DNA of 64,000 nt from Psilocybe cubensis (lineage: Eukaryota), in the NCBI GenBank assembly GCA_017499595.2, contig CM039003.1:558001-622000 (forward strand), written 5' to 3'. Positions 1-64,000 of the stretch are shown piece after piece. Position 1 is the stretch's first letter, and every line of letters starts with the position of its first letter. The notes beneath the pieces were generated by a model, which did no database searches, was not told the origin of the DNA, and worked only from the letters and a program-made list of their open reading frames with translations. A program made the translations under genes and the position numbers.

Positions 1-1054
1 GGCCTGCAATGATAGCTGGACTCTTTCCGACACCACGAACGGAGGAATTAACGAGTGGCGTATACTCGATGAAGGCTTCACGGACGGGACAAACGTGACT
101 GGTGGTTGCAGAATCGTAAAGCCAGTCGTAACGAGAGAAGTTTGACGTCGAGTACGTGTGGTACGCAACCTCATCGTTGAGCGTAGTGTTGACGTCCTCC
201 CGAGCCTGATTCGTCCGCCCTCTATTCTTCGTCTTCCGCCCCCTCGGACCCTTTCCTTCACGACCTCCGCCCTTCGCCCAGCAATCCTTCGAAATGTGCC
301 CCATCTTGTGGCAATTATAGCACTCCTTCCCGCCGCTGCCATCCCTCGAACCATTACCCTTTCCATCCGACGACCCTTGACCTCCACGAACTTGAAGCGT
401 AGTCCCTCCGGCACCATCACCTCCACGCTCCTTCCGACGACGAGCTTCTTCAAGGAGAACACCAACGAGCTCTTGCGAAGTGAGCGTAGGACGATTCCCG
501 CTCGAGCCCAAAAAGGATGACGCATAATTCTCCCAAGATTCCGGCAACGAGGTGAGCAAAATCATGACGAAATCTTCGTCCGATACAATGCTGCCCATGA
601 TGTGCAGCTCCTCCTGGAATTGACGTAGCTTTGCGATATGCTCTGCCATGTCGCATCCCTCCTCTGCGGTTGCCCGGAAAAGTGCTCGTCGTGTCGCCAA
701 AACACCGAGTCGTCCCTTGGATTCCTTCACTGTGCACAACTGCGTCCACATCTCGCGCGCCGTGCGCGCTCCCAGGACGTGTACCATCTCCGCATCGCTT
801 AACGCGAGTTCGATCCTGCATCGCGCTTTCGCATCTCCCTTATCCCACGCTGTCTGAGCTGCGATTTCTTCCGCCGTGGGTGCGTTCGGTTTCGCTGATC
901 CTGGTCGAAGCGACGTGCCGTCCACGTATTTCTCCAGTCCGAGGTCCACCAGTACTGCTAGCATGCGCCGCTTCCACGGCATCCAATTGTGGGCCTTCAG
1001 TGTGTCGATGCGATATCCGCCGATGTTGACTTCCGCGGTTGTCGAGTCAGCCAT
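1..1054 (-). CDS. copia gag-pol polyprotein, N-terminal part (Gag, CCHC zinc knuckle, aspartic protease)
   Basis: Manual translation from ATG 1054 gives MADSTTAEVNIGGYRIDTLKAHNWMPWKRRM...LLTSLPESWENY...CYNCHKMGHISKDC...WLYDSATTSHVC with no stop before the edge, which is why the ORF track misses it. Confidence 0.93.
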   Translation of the reverse strand, partial: MADSTTAEVNIGGYRIDTLKAHNWMPWKRRMLAVLVDLGLEKYVDGTSLRPGSAKPNAPTAEEIAAQTAWDKGDAKARCRIELALSDAEMVHVLGARTAREMWTQLCTVKESKGRLGVLATRRALFRATAEEGCDMAEHIAKLRQFQEELHIMGSIVSDEDFVMILLTSLPESWENYASSFLGSSGNRPTLTSQELVGVLLEEARRRKERGGDGAGGTTLQVRGGQGSSDGKGNGSRDGSGGKECYNCHKMGHISKDCWAKGGGREGKGPRGRKTKNRGRTNQAREDVNTTLNDEVAYHTYSTSNFSRYDWLYDSATTSHVCPVREAFIEYTPLVNSSVRGVGKSPAIIAG

Positions 1055-1137
1055 TTGACGTCGAGTACAAGTTTAGATATAGATCGATAAGAATAGAACG
1101 AGTTTAGAACAAAGCGAGCTTTAGTTATGACCTCTCG

Positions 1138-1149
1138 GGGCCCATAACC
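1138..1149 (-). promoter_or_regulatory. Primer-binding site matching the internal (anticodon-arm) region of initiator tRNA-Met
   Basis: GGTTATGGGCCC immediately after the LTR, the same PBS type as Drosophila copia and yeast Ty5. Confidence 0.8.
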
Positions 1150-1330
1150 TGTTGTAAGTATAATGCGCAGTGGTGGTAAAAGATGTAGATTCACGACGTA
1201 GCTACACGGTTGTACCTACAGTAACTACGGAACCTATAGTAGAATAATCTAGAAAAAATATGATAAGATAAACTACAAGAGGAAGATAACGACTTAGCGA
1301 CCAAGTCGCTCGCCGACTATCATTCCAACA
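1150..1330 (-). repeat. 5' LTR of the copia element (~181 bp)
   Basis: Bounded by TGTTG...CAACA inverted termini, with the PBS on one side and a host exon on the other. The partner LTR lies outside the window. Confidence 0.8.
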
Positions 1331-2371
1331 GGATCGAAAACCATACTACAAGCTATAAATCTATTATCATCCTCAGCTTCTTGGAGATAAGGAAAATTGG
1401 AGTACCATGTATCCCAGAGGCAGGGTTGTGCACCACGGCTATTATCAAATTTCTTTAAGCGCCCGTGCGATTTGGGCAGGTCATACAGAAAGGGACGCGT
1501 ACGTTCAGCTCGGCTGATAAGCCAGACATTCATTGCTGTCTCTATCGCCAGTATCGTGGCGAGGCCGCGAGTTATCCATTTCTGGAGAGGATACAATGCG
1601 TGAATTCGTAGTAGCATCATCAGGCCAACGACTTCGACGGCAATTGCAACGGTGCAACCTTCGTATCGTACAAATCTTCCGCATCTGGAATATTAGAATA
1701 CTGTAAGCATGATTAAGAAAGAACATGAGGCTGTATACCTACCTCTGGATTCAGTTGGGAATTGAAAGGAGCAAAATTCCGTCAACAATCTGGTTTGACG
1801 TTAGGATTACACTTGGCATACCTCTGGAGTCCACGTTGGAGATAAATAAGCTGATAAACAAATTTAAGGCTAACGCAATGCGGAACGTTAATGTTTCATA
1901 CCAAATAAATTCAAGATGAATCCAAGAGGTGTGAAATAGCGATTCTAAGGAAGCGCAATTAGCAAAATGTAGAAACTTGAATTAATTCTGGTAACTGCAT
2001 ACGAAAAGGAATAGATAAACAACTGTAACAATTTGATCATAAATCAGCATTTAAAATAAATATCGAGAGAGACGACAAGTCTTACAAAACCCTTTCCGCT
2101 TCCCCTTCCAGATCAGTTCAACCTCATCAGCAAAAGTGTCAATGTGGTCCCAGACTAACACCACAAAGCTCGCAAAGCCGACATACTGTTATATTTTATC
2201 AGCAAAACTGTCATTACGTAGGTAGTGCGCTTACATTGGTCCGAACTCTGTGGGGATTGTGGGTTTGTGTGGAGCGTGAGTGTTATTTATAGATTCGGTA
2301 GAGAGTGTGGGGTAAATATGTGCGTACGTGTCGGATATGTCAGGAAGAGGGTCAGGGATATGCTGGGGCAT
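1331..2371 (-). pseudogene. DUF6533-like multi-pass membrane protein gene, interrupted by the copia insertion
   Basis: GT-AG splicing from ATG 2371 gives MPQHIPDPLPDISDTVRTNYVGFASFVVLVWDHIDTFADEVELIWKGKRKGF.VYLFLFNRYFTPLGFILNLFAYLSPTWTPERCGRFVRYEG...MMLLRIHALYP...ACSMVFDP, then the LTR. The WD..TF..EV.LIW, NRY and LR..ALY motifs are typical of the family. Confidence 0.82.
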
Positions 2372-4711
2372 GCTTAAAAGCTCGAAGCAACAGTCTCTGC
2401 CTATAACAAATACAAAATAATGAGTAACAACATTGTAACACGTAAAATCCAGAAAAAATCTGACAGTGAATGCAACGAATCCTCCAGGTTGGAGTCAACA
2501 AAGCGCAGGAGAAAAAATGGACAGGGAACGAAGTAGACCTACTTTCCACCATTTAGTTGACACCCTCTTATATATCCTCAGCAAGAGCACCAATCGTGAC
2601 AGTTCCGACCCATGCACGGCGCAGAGCCCGACGGAGTACCAACCTATGCTTCTTGATATCATAGAACCCTGTCAAAGCTTACGGTGACGATCAGAAAAGG
2701 AATCATGCCATAACGGGACTGAGGTAGAAGTAATCTGCTGTAACCTTTGCCCGCGTCCTGATTGTGGCTGTGGCGGGGATTAAGAAATGAGCTTGAAATC
2801 GATTTTGACAGGTAGAGATTCGATGTATCCGTTTCTGGCTACACATCGGAGGGGAGATCAGATGATGAATTTGTTAATTTATATGGAAGCTTTTTCAGAT
2901 CATGTTCCTCGATGAATTTAATTATCAGAGTTCCTAGATATGGAGGATTGCCTTGATTTGTTATTTTCAATTTGACTGGAGTTATGTGGGGCCTGTGGAG
3001 AACTCCAATTGATATGTGATGGACTATGATTTTTCAAGTACAATAATTTTGGAGTGCAACTGGGTCCTTGTGGGTATTCAATATTCAATATTCATCTCAT
3101 CACCAAGAGTACGCGAACAGCTTCCTCGAATTTGTTGAAGTGCAAAATGGGCGCATAACTATAATAACGGTGTATTTTTGGCACCGGGTGTAGTTGTTTA
3201 GAGCTGTTTTTAGTATGTGCTTGGCACGATACTAGGTAGACGAAGTTTGAGGCTACATATCGAAGGAGGCTCGTTTACTAGTAGCTATACTAGACTGACT
3301 CGAAGAAGGTAAGCCTCGATAAATAATTACACCCAGAAATCAGGTCATGAACTTGAGCTTGCGCATCCCCAACGCAGTTCAAACTTCACAACCTTATTTT
3401 CCAAGTCATCTTTAATGTGAAGTATCACTAGCCAGATGAGCGAATATGCCTCGCTGTAGCGGTAATTAAAATAAAGGCATACATCGATATATTGCATCAG
3501 CTCACGATCTAAATTCTATCTCCAAGTAAACGTATAGTGCTCTAATAATATACACTGGGGTAGCATCAAGATGGTTCAGCCATACTCAGAGTTCAGTCCA
3601 TCTGATGTGTCTTTCAGCCTCCCTGATCCGAGGTGAAGAAATTATTTTAGTATTCTTCTGATATTTATTAGACCTAGTCATCCTTGACGGACAAAAAATC
3701 CCCGTGATATTCAACCACTAAATATCATTCTACCAATCTCATCAAGCTCACATGCGGACGAAGGTCAACTCTATCTACCCGGTTTCGATACTCTTACCTG
3801 CCTTCTAATCCGCGGAGGGAAAATGATAACATGCACAATGAAAGCACCAGAGGGGCGTCTAAGTCACGGTGCTCCTCCGTGAAAGCGCATTTAAGCGCCC
3901 CGAACAATCCGGAAATGCATCCGCTATGGAATTCTCTTATCTGTTAATAATTAGTCTTAATCACCCACAAATTCTAAGCCATCTGATGATACCTGGAAAT
4001 CTTCCGTTTAAGCTATGGTAGGCCGACGTACCATCATCAACTCACAAATTTTTGTATTCGAGGGGAGGGGGTAATCTTATGTCTGAAAGTTGGAATGCGA
4101 TGGATAGGAGAGATTGGGCATGTCCCAGGCCATGCCAGGTTGTGACCTACAGACGCAGGATGGAGGCCAGCATGAAAAGTATATTGAACAACTTGTACCT
4201 CACACTCTGACCTCCTAATCATCAGATATTCTCAGACAGCTGGAATGGATTTGAATACACACAATTTCAAGCTTCAAAGCTGTCCTGGGACGTCGGGGAT
4301 GCTCTCGAGTCTGTCTCCATGTCCCTTTGATCCGCGGTTATCCTAGAATGCCATTCTCATCACGGACTCTTCCTATTCATATCATCTGAAAGGCTGTCTT
4401 CCATTCCATGCAGGTACTTCAAAGAGAAGGGAGGTGAAATGGGATTTTTGGAATTAAATGTTGAGGCTTCTTTCGTTTTTGTTGAGGGGTCGAATTTCAG
4501 TAGCGAAGTTTCGTTTGAATTTTTGAGTTCAATTCCGACTCGAACGAGTTAGGTTGGGATGTACAGTGACTGATTTCATGTTATGATTATATTAAAACCC
4601 TTTAAGTCGCGCAGGAGATATTAAATAGTCTAACTTAGGCCCCGAATTCGCGGGACTCGATCAAGGTACGGGTATCATAGTCAACAGTTACTCCTACATC
4701 GAACAGGTATG

Positions 4712-5527
4712 TCAGCTATCCAACAAAAGAGGCATGAATTCAGAAAACAATACTTCTGTGGTATCACCCACAACCGCGCCCCCATCCGACTCATTTCCCA
4801 TGTACCGTGCCCGAATTGCCAGGAATTCATCCACCCGCATCTTACACTCCTCATACAACTCACCGCTCACACACGCATCACCACCTTCGTGACCAGCAAC
4901 AACCTCCCTCAGCATCGCAACAGCCTCGTCCAAATCCCGCACCCTCTCTGTTCTCTGGCTCTGTCCCTCTGTTTCCCCCTCCCCCTCCCCCTCCCCTTCT
5001 CCTTCCCCTTCCCCCATGCCAAACACGGAAATCTGCGCCCGGAGCGCAGCACAATAGTCACACAGATACTCGAGATACTCGTCCCCCGCCCGCCCAGACT
5101 CGGTGTCCTCCACGCACTCAATAGCGGCTTTGCATGCGAGGATGCAGGTGTTTATGTCGGATCTTGCGTGTGTTTGGAGGAAGAGGGTGTAGAATTTGTG
5201 CGCGAATAGGGACGCGAGTTTGGAGCCTGTGAGCTCGGATCCGTCGGCTTCGATGATGATGCCGGTGTCGTGTTCGTTTGTGTTTTCGGATTGGGTCTGG
5301 GCTTCGGGATGGGCGTGTTGGGATTGATCTTGGCCTTGGAGGCGAGTTGAGTCTGTAGGGATTCGTTTGTGGGGTAAGTGTTGTGAGTTGGTGACAAAAA
5401 GTTATTTTGTAGTGTACCGTTCTCATCTGGCGCTTCCGCACTTCGATGGGAGTCTGTATAGCGGCTATGAATAGGGTTAAAGGGTTTTTCTGTTTTATGA
5501 ATAAGTGTCCTACGTTTGCGACTCCAT
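4712..5527 (-). CDS. Hypothetical protein (3 exons), helical or TPR-like C-terminal half
   Basis: ATG 5527 plus two GT-AG introns joins in phase with ORF 4712..5113: MESQTRYTDSHRSAEAPDENDSTRLQG...SDINTCILACKAAIEC...RDLDEAVAMLREVV. Contains a (GE)n microsatellite-coded tract. Confidence 0.65.
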
Positions 5528-6845
5528 GTTTAAATTAACAAGTCAAGAAAAGAAAAGACAGGGGTACACGTTAGTGGGGGTTCTATACTTTGCTTTCGAA
5601 AAGCGACTGATATATATAGTTGGATGATTTGTGCTACCTGCGATGTCACCTCTATATATATCATACAGCGCTGTACGTAGAGCGGTGTCACTCTCATCTT
5701 CTGGCACTGTCTATTCTATTCTTAAGCAATTCAAATAGCAGTGCGATGCTCTGACATACTATATTATTGATGTTGCTATTATTACTATGAGTCGATTGTG
5801 ACGGGGACTTCAAACGGTGCCCCTTGAGATGGCTGTTTCAATATATATACAGCCTATACAACCATCACTTTTATCCTCGAGCGCTGAGAATAATTTAGGC
5901 GCCGGCTCCGTCTGCAAGTGCGTGTGGGCACAGCCACGGATGGTCAACCTTGGTTTCGAGGTTGAGGTTGAGCTAATGGGCATCTAGAATTCATCGAGTA
6001 CGTGAGCAGAGGCGATGCTCGGACAGAGATCATATTATCATATTTAGCTGTGTGGCAAAGTTTGTTCAAGACTCGAGCTTGAGCTTGAGATGAGACTCGG
6101 CGATAACGAATTGGCGATTAAATCAGGTTGCTTGGAGCACCTTGAGTCGCATGTCTTTGGGTGCACTCTGCACTGTGACCGACGGGAACGAACGGGGATT
6201 GTGGGCAGTATATTTATAGATAGATAGGATAGGTAAGACGGACGGTCTGATACGGACATAATTAAGTACGTACAAGTCAGGCAACGCTTCGCTTTTGCCC
6301 GCCATTTTCATCTTCCAGACCGTATGCTAAGTGTTTATATGCTCCTTGTTATACAATGTGCTCTTTGTCGATTACCTTCCATGTGCTGGCATTGATTTGC
6401 ATGCGCAACTGGGATAGAGCAATGGACGAGGAAGGAATCATGTTCGACGCTCAAACCATATTGTGAACTCACGCTGGGGAATTTTGTGAGTGTTTTTTGA
6501 ACTCATATGTGACGACTTTACCGATTCGAACGACTTGCACAGTGAAGATAATTGTGCGATTTTCACCATCTCTGATAGCCCAGCATCTACCCCGCCAATT
6601 CCGGGTTGTTGTCTCATGTCTATATCACGCGTGTACTGACGACGAACAAACAACTACTTTTAGAAACTCAATTTCTCTTTTGGTCGAGCGGCTGACGACG
6701 TTTCAGAGATCGAGGGAAGCTGGAAGCAAACAAGAACATACCCTGGGAGGGTATAATAATCGGACGGTTGTGTATAGAGACCCACATCGTCTCTTGACTC
6801 TCTTCCACTATCATCTCATCGTATTTTGGAAGAGTTCTCTCTTAG

Positions 6846-8600
6846 ACCTTCGACGATAATGTCGTCTCTTATCCTTGTGATAGCTCTCAATCAACCAAGG
6901 TAAGGTCAAAGTCAACCCGCCTTTATCAAACTGTCTACTAACATGATTGGGTAGTACTTTCATCACCCCGCCTTGAGCTATCATCACCGCACTTGGTCTG
7001 GCAACTCCTCATATGCGTAAGTCCATCTCGCCTAGGTTAGAACATTGCTCACAACGCCTCATAGTAATTCCATCAACCCGCCTTGGACCAAACAACGTCA
7101 GTTCCATCGCCCTAAAAGCCACTAACCAACCCCACACAATGTAGGCCCACTCGCACACAACGGTCAAGAAGCCCAGCACAGAAGTATACCACTCCATTCA
7201 GGTCGCGTATCTTCAGTCTGCTGGTGTCAGGCTGGAGTGCGCGATTGTCTTAGGACATGCGGGGCAGTTGACATTTGACCCTACCCGCTCGATGTGTGGC
7301 ACCCCCCCGCCGCCACCCCTGTAAATCGGGGGTCGTGGAAACCAGGGGGTGAGGTACGGAGTGCTGGTTGGTTCGCCCACCCCCCCCAAGCAGTAGCGGT
7401 AGACTTGCAGGACATCGTCGCTTCTACCGTGAATCGCAGGGGTGGAGATTGATAAAAGCTTGCTTTGGACCCTGTGTGTTGGGCGGGCTTAGGCGAGTGG
7501 TGGTTGGTGTGGGGTAAGTTTTTTTTTTTTTTGATGTTTTTGATAACGTTGACTTATTTCTTTTGTAGCCTCAGACGACGACCGACACGATGCCGCAAAC
7601 CCTTTGATTGCGATTCTTTGACACGTTTCGTTCCTCGAATTGGATACATTGCTCTTGCTCATTAGTTATATGATAGCATCGAAGTCTGGTTGGGATATAG
7701 ATGAGCACCCCTCCGGAAAGGGCACATTCAGTGAGTCTCGTACATTCCTTGATGTTCCAACTTTTGATATATGCAATATCTCTAGCAGTCTTCGAGATAC
7801 TTGAGATTATCTTTGCCCTGTCATGTATTGGAAAGATCATGACTAGTAAGTTATCTTGCCCTTTATTATGTCCGTCTAATTTTTTTCTCGCAAGGCTCGC
7901 AGTTTAACTTTACCTAGGCCCTCCGCAATACATGCACAATGGCAGCACATCAATGCCAGTTATTCAGTCATAGCCAAACGATGGAGCCGTCTGGAGTGAA
8001 GTCGGATCTTGGGGCACATGTATTCCTTTCAGCTGTGAGTCCCTTCGTTGATTGTCATCACTGAACCTTATCGCTTAATTACTGTTCCCCAAGTTTTTTT
8101 CTCCTTTTTTGTTTTCGTTTTCGCGTTTAGCTTCATTTTTTTCTTTTAGTTTTGGTCTCAAAGTAGTTACTAGGTTATGTGTCAGGGTCTTTGCGTTGAA
8201 AGATCTCTTCTCTGGTGAGTGAGACCTTGTCCCTGCCTTAATGAATCGTCTGACTATCTTATTCCAGGTGTTCAGGACTTGTACCCTCATAAAACATCAC
8301 TAAATCCTTGCTCTCGTCATCACAAGAACACTCAAGGCTTGGGGGTCATTATATCTGCCACAAAAGTCTCCGGATGCATACAAGCAGCCATCATCAAGTA
8401 CTTTTAAACAGAAATATCATAGCACACCCACCACCTCCGACGCCGCACTAATAGAGCTTTGTCTAACACCCGAGTCTAAAGAGATCTGATGCGTTGGACC
8501 TCATTATTCTATGTAAGTCGTCCCTCTAGTTTTGTTACAATGTGAATGCTAACTTTGTTAGATTCTATGTTTTCTCTTTTTTTTTATAGATAGATGTACA
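6846..8600 (+). ncRNA. Putative multi-intron transcript without a convincing long ORF (lncRNA or eroded gene)
   Basis: Series of short consensus introns on the + strand (donors about 6900, 7017, 7096, 7514, 7731, 7845, 8035, 8215, 8513, with CTAAC/CTCAC branch sites and YAG acceptors). The spliced frames I tried close within about 100 codons. Confidence 0.4.
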
Positions 8601-9220
8601 CGCTTTTACGGCGACCGGTCGTAGACCCAGTGAAATTCGTCACTCACCACGCTCGATATATTAACAACGCTTTGTTTGCATTGCTACATCATTTTGATTT
8701 TCTGTTCTGTCTTATAAGGGGCATTTTGTTCATTCTTTTCAAAGACATTTCATGCCTCGTAGGTTAGATTGCGGTACTGTAACGTCCAATAGGGCAAGTT
8801 TTGGGCTGTTAATGCCATGATTACTTGATTCGGATTCGGGAAAACCAACGCAATGTACTCAAATGGTCAAAGATACCCGACTACGCTAACAAGGATTCGA
8901 CTCTGGAGTTGCAACGCATGAACGTTGAAACTTGCAACCCAACCTAGGGTCAGACGGCTCGGAGCTGACAAAAACGCTACATAGACCACGACTTGGAGCA
9001 CAATCAATAACACTGCTTGATGTTGATATGGGTGGTATGGTGTTGGGTTTGACGACACCCCTGGTGAACGCTTTAAAGTGACTTTGTGAAGAGGAGAGTC
9101 AGATACCAGTGCCGTGCCAGTGCCCGTGCCAGTGATAATCCCAACAGATGGACGGAGGGTACCGGGTACAACTAATGCTGACGTTAACGCTAACGCTGAC
9201 CAGCCTCCAACCTGCGGGTA

Positions 9221-9284
9221 GGAGAAAGGAGAAAGGAGAAAGGAGAAAGGAGAAAGGAGAAAGGAGAAAGGAGAAAGGAGAAAA
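9221..9284. repeat. (GGAGAAA)n heptamer microsatellite
   Basis: About 9 tandem copies visible directly. Confidence 0.95.
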
Positions 9285-9740
9285 CACGATGGCTCACGAT
9301 GGAGGTGGAGGTGGCTAATTCGCGGTTAGCGCTAGCGATAGCGCTGGGGATTATGCCATGTCCGGGATGGGGGATGGTGTGGTGAGGAATGTTGTGTTAT
9401 CATATCAACGTCAATGCTGGCTGAGCAGTGGGTTGTAGCAGTGTGTGTATGTTGTGTGTATGTCTGTCCCGCGGGGACTTGAAAACGATGAAAGGAGGAG
9501 ATAAAGACAAGTGGTAGATAGTGATGACGCCCGAAAGAGTATCCCCAGAAAACATGTCTGTCAAATCCAATCAAGGGTTGAGTACGCTGAGTACGCTGAG
9601 CACGTTGAGGTTGAGCAAGCCAGAACAGAACAGAACAGAACAGAACAGAACAGACTCAACGAACAAAACAAAACTCATCCCAATCACAAAACCCCTATCC
9701 CATCCTCCCATCCTCCCATCATTCTCACCCTCCTGCCCAC

Positions 9741-9802
9741 CCGTCACATCCACAGTGACACTCCGTCACAAACCCGTAACGTCACCCTTGTCACCCGTCA
9801 CA
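9741..9802 (+). promoter_or_regulatory. Cluster of CCGTCACA motifs (Homol-D-like) upstream of RPL25
   Basis: CCGTCACA at 9741, 9763 and 9795 plus extra GTCAC cores; resembles the fungal ribosomal-protein promoter box CAGTCACA. Confidence 0.5.
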
Positions 9803-10439
9803 ACACCGCCGCGCCAGCCAGCACCATCAACAGCAAACCAACGACGATAGCACCGTCCGGCTCCTCCGCACAGCAAGGTGAGTTTTTTTTTTTTTTTTGC
9901 TTAGGTTGGGATTTGGAGGGTGGAGGGTGGGTGTGAGGGGATTGGGAGGGGTTAAGAGGGAGGTGGGTGGAGAGGGAGGGTGGATTGGGAGGTGGGGGGG
10001 TGGATGACGTTGGGTGGAGGTTGGTTGGGTTGGTTGGGTGAGATGGGTGAGATGGGTGAGATGGGTTGGGTGGGATGGTTTGGGGCTGCTATGAGGTTTG
10101 GGACGTTTGGGATGTCTGCAAGTGCGATTCGGTACGATACGATAGGACACGATACGCCTCGATTCGACTCGAGTTAGACTTGGACTGGAACGTTTACCCT
10201 GCCTTGCGGATCCGACTTACGGATTCGACTTGCTATTCGACTCTCCATTTTCGACTCTCCGTTTCGGATGCGGTTTCTGGATTCAGGTTGGAACTATGGT
10301 TGGAATTCGAGTTGGGATTGAAGTTTCTGAATTTCTGGATTTTTGCTCTTTGGATTTCTGAATCTTTGCACCGGGCTCAATCAAATTTCGCTGGACGAAT
10401 CGCTGACTACTTTTGTTTTGTGTGTGTTAGACATCAGCA

Positions 10440-11218
10440 ATGGCCACCACGAAGACTACCAAGGGCAAGGCCGTCGCCAAGAGTGCGTTTTCCCTCCCTT
10501 CTCCCTCCCTTCTCCTTCCCCTCCCCCAACCCTCCCTCCCTTCCCCCAACCCAACCGAAACCTAACTCCTCGTTTTCAGAGACCCCCGCGAAGGAGCAAA
10601 AAGCCAAAACCGCCAAAAAAGCCGCGCTCCAAGGCGCCCATGCGCACTCTGCGAGGAAAACGCGCTTCTCGGTGTCCTTCCACCGCCCGAAGACGCTTAA
10701 ACTTGCGCGTGAGCCCAGGTACCCGCGCAAGTCTGTGCCGCATGCGCCGAGGATGGATCAGTTTAGGACTATCGTCTCGTGCGTTTCCTCTTTCTTTGTT
10801 GTCTGGTTGATGTGTTTGATTGTGATTTTTATGCGGGGACAGACCTTTGAACACGGAGTCTGCGATGAAGAAGATTGAGGAGCATAATACTCTTGTGTTC
10901 ATTGTGGATATCAAGGCGAACAAGCGCCAGATTAAAGATGCGGTCAAGAAGCTGTATGATGTCCAGGCTTTGAAGATCAACACTCTCATCCGGTGAGGCT
11001 CACTTTACTTTTGAGCATTGGTTTTGGGTAGATGCTGATGTGCCTTTTTTTTGTGTGTGATAGACCTGATGGAAAGAAGAAGGCGTATGTCCGTCTGACA
11101 CCTGATCATGATGCTCTGGATGTTGCCAACAAGGTGCGTTGTGTTCTTTTTGTTGTGTCTACTTTTACTGATTTGGTGCTCTGTTTTTTTGTACCGTGTG
11201 TAGATTGGCTTCATTTAA
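10440..11218 (+). CDS. RPL25: 60S ribosomal protein uL23 (yeast L25 / L23a)
   Basis: Coding exons 10440-10482, 10580-10778, 10843-10992, 11064-11133, 11204-11218 give ...[20 protein letters not shown]...[40 protein letters not shown]...[33 protein letters not shown]. There is also a putative 5'UTR intron at 9878-10430. Confidence 0.98.
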
Positions 11219-11740
11219 AGTAGATGGCGTACTTTTGTGTTTTTTACCTACCTCTCCTTTCTTTTTTGCGATTTTGATGATATGCGCTCTTTGCGTTGAT
11301 ATGCGTATGCATTGCTTATGCTACTGCGTTGTGCGTTGTGCGTGTGTGTATAGTCGACTGTGCGGGTCGTTGAGCTGCTTTGAGGAAATGACAACGACTG
11401 CAAATTTGAAATTTTTTGAAATTGTGTATTTGGGAAATTGGTATATTGGGAAATTGGGGTTCTTGGGTCTAGACGTGCGGACGTCCGGAGTCAAGCTGTG
11501 TGCATGTGCATGTGCATATATAGATGTGCGATGTGCGATGTACATGTGTCGCACGACGCTTTTGAAATTGTTATTTAGAGTACAAAGAGGTCTAATTTTG
11601 GGATGTGGATAGACGGCAAGGCGGAAAGGCAGGAAGTATGGGAGGCGGGAAGGGAGGTATGGCAAGGCAAGGTACGGCAGGCGGTGGGTGTGTGGGTGGG
11701 GAAGGCAGGCGGGGAGGTATGGGAGGCGGGAACGGAAATA

Positions 11741-11776
11741 GGGAAAGGGAAAGGGAAAGGGAAAGGGAAAGGGAAA
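11741..11776. repeat. (GGGAAA)n microsatellite in a G-rich low-complexity intergenic region
   Basis: About 6 tandem copies. Confidence 0.9.
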
Positions 11777-13109
11777 ATAGCGCAGATTGATGGATGGATG
11801 GATGGGTGGGTGGATGGCGGATGTGGGTTGATGGGTTTGATGGACGGGGTGGTGGATGGGGGTGGTGGAGATGCGGTGTGCGAGAGGTGACTGGATGGAT
11901 ATGTATATACTTGGGATCTGGGATTTGGGATTTGTTCCGCTGCTTACACTGCTTATACTTGGCTATGATGTGATTAAGAGATGGACGATGGTTGTGCCGT
12001 GTAGGTTACTTGATTGTTTGTTGGGTGTTGGCTGTGGTAGGCAGTGGGCACCCGAGTTTTGTGATGGTGGTGGATGTGTATGAGGATAGACGAGGATGCT
12101 GTTGGTGTACTGGTTATGCTATGCTATAATACTTGCGATGGATGGATATAATCTACGGGTTATGTGTGCTGTGCAAGTGGAGTAAAATAGTTGTGCTAGT
12201 GTGCTTGTTTTAATTAACTTGTCGGAGATTTCGGGGAAATCGGAGTTGATATTCTGGGAAGGGAATGGGAAGGGAAAGGTAAATCTGGATTATCAGTTCG
12301 AGTGAGTAGAAATTAGATGAATCAGGGATATCAGGAAATCAGGCAGTCAGGGTGATCAGGTTAAGGCGGGCTAAGCAGCTAAGATGAGGTGATAATTTGT
12401 AGGACTTGTAATATATGAATATATCAGTATCATATACCGATGACAGACAAAACGTAGTACATAGCGTATAAAGGTAGCGCCGTTAAGCTGACACCCCCCG
12501 ACCACAACCAAAAAGAGCAATCTGTAACACGTAACGTGTGCGTGCGTGCGACGCTCGGGACGAGCCGAGTGGAGGGTTCGTTGATTGATTTTTTGATGGC
12601 GGCCAGGTCACTCGACTGATTCACACCGCCTTTTCGAATTCCCAGCCACAGAACCCCCGCTTCTTTCCTCTTCTTCTTCGTTCCCCCCTCCTCTCTTTCT
12701 TTTCCTTTCCTTTCCTCTCTCCCTTTGTCCCCGTCACCCGCTGTCATATACTTGCATTTCGTCCGTTTAGCTGACGTTTGTTTGGCTATTTGGACGGTTA
12801 GTGCTGGCTTGCGACGAACAACGACGAGACCGGATTCGAATCCACCCCCTTACCCTACCCTACACACCGTTGAAGGAGGAAAGCCCTATACTGTATAGGC
12901 GACTGCAAGATACAACAACCCACACGCTCGTTCAACCCAACTCAGCTTCGGCTCAACAAGTCGAATTTATCTATAGGCTAGCATTTTTGCTGCCGTCCTT
13001 GGCTTTACAGCTGTACCATACATTACAACTCGTGCAATTCGGATTATTTCGAGGAGGGAGTGAAGTGTAGAATTTGAAGCAAGAAATAAAAGAAAAAGAA
13101 AACAACAAA

Positions 13110-16100
13110 ATGCGACTTTCGTTCAACGCGCTGCTCTCGGCGCTGCTGCTCGTCGCGTCCATCCGCGTCCATGTACACGCGGCACACTCGTCCAGTGTGA
13201 ATTCGCATGCGAGGAGGAGTTTGTCTTTGGAAGGGAGGGAGTTGGAGGTGGAGGGGGAATTGGTGGAGAGAGCAGGACCGCTTTTGCCTGTTGACATTGC
13301 AGGCTTGAATATCCCGGGTATCATCGGTGCGTGTCCGCCCTCCTTTGCATCACTTCACTGCTCCTTCGTTATCGTTGGGCGTAGGCTGATGTGTGTTGTG
13401 TAGGCCCTCCTGATTCTGGCAACGACGGCGGTGACAACGGCGACGGCGACGGCAACCAGTCGTCGGCTAATGCCTCCGCTTCCGGCGCCGCCCAGAGTGC
13501 GACCCCATCAAACTCTGCACCCGCCCCTTCCGCTTCCGACAACAACTCGAACGTTGGCAACGGATCTCAAGCGTCGTCGTCCGCTGCTGCGGACGCGTCC
13601 TCCGCCACACCCCCACCCGCCGCGTCGAGTACGCCTAGTGCTAGTGCTAGTGGGAATGGAGGAGGGCTGCTAGGTGGACTAGGGAGTGCGGCGAGTAATG
13701 TGGTAGGTGGGCTCACGAGTGCCCTGGGGGATGTGACGAGCGTGTTGGCGCCGACGAGTGTCACGCCCCCTCCCTCCTCCTCCTCTTCCTCTAGTGATTC
13801 AGCATCTGCATCGGCTTCAAGCGATGATAGCTCATCGTCTGCGACACCACCCCCCAGCGACTCGGCAACGCTCACCGCCCCGCCTGCATCCACGTCCACG
13901 TCTACGCCGGGAAATATACTGTCGAGCATATTGAATCCCGTTACGAGTGTCCTCTCGAGCGTGGTGGATCCGGTGACGAGTGTCCTATCGAGTGTGGTGG
14001 ATCCGGTGACGAGTGTGGTGTCAGGTTCGTTGTCCGCCTCCTCTGCTTCTTTTACGATTTCTTCTTCTTTTCCTTCTCCTTCGTTGTCGAGTTTGAGTTT
14101 GAGCTCTGTTCCTGCCCCGACTACGACTCCTAGCCCTACGGAGACCGTGGACCCGGACCCTGTATCGTCGATCCTGTCGAGCGTCGCGAGTGGTGTGGTA
14201 TCGCTTACGAGTGTATTGGACCCGAGCACTTTTTCTCCTACTTTTTCTGTTTCGTCCACAGTGGATGTTCCTTCTTCTACACCGGATGTTTCGTCCACCC
14301 CGGATGTCTCTTCTTCTACACCGGATGTCTCTTCTTCTTCTTCGTCCACCCCGGACTTTCCTTCTTCTACACCGGCGCCAGCGAGCAGCACGAGCACACC
14401 CGTGAACCCCATTTCAACTATAATTTCTATTCTATCCAGTATTGTGCTCCCGCCTGACTCTGCTTCTTCTTCTTTCCCGCTGTCGTCTGCGGCGTCTACA
14501 GATGTTACGAGTGTGCCGGTTTCGGTGTCGGTGCCTGTTTCGGTGTCGGTGCCGGTTTCGGTGTCGGTGACGAGTGTTCCGCCTGATTCGACGACGGTGC
14601 CTCCGGATTCGACGACGGTGCCTCCGGATTCGACGACGGTTCCCCCGCCTGATTCGACGACGCTCCCGCCGCCTGTGAGTGGTAGCGACAGTTCAGTCCC
14701 GTCAAGCACGACCCCTCCGCCTATCACGACGGTCTCTGTACCCCTCTCGTCAACATCAATCATCATCTCCTTCCCTAGCGGCTCGCAGAGCGCTAGTGCG
14801 AGCCAGAGCGGGGACCTCTCAGCGAGTGGCAGTGCGAGTGCGAGTGTATCGGATGGGGGCGATGCGAGTAGTACGACGGACGCGCCGTTCACGATTATAA
14901 CGAGTATTTCGGTTGACCCTGCGCTCTCGTTCGTCCTCACTGAATCGTCACTTGCGCTTGCGTCGTCGACGCCTACACCGACCCAACCAAGCACAACGCT
15001 TACGGATCCAGACCAAGTCACATCCACCCTCGATCCACTTTTAACCACAGCACCCAACGGGCAGACGACTCTAGCCCAAGCGCCCCTGCCCACGGATATG
15101 CCGGGGAGGATTTTACCAGCGGATGCGATGAACACGGCCAATGAGGATTTGGCTGGGTTCACGCTTGTTAGTATATTGTTTGATAGTGATTTGAATTGGA
15201 ACTTTGTGGTGAATAGTCGGATTTCGAGTAGTCAGATTTTTGCGTATGTGCCTGTGTTGATTAATGCGGCTGTTGGGGTTTCGGGTGAGTGGTTTGGTTT
15301 TTTCTCTCCTCCTCCTATTCGCTTTTTTCGCTCATCCTCCATCCTCTCCCTCTCCCTCCCTTTCCCGCTGTCCATGGCCCGTGTAACTGACACCCCCCGT
15401 TCTTTCACAGGCGACCAAATCAAAACGTGGGCACTCCAAGTCTACGTCCCAACAACCTACCACTCCGCCGCAGACCTCGCAGAACTCGGTACAATGTGGC
15501 TAGGCTACATACCCACGCAATACGTCAACGACCTCGCAGCGCAAATCAAAGCGCGCACGTCCCCCTTTTACACGGGTGTAGCGGACAACGTCGCGCGTGC
15601 GCTCGCCCAGCGCGTCAACTCGGGGTTCAGCATTTTGTCGGTCGCGGCGGATGCGGGTGTGGGCAGTCCGGATGGGGCGGGGCTTGGTGCCGGGGTGGGT
15701 GCGGGTGCGGGGAGTGTGGTGGGGAGTACGGGGGCTAGTGCGGGTGGTGATCGGAGTAGGCAGGACGCGATTATAGGTGTTGTCAGTGCGCTTGGAGCCA
15801 TCGCGCTCCTTGTCCTTGTCTTCCTCGTGTACCGCAGCCTCAAGCGCCGCCGCCAGCTCGCGCACCGCCGATTATCCGATCCACCCATGGTCGGAAATCC
15901 GGGTGTGAGGCAGGATGGGGTTGTTAGGGAGTTTGATGAGGATAGTATTGGTGGGCAGAGGAGACGCAGCTTTTATTTTGCGGAGGATAGTTTGAGGGGG
16001 TATCAGGGTGAGCGGGGGGAGGAGGGTGGGTATCAGTATAGTGCCCAGCATGCTGGAGGAGGGGGAGGGGGAGGAGGACAGCAGCAGATGAGCCAGAGGA

Positions 16101-16162
16101 GGAATGTGGTTCCGAGTGCGATTTCGGCGCCGATTTTGAGGGAGAATACGATGAATTGGTAG
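13110..16162 (+). CDS. MSB2: Msb2/Hkr1-family signalling mucin
   Basis: Signal peptide MRLSFNALLSALLLVASI, long S/T/P-rich repetitive ectodomain, globular HMH-like region (LNWNFVVNSRISSSQIFAYVP), one TM helix (AIIGVVSALGAIALLVLVFLVY) followed by RSLKRRR, and C-terminal ISAPILRENTMNW resembling the Msb2 tail. Introns 13327-13403 and 15285-15410. Confidence 0.88.
13935..14665 (+). repeat. Coding tandem repeats of the mucin ectodomain
   Basis: 33-bp unit (DPVTSVLSSVV) x~3, STPDVS units, 18-bp unit (VPVSVS) x3, 21-bp unit (PPDSTTV) x~4. Confidence 0.9.
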
Positions 16163-17852
16163 GGGTGGGAAGTGTTCGCATTTTTAATGTCAACTGCGAC
16201 CTTGCGACCTTGACAATGACCTTGACCCCCCCCCCCCCCCGTCCTTGCTCTCGCACTCAGTACTCACCCCCTCACCCTCGTCCTTGCCCCCGTCCTTGCT
16301 CTCGCCCTCGCCCGCGACCTGGACCCGCCGTCCTCGACCTTCTCCTTCGACTTGACCCTTGCTCAGCGCCCAACGTCAATGTTAACCTTGACCCATCCCT
16401 CAAATTTTAAACCTGATCCCTTAAAGCCGATCCCTCGACCCCTCTCGGTCTGCTTCTTTTCTTTTTTATATTTTTGTGGTTTTGGATTGGATTATGGATT
16501 CGATTGATCGATCGATTGCTACATTGCTTGTTTCTTCATTGCTTTTTTCTTCACTGCTTCTGCTTCGGTTTTCAACTTGATTATTCCACTTATTTCATAA
16601 ACCGCCTTTGTTGTTGCTTTTTACTTCACTGCGCTGCACTGCACTTCGCTTTACCCTTACACTGATATCTGATATCTGACACTGATATCTGATATCTGAT
16701 ATCGTATGTCTTATGTGGATGATGATGATCGTTGCTTTTTTATTATCCTTGATATCCCGTTTTACCCTTTTTTTCCTACTTCCTACTTCCTACTACTTAC
16801 TACCTTCTACCTTCTACCTTTCTCCAGCTCAACTAAGCTCAACCTAGCTCCTTCGGTTGCTTTTACCTTGACCTTTACCTTTACATTGTGCTTTTTTCTG
16901 CTTTTTACACATTTTTACGTCCCTTTTTTTTTTTCTTCTTTACCTTTGTTGGCTGGTTGGTATATAGTATATAAAGTATTTATGTATGCTGCTGCTGCGG
17001 TGGCGGCGGCGGTCGCAAGACTCGACGTCTCCGTGTTTCTCAAGGCTTCAGTTTAGGACTTCAGGATTTTAGGATTTTAGGATTTTGAAGGTCCGAATGC
17101 GAATGCGAATGCAGATACGAGGTATTGGCGTCGTTGTCCTTGTGGGTGGTACACCCCACTTCTTGCTACGCTTTTACTTCCGCTTCCAATTCCCCTTCTG
17201 TTGTTTGTGTTTCGGCGTTATGCGTTTTGCCATTTTTTTGGATACCAGTTTCTGGGGAAGGGGAGGATGTTGTTGTTAGGCATAGCGTTCAAACATTCAA
17301 ATGCACAAACGTTTAAAACTTCAAATGTTTATACTTGTTTTAGTGGGCCACCGCGGAGCGTGGCGTGACGAGTCTTTACGACTCAGCGTCACGCTTTGTA
17401 ATAATATAATATATATATAATATAATATAAATAATAAATATAATTACAAATCTCGAAATCATTCCCGCGCGCCCGTTTGGGTAACTGAAGAAGCGCGGCG
17501 CAATGGCGGCTATCGACTTCTTAGAAGTCGATGGGCTGCCATGAAGTGGTGGGGGTCAAACAGACCCGCCCATCTTCCTCTTTCTTCCCAACCCCCACCA
17601 TCTCCAACACCTCCCAGCAGTATTCGGCCCACCTCGTGCTAAAAAAAAACCAAAAAAATGACGAAAAATTCGGACGGATCGGCATTGACGGCAGGTATGT
17701 GCCGAATCTATTTTTATCCGCTGTTTTATTTTATTCATTGTGTTTTGTGTGTTTTGCGCTGTGCAGGCAAAACACTTGCGCGCGTATTCGTTAAAGGTGA
17801 GTAGTGGCCTGTTTTCAACCGTTATTAACTCACCTATCGCTTTTAGACGGCG

Positions 17853-18314
17853 TCACGGACGTATATCGTCCGTATTCTCTGATTTTTTGCATTTGTTGAA
17901 GGTTTTGGCCGCACGCGAGCCAGAAGCATCCTCAGTTGTACCAGATAGTTTCAGATTGTGTTTCGTCTTTATGGATTGCGCATGAAGCGCATACATTTCG
18001 GAGGCGACAGTTTCGGTCATTCCAAAATGGGCAATGGAAGAGCATACGATATAAGACTTCTTCTTCTCACAAACACATTTGAAGATGATGCATCTTTGGC
18101 ATCAAATGGGATTCATGCCCTTGCACTCTTTGCTGACGTTGGTACAACCCATGCAAGTTGGTAACGGATTGTCTCGCAAGGCGATGAGATAGGGAGAGTC
18201 GTTTGATAACGATTATTGCACAAATTCAATATAATCCTTTGCAGAGACATTGGTAAATGTCGTATTATCGATGGGGGAATGGTCATTAGCTGATTGTAAC
18301 ATGGAGCTGTCCAT
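17853..18314 (-). pseudogene. Zn(II)2Cys6-like cysteine-cluster protein pseudogene
   Basis: From ATG 18314: MDSSMLQSANDH...EFVQ*SLSND...PTCMGCTNVSKECKGMNPI*CQRCIIFKCVCEKKK. The CxxC-x6-C-x7-CxxC-x6-C spacing fits, and both stops can be explained as CAA->TAA and CGA->TGA. Confidence 0.5.
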
Positions 18315-18577
18315 TCTGAATTGTTTGAGAGATACGAAGAAAGTGAAAAGTGAAAGAAAGGAAATGAAACATCATGATGAAAAAAAAAACACAACTTTAG
18401 GGCAAGTGTATCTGTTCAAGTTTATATGACAGGTGCATAACTAAGGAGTTTATATGACAGCTGCAAAACTAAGGAAATGTTATTTTGTGTATGGCATGAA
18501 TATGAATAGAGATCTTAAAGCTGGATAGCATGAGCATCAAATAGACGCTGAGTTAAGCAAGTTCATAAACAGGATGA

Positions 18578-18622
18578 CCGTGGGAATATCCTGCGTACAC
18601 TGTACGCAGGATATTCCCACGG
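18578..18622. repeat. Perfect 45-bp palindrome (22-bp arms, 1-nt spacer)
   Basis: CCGTGGGAATATCCTGCGTACA-C-TGTACGCAGGATATTCCCACGG. Confidence 0.98.
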
Positions 18623-18819
18623 GGGCAGCACGTCACCCCTGTGTCCAATTTGATTTTATATTATGTTGACGTCACCAATACATTATGGTCCAACCACCTC
18701 AAAACCATTTGAAACGGCACAGAATAACAGAATTTGAATGCCATAGATAGTAAAACAAACTTTGATTGTTTTATGTAGAATTAAAAGCGAAGAGTAGGTA
18801 CATATTTGCAACCCACTCT

Positions 18820-21800
18820 CTAGTCAACAGTTGGACTGGACAGCAAAAATCCCCACTGTGCATAGTTGAACAATTTAAAATGATTTCCACCGGTAGCAGG
18901 TTGTGCGATGTGAATCATATGGGACATAATGACCAACGAACCATAGGGTATTTCATTCCACAAAGGAAGATATAAATCTCTGTCTTCCAGCATCTCCTTG
19001 GTGAAAGTCTTCTCAGGAAAATCCTTCAACAAAGTACGCAAATCATAAATTGGAACTGCCGCGACGTATTAAACTTGGCAATAAATAACGGGATAAACTG
19101 AGGACTCACATTTTTTGCCGTAAGCCAACATTGTGGCTTTTTTCTTGGGCTGAGGAGTCGTCTTAAGCGATACCGCCGGTGCGGTTGTAAAAAGCGACTT
19201 AGGAAGTGTCTGCGCGGTAGAGCTCATTTGTTCATCTGCTGTGTGCGGTAGTCAGGAATGTCACATAGCCAAATAGAATTATAGTACTTACCACTTTTGT
19301 CGTTCGGTTTGTTCTTGGTGGTAAATTGTATCGCGTTGTAGTAGGAAGGGACCTCTAACTTTGGTTGATGGGTTACCATCCTGATGACAGCCAAAGCCCG
19401 GTCCCACCAATATGCCATTGGAACCCCTTGGACGTAATGGCCTCCCCATGTCAATCGAGGATTCATTTCATGAAGAAACAAGGATATTGTCACAATTGGA
19501 GTTAGGCACTGTAACGGCTCTTCAGATGTGTTTCGAAGTTCGTAACATTGTCCCCACATGGACTGTGACTTCAATAGCAAAGGGCTAACGCGACCAAGAT
19601 TGATGAAACATTCCTCAATGGAAAAGTTGAGGAAGGATGCAAGAAAACTACCATTGGGAGATATATCACGAAGGATGGCAAATAATGATACATAAGTGAC
19701 TTACGTGGAGAAAAAATTCGCGCCATGCCACTGTTGTAATTGACTGAAGCCCACCAGCCCATGAACTTGAGTGGTGTCGACGTTGCTAAAGGTCTCTATT
19801 TGCCTGCACTATCTGTCAATATGTGTGCTGTGTCACATATAATTTGAGGTTTACCTGAGGTGTGGAAGGTTTTTGTAACATCCTTTCACTTCGAGTTTGG
19901 GATCTTTAGTAATTCCAACCAAAACCTCGCACGCAAATGGCAAAGCCCTGAATGATATACAAATGTATGTATAAGCTCATGTCACAAAATAAATGAGAAC
20001 ACGTACGCTGATTGAACATGATTGAGATCGGAGTTGTATACCAAAAGAGCAGGATTTCGGAGGCTACGTGGTCCCAGGGCGGGTGGCACAACACCGGGAG
20101 CCGGAATAGCGGCACTGGTGACAACAGGAGCAATAGTGCTGGCTGTAACGGGGGTGGACACCACAACAGTGTCATTGTCAGTAGCAACAGAAACAGTTCC
20201 CGCCTTGGGTGCCTGAGTATCAGGGTTTCTCCAGTTTCCCCTCTTTATCTTCACAGAATTATCTTATCATTTCATTATCTTATCAATTATCTGATTAGAT
20301 AGTTTATTTCTTTCATCACAGCCTTCTTACTCCACTTCTTTTTAGTAAATTCTATATGATTCCTAGTCTTACTCATTCTTTTTCTATATGATGCCACTTT
20401 TATTCTTTAACCTTCCTTTATGATGTAATGTAGGGAATATTCTAGAATAGCTGTAGAGTATAAATACTGGACATGTAGGTAGCTGTAGCTTCAGCTTCAA
20501 TCTTTTAGGATATCCACTATCATTGGTGTGATCTCTTAGAACCATTGAGTCTCTCTCACTTTCTTATTCTCTCTTTGCTCTCTTACTCTCCCTCTGCTCT
20601 CTCTCTCTCTCTTTTGCTTGATCTTTGTTGGTGGCCTTGTCACACTAATTATAGTGTTGCCCTGACACTAAGACTTCTTCGCAATCTTGGAACAAGGTGT
20701 CAACACTTTGCAGGTATTTTTTGAAGGAGATTTGCTTTCAGGGATTGAAAAAGGAGTTCTAATATCGACAATAGAAAGAGCATTCATCCTAGAGGACGGA
20801 GTTTCTGCAGCGGCCTTGCGGGCTGATTGCCTGGCAGGAGTAGCAGGAGTTTCGCCGGCTTTCTTCTTGGGGGTGGCCCTCTTCGTCGAAGAAGGCGTAG
20901 GCGGAGGTTCCGTGCGCATATGTTTGGTACTGCACCGCTAGGGTCAACAAAAACCAAAGTTCAAATCAAATTAATTGTAACGTACGGAGACCTATCTGCA
21001 ACCAGAGTTGCGGGTGTCGCTGGCAATTGTGACCCACTGAGATTAAAAAAAAAAACCAGCCATATCAGTACGACTTAAAAATCCGTATAACTGATGAACA
21101 ACATACTGCGTAGGAAACTCAGGTGTAGGGGTAGACTCCCTCGGCCTTTTGATCTTGCGAGATTTCTGGAGAGTTGGGGCGGAAGTAAAGACACTAGAAA
21201 CAATACAGTGAGAGAAAAACTACCAATAAGTGAGTAAAAGACTCACTCGTCGATGGGAGGTATGGGGACGCTAATGATGTCCAATCAATAATTGACCAGA
21301 CAGTGAAGATGATAACATACTTTTTAATTGGCTCCTCAATGTCCTCTCCTTTGTCAGTAAGAATACCTTCTTGCTCTTCAAGATTGTTCAAGTCATCTTC
21401 AACATCTTCGTCGCCTTTGTCTTCCTCCTCGTATTCTTCGTTCTCAAGTGCGTCTTCATCATCTTCAATAAAGTCTTCAAGGTCTTCGGAGTCACCGCCT
21501 TGCTCCTCTTCATCTTCGTCGTTGTCGTTGTCGTTGTGGTCATCATCATCATCATTCTTGTCACACAGCTCACCGTCTGTAACCACCTCTTCTGCATCAG
21601 ACGCCCCTTCATATTCCTTATCAGCTTTGACCGCGTTGACCACGCCGCTGCGGAAACTCCTTGGCAAAGCCTAATATAGAAATTCATTAGAAACGAAACG
21701 TAATTTCCCAAAGGAAAAACGTACATGGGGTTTCTATAAAAAGTGCGAATATTATTTAAGAAAATAGGTTTAGAGCGCAAAACAATCTATAAAACAAAAA

Positions 21801-22240
21801 AAACGTACCCAGGCCTAAAATTCGTTTCACTGACAGTCACATGGGCCTTCTTGGGCTGTATAGGAGGGACTTTGGATGAAGAGGGCTGTTGAGCAACAAC
21901 ATTGGATGTAGGTTTACTAAAAGCACACAATGGTCAACAACAGACTTATAGCAAGACGAATAAAAACACTGTACGTTGTTTTTTTTTTTGGGGCAGCTCT
22001 CTTAACCTGGGCGTCCATGTCAGCAGTTTTTCTAAGGAGAAAAACAAAGATAAAGGTAAGTTAAATTTGGGAACAAAATAACAGAGGTACATACTTGACA
22101 ATCTTCGCCGCAGCAACTCGTTTGTTGGCGACCTTTCGAGCAGGGGGCGCTGCACTAACAGGAGGGATAGCAAGAGCTGGGAACGGAAGTCAAACTGCCA
22201 AAGCAGCAGTATCAGCGTTCTTTTTAGCTTTAGGAGGCAT
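18820..22240 (-). pseudogene. Multi-exon gene: basic N-terminus, acidic tract, S/T/P-rich linker, C-terminal putative OB-fold domain; interrupted by a solo LTR
   Basis: ATG 22240 (MPPKAKKNAD..., early in-frame TGA), acidic exon ~21320-21670, and last exon VPIYDLRTLL...LPLWNEIPYGSLVIMSH...LFNYAQWGFLLSSP. The frame KKS|QAPK is restored when the LTR is removed. Confidence 0.6.
20218..20667. mobile_element. Solo LTR (450 bp)
   Basis: TATCAGGG...CCCTGACA termini, 5-bp TSD CTGAG/CTAAG (one transition), closely similar to 59255-59700. Confidence 0.92.
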
Positions 22241-22702
22241 TTAAGGATGAAGTCTTAGGGAAAGTCGAAGCGTGGATGACAAGGACAAGAAGAGGGATAA
22301 CAGAGAATATATGCCAAATCAATTGGCTTGGACGTAGATAACGATTAGGGCCATCGAATCTTTCAGACGCAAAGTAAACAGGAGAGTAGGAAGAAATTTG
22401 ACCTAGCAGAAACCTTGGAATTCTCAAAGGAATGACCAATCAATTTTAGTGATCACTTGAAGAGAATATCCAAAGACCATGGTGTGAATGATCATACCAA
22501 AAAAGATAAAAATGAAGATCCATAAGAACAGGGGGCATAAATGAAGAACAGCAAGAACAGGAGGGGCAGGCATACATTATAATATATCAAGTGCAATTTG
22601 ATTGAGCACGATACAGAAGTACTTTGACACCCTTGGAACGTCATTAACAATGGACAAGAACTACGACATAAACACCGCGAGTGAGTTTTCCTTTCATTCT
22701 TC

Positions 22703-23882
22703 ATGCGTACAAAAGCTGATTAAGATTCAGAACTTAAACTTGAAGAAATAGTGAACAAACGACGATTGAACCCCAGCCACGTTCAATTATACGACGCAGA
22801 TGTAAGGAATTCAATTGCTAAGCTTCAAAAACTTGCTAACGACTCATGTAGATACAGAAGTATGAAATCACCGAATTCTTGACGCCCAAATCATGGAGGA
22901 TGTCCGACTTTGACATGGATATTGGTGCAATGGACGAAGTGATATTCAGACTCCAAGGCATAGTTAGCAACAAGATGCTACCACCAATGGCAAAGCCTGC
23001 TTCATATGTCCACTCCATTGAGGTGAATTAATTACAAATGAGGACTTAACACTGTTTACAGCCGCAACAGAATGGTCAAGCAACGACCATATTTATGTAC
23101 CGCCATTGCTATCACGGGACTTAGAGACATTGCATTCAATAAGGCAATGGAAAAGCTAGAAGAAGTTTTTCTCTGTTTTGCAAACAATTTTCCCGCGGAC
23201 AGCGTCAGCGGCTATGACCCAGTTCTTCACAAAGACACGGGTTTCAACATTTTCCATGCGCATAGCCAATATTTCACAAAGGTATCCGCATATCAAGATG
23301 AATCTGACAACATAGGTTTTCATCCCCTGGTCGATCCTGATAACGTGTTGGCATCCATGGCAGGGGACGGTTTCATCCACGCAATCGATAACAAGGTACA
23401 GTTTCTTTGTCGGGAGATACTTCCTGACAGAACAGCCAGGTATGTTTAGGAAATACCAACAATGCATCACAACCAAACTAACATCATGTTGCAACAGATA
23501 TTATCCTTATAATCCTGCCTCCATACGAATTGGAGACATTGTCGAGATCAGTGTTGCCTTTGTTGCATTTCCTGCCCAAGGAAACAAGTACAAATTCGTT
23601 GTCGCTCTTCGCGGAATACTTGTCTTGGACCAGGAGGCAAGAGAGGTAAGCAATGTTACGTTGAACAGTCTCATAGCCATTCATAACTTCCAACAGAAAG
23701 CTAATATTCTCAGAATGTGGTCGCGCTATACTCCAGCAAAAAAACAGGTTGCTGTTTTGTGTAGGACAAAGAGGCAGCTATACAAAGGTCAGATTGACAT
23801 TGAAGACACGCAACAGAGGATGGCATGTATGCGCTTAAACAAGGACACAGTCCACAATAGCAATACTATGTCCCAAGATTAA
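22703..23882 (+). pseudogene. Putative OB-fold (ssDNA-binding-like) agaricomycete protein pseudogene
   Basis: Exons give ...DEVIFRLQGIVSNKMLPP...FHAHSQYFT...VDPDNVL...HAIDNKVQF...PASIRIGDIVEISVAFVAFP...KFVVALRGILVLD. There is an early stop and a donor apparently mutated GT->AT near 23004. The start is approximate. Confidence 0.6.
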
Positions 23883-24030
23883 TACATACATAGTACATAG
23901 AAAGACAAGGATATTATAAATGTGCTAAACGAACAATCAATCCATTTGCAAGAACATTGTGAATAACAAGGAATAATTTGTCAAGTCATTTTCATGACAG
24001 AAATTATCTGAAGGTGTTAGTTGGCACCCC

Positions 24031-24210
24031 GTGGGAGAATCCTGCGTACACTGTACGCAGAATATTCCCACACTTGGCTGAATATCGGCGAGGAAGTCCG
24101 TGGGAGAATCCTGCGTACACTGTACACAGGATATTCCCACACTCGGCTAAATATCGGGAGAGGTTGACTGTGGGAATATCCTGCGTACAGTGTACGCAGG
24201 ATTCTCCCAT
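24031..24210. repeat. Array of three 41-bp imperfect palindromes, period ~69-70 bp
   Basis: Copies at 24031-24071, 24100-24140 and 24170-24210 (third inverted), same family as 18578-18622. The two spacers resemble each other. Confidence 0.95.
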
Positions 24211-24291
24211 GCTCATCCGCAAGTCAAACTTACAAATTAAGACGGAAAGAATGAGGACAAGAACACAAGTTTATTTCGAACAAAAATTTGA

Positions 24292-25699
24292 TTAAGGATG
24301 GAAGAAATTACAAATATCCATTCCACAAGAGGCTCTGTGGTCAAGGGCAATGCAACCAAAAAATATCTGCCTTTCTGGATAGCAAATACAAAACAGTCGC
24401 ATGTACACAGTCATCTTTTTGTCTATATTACAGGAATTAAATTGACGAATGCTAAAACTAAAGAGCACACACCTTATACCCTTTTCCCAGGATTTGATAG
24501 CTTTTTTGACGCGCTTGTGTAATTGGTAAACATCCGCCGCTGTGTAGTGAAAATCCAATGCAATACCGCTGATGCGACGGACACCAAAATGCAAACAATT
24601 GAATTCATCGAGCAACAATGCCCATGAATTAGCTTCAATAAAGGAAGTCTGATTTGCTTTGGGTAAAAGAGGCAAAGAATAAACCCAACAATGCCTGTCG
24701 CCAACCCGTCTAATCCCAGGAGAGAACAACTCTGGACAAGGATCGTAATGCAGCTCAACGAGAACATGACCACGAGATGAACTATACCCAACATTTAAGT
24801 TGTCCCTGATAGACTGTATCCTGCTTCGGATATGGCAGTCCATTTTCAAAGCTTGCAATAGAATGGAAAGAACAAATTTCAAGCCACGGGAATGATATTT
24901 TGCAAGAAATTTTTGCGCGCGCTTGAGGTCGGCAGGAGGTTGCAACAGAGAGACTTGATGTCCAAAGGTAGCATTTGGATACAAGCTGTACACCTTCTCA
25001 AAGGTAACAAAATTCATGACGCCGGCTGCAGTAGAACAAAATTGAAGTTAACATTGTTTTGACACATGACATTGGGGACATACTGCTATAATACCCCAAA
25101 ATGCACTCTACCACCAATTGACAAGTCGTAATCAGTTGGACAAAAGAACCTTGGCGCCATAGGTTAACGACCACTCCGGTGGTATTGTAATGTTGATGAA
25201 GAGGATGTTCCTGAAGGACGATTTTTTCCATTTTCAAAATTTGTTCCACCGTGGCGTTGTCCGGATATTTGGGATGCGGCATGATGGTAAATCCAATGGA
25301 CATCATCCAGGAAAGAATGGGAAGAGCATATCTGTGCTCAACATACATGTCCATGTTACCCGGAATCCATGTATTAGCACGATTGATAAAATGCAAAACG
25401 GTGGAATCTGAAATAACTAGGCCAGTCTTGAACTGGAGAAGACAAAACGGCAAATGTTCATTGGGTTTGAAGATAGGAGCAAATAAATTTTTGGGACGGA
25501 AGGCGCGGCACATATAGCCCAAAACGCGGTTGTTTAGCTTCTTGCAAGTCCAAGAGAAACGGTAGAGGGTTTTCAGATCCATCTGATCCATGTACACATC
25601 ATCCATGGGAGGCGGAAAGACTCTAAAAAATAAGTAATAACCAAATGAGATAAAACAGTGAACATACTGTTGGAAACGGGGGGATAACGCGGAAGCCAT
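24292..25699 (-). pseudogene. F-box-like N-terminus plus pol-beta-type nucleotidyltransferase-like domain, probably decayed
   Basis: ORFs 24998..25699 and 24292..25017 join by an intron: MDLKTLYRFSWTCK (F-box-like), GLVISDSTVLHF-x8-PGNMDMYV, VQLI, ILGYYST-GVMNFVT, YSLYP, KYHSRG, RRVGDRHCW. Confidence 0.6.
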
Positions 25700-27147
25700 G
25701 GGTAAAACAGTGCAGAGGAAAGTGCATTGTTTATATTACGTCAATAAATATATTAACCGTAAGCCGATAGACACCCGACGTAGGGGAAGAACAAATTGGT
25801 ATGCGTGAGAAACGATCATGAATCAGAAAATCAAATTCAAATAGTACAGAACGCCCAAAACCCAAGAACGTGTAATTATTGAACGTGTGTGCCTGCACAG
25901 TTCTATTTCCAACCTTTCAGACCCATAGTTCAAAGAGTGCATTTGTTCCATCTCTAAGTATTAGTACAATATATAAGCACGTCGGCTAGACGGTTCTACA
26001 TGGTTTTAAAAATTAAACAACAACGCAAAAAAGTGAATTGAGTAGGACTATTGTTGTAATTAATTTTATGGAAACGCACATTTACATTGCGATCAAAACA
26101 AATCAAAAACAAACTTTAAAGTAACCAATGGTAAAAAGAAGTCGTAGAATGAATTGGAAAGGGGTTGCTTAGGAGGTCCGGTGACCGCTTAAGGAAAATA
26201 CCGATACCGGTAATGATATTGATTGCATCAATAATATTTTGATGGGGACAATTGGCGAGGACATTTTTGCTCGCTGGGTTGTGGGGATAAAAGAACTCAT
26301 CTTTACTTATGTAAAGACTCATAATACACATGCACATTGTGCTTTCCACTTTCTACTTCCTTTCAGCTGCATCTGCGTTTTTAGATTTTATTGGTTTCAC
26401 TTTCTATGTTTTATACTATGTTCAGGTTATATGAGTATATATTGTCTTTCTCCTTTCTTGATTCTTGATATGGCTGGCCGGGACTGACTGACTGTCAATG
26501 ACCAGTGCTTGGTTTTGTGTCCCATGGCTGTCATACCGTGTCAGTGCCAAGTTTCAAGTTTTAAGTGCCTTTGCTTGTGCTCGCTAAACATTTTTTTTGT
26601 TTTCTCTCAGTCATTTATTTTTCTTGTCATACATACATCGTATATATAGTATGTAGAAGGAACTGGTAAATATATTAACACAGCTTTTTTAATTCCCTCA
26701 GATCTGTCTGTTTATTGACTCTTGAGTATTGAAGCATGAGTGCTTGTGTTTTGACTGGCTGAATCTTTCAATATCTGATATAAAATTGTGCTGTACTAAT
26801 ACTGTACATCTGACATTACTAGCAAAAAGTCCAAAAACATCCTTAACTATTAGGACCTGCTTTTCCCTATTGCTATTATACTTATCATATATTAACAATA
26901 TGCCATGAATTTGTTTGTCTCACAATGGGTCTTTCTCCGAATTCCTCCATTTTGGTGCTACAACCATTTCCATTACTCTCCGTCTTATTTAATCGACTAT
27001 TTATTTCTATGTCTTCAGTTTTCATCATTAACTGCCTACCCTACCACTGCTCTCATATCAATATCATTCTGCAATGTCTTCCCTTATGATTCACGGCTTT
27101 TTTGCCCTTGCAAAGGGTCGTCACGCTTCGTCTTCCCGCCCTGGCGG

Positions 27148-28776
27148 TGAAGATCGAAGTTTGTGATTGGTTATAAACTATATGTAATCCAACAAACACA
27201 AACCCCAGGGAAAGAGTGGTCCAGACTGGATAGGACAAAACCTTCTCCTAAGTTTCTTAAGGGAGGACGCTGCCTAGGATTTAAGTAGATTAGGATGGTG
27301 TGGATTGTGAAGGGTAACGAAAGCGAAATAGTAAGAAGAGGATAACCGGGTCGTCTGGGTACGATAGTAAATAAGCCTTCCGAAAATGGGATGGAACCGT
27401 GGAATTGGATGGCGGGTGTATATGGAAAGCGTGAAGAAGATGCGTAGAATGCGTATGAGAAATCAATAAATGTGAATCTTAGAGGGGTTGTCTGAAGTGA
27501 GTGGGGAACGTTCCGAGGGGAGATGAGAAGATGACTAGGGGTTGGAATGTCGTTAACGGGCTGAATCTTGGAGAATGGTGAAAGTGTCTTTAAATTGACA
27601 ATCTTTCTGAAGCTTGGAATGAAGCTATACGTCGCAGGAGTATTCACTGAATCGAGGATGAAAGACTAAGTCTGTCTCGAATAAAATCGCTCCAGATGAG
27701 TTGACGGAGGGAAAGAATGTCTTGAATTCACTCCTAACGGCGATGGTTGGAAGGTGTAGAAGGAGTAGGAGCGGTGACGGATTGAATGGAGGAGAGGAAG
27801 TAGGGAAGTACTGGAGGTCTGAATAGAAGTTGGATATTCAATGCTGAGAAAAAGAGGCGTTGGATGAGGAGGATGACTGGTCTCGGATGAAATCCTCTCT
27901 TAATGGAAAGCGAGATGACTTTGGATGAATGGAAGTAAACTTGGTCTCGACGGAGGGTGGAACTGATGACTGAATTGGACTTGGGTTTGGACTTGGCTTG
28001 AACTTGAGCTTGGAATTGAAATGAATCGATGTGGATTGACTTGAAATTGACTTGACTTGGATGAAAATTGACTTGCTTTGAAGAAAGTGGGGACTGGGTG
28101 TAACTTTCCTGTCATTTCATGTAATTCTACTACAGCTTTTATACTAAAAGCTACGTGAACGAAATACCAATCTGAGCTACTGAAAACCGAGTCATATACT
28201 GTACAAAGTGTCAAGAATGAGGCTACGCAAGTGTAACAATAAGCAAGAATAATAAGACATGTCAATATCGACACGACAACAGACAAGAAATGAATAGGAA
28301 GAGTAAGAAAGAAGTGTATGACGAAGGTGAATGGTAATACAGATTAGATAAAAGAAGCAAGGATGAGTTAGAAAGCATAGAAGATTGGTAAGACAAAGAC
28401 AATAAAAGCGCAACAGACAATAGAAAAGATATAAATAAACACAAAAGGATGAGTAAGACAAACCAAAAATAAGTTGGAATGAGTAATCCGCAGCCTGACG
28501 CTGAGTAAGACTATTGAATTGATAAAAATAAAGTTGACAGTCCGGCTGTGCAAGGCAGTGTAGAAAGCTGTGCAGTTTGATGGTTGACTGATCCGTCGCA
28601 TAGCCTTGATGATCCAACGAAGTGACATGATCCGGAATAACGTGGCTCCCATGTGACAAGTGTTGATAAGATAAGATGTGTGGATGACTTATGGAAAGAA
28701 TGACTGCTTGGGTTGAGGGCGTCGTGTGTAGATCCAAAATGAACATCTCATCTCCAATCAGGATTGGGGTATGATA
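27148..28776 (-). repeat. 3' LTR of the gypsy element
   Basis: Direct repeat of 37011-38639; I counted about 7 differences, all transitions. Confidence 0.97.
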
Positions 28777-28834
28777 TCCGTCCCAAACTTGAGAAATCAA
28801 CCGTCCCCGGTTGCGGAAGGAAGGGGGGGATAGA

Positions 28835-31800
28835 TTAGAAATCATCCATATCGTCGCTCCATGTGTCTTCATCTTCCTCACTCTCGTGTCCAAGTTCTCT
28901 GATCATCCGGTCTAGCTGAGGTCGAGGAATGACTGAACCGTCTCATGGAAAATAGCGAAGAAGTCGGAAAGCAGCTACACCTTGAGCCAGTTGCGTACTA
29001 TTAAGTTCTCTAAGCACATATGATCCTCCTCGTGTCTGTCGTACAACTTCGTAAGGTCCAAGATATCGTGGCTTGTGCTTGCGATTCATCTCCTTCTCAA
29101 CTTGACTGTTCCTAACGAGGACTAGATCACCAAACTTGAAGCTTTCTTGTCGAAGACGTCGAGCAAATTGTCGTTCAAAAGTAGCTTTGGATTGAAGTCG
29201 TGATTGTTTCAGAACGTCGGCTATGTTGGCTAAGTCTTCATCTCGTTTCATGAGTTGTCGAACACGGAGAGCTAGGAGATCTTTGGAACTCATTCCTTGT
29301 CGGAATCCATCAACTAGAAATGTGGCTTCAAGGAGATCAAATGGAAGAACAGGATGAACACCATGCATGACGTAGAAAGGGGAATGTCTAGTAGAGCGTC
29401 GAGTGATGCATTTGTCAGAGAAGAGTGTGTGATGAACATACTGTGGCCAGTCTAGAGGTTGGTCACCGCAAGCTTTGAGAATGGATTCACGGAAGTCAAT
29501 GTGACCACGTTCAATAGATCCATTGGCTTTAGAGTTGTAAGGAGAAATGCGAACTTGAGGAATGCCGTACTTTTCCATCAAAAGACTGAAAGCGCCAGAG
29601 ACTTCTACTCCATTGTCCGTGCGTACAATAGCAATAGCACCATATCGGCATATGACTTCTTCCCAAAAGAAAGTAGCCAGCTCTTCGGAACGTAAAGACT
29701 TGAGGGCACGTCCTTCAGGTGCACATGATAAGTCGTCTCGGGCTAGGACTACGTATCGGAAGCGTCCAGATTTGGGCATGTACATGACGTCGACATTGAT
29801 GATAGTGAAGATAGTTGGGGGAGCTGTGATAGTGATAGGAACTTCGCTTTTCTTGGTGGATCTGATCTGACATTCATGGCAAGTAGCGAGATGATGCTTG
29901 ATATCCTGAAAAAGAAATGGCCAGAAAAACCGAATGCGAATAACTCCAAACACACCATATACTCCTCGATGTCCGAGTTCTTCATGAGCTTGAGTAAGAA
30001 TGAGACGTCGCTTGTCTGGATCTAGAATAACCAAGAGTGGAGGTCTTCCTTGTCGTCGTCGATAGAGTTGATCATCTTTGAGATAGTACTGAGTAGCGCG
30101 AGCAAGGAATCGTCGTCGGGACTGCAAATTGGGAAAAGGGGGTATAGTTTGGTCTGTAAGAAATTGAAGAATTTGTCGAAGTGTCCGTTCTTGAGAAGAA
30201 GAAGAAGCAATAAAAGAAGGAAGCGAGATAGAGTCATACAATGGCATAGAAGAGGGAGTAAAAAGAAAAGTAGGGAAAAATTTGACCGTATTAAGAAGAG
30301 CAATATTGTCGAGCCAGTCATCGTCTTCTTGAGGTTCTTCTAACTCTTCAGAAGTTGGTTGTTGCCTTGAAAGTCCATCAGGTCCACGATGATTACCGGC
30401 CTTTACATGGATGAGCTTGAAGTCAAAGAGAAGAATGCCTTGTATCCATCGATTCATACTAGCACTAGGCTGCAAGTCAGGCTGATTGAGCATGCCTTTG
30501 ATATACTTGGCGTCGACTTCAACGTAGAGGTTCTTGACTCCAATAAGATAGAGGCGGAATTCTCGAAGAGCACGGAAAAGACCATATAACTCAAGCTTGG
30601 GCTGACTGTATCGTGCTTCTCGTGGATTAAGTGAGATAGAACCATAGCGGACAGGTCGTCGGATGCCTCCTTTGTCAAGTTGATAGAGAATGATACCAAT
30701 AGCAATGTGAGAAGTGTCCACGGCAAGAATAACTGGGCGATCGGATGAATAGTCAATAGAAGTGAGAACAGGAGGATTGGAAATGATTTCTTTGAGAGTT
30801 TGGAAAGAGTCTTCTCGTTGTTGGGTCCAGACAAAGGGTTTGTCCTTACGATAGAGTTCTGTGAGTGGTCGGACAAGGGCTGAGTAATTTCTGATCCAAA
30901 CACGCATTGTTCCGCATAGACCTAGAAAGGATCGGATGTCGTGCACAGACTTTGGTCGTGGCCAATCAGTGACTTTTTGTACCTTGCTCTGATCGGGTAG
31001 TCGTCCATCCGGAGTGCATAACTGTCCAAGGATAAGAACTTCAGGCTGAGCGAGCTGAGTCTTTGGTCCAGAAAATGTAGCACCAGCACATCCCATGCGG
31101 TGCATAACTCGATGAACATCTTGAGCGTGTTCCCAGACAAATCGTTGTATTCCTGGATTTTCTGGAAGTGTTTCTGGATTGCCGTCCTCGTCTAAGTACT
31201 GTGTTGGAGGGCCTTTGATAGGAACATCGTCGATAAAGACATTGGCTACGTGAGGGATCTCGTCACAAAGGATAAAGGTGGTACAGGCTTGAAATTCCGC
31301 TACTGCATTCGTATATCCCATAGGCATTGAAGTAAGTCGAAGAGGTCCAATAGGCGACTGGAATGTGGTAAGATCTCGGCTTATAGGATGGATTTTGCGT
31401 GCGTCATATCCCCAATATAAGTCAAAGACCGTGTAAATAGAATGACCAGCAAAGGGAACCACAAAGTCGTCAAGAACTGGAGGAACTCCTGCATCGCGAT
31501 AGGAAATAGAGTTAAGAATCTGCAGATCATGAACTAGACGGATAGCACCAGATGTCTTCTTCTTGACCCAGAAAATTGGAGAGCGATACGGAGCTTGGCT
31601 TGGTTCGTATACTCCAGCGTCTATCTTTTCACGTAAGAGACTGATAACTTGATCCTTGATGCCGGGTGGAATAGGAATATTTCGGACTACCCAGGGCTCG
31701 TGATCCTCAACAGGAAAGATGTATGGAGAGAAGTATTCTTCAGAAAATGTTCCACGTTCGGACTGATGAAAAGCGAGTGAGTGTTCATTGAGTTTAAGAA

Positions 31801-34800
31801 TATGAAGGAAAAGCTTTTCTTCTTCCGGCCATAGGAATTTGTTGGCGTTAATGTTCATTGATTGTATGCGTTCAAGAGTGAGTCTGGTTGTTGGTGTAAA
31901 GGCAGGGGGATGGAGCGGGAGAGGTGGGAGAGATAATAAGGGATCAACAGGAATTTGTTGTATAACTTTGGCCGATTCTGGAGTAACCCGATTTATAGGT
32001 CTAACTTTCCGATCAACTTGTTTATAGGCAGTATTGGCAGAAGAGGGGGAAAGAATAGGTGATATGAATTGATTCATGGAGGCTCGGAAGGTTGATAGTG
32101 TTGATCCTGACGCGGCAGTGAATACAAAACCAATTGTAGGAGAGCTTGACGACCTTGCCGAATTAGTTTGGTTGACGGTGGGTTTAGCAGTAATATCTGA
32201 ATTGAGTGACCATGATCTCGCATAAATGCTTTGATCTATCCGAAATTTCTGTAGGTCTTGACCCATCAGAGGTAATGGAGTGGTCATCCTTCTTATCTTG
32301 TCCGTAAGCTTGATTTTTCGCTCTTTGTGGATAAGATGAAGCCCTTCCCGATTCTGTAGGAGTTCGAGGTGTATTGGAGGCGTGATGGTGGTGTATATTG
32401 GAGATAGAGATTCCGTATAGCATTCCTTTGGGAGGTTGCGTGTGTTTCTCCAAGAACTCTGCAATAGGTGACCTGAGGATTTGTTTGCGGACTGAAGTGG
32501 TGAAGCGGGGGTGGAACAAATAAATAAAAGGGAGGAATAAATAAAGGTTAGTTTAACGACTTTTCGGTCGACGTACATACAAATGGATAAAGTGGAAAGA
32601 AAATGGAAATAAAAGGTAAAGGAAAAGGTTGTATGGCGTGGAGTTGCCATTGAGAGTGTGAATGTGAGGAAAAGGCGCATAAAAGAAAAGTGGAGGCATT
32701 CAAGAACTCGTTGCACAAATGAAAAATCTACATAAGTGTCCGTAAAATGGAAAAGAGAAACGCAAAATGTGGAAATAAAATGGGAGGTGGGATAAAGGCA
32801 TAACAATGAGGAAGAAGAAACACCAGCAACAGCAAAGGTGACAAAGAAAAATTGAGGGGATCGGAGAACAAAGAGAGGGCGTTGAGGAAGCAAGCTGATG
32901 TCCATGCACCGTCCAGATAGTCAGTACAATGTGTTGGCGTCCAAGGGATGTTCTTCTGTGTTGTCGATACCAAAGGGACTTTCTTCTCCATACTGATAGT
33001 ACCATTCGTTTCCATCATTCATATTTGAAGCTCGTGATTCGTGCATTGTGCTGGTTATGGGAAAAGGTAAAAGGGAAGAATTGTGGTCGACCTCTTTGCC
33101 ATTTTGGGCTATTCGTAGCTCTTCTTCATCCTCGTTTAATGGCTCCTTCGGACTGTCGTGGGCTACTCGCAGAGGATGTACCAAAGCTTTCGGGCCTCGA
33201 TGATGCTCGTCTACATTTGCGGTGACCGTCGATGATACACGTGTTTCTTGGTGAATCATAATCGAAAGAGGTGTCTCTGGAAGAGCAGAACTTCGGGAAT
33301 GAGGTTGGGGAATAGGAGAAGCGTTTTGAGAGCGAATGGATTGGGGAATAAAATGAGTCCAGGATGCTGAGTGACGTTGGCCCATTGGATAGGCACTGAC
33401 TGAAGCAGAGTGGTTAGATTGAGACGAGATACCAGTGCGACTGAAGTGTAGAATAGTTGGAGTCGTCGTCAAGTTTATATGGCTGTCTCTCTGCAGATAA
33501 ACATAATGGACAAAGGCCGTTCCTGTTCGGTCAGAAACAACACGAGTAGGAGAAGAATAAGTGGCGTCGTATAGAATCCAGTCTTCAAAGCGCAAGTGGG
33601 GGTTGAGCATTCCCATAGCCGTAAGGTGAGTATTGTCAGAAGAGAATTGAATAGCTTCTACTTCGGGTGAGCTCAATTGTTCCATTTCTGGATCATCATC
33701 AGCTGGTTCTTCTTCATGTGGGTCGTTATTGTCTGAAGTGTGGGATTTGATGGACGGATTGACAGATGGTGATGGTGGCTGTTCTATTTGTGGGGCCTCA
33801 TGTGTGGAATCGTAAGGTGGTGTGGAAATATGACCATAATGGGCTGTCGCATTGAATTGAGAAGTTCCCGAGTCATCTTGATACATTGAGTCATAATCGG
33901 AAGCGTAGAGACCGTGAGAGGAGTCCTGAGTCGAGTCATGTTTGCAGTTGGAGTCAGAGAAAGAGGGTGCATCTTGTGAAGTGGATAAGTCCTCATTTGG
34001 GTTAGCAGATTCGTCCCGATTCAGAGATTGTTGCCTAGTAAGGATAGATAACTCGATCATAGAAGGGGTAGGTGATGGATAGCAAAGGTCATCCAATAAT
34101 TCACCGGGTTCTAGATCTTCTTCAATTTCACCTTCTTCGGCATCCGGATTAGCTAAGGAGAGGTTGTTGTGTGCTAACATTGTGTGGGGGGTCTTGTCGT
34201 AAATGGTATCCGTGAAGTAACGCCGGTCGTGCTGAGTATCAGGTGTCACAAGGAATTTCTGCTCACGTGTAGGATCTTTGACGTCATAGAAGGCAATGAA
34301 GGTCCCTTCGGGTTGTTCTAGAATGTCCACATAGTTGTCACGGGTCCATGGACGTCCTAAGAGTATATCAAACTGGACTTTGTCGGATACATAGCAATGA
34401 GCACGCGTCCTGACTGTACCAATATCAAGTTGAACATTTCCAACGAATCCAAGCATGTGGGATTTGCCGCCATGAATATCGACCATAACAATAGTATTCC
34501 GGCTGTCCATCGGCAACTTGACAATCTTCTTCCAAGCCTGTTCGCTTAGAATATTCTGCGTAGATCCACTGTCAATCAAGGCATTGAGTTCGTGACCATT
34601 ACACATTAATGTGATTCGAAGAAGGGGCTCGTGAGCGCGAAGGGATTCGACTGAATTGGTCTCGTGCATGTATTGAACAGGTACGTCCTTTTTGGCACTG
34701 CGAATGATGTCTAGAACTTCCTTATCGGAAAGCTTTAAGTTGCCGTTTGCCAATGAAGCTTTGAATTCGTCGACAGTAAGGGTCTTGCCTTTGATGCTGT

Positions 34801-36805
34801 TGATAAAAAGGGTCCTAAGGTCCTTTGAAACTCCAAGTAACTCGCCGAACGTCGCATTAACGGGTTGATTAAGGCATCGTCTGAGAATGGCCATAGTGTC
34901 AACAGTTTGGGATATGTCAGAGACATGTTTCTGAGGGGCTGCACGTGGCTTGGTAACTGATTTGCCTCGTTCTAGACTAGGAGTGACATCTTCCATGATT
35001 TGATCATCATCGGCCGGATCAAAAACCTCGTGTCGTTGTGCAGTCTCGGGATGTTCCGTTGGATTTGCCCTAATCGGGACATTGGGTTGAGCTTGTTTGA
35101 CAGGAATTGATGGATTCATTTCGGCAGAAGGTTGATTAATTGACGGGATTGGGACAGGTTGAATGGAAGTGGAGCTAGGCACGTTGTTCGGCAATCCAGA
35201 GTTAGCCGGACGTTTAAGAATAGATGGGATCTGAGAAGAATCCTTAGCTTTACTCATTTCCGCTCGCTTTCCTTTGAGATACGCGGGTTCCGGAGGTACT
35301 ACAGCGTCCATGACCTGTTTGCGTGCAGCACGTGTTTGCTTTTCAGTTGGGATTCGATTACCAGGACCTGCCAGCGTAAACTCAAACTCGTCTTCTCCAT
35401 CCCAGGTTCCAATGTCGTCCTCTTCTTCTTCTGCAACCATGGCTCTGTAGTTCTTGAACATCTGACCATAATATGCTTCGGATACGGCTATGCTTGTGGT
35501 AGCGACTTGAGGAGGAGGAGGAGGAGGAGGCTGTTATTGACGAAGGACTGCTTGTGCGATTGACTCTCCATTCTGGCGAATAATGCGGGATCCATCAGGA
35601 AAGACAACTCGATTGCTACTGTCTCTGGAGATGAGCTTGCGGTTTGTAAGATCAATGAGCGTTGGGCAGTTGTTGATTCCATGGCCTTGTTGATGGCAAC
35701 CATAGCAGATGATCTCGGATGCGGACTGACGTGGTGCTCGTGGTGCTGGAGGTGCTGTCTGACTTGCGATTGGGACTGGCTGAGCTGGCTGTGCACTTGG
35801 ATTCATAATGGCCGGAGCAATGAGCATGTTAGCAAGAGCGGGTTCCAACTTGATGGCACAAAGATAGTAAATGGCGTACGAAGAATCATGGATGGTGAGA
35901 TTTGACATCTGCTTGATCAAGTTCTCCACTTCGTCGTCCTTGTGTGCTTGCTTCTCTTCCTTGTCTAGATCCTGAAAGATGCGCTTGGTCTCTTCCGGGG
36001 GATTGTATGGACGTTCACGGGCATCGCGTGTCTCAATGTTAGGAAACATCTCCTGTAAGTACTTCTTGATCTCGTCAAAGACTGATGAGCGCTCTGGATA
36101 CGAATCCTTTGGAGGAATAAGAGACGTGAAGGGGCGTGCAGAAGGATTGTCAAAGATTCCAACGTCAAAGCGGTCTCGTTTAAAGATGATTTCAACTGCC
36201 TTGGTGACGTCTTCAATGGAAAAAGGTGAGGAGAGATCAATATGAGGATTAAAAACCATGATCTTGCTTTTGAGCGCAGGTCGGAGGGATTCATTGATTC
36301 CTAGCCAGAAGTATTGATTGTATTCCGTCTTGGATATCTTGTTGTTGTTGAGAAGCCAACCAGCAATGCGAATGTATTGCTTCTGATACTCGCGGAAGTC
36401 ATCAAGAGAGCGCATAGAGAGATTGGAGTGTTGGAAAGCGTAAGCACGAAGAGTACTCAACGTGAACTTCTGCGTCGTCCTAGCATGGTCAAAGATCTTG
36501 AGCATATCAGTCTTGAGTCGTTCCCATTGCTTGGCATGGTGGCTGGGTAAACCTTCAATGATTTCTCTGCTCTCTTGGTTGCAGCATTGAACCATGTATC
36601 GTACTTTGTCATCGTCGAGAGTGACATTGTACTGATCAAAAATGCGGTCGCAGTGATCCAAGAAGTTCTTGACGTCAACGTAAGATCCAGTGAATTTTGG
36701 AGCAGCACTAGATTTAGGAACGGGCATATCGACAGGAGTACGTTGGATGATGGTAGTAGCCATAGTGGGAGTAGAGGATGGAAGCGGATTGCCAGAATCA
36801 GTCAT
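28835..36805 (-). pseudogene. gypsy gag-pol, one reading frame with three in-frame premature stops
   Basis: ORFs 35534..36805 (Gag, CYGCHQQGHGINNC), 32921..35461 (protease ALIDSGS) and 28943..32905 (RT MPMGYTN/FIDDV, RNase H, integrase HHCC, RTDNG, GPY) share one frame, which continues to TAA at 28835. Confidence 0.92.
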
Positions 36806-37010
36806 AGCGTAAACCAGTTACAGAGTCAGAAAGTGTTGCCTAGAATTATTGCCTAGAGTTGCCTAGAGTTGCCTAGAGAATAGACCAGCGAAGCGAAATA
36901 ACCTGTAAAGAAAAAGAGTCGAAATGGATGGAATGGAAGTGATAAAGTGGTAGATTGCTGTGTTCCTAATACAAAATCCTAATTAACCCTCCCTCGCGGT
37001 GGGCTCCAGA

Positions 37011-38639
37011 TGAAGATCGAAGTTTGTGATTGGTTATAAACTATATGTAATCCAACAAACACAAACCCCAGGGAAAGAGTGGTCCAGACTGGATAGGACA
37101 AAACCTTCTCCTAAGTTTCTTAAGGGAGGACGCTGCCTAGGATTTAAGTAGATTAGGATGGTGTGGATTGTGAAGGGTAACAAAAGCGAAATAGTAAAAA
37201 GAGGATAACCGGGTCGTCTGGGTACGATAGTAAATAAGCCTTCCGAAAATGGGATGGAACTGTGGAATTGGATGGCGGGTGTATATGGAAAGCGTGAAGA
37301 AGATGCGTAGAATGCGTATGAGAAATCAATAAATGTGAATCTTAGAGGGGTTGTCTGAAGTGAGTGGGGAACGTTCCGAGGGGAGATGAGAAGATGACTA
37401 GGGGTTGGAATGTCGTTAACGGGCTGAATCTTGGAGAATGGTGAAAGTGTCTTTAAATTGACAATCTTTCTGAAGCTTGGAATGAAGCTATACGTCGCAG
37501 GAGTATTCACTGAATCGAGGATGAAAGACTAAGTCTGTCTCGAATAAAATCGCTCCAGATGAGTTGACGGAGGGAAAGAATGTCTTGAATTCACTCCTAA
37601 CGGCGATGGTTGGAAGGTGTAGAAGGAGTAGGAGCGGTGACGGATTGAATGGAGGAGAGGAAGTAGGGAAGTACTGGAGGTCTGAATAGAAGTTGGATAT
37701 TCAATGCTGAGAAAAAGAGGCGTTGGATGAGGAGGATGACTGGTCTCGGATGAAATCCTCTCTTAATGGAAAGCGAGATGACTTTGGATGAATGGAAGTA
37801 AACTTGGTCTCGACGGAGGGTGGAACTGATGACTGAATTGGACTTGGGTTTGGACTTGGCTTGAACTTGAGCTTGGAATTGAAATGAATCGATGTGGATT
37901 GACTTGAAATTGACTTGACTTGGATGAAAATTGACTTGCTTTGAAGAAAGTGGGGACTGGGTGTAACTTTCCTGTCATTTCGTGTAATTCTACTACAGCT
38001 TTTATACTAAAAGCTACGTGAACGAAATACCAATCTGAGCTACTGAAAACCGAGTCATATACTGTACAAAGTGTCAAGAATGAGGCTACGCAAGTGTAAC
38101 AATAAGCAAGAATAATAAGACATGTCAATATCGACACGACAACAGACAAGAAATGAATAGGAAGAGTAAGAAAGAAGTGTATGACGAAGGTGAATGGTAA
38201 TACAGATTAGATAAAAGAAGCAAGGATGAGTCAGAAAGCATAGAAGATTGGTAAGACAAAGACAATAAAAGCGCAACAGACAATAGAAAAGATATAAATA
38301 AACACAAAAGGATGAGTAAGACAAACCAAAAATAAGTTGGAATGAGTAATCCGCAGCCTGACGCTGAGTAAGACCATTGAATTGATAAAAATAGAGTTGA
38401 CAGTCCGGCTGTGCAAGGCAGTGTAGAAAGCTGTGCAGTTTGATGGTTGACTGATCCGTCGCATAGCCTTGATGATCCAACGAAGTGACATGATCCGGAA
38501 TAACGTGGCTCCCATGTGACAAGTGTTGATAAGATAAGATGTGTGGATGACTTATGGAAAGAATGACTGCTTGGGTTGAGGGCGTCGTGTGTAGATCCAA
38601 AATGAACATCTCATCTCCAATCAGGATTGGGGTATGATA
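37011..38639 (-). repeat. 5' LTR of the gypsy element
   Basis: Direct repeat of 27148-28776, adjacent to the PBS. Confidence 0.97.
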
Positions 38640-39702
38640 GCGGTAAAACCACAAACCACATTTACTATGCAACTACTATTCAATGTTCAAATGGATCTCA
38701 ATCACTCGCCGCAGAATTACGCATGTTTGCCTCTCCTTCTCATCCCTACCTCCCAGACAACACCATTGTATTCACAGTTTCCAAAGTTTGCTTTCTAAAG
38801 GATATTGCTCTTTTGGATGCCATTGTGATGTTTCCTTTCCCTGGCAATCCTTCCGACAACGACTATGAAGATGCACTGCCTGATTGCTATTTCCCTTTTA
38901 TCCATGGTGTTGGCCATGTTGCTTCTTTGGGTATTCCATTGCCGGCCTTGCAAATGAATACTTTTACTCTCACCTTTTCCGAGTACGTTTGTGACACTTC
39001 TAGGAATACGGGACTGTGGTAAGTTCTGCTGCTTTCAATTACTAATCATCCTTCTGATGTATTTTCAATCATGTTAGTGCCGGATATGACCTCAAATGTG
39101 CTCAATGGCAAAGAGTACCAATCCCAGCTTTAAACTCTTGCGTGTCTGTCTTTGGTACTATGCATTCAATTTTTCCCAAGGGTGTGGTTTGTTTTTCTCT
39201 TAAGGACATTGTTCTCAATATTAGACCACACTCTTTTGGGTCTTTGCTTTCCGATCCTGCTTCATCTGTGACTTCTTCTGCAAATGTCCCTCCTAAGTGA
39301 CATCATTTTAATGCAGTCTTACCTCAGATGTATGTTTTTCAAAATTAATTCATGTTTGGTTACTTAACCCAAATTCACAGGCCAAATATTTCCAAGTCGC
39401 AAAGTCACAATGTTGACAATACACTTGATTCCACCAATGTTACAGCAGATTCAGTTATTGTGTAAGCTTTTCTATCATTTTCAACATGCACTTTGATAGA
39501 TGGATTTTATCAGTGAACCTTTGCCAGTTGCTTCAACTTCCAGTTCTCCATTGCAACCTTCCGTGTTGTCTCATTTGGATTCTATGCCCGTGACAGTTCC
39601 GAAACATAAAGGTCGGAAAGGAAAAGAAAAGAAAAGTTTGGATAATAGTAACCCAGTTGATGACTCCAATTTGGTTCCGACTATTGTTTTATCAGCTTCT
39701 GC

Positions 39703-41761
39703 TAGAGATGCCGAAGTTCAGTTCAGTTTGGTTTAGGGCCCATTTTTGCTGAACCAAGAACCAAACTGACAAAAATTCTCCTGAACCTGAATTGAACTGA
39801 ACCCGAACCATGAGAACCGGTTCTGTCAGTTTGGTTCAGGTTCAGTTCGGGTTCAAACTGCCTAAACCGATGAAAAATTTTAAACAATAATATACTATCT
39901 GTAATTTTTGTGTAATTTTTGTTTAAGAAGATGCCTTGTAGACATATATTGAGCTTGGTGCCAACATGGAGCAGGCGAGCCGTAATTGCCGGGTGGTGAC
40001 GTCACATGACCTGCCGGGTGGTGACATCACGTGACCTGCCGTGCATTCATTGTTGGTTTGGTTTCTCAACTTACATGTTCACTTCCTCCTACGCAGTACG
40101 CACCCACCAACCTCTACCAACCCGTGCCATCAAGCAACAAGAAAAGGGGAGTAAGAAGAGTAAAGAGGAGACCCATGTAGTGGGAGACCCATAAGGTGTG
40201 TGTAACATTCCATCTTGAGTTGTAGTGTTACTGAGAAATTCCTTGCCACCCACTCTCTGCACCCCTGATACGGTCCTTTACTCAACAAGCAGCTTCAATG
40301 CTGCTCATCTCATTGCCTCCGTCTTCGCACATCTGTCGCACCTCTGCCTCCACCTTTGCCAGACAAGCAGGCTTTAATCTGCTCATCTTGTTGCCTCCGC
40401 CTTTGGGCCCACAATCTGGCCGCATCCGCATGTGCACAATGAGCCTCTTCCAACCTCCCTCATCTTGTCCCATCTGACAAACGCCAGGGAGGTACAAACA
40501 ACAACGACAAGCAAGCAATGCTTGTTGTCGTTGTTTGCTTGCTGCCATCCAACCAGCAATAACGAGTAGCATTATTGCTGCTTGTCTTGTTGCCCCTGTT
40601 CCCTCGTCTGGCCGCCAAGTAACCAACAACAACGAGCAGCAAAGCTCGTCTTGTGGCCTCCGTCTTCGCACGACGAGCAGTATTGTTACTGCTCGTCTTT
40701 GCCTCTTTGCCTCCGCCTTCACCCGACAAGCAGTTTAATCTGTTTGTCTTCACCTCCTTGCCTCTGCCTTTGCCTAATGAGCAGTTTAATCTGCTCATCT
40801 TTGCCTTTCCGCTTTTGCCAGGCAAGCAGCATTAATTGCTGCTCATCTTTGCCTTTGCCTTTGCCAGACAAGCAGCGTCTTGCCACGCGTCTCCTTGCCT
40901 CTCCGCTTGCGCCAGGCAAGCAGCATTAATTGCTGCTCGCCTCTGTCTTTGCCAGACAAGCAGCGTCTTGCCACGCTGACCCTCTGTCGCGCCCTTGTTG
41001 AGGTGGAGGCGAGCAGATGAGTAGCGCCGTCTTGTCGCCTCTGCCTTTGCCTTATTGAGGCGGAACAACGAGCAGCATTAAAGCTGCCCCTCTCGTTGCC
41101 TCTGCCGCCTCTGCCTTTGCATAATGAGTAGCTTTAATGCTGCTTGTCTCGTTGCCTCCGCCTTTGTCCAACAAGCAGTGTCAATGCTGCTCTCACTGTG
41201 CCTGTCATTCCCCATGCCGTCACCGCCTGTCATCTTGTTGCACCTCCACCTCAACAACAGTGTCTAGGGATATGTCTCGGCTGCGCGTTGCTGCCGCTAT
41301 TGCTTACTTGCTTGAAATGCTGTCCCTGCTCCTCATCTTTGTGTTGTTTTGCTCATTCATATATTTTGTAAATGTATATAGTTACATGTAATAATATATT
41401 ATCATTATGATGCCTACTCTCTGACATTTGAGCCATTGATATTATGTAATAACTCTGAAAGCCGTTACAATTAAAACTCAGCTTGAAAACTGAGTTCCAA
41501 TGACTCATAGTGTTTTCAGTTTGCAGAACGACAAGTTCTGCATCTAAAATTGTGCACCTAAAATTGTGAAAATTTCTGCATTAAAAGTTTGGTTCAAACC
41601 AGTTCGAACCTGGTTCTGCCAGGGAGGCTCCATGCCCAAACCGAGGACCGAACCGACAGAGATGTTGGCCAAACCAGAACTGGACTGAACCCAAACCGTT
41701 GGTTTGGTTTGGCCGGTTCTCGGTTCTTGCATCAGTTCGAAACCAAACTTTGACATCTCTA
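39703..41761. mobile_element. Non-autonomous hAT-type DNA transposon (2059 bp)
   Basis: TIRs TAGAGATGCCGAAGTTC / AAACTTTGACATCTCTA, perfect 8-bp TSD GCTTCTGC, GAACC/GGTTC subterminal repeats, no transposase seen. Confidence 0.93.
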
Positions 41762-43073
41762 GCTTCTGCTTCTATCTAATATTTTTTTTGTTCTATTATC
41801 ATTTTTAATTTGGACCTTCTTGCTGAATTGGGTATGTTCTTTTAGTATATTCAAATAGCCCTGTCTCCATAGCTTATTTATTTGCTTCGGACTGTCCATG
41901 TCATTATTATCTTAATTTCCATCTATTAACCAATATTCAATACAAACTTTACCATTTCTCTATTGCTTTAATGCCTTTGGTCCCGTGTTTGCAGGCTTTT
42001 GTAGCCTTGGAATTCTGTCTTTTATTGCCTCAAGCATATTGCCATAGTATGTGTTCATTGACTATCTTTTTCAAAGTGGTTAACTTCAATAACATGCTTA
42101 GTAGACAGACGTACCACCCGTCAATATTTTTTAGCTGACACTACCATTTATTATCCAAATTCTGATGTCCACAACTTTATTTTGCTTATCATCAATTCAG
42201 TCTGGAATTTCAGTATATTTGAGTGTATCCAACATTTAGCTCATACAATTGCGGTTTGTTGTTAATCTTATAACCCTGTGTTTCTGATTATTCATTTTGG
42301 ACTTGATTTTAGCCTAATCCACTGTTTATTCACGTCCCATCTTTGGACGCTGTAAGACTTCTTAAAACACACGCTACTTTTATGTTTGCGTGGCTTGAAA
42401 GAATGTCTTTTCAAGCAAATATCTCAACTGCTGCAACATACGCCATTCCCTTCCACATTTCCACTAACTCTTATGAATTACGTCCTTTTGCCTTGGCATA
42501 CATGCTTTTGCGGTTCCAAGAGCAGAATATCTGTGACAGTGATTACCACAAATTCAAAATGCTTGGTTTGTGCTATCAATTTACTTCAAACTCTATTTAT
42601 GGAGTGATGTTCTTTGACAACAAATTCAAATATGCTTTTTCTGAAGCAAAATCGCTGGAATTTCTTCATAGTAATGGGTTTGCAACCATTTCCAACACCA
42701 TGGTCCAAACTTGGAACAATCATAACTACAATTTGCTAGACAATAATCCTCAGTTAATTGTTTTTGTTCACCACGCACGGTATTGTGATTATGCATCTTT
42801 TTCATATTTGTAACTAATTGTATTAGCATTCTAGCGCTGCAACATTGACCCTAAGTATTGAGGCAATGCTGCTCAGGTGCATAAATTCTAACTATTGTTT
42901 AATAGACTGCACTTTCACTTCAACTTCATTGGCCTATTTATAGTCTTACATTCAGCATCCTTTTTAATGTATTTTGCTTTTGTATTCTGTAACTTCTCTT
43001 CAATTCATATGCCTGTGTTAATTTATAACAACATTAAATTATCAATCTACTAAAATCTCTTTTTCTATCAACG

Positions 43074-46000
43074 ATGGTGTCCCACAATCCCTACACCAAT
43101 TCACGTTGGACAATTGGTCCAATTTCTTCTCCAAACTTGCAATGGGAGGCTATTCGCAGAAATTCAATACACAAATGTCCAACATGCGGAATATTTTTAC
43201 TTACTGGAGAAAATCCTGGCTTCTGTTGTGGTCCGTGCGGCTTGAGATTTGCTAATGTTACACCACTTCCGCCTCTTCCAGATGAATATAATCAATTTAT
43301 CAACAATCTAAATATTTCCTGCAACAGTTGCATATTGAACCTGATTTTTTCCTTTGCATCATTAGAAACAACACATAACTTTCCAAACATACCAGGAGGT
43401 TCTTCTTTTATAGCCATTCAGGGAAAGATCTATTACCGTGTCTGCTCCATACATAATTCTTTAGCTGTTAGATGGCTTCTTCATAATGGGTTCCTATTAA
43501 ACCAAACACAACCACATAGTGAGCTAGGCAACACTATACCCCATACATGGAAAGAGGCTCTACGCTCTGCTTTAATGTGTGTGAATCCCTTGGTATCCTC
43601 CATTTAAAATTTGGCCACCTTGGACACATCAATGTGTCCAACAGCACATTTAATCCTGCAAAATCAGGGAACATCTGGCAAGATTGCTGCCATTATGTCT
43701 TTTAAAAACTCCATACAGTCAGAAATCAAAAGCCGAAGACTGATCATATCAAAAGCATATACCTTGGTTTGGAAGGTTCCCATAATTAGTCGTCTTTGGG
43801 AATCCCTTGCATATCCCTTATTTTTTCCCTAAGAAACTTTGGGCTAGGATATCATTGGGAGTGGCCATGATATACATCAACAACTACCCAATGTTCCAGA
43901 TGCCAATACACAAACAACACAAATGTGGCATTACCGTGCATGATTGCTGCGTAAAGAAAGATTTGCTATCTTTGGTTGTTTAACAAATAAATATTTGGTT
44001 GATATGTTTACTCGGGATCTGGAAACACAACTCTCCTATATCCGCAGCAACCAACAACGCCTATGTAACAATGATGCAGCATTAATGGATGACAAAGAGT
44101 TGGAACCAAATGAAAACATCTACTTACCGGCTTCATTTCTTGGTTCCAATTGTTGGGCATCAGAACAAATTGCGGATTTTTTGGCCATTACTGCATCTGA
44201 AGAAAATCCAACTTTCTTTGTCACTATGATCTGCAATCCTGATTGGCCTGAAATCACATCTCAGTTATGGCCAGGCCAAAATTTCTCAGACATACCAATT
44301 GTGGTAGTGCGAGTGTTCAAACAAAAGCTTTCGTTGCTCCTACAAACTTTAAAGTCAATGTTTCTAAACGCAGGCGGTTTACGATACTCAATACATGTTG
44401 TTGAATTTCAGAAACGTGGCCTTCCTCATGCTCACATTCTCATTAAAATGTTTCATGACTGTGTCACTCCCGAGGACATTGATATGGTTGTCTCTGCCAA
44501 AATGCCTTCAGATTCTTATGATGCTAGATTGATTAGGAAGTTCATGCTTTACAAACATCCACAACCGGAAGACCCTCCTTTCATATATTGTCAACGGATT
44601 TCACCTGATGATCAGACACGCACATGCCGTTTCAACTATCTACAGAATCTTCAACCGTTAACAATAATTGATTCCGAAGGACATGTATCATATAGGCGTC
44701 GAAATTCTGGAGATGAGAATGTTGTTCCACATTGCCTGCCATTGATTCAAAAATTTTAGTATTACATTAACATTGAAATTGCCAGTACTTTCCATGTTTT
44801 CCAATACCTATTCAATTACATACATAAAGGTACGTTGATCATGTCAGTGTTGAATGATTTCTCATGCTGGCTAATAGATAAAAGGTCCAGACAAGACTCG
44901 CTATACTGTCAAATCAACCAATGCTGCAGATCCAATTGATGAAATTGAGGAATATTGGAATGCACAATATCTATCAGCAGGAGAAGCAGCATGGCGGATT
45001 ATGAGTTTTCACATTACCAAAAAAAAACCCTCTGTTACTTCTCTATCCATCCATTTGAACAATGCCTCTAATCAACATCAACAATACACTCAAAGAGATG
45101 GAAGCAAAAGTAGTCTTTCACTTCTGGACCATTATTTTTTGCAACCACTGGGCAATTTCACACTTGATGGAACCATCCGCTCTTTTGTGTCCCTATGTTA
45201 TAAAGAATATTATGCTCTCTTCTGGTTGGAAAGATACACACCTAAAAATAATGGGAAAATTAATGTTTTTATTGAAAAGGCCAACCTATCAAACTCACCT
45301 CAAAAACATGTCATTTTACGGAGCACAGCTAATAAGCACATCACCTAACTTCAAACAATCAAACCCACACAAGGCAAACCTTTCTATTTGCAATCTATCC
45401 TGGCTCAAAAGCCTGTAGCATCCTTTGATGATGCACGCACAGTCAATTGGAGGCGCCTTACTACTTATTAGGCTGCGGCAATTGAACTGGGACTATTTGG
45501 AGAACAAACTAAGGCAGAATATGCCTTTCAAGAAGCTATACAGGCACTTAGTACTCCCCATCAGTTGCGTGTACTAATGACTCACCTTCTCGTGAACAAC
45601 TGCATCCAATCACCTATTGTATTCTGGAATCTTTTTGCAGAACATGTATGCCTTGATTTATATCATCAACACAACAATTCTACAGAGGTGTCTTAAAACT
45701 TAGCTTTACGTGAAATCAACCGGATGCTCAGTGAATATGGCAAATCTTTGGAAATATTTGGCCTTCCCCAGATTGAGGAATATTGCCACAAAGTTGCTTT
45801 TGAACTTCAACGTTGGGGACCTATTTGCGAACCATTGGCACAATGAGCACACTAGGCATATTCTTGGTTCAATGTTGACCAACGGGATTTTTATAACAGG
45901 GTGTTAGAAGCAACAATCAAAGACAGAGAAGAGTATCTCTTTCTTCATGGTCAGGCGGGAACTGGAAAAACAATAACTCTGAACGCACTATGCAATAAAC

Positions 46001-47277
46001 TTTGATCTATGGGAAAAATTGTTCTCCCAATAGCATTATCGGCATTTGCTGCTCTTCTGTATGAAGCCGGTCAAACTGTTCATGCAATGTTCAAGGTGGG
46101 TAGTAATTTATTACTTTGATATTTTGTTATACTCATAATTGGGCAGGTACCTGTTAGTGAATGAAATGAGATCTTGATATTGACCATCAAACTAGATGAT
46201 TCACGGGCAGACCTAATACAACATGCTTCAGTAATCATCTGGGATGAAGCACCAATGGCCAATAAAGCAGTTTTTGCCTGTGTTGAAGAGACCTTGCGCC
46301 AAATTATGAACACTAATATGCCATTTGGAGGCAAAGTTGTGATTCTTTTGGGTGATTTTTGTCAAACATGCCCTATTATCCCAAAGAGTGGTAAACAGCA
46401 AGTCATCAATGCATGTATCAAGTCCTCACCACTATGGCCACTATTTCAACCAGTCACTTTCACGCATCTCATACAAAATGCAGCAGACCCCGATTTTGCA
46501 AATTGTATGAATGCTATTGGTGATGGCGCAGGTCCTGATGTTCCTCTGCAAGAAATGCAGACCACGGAGTCATTCGACGAGATTGCGGACTTTGTATTCC
46601 CTGAACAGGTGTTAGCCAACCCGGCTGAGTGTGTCACAAGATGCTTACTTGCGCCTATAAATGCTCAAGTTGACTAATTCAACAATTATATCCTAGACCG
46701 CATACAGAGACAGGAAAGACTCGGCATAGCAGCCGATTCATTGAAGGAGGTTTTAAATGCTGGATTGGTTCCTCTAAGTAGTGCATTAGACTGGGCAAGG
46801 ACATGTCTAATCAAAGGAATTCCTTCATACCTGTTGAGATTAAAAGTTGGTAGAATTTATTGACTAATGCGGAATATGAGCATGGAGCGGGGGTTGGTGA
46901 AAAGTGTCCGGGTCATGGTTATTGCAATCTTTCCAAGATTGGTCACTGTGAGGCGCTTTGGAAATCAAGATCAGCTTGGGGATAATGAAGATACTGACAT
47001 ACTCCTACCTCAAATCATATTTGAGCATGTCTTGCCTTTAGGACACATGCTTCAACAACATCAATTCCCACTTGCACTGGCATATGCATGTACCTTTAAT
47101 GGTTGTCAAGGATTAACACTGAATCACATTGGGATGGATTTGACAATACCGGTGTTTTTCCATGGACAGCTGTACACCGCAATTTCTAGAGTTTGGCAGA
47201 GAAATGATGTCATATTATAAATTCCGCCTGGAGAAACCAAAACAATAAATGTAACATATGAGGAGATTTTGATATAG
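43074..47277 (+). pseudogene. Helitron Rep/helicase (HUH endonuclease plus Pif1-family helicase), many stops
   Basis: CPTC...FCC zinc motif, FFVTMICNPDWPEI, VEFQKRGLPHAHIL, GQAGTGKT, IIWDEAPM, FGGKVVILLGDFCQ, QFPLALAYACTFNGCQGLTL, HGQLYTAISRV. Confidence 0.96.
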
Positions 47278-48349
47278 TCCATAGATGACTGCATGTGTGC
47301 AATTAGTGATGTACACAAAAATACTGAATCTGCCTGACAATTCTGGCCTGTAAGGACTGTCTGAGGGATAAGGCTAGCGCGAAGACAAGTGGTGCAGGCA
47401 TCGAGGGACGGAACTGTTGTCCACTGTGATGTGGAATGCGGCGGGTACTTGCCTAATTCAGCCATAGTCACATTCTATGAGACGCGTCTTGCAAAAACTA
47501 TCACAATCCAAATAAGTAAATGGTGAGGTCAGAGCGGTACAATGATGCAAACCTTCAGCCAGGCTTCAGCTATGGCTCCAGGACTTTGTCATCATATCTT
47601 GCGGATTGTGCCAAAATGTTTTAAAGGTCCGCAAGGATTAACAATATAGCATGCGTAAACTGAGCTGGACTACCTGAACTTCAAAAAGACAAGCCAAAGC
47701 AAAGCAAGGTGTGGCTTGTACTTATCTTATCCATGTTGGAGGCTCATACTGCTAGTATCCATCATTATTTAACTAGTAAAAATGAGTTGTAAAAATGTCA
47801 ATAATGAAAAAATATGATCTTTACCATGTAAATAAAAATACTTTTCACAGATGAGAATAATGTAAAATTTTAAACTCTTTGCAGTGTTTTCACCACTAGA
47901 AAAATTATTACTTTTGCCTGAATATTTACACAAAAATGGAGTTTTCCTGTGAAAATGCCCATTTTTGCATTGAATTTATAAAAAAGAACTTTTTTCCCTT
48001 GTAAAAATGAGTATTTTTATAACTACAAGAATGTGACAAATAGTTTAAATCTTTGTGTTCTTTTATTTTGTCAAATATATATATAAATTTACTCAGTTAA
48101 AACTATGTTTTCATTATTGATATTTTTGCAATATATGTTTATGAGCCAAAAATTAATGGGCACCAGCAGTATCAGCAACCTTGCCTCTTCTTCCTGACTC
48201 AACCACTAACTCCAACATTTATATTTTCTTTATTTTAACTTATCCCTTTCTTTTATTCCTTAATTTCTTTATATTCATTATTCCTAGATCTCTAGAAAAC
48301 TATTGTGTTTAGAATAACAGAAAAACATTGAAAGAGAAAACTCATGCAA

Positions 48350-49350
48350 AAAGAATCTGGATTAATGTTGTATTCAATTGTCCTTGGGTCTACATCTTAT
48401 AAAGCATACAAGATATTGGTATTTGCATTTATACCTGCAGTATTTGAGTATTTTGTCAATCTCAAATTATTCCACATCATTGACCATTACCAATCCAGAT
48501 TTATTGACTGTCCTAGCAGGGTATTTGCTGTTATTATTTGATCAAAAAGGTCTAATCAAACTTATATGGAAGATAGGAAAAACATTTGGTGCATTTGGCA
48601 TGTCAAGGGTTGCTGTAAACATAGTATCATGGATATTGATTATAACATATAGACTATTATATACCCAGGCATAAATTTGACTATTCATTAACATTAAGTC
48701 AATTTGTATTTCTTTTGTATATTAAGGATACTGAGCATAATAAGGTTACCAATCTTATACTCTCTTGTCACTGAGCAATATTTATTAGTTTTGTAGATTT
48801 GCATCACTTTTGCAATCAACAAATTGTCTTAGGCATTTTGATCACATTTCTTGCCAATATATACTCAGTAGAAGCTCTAGATAGTGGCTTAATGAGTGGT
48901 TGTAAAATTTTTGGAAAATAGCCAAAATACAATTGAAATAAAGTATAACTTGTTAATTTATTAATGATATTTATTATCTAAAACCAAATTTGTAGTAAGG
49001 CTCATTTCTATCCTTGCTGGTTTTATTCTATATGAAATGAAATACACTAAATGATAGTTTTATTAATTTTTTTACTGGCTCCATTAATTTTTGAATAATA
49101 AGCTGTCAAAGCTTTATATTTTATACTAGTAAAAATAGTCAAATATCTCCAAAATTTTGATATAAACAATTTATTATAATCCAATATAATGGAATCTGGT
49201 AATTTGTTCTCACCATACCAATTATTAAAAAAGCACTATTAATTTCTCAATAGATATATTAATATTAGTAGATATTAATTGTATATCAGATCCTAACCAA
49301 TCTATAATAGTAAAAGCATAGTCAGAACCATTATTTAGTAGTAATAGTCC
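48350..49350 (-). pseudogene. Heavily AT-eroded chromovirus (gypsy) integrase plus chromodomain fossil
   Basis: Manual translation: ENKLPDSIILDYNKLFISKFW...TAYYSKINGASKKINKT...KFMPGYNSLY...TLDMPNAPNVFPIFHISLIRPF...FEIDKIL...YQYLV. This is the integrase/GPY/chromodomain pattern after C->T and G->A changes. Confidence 0.8.
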
Positions 49351-50039
49351 AATAAAAGCTCCCTACTCTAGGGGTGTGGCACTAGCTGTGCTCCCTATCT
49401 TGTGAAAGAAGCCTACTGCAGTGCTGCAGTGGACAGATTGACATTATATACTCCCAAGTTTCCTTCTCGGTCCAATCTTTTTAATTGTTCAGTTGCACAA
49501 ACCAATCAGTCTCTCAATAGCCTAAGTAAACAGTTACATAGTAGTAGTACCTACACTTGTATTGACAGAAGATCATACTGCTATCATGCACCAGTATATA
49601 AATTATTGATTTTAAAAAAAAATTGGTCCAATAAAATTTACAGCAATATTAGTACAATAATCCATCGGCAAAAGTGACCAAGTCCCAAAATGCCATTGCT
49701 GCCTTTTTAAGTAGGTCAACGATTCATGTGACATGAATATGTCGCACGAACCATTTAGCTAAAATTTCAAGGCGCCCAAGACATTTGGAAGGCATTTGGA
49801 GGCCCGGTCAATGTTTCTACAACCCAAAATTTATTGCAAATGATTCCATGTGTCTACAGTCAATATTCAACGATTTGTACGCTATACAACTATGAGGGAA
49901 TAATTGAGCAAAAACAGAAATGAAGACCAAAACATTAAGTTTAAAGTTTCACCCATCGAAATGATTACAGTCATTGACACGCAGACAAAATCATTTCGCA
50001 AGTATAAAATTTGTTGACCTTACTATTTACAACACCAAG

Positions 50040-53000
50040 TCAGATCAAGTCCGAGTCAGAACTCTGCAAAGCCAACTGCCTCCGTATCGTCGATGTCCCA
50101 AGGTTCTTCGCCGTCTTCTCCCACAAAGCCATCGTCATATTCATTTCTCTCTTCTTAGTCCTCCTGCTCCGAGTCATTGTCATCTTCAGACTCGGAAGCA
50201 TCCATGGCTGCCTCCTGCTTAGCTGTGATGGGAAGATTACCCTTGTCAGCATCATCACCAACTTCTTGAAATTCTTCCTCAAGCTCAGCGTAGTGTCCAA
50301 AATAAACTGGTCGCATGTTCCAAGTGTAATCATTGGTACTCTTGTGGCCAATCCCATATCCCAAGTAGCATATAAACATGTCACGGTCCACAAATCTAGT
50401 GTTTGTTAGTTAGTGTATATATCAAATATATGAAAGCAGCGTACCAATTGACATAATAAAAGTTCCAATCATGGTCAGGATAATCATTGTCTTCCCAGAA
50501 GGCTCTCCGAGCAATAGAAATGGGGAGAAGGCTATCAGTCATGCCACTGTTGAATGCAGGGATAATGTGTGAGGCCCGGAGTATGTCAGACGGGTCAAGA
50601 AATCCAAACGCGTCTGGTGAATCTGAATGAATAAACCTAAGACGATCTAGTCGCTGCGCTGTCCAACCTGCTCGAAAATGGTGGTCTACTTCAAACCACC
50701 TTACCCAAAGAAACTCAAACCATTGCGTTTTACCTCCATTGTGCTGTATATTAGCATCAAATATCCCAAGGACTCGGGCATACAAATAAGGATGGTGAAA
50801 GGAACGAGGGTCTCCATCCCGAGAGAGGGTCATGACATTGCAGTGATTTCGAGGATTAATTGAATCTTGCTCGCGTTGCATGTCGTATGTCGTATAGTTG
50901 ATCCGCAAGACCTTATGGATGTAAACTCGATCGCCGAGAATGTTTACCTGTGCATGCTGTTCATCCGAATAAATTACATTTTGTTCTCCATCTGAATGTC
51001 CTAGAACCCAACTGAGAATGTGATCTTCAAGTTGTGAAACAAAGGACTAAGTATATGAATAATCATCATCAGCACAGAGTAACTATACGGTAAAAAAAAT
51101 GGGGTCTGACCTCTGTAACTGCTGCATCGTCGCCGTATTCGTCCATAAACAGGTAAAGGTACAATTTATGATGTTTGCTTGTAGACATCTGGTGATGGGC
51201 AGATGGAAAAACCGGGGGGAGGCCTTTGGACTCGGAAGCGGAGATGATATGGGGCGGTTTGACATAAGATCTTGTTTTCAAAGCCCTCGGACGTTTTTTG
51301 GATGACTGCGCTCTTGAATGTGCCTCATTACTGTCCGATTTACCGGTTTTCTTTGAGTTGTTCTCTTCCAATTGTGAAACCCGGGCGGAAATGGAGCGGA
51401 GCAATCGCTCACAACGCTCATAACGAGTTATTTGCTACTCAAACCCGCACCCCTTGTTGGTGCGGACAAAAAAACGCTTGACACGGCGGTGTTCTAGTTC
51501 ACCCTAAGAATAATATTTAATCACGATCAGTATAACAGAGTAAAGTATTCAGTGAATGTCCCACCCGCTGAGTTGAGTAGCTTTCCGTTGGCCCAAACAT
51601 CCAGATTGTCTTCACATAGTCTCCAAGCGCATGGAGCTTATATGTGAAAAGGTTGAGCATTTTTGTGACCTTCCCATTCAGAGATCCTGGAGCCATTGGC
51701 TTCCTCTTCTTAGCATTACTGGCGGCGCGACGGGCACAGGCAGCTGTTTCCTTCGGTAACTCCTTAGTCGAATATAGTGGACAGAGCTTTGTGACAAAAG
51801 CTCTAAGCTCCTTGCCCAGTCGCCGAGTCGTCACTTCAAGCCCTGTAAGCGTTGAGCTTGTATGCATGCGAAGTTTGGCAAGTGTGTGCCATTCGCACAA
51901 GGTAAACAGTGTGTCCTGGAGTATTTTATCATGTGCCGGAGGAAGTAAGCCTTCAAAAACAGGCAAGGAGCACTAGATTGTCACATGTATTAGTGTTGTA
52001 TAATGTGAATGGATAAGAATACATACCTGAAGTAGATCTTTGAAGTCTCTTGCCGCAAGGTTTGTCATATCTGATGCGTTACGATGGAACCGCCGTATGG
52101 TATTTCTGCCGAATGTAGCAACTTTGTGATATCTACAGGTTTGTAAGGACAAAAAGATGTAAAAATAATAAATAGTACTTACCGCCAGTTAAGACGCTGA
52201 ATGCCCTCCCCGCCTGCAGCAAGGAGGATACGCATCATGTGTGTAAAAAATGCCTTCCAAACACCGAGTTCAAACTCGTGTAACAAGTTGGATACGAACA
52301 TGTTGAAGAAATTGAAACCAAACTGCGAGAGACGAGTCAAGAAAGCATTCTACAAAGAATTAAATCAAAGTAGAATATAAAGAAAATGGTTATAGTACTT
52401 ACTTGTGTAGGGACAGCTGATGTCTCCTGAAGAATATCTTCTACATGTTTACTTTTAATGCCAGCACCATGTTTGAAGATCCATTTCCGGCTGTTCTCAA
52501 CCTTGTCTTGCCTTTGCTGATTGTCTTTGCGAATATGTGACTGCCGTTGGTTATCGACATATGTTCCAAGTCTACTAACCCAGCGTTTTTGAATATAGCA
52601 GCGAGGACAAACACATTTTGCCAGGTAACGAATGGTAGCAAGGAGAACTCTAAAGATAACTGTCAGAAGGACATGACCGCAGTAAACAAAATACTCACTT
52701 CTCGGGGTAATCGGCGGAGTACGTGAAGAACCGGGGGAAAACATGTCGTATGACACCATCGGCACATTTAATGATGATGCCATGTTTATATGCTTCCATG
52801 AATTCTTCGTCGAGAAGAATAAGCCATATTGCATGCATTAGTTCCCGCTTTAGATGCGTGATTGTTGCCGCGGACGCTGTAAGACCATTGTATACTTTCA
52901 TGTAAATGTCTTGGAGGGTTTTCGGCAACTAGTAGCTCTATAGGTGAATAAAAAGAAAAAGAAAAAGATTGAAGGGCAGCTTACCGTTGGTAAGTATGCA

Positions 53001-54410
53001 ATATGGTGTGCTGAAAAGCTGTTCGGATGTGCACGTACATACTTGGACTGATTTCCGAATAATAAATACAATGGCCATAGTGATGCATTACCAAAGTTTG
53101 CCAGCTAGGTAGAGTCGGACCACAGCATCAAAGCCACAATAGCAACTTTGTATGTGTCGCCAAGACGTGCATGTTTGTTTTGTTGCTTCCTAAGGTCAAT
53201 ATATTCATTGTAGAAGGCGTCGGAATTATAAACCTTGTTCACGACACGTTCTGGCTGACTTGTTGGCGAAGGCTTCCAAAAAAGACGGTGTGGTGTGAAA
53301 TGCCACAATTCGGCACTTTCATCCTGAAGTGCCGCCTTGATGGTGGCAATGAGACTGCAATGATACACATTTGGCACCTCAAGCACTGGTGCTGCATCTT
53401 CAGAAAGATGTTTAGCTTGCTCACATGGCAGAGGAATCTGAACTGTAGACTTGATCCAGCCATCTTCGTGTTTAAATGCCAATCCTGAATTCAAAGCAGA
53501 GGTCGCTTCATCCATGCGAGAAAATTCCCATTTTGCGCTGAAGTCTTTGAGGTGTTCGACACAGAAGTCCTCGGCAAGCAGAACTTCGTGGACCAAGCAA
53601 TCAAGTTCGGCTACGGATTTCAGGTTAGAAGCCCCGTAGAACCAATGCATGAGACGGAAAACAGTTGCATTTAAAAAAGGTGCAAACTGATTTGAGATTG
53701 ACATCTTGTCTACAGAGATTCCCATAACCTTGGAAATCCAAGAGCTTGGTTTCTTCTCCATGGAGGAGGTTGCAAAGCCTGGTGCGCTACACAGTTTATC
53801 AAGTTCCTCCAGGTCGTCAATGTCCTGCTCCGGGAATGTTGGATATTCACAGTACAGGCCAAATTCATTTGGCAAAGTACACGTAATTGTTGGCTCAAAT
53901 GACGGAGCTAGCTCAGGAGTGGGCTTGCGTGGAACCACAGGCTTTGGAGCATGACGGACACATGGAACAGGAGGCGGCATGTGAGGTAAACAAGTTGATG
54001 AATTTGGTAAAAAATCAATGTGTTTTGTTGGATACTTCCGAACACGTCCAGAGTGTGTGGGAGGAGGAATAAATATTTTAGGTGGTTCCGGAGGCTCAGG
54101 ACTTGGAGGCAAAACAATATCTTCATTCTGATACGTTTCCGGAATGTCTTCCCATTTGCTTTCCTAAAAATGCATTTATTTTTTGTGAGATATGTATCAA
54201 TGTGCCACATTGTACCTTATTGAGCTCGTTTTCCTTGTTGGCCTCATCACGGTCCAGCTTGCGACGTTTGGCCCTTCCAGTCTTGCTGTCAAATTTGGCT
54301 GGTTTGCAAATTGCTGCAAGTTCTGCCTGTACAGCAACACACGTGTTCCAGTGGATGTGCACAGCATGCTTGGTGTTGAATTTCCTTTGGCAAGCATTGC
54401 ATATTGCCAT
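50040..54410 (-). pseudogene. Plavaka transposase (multi-exon, premature stop at 53105)
   Basis: N-terminal CNAC...HIHW zinc motif, LMLWSDST*LANFGNASLWPLY..FGNQSKY, FPRFFTYSADYPEK, CVCPRC, LLHEFELGVWK, YKLHALGDYV, YARVLGIF, FLWVRW, AFGFLDP. Confidence 0.9.
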
Positions 54411-54637
54411 AATTAAGAGTAAAAGCAGGAGAAAATGCCGCATAGCGGCTGAAATGCGTTATCCAGGTGAAAGAGGAAGTCAAAGAGTTTCCCGGTAAGA
54501 TCGCGTTGACGCGTCAGGCCACAATCACGTGAGCGTGATCCACGGGCTTTGTCGGGAGATTCTGAAACCCATGTCCCTTGGTTCCGTCCTATTAATATCT
54601 CCCAGCTAGCGCTTTGCATCCCATACGTCCAGACAGC

Positions 54638-56790
54638 ATGGCTCCCTCCTCCACGGTCAATTCTAGGAAGGATCTTCCTCCAATTCAGCATACAAAATCT
54701 CAAGAAGTTATGAGCAGCAGTAACAAAGATGGCCAAAGCAGCCTGGATACCAACAAGGATTGTGATGGAGAGGTCGTTATCAAAAAACGGAAGAAGCTCT
54801 TGAAAGTTACCTTTTGTACCAGGACATCTCGCAAGAAATTAAAATCTTCGTGAGTATTCTTTTCTATCATAGTTCACTATTTATTATACCTCACCTTCAG
54901 ATCGGTACTGGAGCCTTTCATGCACCATGCTGCATGGCACATATGAAATGGTGCCATATACACTGATTGGGAGAAGGTAATCCTCACAGGCTTGAAGGCA
55001 GACCAAGGAAAGTTTGGGTCCCTTACATAAGAAGAGTGAGTAACTTCGCATCTTGATGTATTCGGCATAGTTTCAGAGATTTTGATGTTTCCAGGTTTTC
55101 GGCCAAGCACAAGAAAGCCCTTGGGATCTACAACAAGCTCCGAGAAGGCATCCCTACCTTTGAGGAAGATATGCGGGTCATATCAAAAGATACCAACTAC
55201 TTAGACCAACTCTGCAAAACAGTATGAGTAACTTTTATTAGACTTGATTCATGGCTCTAATAATCTGTCTAGATGATTACCGCTGCCGGTACAGCTCGTT
55301 CAAATGACATTTCAAGCCTTAAGAAAGATGTGCTCACGTACGCTGCACTATGTCTGCCTGAGGGTCGGCTGGACCCTCCAATCAATCCAAACGACTCGAA
55401 GAAGGCCACTCGAGGCTTCAAGCACCCACAACTTGGCACCCTTCTGGTTCCCGTTGCTAGTTTTGAACAGTATAAGACCGATCCTGAGTAAGTTTTTCAT
55501 CTTTCTGTGCGCATTACGCTGATTATTGTTTGAGGTATTGTCGCAAACTTTCACTCAACAAGGTGGCTATCAAGGCCAAGGCAATGCCACACTTGGTATA
55601 TCCATTCGGAAAGTATGATCCCGAGCATATTTTGGAGGGGATGTTCATGGCTCCGGCCTTAGTCGCAGTATGGTTTTTTTTGCAGTCTTCAATGCTACTC
55701 GCTCATTTTACTAGGTTTATCAACATATCTTCATGTCACCGTCGTCCGCGCTGAAGACACCTGGCGCTACTCGTACTGGGATTGGGAAGGCTCGAAAGCA
55801 CCACATGAAATCCGTGACTATAGCAAGCATTGCCTACGCATGCACACATGTATGCGTTGTTTTTGTTCATGCCGCATATACTAACTACTTTCTCAGTATA
55901 GGTATGGCATTTCCAGAAGCATGGACTGGCGTCAGAACAACATGTACTTCAACTACAAGGAGTTCTACCTAGAGGTTGTGAAGATGTTGGAGTGGGCTCG
56001 AGAAAATGACCCCGAGTGGTGGAAAGATTTTATTACTTGGTGGAACGCGTGCGTGGTTTTTCAAATAAGTTTTATCACTTACCTGATTCATTCAACTAGG
56101 CAAGTCTTTCCTACTGAAGAGGACTCTCTTACCGAGAGTAGCTCATCTGACAAAGAGGTAACAATGTCTACCTTCAAGAAGTTGAAAGCACAGGTGAAGG
56201 CTAGCCGCGTGGAAAAGGCCAGTCTCGTCAATGACACCGGCTCTGTACCACCACCTCCTCCTTTTCAGTATCGACAAGAAGAACTATCCCCGTCACCGTC
56301 TCCTAGACGCAGTCTGTCACCCCCGCAGATTTCATCCATTCCACAGGGCGTAGGTATCCATGGCCGGCAGCATCCGCATCAATATGCTGCTGGCCAAATT
56401 GACTCCAACATTGACCCGCATTTACAGATGCCTGCCTCTCACGTTGCTAACGGGCAGCCATATCTTGGTTCTTCTTTCCGTCCCGTAGGTATTCCTCAGG
56501 CTCCTTATTACAACATGGCTTGCTTGGACCCAATTGCAAGTGCCTCCACTCCGTCCCCTGTTCAAAGTCGTGGTCATCCAACTCCCCGTGCACTTGGTTC
56601 TATGGAGTTTGCTCAACACGTCAATCACTCTCCGGAGTGGCAGCTGGTCAACACACACCATGTCAAGCCGTATATGCCCTCCCGCCCCAGGATGAAGGCG
56701 TCTAGAATGCCAGCTGGCCAGGACATTGAGTCTCGTCATCCCAGTGTAGGCCCGCCAATGAATATATTCCCTGACATGGCCAACTGGTAA
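54638..56790 (+). CDS. DUF6698-like transposon-associated protein (multi-exon, possibly decayed)
   Basis: RGFKHPQLGTLLVP, YDPEHILEGMF, HIFMSPSSA, MKSVTIASIAYA, W...FNYKEFY, WWN-QVF motifs followed by a P/S-rich tail. Confidence 0.75.
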
Positions 56791-58494
56791 GCTCTTTTGA
56801 ATACCCGGCTATCTTTACTGATTACTGTTCAGATTGTACTGCTATTGCTTTCATGTTTCTCTTGGTGTTGTTGACGTCTCGCTTGCTTGGCTCTTACCTA
56901 TGTGGCTTGTATTGCATTTTGGACTCCTAGGCAACTGCTTTCTAGATAATTCTTGAGGAAAAAATTGTGTAATTATAGTCTTCTTTTATTCTGCATATTC
57001 GGTTGTCTGTACTTGTGGCCTCCCTCTTTGTATTAGTATTGTATCAAATGGAATATTGCCTTTTATTGCATAGTATTATGTGTGATTGCCCGTAGAAAGA
57101 AGGATACCTAGGAAATTTGCATTGTGTGAAGACCAAATGTTTTTGAGTTCTTCAAATGTTACCCAAATGATTGTGGGGCTCTCAAATTTTACCCAAATGA
57201 TTTCATTAAGTTTATATCTTGCTAAAACATTGGTGCAAATGAAGACTTTGTAGCCTTTAAATTTTCCGAGTCTCTACTTAGTCGATATAAAAGGCCATTT
57301 GCGCCTTGGGGCCTTTGAGCGTCCCCAAATGCCTTACTAAGGCATTTGGGGACTTGGTCACTTTTTCCGATGTCTTTTAGTACTAAGTAGAGATGCAAAG
57401 GTCTTTTGGGCTTGCAAGCAGCATTGTTGAGTCAATGACCAGTCAATGTTTGATGAGTCAATGACTCGTGATGGGGTAATGACTAGTCATTGACTCTGAA
57501 ATGACTAGTTAATAACTTTGTAATTATGTAATAACTAGCAATAGTTGTATGACTTTGATTAATGTAAGCTGTTACAATATTGACTTGACCAATTAAGTGT
57601 CATACTCTACTAGTGTAGTCTTAGAAGGGTAGCATTTTCTATTTATGAGTAGCTACTATATAAGTAAAATACATATCTACTCATTCAATGCATTATCACT
57701 ATCAATGTCAAATTTTCTTATTGAATTGGTGGTTATTGCTATTGACAACCACAATGATCATTTAAAATATCTATCATCTCATCATAAAAAGGGCCGGAAG
57801 ATTTCAAAGCATTACAAATCCAATTAATTATTTTTTTCTTCACAATTCTGGAGCCGGGTTATAATGCTCTTGAAATCTTGTAAGAAAACCAAAATCTTGC
57901 AATATCAATCAATTTTATTGAGGTTTATAATCTCAACCAATGTTTGTATAAAATTACAAGAATTAATAGTATTGTAATGTCTTATACATCAGCAGAAAAC
58001 TTTTTTTCAGTAGCATACACCTATATTACAATAGACACCATAGTAATCAAACTTTCCAATAGCCTTTATAGTACTTAGTAGCCTTACATAATTGGATTAT
58101 ATGATATGTTTTTACTACATATGTTTAATACATTTTATTCATGACATACATATGATATATGCAAATTTTCTGCAATTTTTTTTTTAAATTAACATTATTG
58201 TTGTTATTAACAACAATTCGCCCACGACAACAACGACAACAATGATGGAGTTGTTGTGCAGGATAAGATTGATATAATCCAATGGATGGAGGCAAACAAT
58301 AAAATGAGACAGAAAGTGCAGGTGGAGGTGCAAGAGTGTACTCAAATAAATAAAAAAATTGAATAATTGTGATCATTTTATAAACCTAAGAGAATTATTT
58401 CTTGATATTGTAAACTGGCCCCTAAAGATTGTTTGGGTTTGTAATGCTAAAAAATTCTTGTATTGGTTTGTAATACATTGTAATCTTCTATATA

Positions 58495-60504
58495 ACTCAG
58501 AAAGCATAGAAATGACTTGCAATACAAGTGCTTTTATGCACCAGAGTACTTTGTATCCAAGTCCGGGTGAACTACACTTGTGTTTTTCTTCACTTAGACG
58601 ATGAGTTCGTCCGCAAAACAACTTATCACACTGCTTGAAAGCGGGGGTTCAGAATAAATCTGTATTCTCGATTTTTGGGTATGAGATTGCTTGCCCTTAG
58701 ACTATAATACATGGTTTAATTTATACTATACTAGCTATTGAGAGGAGAGGTTTGAAGATATAATTACAAATAAGAATAGAACCATTAATAATACTAGCAC
58801 TGCACCTTTCTGAATCAGCTGAGAAGGGCAGTGTTCCTTCATTTCTGCTAGGCTTACTAGCAAGCGCGCTTACTCTTGAAGTCCATTGATTATGTCAGTT
58901 GTTGGTGTCTCATGCTTGACTTCCAACTCATTATGATTAGTCGTGCTTAGGAATATTTCCTTCAATTCTCTGAGACTCAACATGCTAATAGCATAGTACA
59001 AGTAAGCAACCTGCTGGTGACTATACATATAACTACCGTGCAGTGGTACACTTCAATTTTCAATAGTCAACTTATGCCTTGAGGTGGAGGCTTAATAAGC
59101 AACTTTTTTATTTGGTCCAAGATTTCATATTGTCGCAGGATATCATCAGCTGCGATGAAATAAGGTTTGAGAGTGATAGTAAGTGCGGTTATGACAGAAC
59201 ACCTCCAAGTGTCCCTTTTCATGTACGAGAGCCTACAATAATACTGAAACAAGGTGTCAGGGTTTTTCCAGTTTCCCCTCTTTATCTTCACAGAATTATC
59301 TTATCCTTTTATTATCTTATCAATTATCTGATTAGATAGTTTATTTCTTTCATCACAGCCTTCTTGCTCCACTTCTTTCTAGTAAATTCTATATGATTCC
59401 TAGTCTTACTCATTCTTTTTCTATATGATGTCACTCTTATTTTTTAACCTTCCTTTATGATATAATATAGGGAATATTCTAGAATAGCTGTAGAGTATAA
59501 ATACTGGACTTGTAGGTAGCTGTAGCTTCAGCTTCAATCTCTTAGGATATCTACTATCATTGGTGTGATTTCTTAGAATCATTGAGTCTCTCTCACTCTC
59601 TTATTTTCTTTCTGCTCTCTTATTCTTCCTCTGCTCTCTCTCTCTCTTGCTTGATCTTTGTTGGTGGCCTTGTTACACTGATTATAGTGTTGCCCTGACA
59701 CAAGGTGTTTCTGGATACTGAGTAGAGAATATCTCGTTTAGGCAACTATTGCCAATTTTGGTAGGAAGTAAGCGCGCTCATTCTCAATACTGCTGCTTCC
59801 CCTGGTGTCTTTCAGCTACCCCATCTAAGTTCATCATAGACGGTAGTTTATAATGCACAATGTACCCCGTTCCCAGCAATATATAACTACTTGCGTAGTG
59901 TTAGTATTCCCAATGCCGTAGTACACCACTTAATAAATGGTTTCTCCCATCCTTTGTACGCTAGCGCGTGTACTTATTTATATAAGAAATGCCAAAAATT
60001 CAGCATTTTCACGCTTAGCCATTCCATAGTCTCTTCACCGGCCTTGGCACATTTATTTTCCACTGCAGAAAACCTTTGTCCTCTTGCGGAATTGATGGCA
60101 GAATTAAGAAATTGATGGCGGAAGAGTAAGCACGCTTGCTAGTAAGCCTAGCAGAAATGAAGGAACACTGCCCTTCTCAGCTGACTTGGAAAGGTGCAGT
60201 ACTAGTATTATTAATGGTTCTATTCTTATTTGTAATTATATCTTCAAACCTTTTCTCTCAATAGCTAGTATAGTATAAATTAAACCATGTATTATAGTCT
60301 AAGGGCAAGCAATCTCATACCCAAGAATCGAGAGTACAGATTTATTCTGAACCCCCGCTTTCAAGCAGTGTGATAAGTTGTTTTGCGGACAAACTCGTTG
60401 TCTAAGTGAAGAAAAACACGAGTATAGTTCACCCGGACTTGGATACAAAGTACTCTGGTGCATAAGAGCACTTGTATTGCAAGTCATTTTTATGCTTTCT
60501 GAGT
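58495..60504. mobile_element. Long-TIR (~380 bp) element with TA target site, no recognisable transposase
   Basis: 58495-58877 is the reverse complement of 60122-60504 (TA|ACTCAGAAAGCATA ... TATGCTTTCTGAGT|TA). Confidence 0.85.
59255..59700. mobile_element. Solo LTR (446 bp), same family as 20218-20667
   Basis: TGTCAGGG...CCCTGACA termini and a perfect 5-bp TSD CAAGG. Confidence 0.95.
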
Positions 60505-61414
60505 TAACTCTCAGGAAGTGACTAGAGCAAGAGGCCACCAGTTTGGGTCCGCAAGCTCTTCTTTGAGGGAAGCGCTCCCACTCCGTTTCTGTATAGCAAG
60601 AGGGCACTTGTGACCAAGAGGGTTGCAGTTTTGATTACTTGTTACCCAAGAGGGCACCTACAACCAAGAGGGTTGTAGTTTGATTATTGGGACTTCGAGG
60701 GTCTACCCCCACACCTATTAAGGGAGAATCTCATCTCTGAACAAGACTGTCTATACCAAGAGACTTGAAGAACAAGTGTGCGCACACAATTTTGACAAGT
60801 GCTCTTACTTGTATTTGTGAATTGGAGGTAAATTAGCCTCTTTGCAGTTACAATTGGTGTATCGCCCTGTGCATACTACCCACCTATTAGATCCATTTCA
60901 AAGCTCATGCTGTTCTGTAAAGAGTGATAATAGCTTTGCTCCCCTCCCAGTGACAAACACAAATGTTGCAACCTATTGTTTGGGAATTGTACTGTCACCC
61001 CAAACAAGACATTTCACCAGAAAATAATGTCTTCTTGCAGAAATTTTTGTGACATCAATTCCGCAGGCGGAAATTAGTCTGCCAAGCTTGGCCAATGGCT
61101 TTACATGCCAATTTGGGATTTTCAATTTAGAACTCTAATAACAAACATCAAAAATGCCACAACAAAGATATGTCATGCTTTGTTACATTTTATATTTGTA
61201 TAACTCTTGCATAATTGTTATATTAGTGAATACAAATGCTATTTAAAGGATATGTAATCTGTTTATAGATAAATAATGTCTACATATTCTATGAATAAAT
61301 GACTGTGATCTTTTTCAATCTCCAACAACATAATTCTTGCATAATTAGCCACTGATTATACAATAAAATGTTGACATATTTTTTAAATAAAGATTACATA
61401 TTCTGTCACGGATT

Positions 61415-64000
61415 ATCTAACTGTGCATCTGGTGTATCTTTGGATGTGACCCATTACACAAACTTCAGAACTGCTAAAGCATGGCCTATATATGTCATAC
61501 TTGGAAATCTTTCCAAATACATCTGAGCACAACCTTTGTCTGGAGCTCTTGTTCATTTGGCATATATTTCTTCTGTAAGTAAACATTTTTATGAATAGCA
61601 ATTTGATTCTAAAATTTGCTTTAAAGCTGCCAGATGCATTTAACGACTTTGCTTCTCTTAATCACACAAAATAGAAAACTCAAAAAAAGAATATTCTGAC
61701 CAACTGTTAGCAAGAGCTTGTGCATGGTGTCTGGAAAATTATTCTTGACAACAATTTTATTCATATTTATCATTATGGGCTGGTTTTTCTGTATATTGAT
61801 GGTGTAAAAAGAAGATTATATCCACAATTTATAACCTATTCTGCCAATTATCCTGAAAAGTGAGTATTTTAACGATTTCTTCTTATTAAACCTCATTCTT
61901 TGTACAGAATTCTTATTGCTACCATTTGAGATAAGAATCTTTGTTCATGTCCAACCTATCTTGTGCCTAAAAGTCAGCTTGACCTTCTTGGACAAAAACA
62001 AGATAATTCAAAATGCCAAGATAAGAAGTATATTTGGACCTATATGGCGGAGGCTGTAGCAATTGCCCATGATGCTATTTACCATTTAGCAGCACTAATC
62101 AAATCTATGGTGACTAACCGCTTATTAAAGCATTTTTCTGGAGTGCCCACAGAGGTATGTCATATGGATTGATATTCATTTGTTTACTTTCTCAATATAG
62201 TGCTATAGAATGCATTTGCCACTCAACTGGACACATAGTTTAATCCTTTAAGAATGCTGACAGTAGATCTACTTCATGAATTTGAGCTTGGATTATGGAA
62301 AGGCCTTTTTACGCACCTAATATGCTTGCTATACACTGCTGGTCAAGGACCTAACCATCTTGTTATAGAGCTTGACAAACAGAATTATATTATTCACTTG
62401 TATATTTGTTGAGCTAATATATGTGTATAGGTATTGCCAGGTTTTAACTTTTGGTGATGAAACAATCCAAAGTTTTGTAGAAAACTCTTCAGAAATGAAA
62501 AAGCTTGCAGCGCATGACTTCGAAGATCTTCTTTAGGTATTTTGAAATTGATTTCTAGTATTCTTAATCTCATGTATATTCTTAGTGCGTGATTTTTATC
62601 TTTGAAGGCTTATTTCTACCAAAGCATAATTGACAAACTGCCAAACTTCTTTACCATACTGCGGAATAGCACGGACTAGCCAAAATGCTAATTCATACTG
62701 AAGGAATATTAGAATTGTTAGATGCACTTACCGCTGAGTTTGGAAGGTTAATGCAAGAGTTTCATGATTTTATATATTCCCAATTTGATACCCAAGAGCT
62801 TCCACAAGAGACTGAAGCATGTCAACAACAACAGACACAAAAGCATGCTCAATCCATGAGTACTCCATCTTTGTCATCTTTAAACAATACAAACCAACAG
62901 CCTCGGCAAAAAGGAGGATGTTGATTGAAATTATTCAATTTATCCACCATAAAATTTCACTTTTTAGGTGACTATGTTTAACATATACGCTTATTTGGGA
63001 CTACTGACTTGTACTCAACACAACTTGTAAGTTGCATATAAATGAATATTGGAAGTTGACACATACTAAACAGTTTGTATAGGGCAAACTTGCACATTGT
63101 CTGCTCAAAGCCTTCTATCACTTAACAAACAAAAAAGATGCTAATAAACAAGTTGCTCAGAAGTATGATTGTCTTAGTTTCCTCTGTATACACACATCAT
63201 ATCATGCGCAATGCATTGCTGAAAAGGCTAAGGCCTTGAACCATAGCCTGGCTGAGCAAACACACTATATCTTGAAGTCTCAAAACGTGGTCCTCAATAT
63301 CTTTTAGTTTATTCAGTCTGACAATGATCCCGCAAAAGAGGTATTTGTTTTTTTAGATTTGTTTACAAAATTTAAATCCTAAAATTAATTTTTTTTAAAT
63401 AATAGAACTTGCTACCAGGCCTTAAAAACCATTTGCTTGGACAACTTCTTGGACTTCCATTTGAAGACAATGACACACAGAATGTATTTACAAATGAGAA
63501 TCAAAACAACCTCCAAATCATTAATAACACCATGTTCCATGTCAATACTGCTTGTATCAACTATACAATCTATGATATGTGGCGTGTGTATGACACAATT
63601 AATACCCAAAACCATCCTTTTGTTATGGTTATGTCTCCAGAAACTGAGCCAGGCTTGCATCCATTTTGGTACGCTTCTGTGATGGGTGTTTTTCATGTTG
63701 ATATTGAGCATGTGGAACCACAATCTTTAAATTTTAGCCAACGTCACATGGAATTCTTGTGGGTCCAATGGCTTGGTGTTGAACCTGGTCATTGAAGTGG
63801 CTGGAAGTTTGTCTATTTACCAAAAATTGGGTATATTCCTGAATCAAATGAGTTTGCCTTTAATTTTCTTGATCTATCTCTGGTTCTTTAGGAATGCCAT
63901 CTTTTACCATTGTTTGTTAATGGAAAAACAAATGACCTTTTGAAAAGCACAGAGCCAACTGAAGCATGGGCTCAACAAGACAGTAATAATTGGGTAAACT
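61415..64000 (+). pseudogene. Second Plavaka transposase, 5'-truncated and strongly decayed, running off the right edge
   Basis: AWPIYVILGNLSKY, TYSANYPEK, VDLLHEFELGLWK, LAAHDFEDL, KFHFLGDY, INYTIYDMW, HPFWYASVMGVFH, FLWVQWLG, with many stops. Confidence 0.88.

Follow-up and report, generated by a model that had tools for sequence, protein, structure and literature searches.

A gene block in Psilocybe cubensis is very probably a deletion derivative of a 26.4-kb Helitron2 element and encodes a putative T7-type single-stranded DNA-binding protein

The 64,000-nt stretch of Psilocybe cubensis DNA analyzed here (the window; assembly GCA_017499595.2, CM039003.1 positions 558,001-622,000, forward strand) contains a block of adjacent genes that raises the question of whether it consists of host genes, viral genes, or the contents of a transposable element. 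All four genes of the original prediction are located, namely gene 2, gene 3, gene 4, and an open reading frame (ORF) with Zn2Cys6 spacing. Very probably the block arose by internal deletion from a 26.4-kb Helitron2 (HLE2) that has its RepHel in reversed orientation, and is no longer autonomous. The transposition mechanism and the gene functions proposed below are inferred, with Helitron biology as our guide.

The element extends over 17333..26324 on the reverse strand, with 26324 as the 5' end by the Helitron2 convention, and its homology ends are sharp in 19 of 19 paired copies. Each end is present in at least 28 copies across the genome, dispersed to unrelated sites with common ends and unrelated flanks, and the flank beyond the element (26325-27147) is single-copy. 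Both termini are as in other copies. The block moves as a unit, as had been proposed from the window alone. It is nonetheless not an arm of something larger but a complete derivative with both ends present; the left end is at 17333 rather than 17500, and position 26300, at which another Helitron was thought to cut the right part, is an arm of the element's own terminal hairpin.

The termini match the Helitron2 definition in every point as it is given in the descriptions of PMC3627910 and PMC5148889: 8-15 bp asymmetric inverted repeats, the 5' copy lying 0-2 bp and the 3' copy ~20-50 bp from the ends. Here the asymmetric repeat is 13 bp long; in a long copy on contig C3 it stands 2 bp from the 5' end and 35 bp from the 3' end. 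At the 5' terminus of the window copy (26300..26324, reverse strand) the repeat is at 26310-26322, 2 bp from the end, overlapping a 7-bp hairpin at 26300-26317, and the 3' terminus (17333..17380, reverse strand) has the subterminal repeat at 17368-17380, a GC hairpin at 17347-17364, and the end CAAG(T). Two CpG transitions are present in the 5' repeat and terminus of the window copy. The 5' hairpin, which includes the 5' repeat, has a 7-bp stem (-4.7 kcal/mol), is equaled in 3 of 200 shuffles for the window copy and 11 of 200 for the C3 copy, and is stronger in a second HLE2 family, family B. Beyond the 3' repeat, the subterminal hairpin has a 7-pair stem with 92.4% of 105 cells paired, counted on a structure derived from one of the 15 sequences, and includes a compensatory pair that reads A-T in 8 of them and G-C in the other 7.

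The element begins with a T and makes no target-site duplication (the overlap among the 19 paired copies is 0 in 15, 1 in 3, and 3 in 1), and the empty site of a nested sister element has one T in common. The T/T insertion rule of Helentrons and HELIANO does not describe these sites, as only a single T is common and the flanks vary freely, although this is not decisive because the HLE2 targets described in PMC5148889 differ among families. Nor are these Helitron1/HLE1 ends (5' TC, 3' CTRR, and no inverted repeats), since they read TTACG/TACG and CAAG(T) and carry asymmetric repeats. With a search pattern refined after the first matches were seen, the 3' terminus motif also turns up beside related RepHels, both in family B and in 13 metagenomic loci out of the 80 scanned (the best 80 of 394 relatives), compared with 0/20 in shuffles. 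The first nine bases of the 5' end also open family B and loci L146, L149, and L160.

No mobilizing enzyme was predicted to be visible, and none is present in the window copy, although a RepHel is identified in the 26.4-kb C3 copy, which has the window element's ends (its arms are 96.5% identical to the window element) and a 17.9-kb core. This core codes for a stop-free 2781-residue DUF6570-RepHel transposase, matching DUF6570 (E 7.5e-42), Helitron_like_N (3e-31), and PIF1 (2e-28) in a single frame and keeping the HUH, tyrosine, and Walker motifs; its C-terminal 300 residues have no PDB sequence match. An HUH motif and a PIF1 domain, two of the companions to be looked for in an intact copy, are both present in RepHel. 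DUF6570 marks HLE2 in the account of PMC11417382, and the termini together with DUF6570-RepHel place the block, predicted to be undescribed, in a described group; the Helitron2 ends and the RepHel-bearing copy also support the suggestion of a giant Helitron-like rolling-circle element. The core absent from the window copy further includes a second NTase-like gene, a JmjC-like gene, other ORFs, and four more copies of a palindrome considered below. The JmjC-like gene has a weak KDM4B match (E 0.11) and an HxD motif that we take to be of JmjC type, and searches of Pfam and PHROGs assign none of genes 1-4, nor any other core ORF scanned, to a significant family. The C3 master is single-copy and could be a composite formed by nested insertion, which would explain both the reversed RepHel and the two NTase-like paralogues. 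Two other candidate partners were discarded. The RepHel fragment in a sister element at C7 (L051) is an unrelated insertion, because its other copy is without the family's ends and its own end is present, and a degenerate RepHel at window positions 43000-47300 has no DUF6570 match and no close copies, and is unlinked to the block.

Gene 3 (22650..23882, forward strand) is predicted from its structural model to have the T7 gp2.5/Enc34-type fold and is a putative single-stranded DNA (ssDNA) binder. The AlphaFold2 model of its sister copy P0001 (pLDDT 88.7) matches T7-type ssDNA-binding proteins (SSBs) by Foldseek (E 9.4e-6; fold-match TM 0.36-0.50) and by comparison with 1je5 (VIA Z 11.4, rmsd 5.5, 169 aligned). 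Its top four matches are T7 gp2.5, Enc34 ORF6, DUF2815, and ASFV CP312R (Z 7.6-11.4), with other OB folds at Z 5.6 or less. The predicted presence of an ssDNA-binding gene is thus supported, and of the two OB-folds proposed the one in gene 3 is recovered. In T7-type SSBs, as described in PMC5686142, the second strand region of the OB barrel is followed by a long helix, and the gene 3 model has the same arrangement; gene 3 differs in being an intron-containing nuclear gene with 8-15% identity to them and in a C-terminal tail that mixes basic and acidic stretches. None of the 123 members of the gene 3 family matches Pfam, RPA and Ssb-like_OB included (0/123), gene 3 has no PDB sequence match, and P0001 has no PHROGs match; the missing T7-type profile match is expected given such low identity. 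The main gene 3 exon is present at 35 genomic loci, 28 in the window element's family and 7 in family B, and because all of these lie in the two Helitron families, no host copy is seen. Clusters of hypothetical proteins in this family number at least 605, and the Atlas assigns them to basidiomycetes.

Gene 2 (18820..22240, reverse strand) has a long low-complexity, acidic N terminus and a conserved C-terminal region of ~240 residues. Its single-sequence AlphaFold2 model is unusable (pLDDT 36.5), PDB profile and Pfam searches give no match, and its hhalign probability against the gene 3 profile is 1-3%. Gene 3 alignments are too diverse for a direct metagenome search, and the scan was therefore centered on RepHel, with counts for the best 80 of 394 relatives. 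In these 80 loci, gene 2 homologues are present in 23 (and also in family B) and the SSB in 10, in 9 of which it is head-to-head with gene 2. The pair is kept in five independent groups of loci at ~30% protein identity, and L146 and L149 are complete 16.4-kb elements with ends, SSB, gene 2, and RepHel. Families C and D have no SSB match, and of the 13 loci with at least 8 kb upstream, 4 are without gene 2 and 6 without the SSB. These patterns suggest that the SSB and gene 2, which are transcribed divergently, have long been paired as accessory genes and are retained through this Helitron clade, though not in every member.

The other genes appear to be more variable. Gene 4 (24308..25699, reverse strand), with an F-box-like N terminus and a nucleotidyltransferase-like domain, looks like a candidate Gad2-related nucleotidyltransferase, as the predicted structure of its paralogue P0013 resembles that of Gad2 (PF26128) clusters from large DNA viruses (Nucleocytoviricota; TM 0.46/0.64, which meets the Atlas naming bar) and, more weakly, PolyA_pol clusters. 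A GS..DxD motif is present in the C3 gene 4, with the first Asp replaced by Asn in several homologues and two motif residues altered by G>A in the window copy; Pfam/HMM searches give no match, and the F-box naming derives from only 11% of one cluster. The truncated gene at 17907..18314 (reverse strand) is the 5' part (136 codons, with two premature stops) of a 432-codon frame that is stop-free in C3. Its cysteine spacing, C-2-C-6-C-7-C-2-C-6-C, is one that we take to be a Zn2Cys6 binuclear cluster; it has no Pfam match and no homologue in the best 80 of 394 metagenomic loci. We take the NTase-like, JmjC-like, and Zn-cluster genes for the more variable passengers, with about an even chance that they act on host silencing or element expression.

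Could all of these genes be captured passengers of a Helitron2 derivative, with no role in transposition? Helitrons do capture genes, several related RepHel loci are without the pair, in the commonest derivatives gene 2 and the start of gene 3 are gone and gene 4 is interrupted, and a 1.56-kb gene-free sister element has also moved. However, non-autonomous copies would be expected to lose genes whose products act in trans, and both the restriction of gene 3 to the Helitron families in this genome and the conservation of the head-to-head pair argue against simple capture, which we regard as unlikely, at perhaps one chance in four.

Much less probable is that the 17.9-kb segment is a separate Helitron inserted into one copy, with the window copy being the original and moved by another mobilizer. 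The segment, which has at its bounds a common T that fits a Helitron target, is present in only one of three long copies, and the C7 fragment is a true case of such an insertion in this genome. Yet the Zn-cluster frame runs from the arm 296 codons into the segment, across the right breakpoint, and a modeled intron spans the other end. As genes are thus cut at either breakpoint of the core, it is the window copy that is the deletion derivative, with its junction at 17906. The intron is the third of a small gene whose first three exons remain at 17658..17906 (forward strand) and which has a stop-free six-exon, 110-codon model in C3, hand-built and with a donor site reset after the first version gave stops. 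In addition, the segment ends are without the terminal motif, the segment and arms have the palindrome in common, and RepHel relatives elsewhere carry ends like the outer ones here. The copy at C6:712824-721207 has the same deletion junction.

A virus-like element with a replication module, whether an integrated provirus or a Polinton-like one, is slightly less probable again: the nearest structural matches of genes 3 and 4 are from phages and large DNA viruses, but the genes have spliceosomal introns, the 13 + 10 ORFs scanned include no capsid, packaging ATPase, polymerase (PolB included), or integrase, the ends do not combine terminal inverted repeats with target duplication, and 91 candidate stretches in viral contigs include no RepHel relative. 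Ordinary single-copy host genes adjacent by chance, the outcome that would have undone the original prediction, are refuted by the 28 or more scattered copies, whose ends are the same and whose flanks are unrelated.

The palindromes are confined to the block in the 64-kb window and lie downstream of gene 3' ends, as predicted, in all four of four copies. A perfect 45-bp palindrome (18578..18622; -26.5 kcal/mol, z -10.3) lies between the gene 2 3' end and the Zn-cluster gene start, and three tandem copies (24029..24218; at 24029-24071, 24098-24140, and 24170-24210) lie where genes 3 and 4 converge, between their 3' ends. There are eight strand matches in the window and none in 100 shuffles. The palindrome is the only internal sequence common to the family and the gene-free sister, with its symmetry kept through double changes; none is found in the best 80 of 394 metagenomic RepHel loci. 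The palindromes may be cis signals specific to the element; the likeliest role, at about even odds, is that of hairpins read in rolling-circle copying or of symmetric protein-binding sites. Two-way 3'-end signals for converging genes are a possible but less favored role, and neutral by-products are improbable.

In the mechanism that we envisage, RepHel supplied in trans would nick at the 5' hairpin end, peel off one strand as far as the 3' repeat and hairpin, and paste the displaced strand beside a T, and the element's own T7-type SSB would coat this long strand, a role likened to that of RPA homologues in plant and animal Helitrons. More tentatively, with somewhat less than an even chance, agaric Helitron2 elements of this clade are 16-31 kb multi-gene replicons with a conserved core of RepHel, virus-type SSB, and gene 2, in which the core genes derive from large DNA viruses or phages and the internal palindrome is a third cis signal in this family. 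An exchangeable anti-silencing module, comprising the Gad2-like nucleotidyltransferase, the JmjC-like enzyme, and the Zn-cluster regulator, is a similarly tentative part of this proposal.

The block is decayed by methylation-type, CpG-biased mutation, in agreement with the lesions reported in the original prediction. Of 298 substitutions relative to C3, 232 are C>T/G>A, and 146 of these 232 are at CpG, which accounts for 896 of 3647 C-dinucleotides; among window-private changes the count is 164/179. Gene 2 is interrupted by a 450-bp solo LTR (20218..20667) that is absent from the other two long copies and has a 5-bp target duplication with one mismatch; a second copy is at 59254-59701. The neighbor on the left is a 925-codon stop-free mucin-like frame (13385-16159), and motifs near 10900-11200 are presumably RPL25-like.

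The closest described relatives are Helitron2/HLE2 elements, especially FoHeli3-5 ('HLE2-reverse') of Fusarium oxysporum, which, in the descriptions given (PMC5148889, PMC3627910, PMC11417382), have in common with this element asymmetric inverted repeats, terminal hairpins, a 5' T, no target duplication, DUF6570-RepHel, reversed ORF orientation, and self-insertion of family members. The P. cubensis element differs in size (26.4 kb versus 5-11 kb) and in its several whole intron-bearing accessory genes, internal palindrome family, terminal sequence, and single-T target. Mothra of rice and other RPA-bearing Helitrons, as described in PMC4683698, likewise include a derivative with an ssDNA-binding gene and no RepHel, and shorter deletion derivatives, but the SSB here is T7 gp2.5/Enc34-like rather than RPA, and the element is of the HLE2 clade in a fungal host. 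HELPO1 of Pleurotus ostreatus (cap genes; PMC4289320) is also an agaric Helitron with whole genes without copies outside the element, although by its description its 3' ends are the canonical CT[A/T]G and its length does not exceed 13.7 kb. Gad2, described as a nucleotidyltransferase-like protein with which phages counter defense (10.1101/2023.05.01.538930), resembles the gene 4 paralogue in predicted structure and GS..DxD motif, but the query TM is only 0.46, there is no sequence-level Pfam match, and gene 4 has the extra F-box-like N terminus.

Fungal Helitrons are summarized in a 2019 review (PMC6431247) as 6-7 kb and up to 14 kb, with whole-gene capture exceptionally rare, and the ssDNA-binding helpers described in PMC4683698 and PMC11417382 are RPA and Ssb-like_OB. 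The literature searched yielded no T7/giant-virus-type SSB in Helitrons, although accessory domains of fungal elements may be listed in HELIANO Table S11. The locus thus adds a 26.4-kb HLE2 with several whole spliced genes and a head-to-head pair found beside related transposases in unrelated samples, and these kept helper genes suggest that fungal transposons of this kind carry their own small gene kit and not random captured fragments. The T7-type SSB would be a further independent SSB recruitment, linking fungal transposons and large DNA viruses. The hypothetical-protein clusters of the gene 3 family, which annotation treats as host genes, gain an origin in Helitrons, and an apparently intact master with graded natural deletion derivatives makes the roles of the accessory genes and palindromes directly testable.

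Alignment of the copies places sharp element edges at window 17333 and 26324, and querying the genome with the 17400-26300 segment of the window returns 170 matches. The repeated copies with common ends that were anticipated are present, with at least 28 left ends (91 to 100% identical; 40 of 48 candidates scored) and at least 29 right ends (96 to 100% identical; 40 of 53 candidates scored). Three copies are long: window 17333-26324, C6:712824-721207, and a 26.4-kb copy on C3 of the Psilocybe cubensis genome (G000:C3:3668727-3695135; L032, L054, L055, and L116). The sources of the close protein homologues give their species as Psilocybe cubensis. The majority of the others are ∼5.1 kb, with the left-end 101 bp fused to 22900-26324, and their gene 4 is interrupted by a nested 1565-bp sister-family element; 14 aligned short copies have pairwise identities of 98.1 to 98.9%. 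The flanks of 19 paired copies bear no relation to one another, and target duplication is absent, the overlap being 0 in 15, 1 in 3, and 3 in 1. The nested sister insertion has a single T common to both sides, and the window copy provides its matching empty site. We note that at the 17433/22900 junction of the short copies an in-frame ATG of gene 3 directly follows the AT-rich terminal stretch, and that the 271-residue product is modeled to retain the whole SSB barrel. Two other loci are rearranged: C14:211452-215132 (3.7 kb, two 5' ends pointing outward) and C1:4181388-4191566, where a short copy is lodged inside another.

In minus-strand orientation, the element begins with T and has a 13-bp repeat 2 bp from the 5' end, within a 7-bp hairpin; an inverted copy of this repeat lies 35 bp from the 3' end, and beyond it come a GC hairpin and CAAG(T). 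These ends match the Helitron2 definition of Bao and Jurka (PMC3627910) and agree with those of the Fusarium FoHelis (PMC5148889), as given in excerpts of both papers. The element belongs to Helitron2/HLE2, and the original prediction of a giant Helitron-like rolling-circle element is borne out by these ends and by the 26.4-kb copy bearing a RepHel (DUF6570) transposase. What was proposed to be a separate Helitron cutting the right part of the block at 26300 is one arm of the element's own 5' hairpin; window 26325-27147 is single-copy in the genome. The ends of family B, another large HLE2 family in this genome, are homologous to those of the window family. Among the best 80 of 394 metagenomic RepHel relatives (49 to 69% identical), 13 have the full 3' motif and 3 more a partial one, against 0 in 20 shuffles, the search pattern having been refined after the first matches. 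The 3' hairpin is 92.4% paired in 15 aligned ends, with one pair A-T in 8 and G-C in 7, and its covariation is 0.184 versus 0.106 in shuffles (structure from one of the 15 ends; kinship ignored). Judging from these sequences, this type of ends goes with its RepHel clade. The 3' hairpin of one metagenomic element (L205:117-168, reverse) is near-identical to that of the window family, and this element has a reversed RepHel, SSB, gene 2, and three NTase-like genes in tandem.

DUF6570, which marks HLE2 according to an excerpt of PMC11417382, has 17 genome matches in a profile search, the best within the C3 copy. There, RepHel is a stop-free frame of 2781 residues that also matches Helitron_like_N and PIF1, carries HUH, tyrosine, and helicase motifs, and is oriented toward the 5' end, like FoHeli4/5. 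The original remark that no mobilizing enzyme is visible holds for the window copy; the C3 copy carries one. Relative to the window element, the C3 copy has an additional 17.9 kb, located at window 17906. On sequence evidence this core is original, not inserted. The Zn-cluster frame is 432 codons in the C3 copy, 296 of them within the core (runs this long cover 79 of 15462 core positions outside RepHel and the Zn-cluster frame); the other breakpoint is spanned by an intron of a predicted six-exon, 110-codon gene (our own gene model, second try); and the core holds four further palindromes and a gene 4 paralogue. The window and C6 copies have an identical junction and differing flanks, and therefore the derivative itself has moved. 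Also encoded in the C3 core, whose RepHel looks intact, are one JmjC-like and one further NTase-like gene, along with several spliced ORFs lacking annotation. A degenerate RepHel at window 42300-47300 lacks DUF6570, is strongly CpG depleted (observed/expected, 0.46), and has no close copies.

The predicted presence of a single-stranded DNA-binding gene is supported by the modeled fold of gene 3, which has at least 605 relatives (50%-identity clusters, E≤0.001). A structure model built from 123 sequences (pLDDT, 88.7) best matches T7 gp2.5 (Z, 11.4; rmsd, 5.5; 169 aligned), followed by Enc34 SSB (10.2), DUF2815 (9.5), and ASFV CP312R (7.6), with the next best at 5.6; Foldseek agrees, and the modeled fold is that of a virus-type (T7-type) SSB. 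No Pfam SSB or RPA model matched any of the 123 family members. All 35 genome loci with the gene 3 main exon lie within the window family or family B, and gene 2 in the genome is restricted to the three long copies, apart from one weak match. An attached NTase-like domain is annotated in 3 of the 150 SSB relatives listed (Coprinopsis and Candolleomyces). The gene 4 paralogue matches basidiomycete clusters, and its modeled structure resembles Gad2-like proteins of large DNA viruses; Gad2 is described in an excerpt of 10.1101/2023.05.01.538930 as a predicted nucleotidyltransferase blocking Gabija. The F-box label for gene 4 serves as a lead and no more. Six-cysteine spacing is present in the Zn-cluster gene, which has no Pfam match and no homologue among the best 80 of 394 metagenomic loci.

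Accessory genes recur with RepHel relatives. Among the best 80 of 394 loci, numerous ones of which are short, gene 2 homologues are present in 23, SSB in 10, one JmjC-like gene of the core in 5, and NTase-like genes in 3. With at least 8 kb upstream (n = 13), gene 2 is in 9 loci, leaving 4 without it, and SSB in 7; grouped at 85% identity, these are 6 and 4 of 10 groups. A head-to-head pair of SSB and gene 2 lies upstream of RepHel in 9 of 10 SSB loci (5 groups) and in family B, and the window has the pair head-to-head as well. At two metagenomic loci (L146 and L149), the element is complete and 16.4 kb long. Family B is 24.2 kb, with RepHel in the usual orientation and its Rep region 61% identical. 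It codes for a 2808-residue RepHel, SSB, and gene 2, and has at least seven copies (C5, three on C6, C10, and C20 among them; 99.97 to 100% identical among those compared), two with 2.8 kb extra beyond the 3' end, an end bypass. Two additional large DUF6570 families, C (30.7 kb; C2 and C7) and D (18.6 kb; C4 and C9), have no SSB match, although NTase-like genes are present. Family C starts with TGCCT, as in FoHeli3-5, and family D, which has several NTase-like genes, shares the end layout of the window family.

The palindrome is confined to the block within the window (4 of 4 copies), as originally described, and numbers 8 in the C3 copy, 2 in the nested sister, and 6 in the sister's C7 relative; it was not found in families B to D or in the best 80 of 394 metagenomic loci. 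Its proposed placement downstream of gene 3' ends holds for 7 of the 8 C3 copies, which include two triplets between converging genes, but not for one between diverging genes. The gene-free sister (L033:3030-4594 and C7:3335822-3343761; found within gene 4 in every short copy examined) has no frame above 89 codons in its 1565 bp, and its only sequences in common with the master are both ends (79 to 85% identity) and the palindrome, where identity reaches 96%. In one palindrome variant, 8 of 41 positions differ, but 18 of 20 still pair. Conversion between arms could maintain such symmetry; however, it is kept even without genes, which favors a cis role of the palindrome on DNA. Other long palindromes near metagenomic RepHels (L143:5003-5748, L166:3704-3750, and L189:13331-13373) are unrelated in sequence.

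The window copy differs from the C3 copy at 298 of 8529 aligned bases, and the reported C-to-T/G-to-A lesions account for 232 of these, 146 at CpG, a spectrum consistent with deamination of methylated CpG. These lesions have created two stops in the Zn-cluster remnant and altered two gene 4 motif residues and two 5'-end bases; gene 2 is broken by a solo LTR, and the window copy is probably dead. Elsewhere in the window are a full-length LTR retrotransposon with numerous genome copies (27148-38640; 1.6-kb LTRs ∼99% identical), an element bounded by 46-bp inverted ends that contains transposase-like fragments (49649-57386), and a 385-bp inverted-repeat element enclosing a second solo LTR (58493-60506).

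Outside subscription journals, we found no description of large cargo-bearing HLE2s in agarics or of T7-type SSBs in Helitrons. The concept of an SSB helper is not new, because single-stranded DNA-binding helpers are already known in HLE2 (PMC11417382, in excerpt). The element would work like the Mothra mother element of rice, as excerpted from PMC4683698, with a virus-type SSB instead. RepHel supplied in trans would mobilize the derivative, the SSB may coat the displaced strand, and the accessory genes may have anti-silencing roles.
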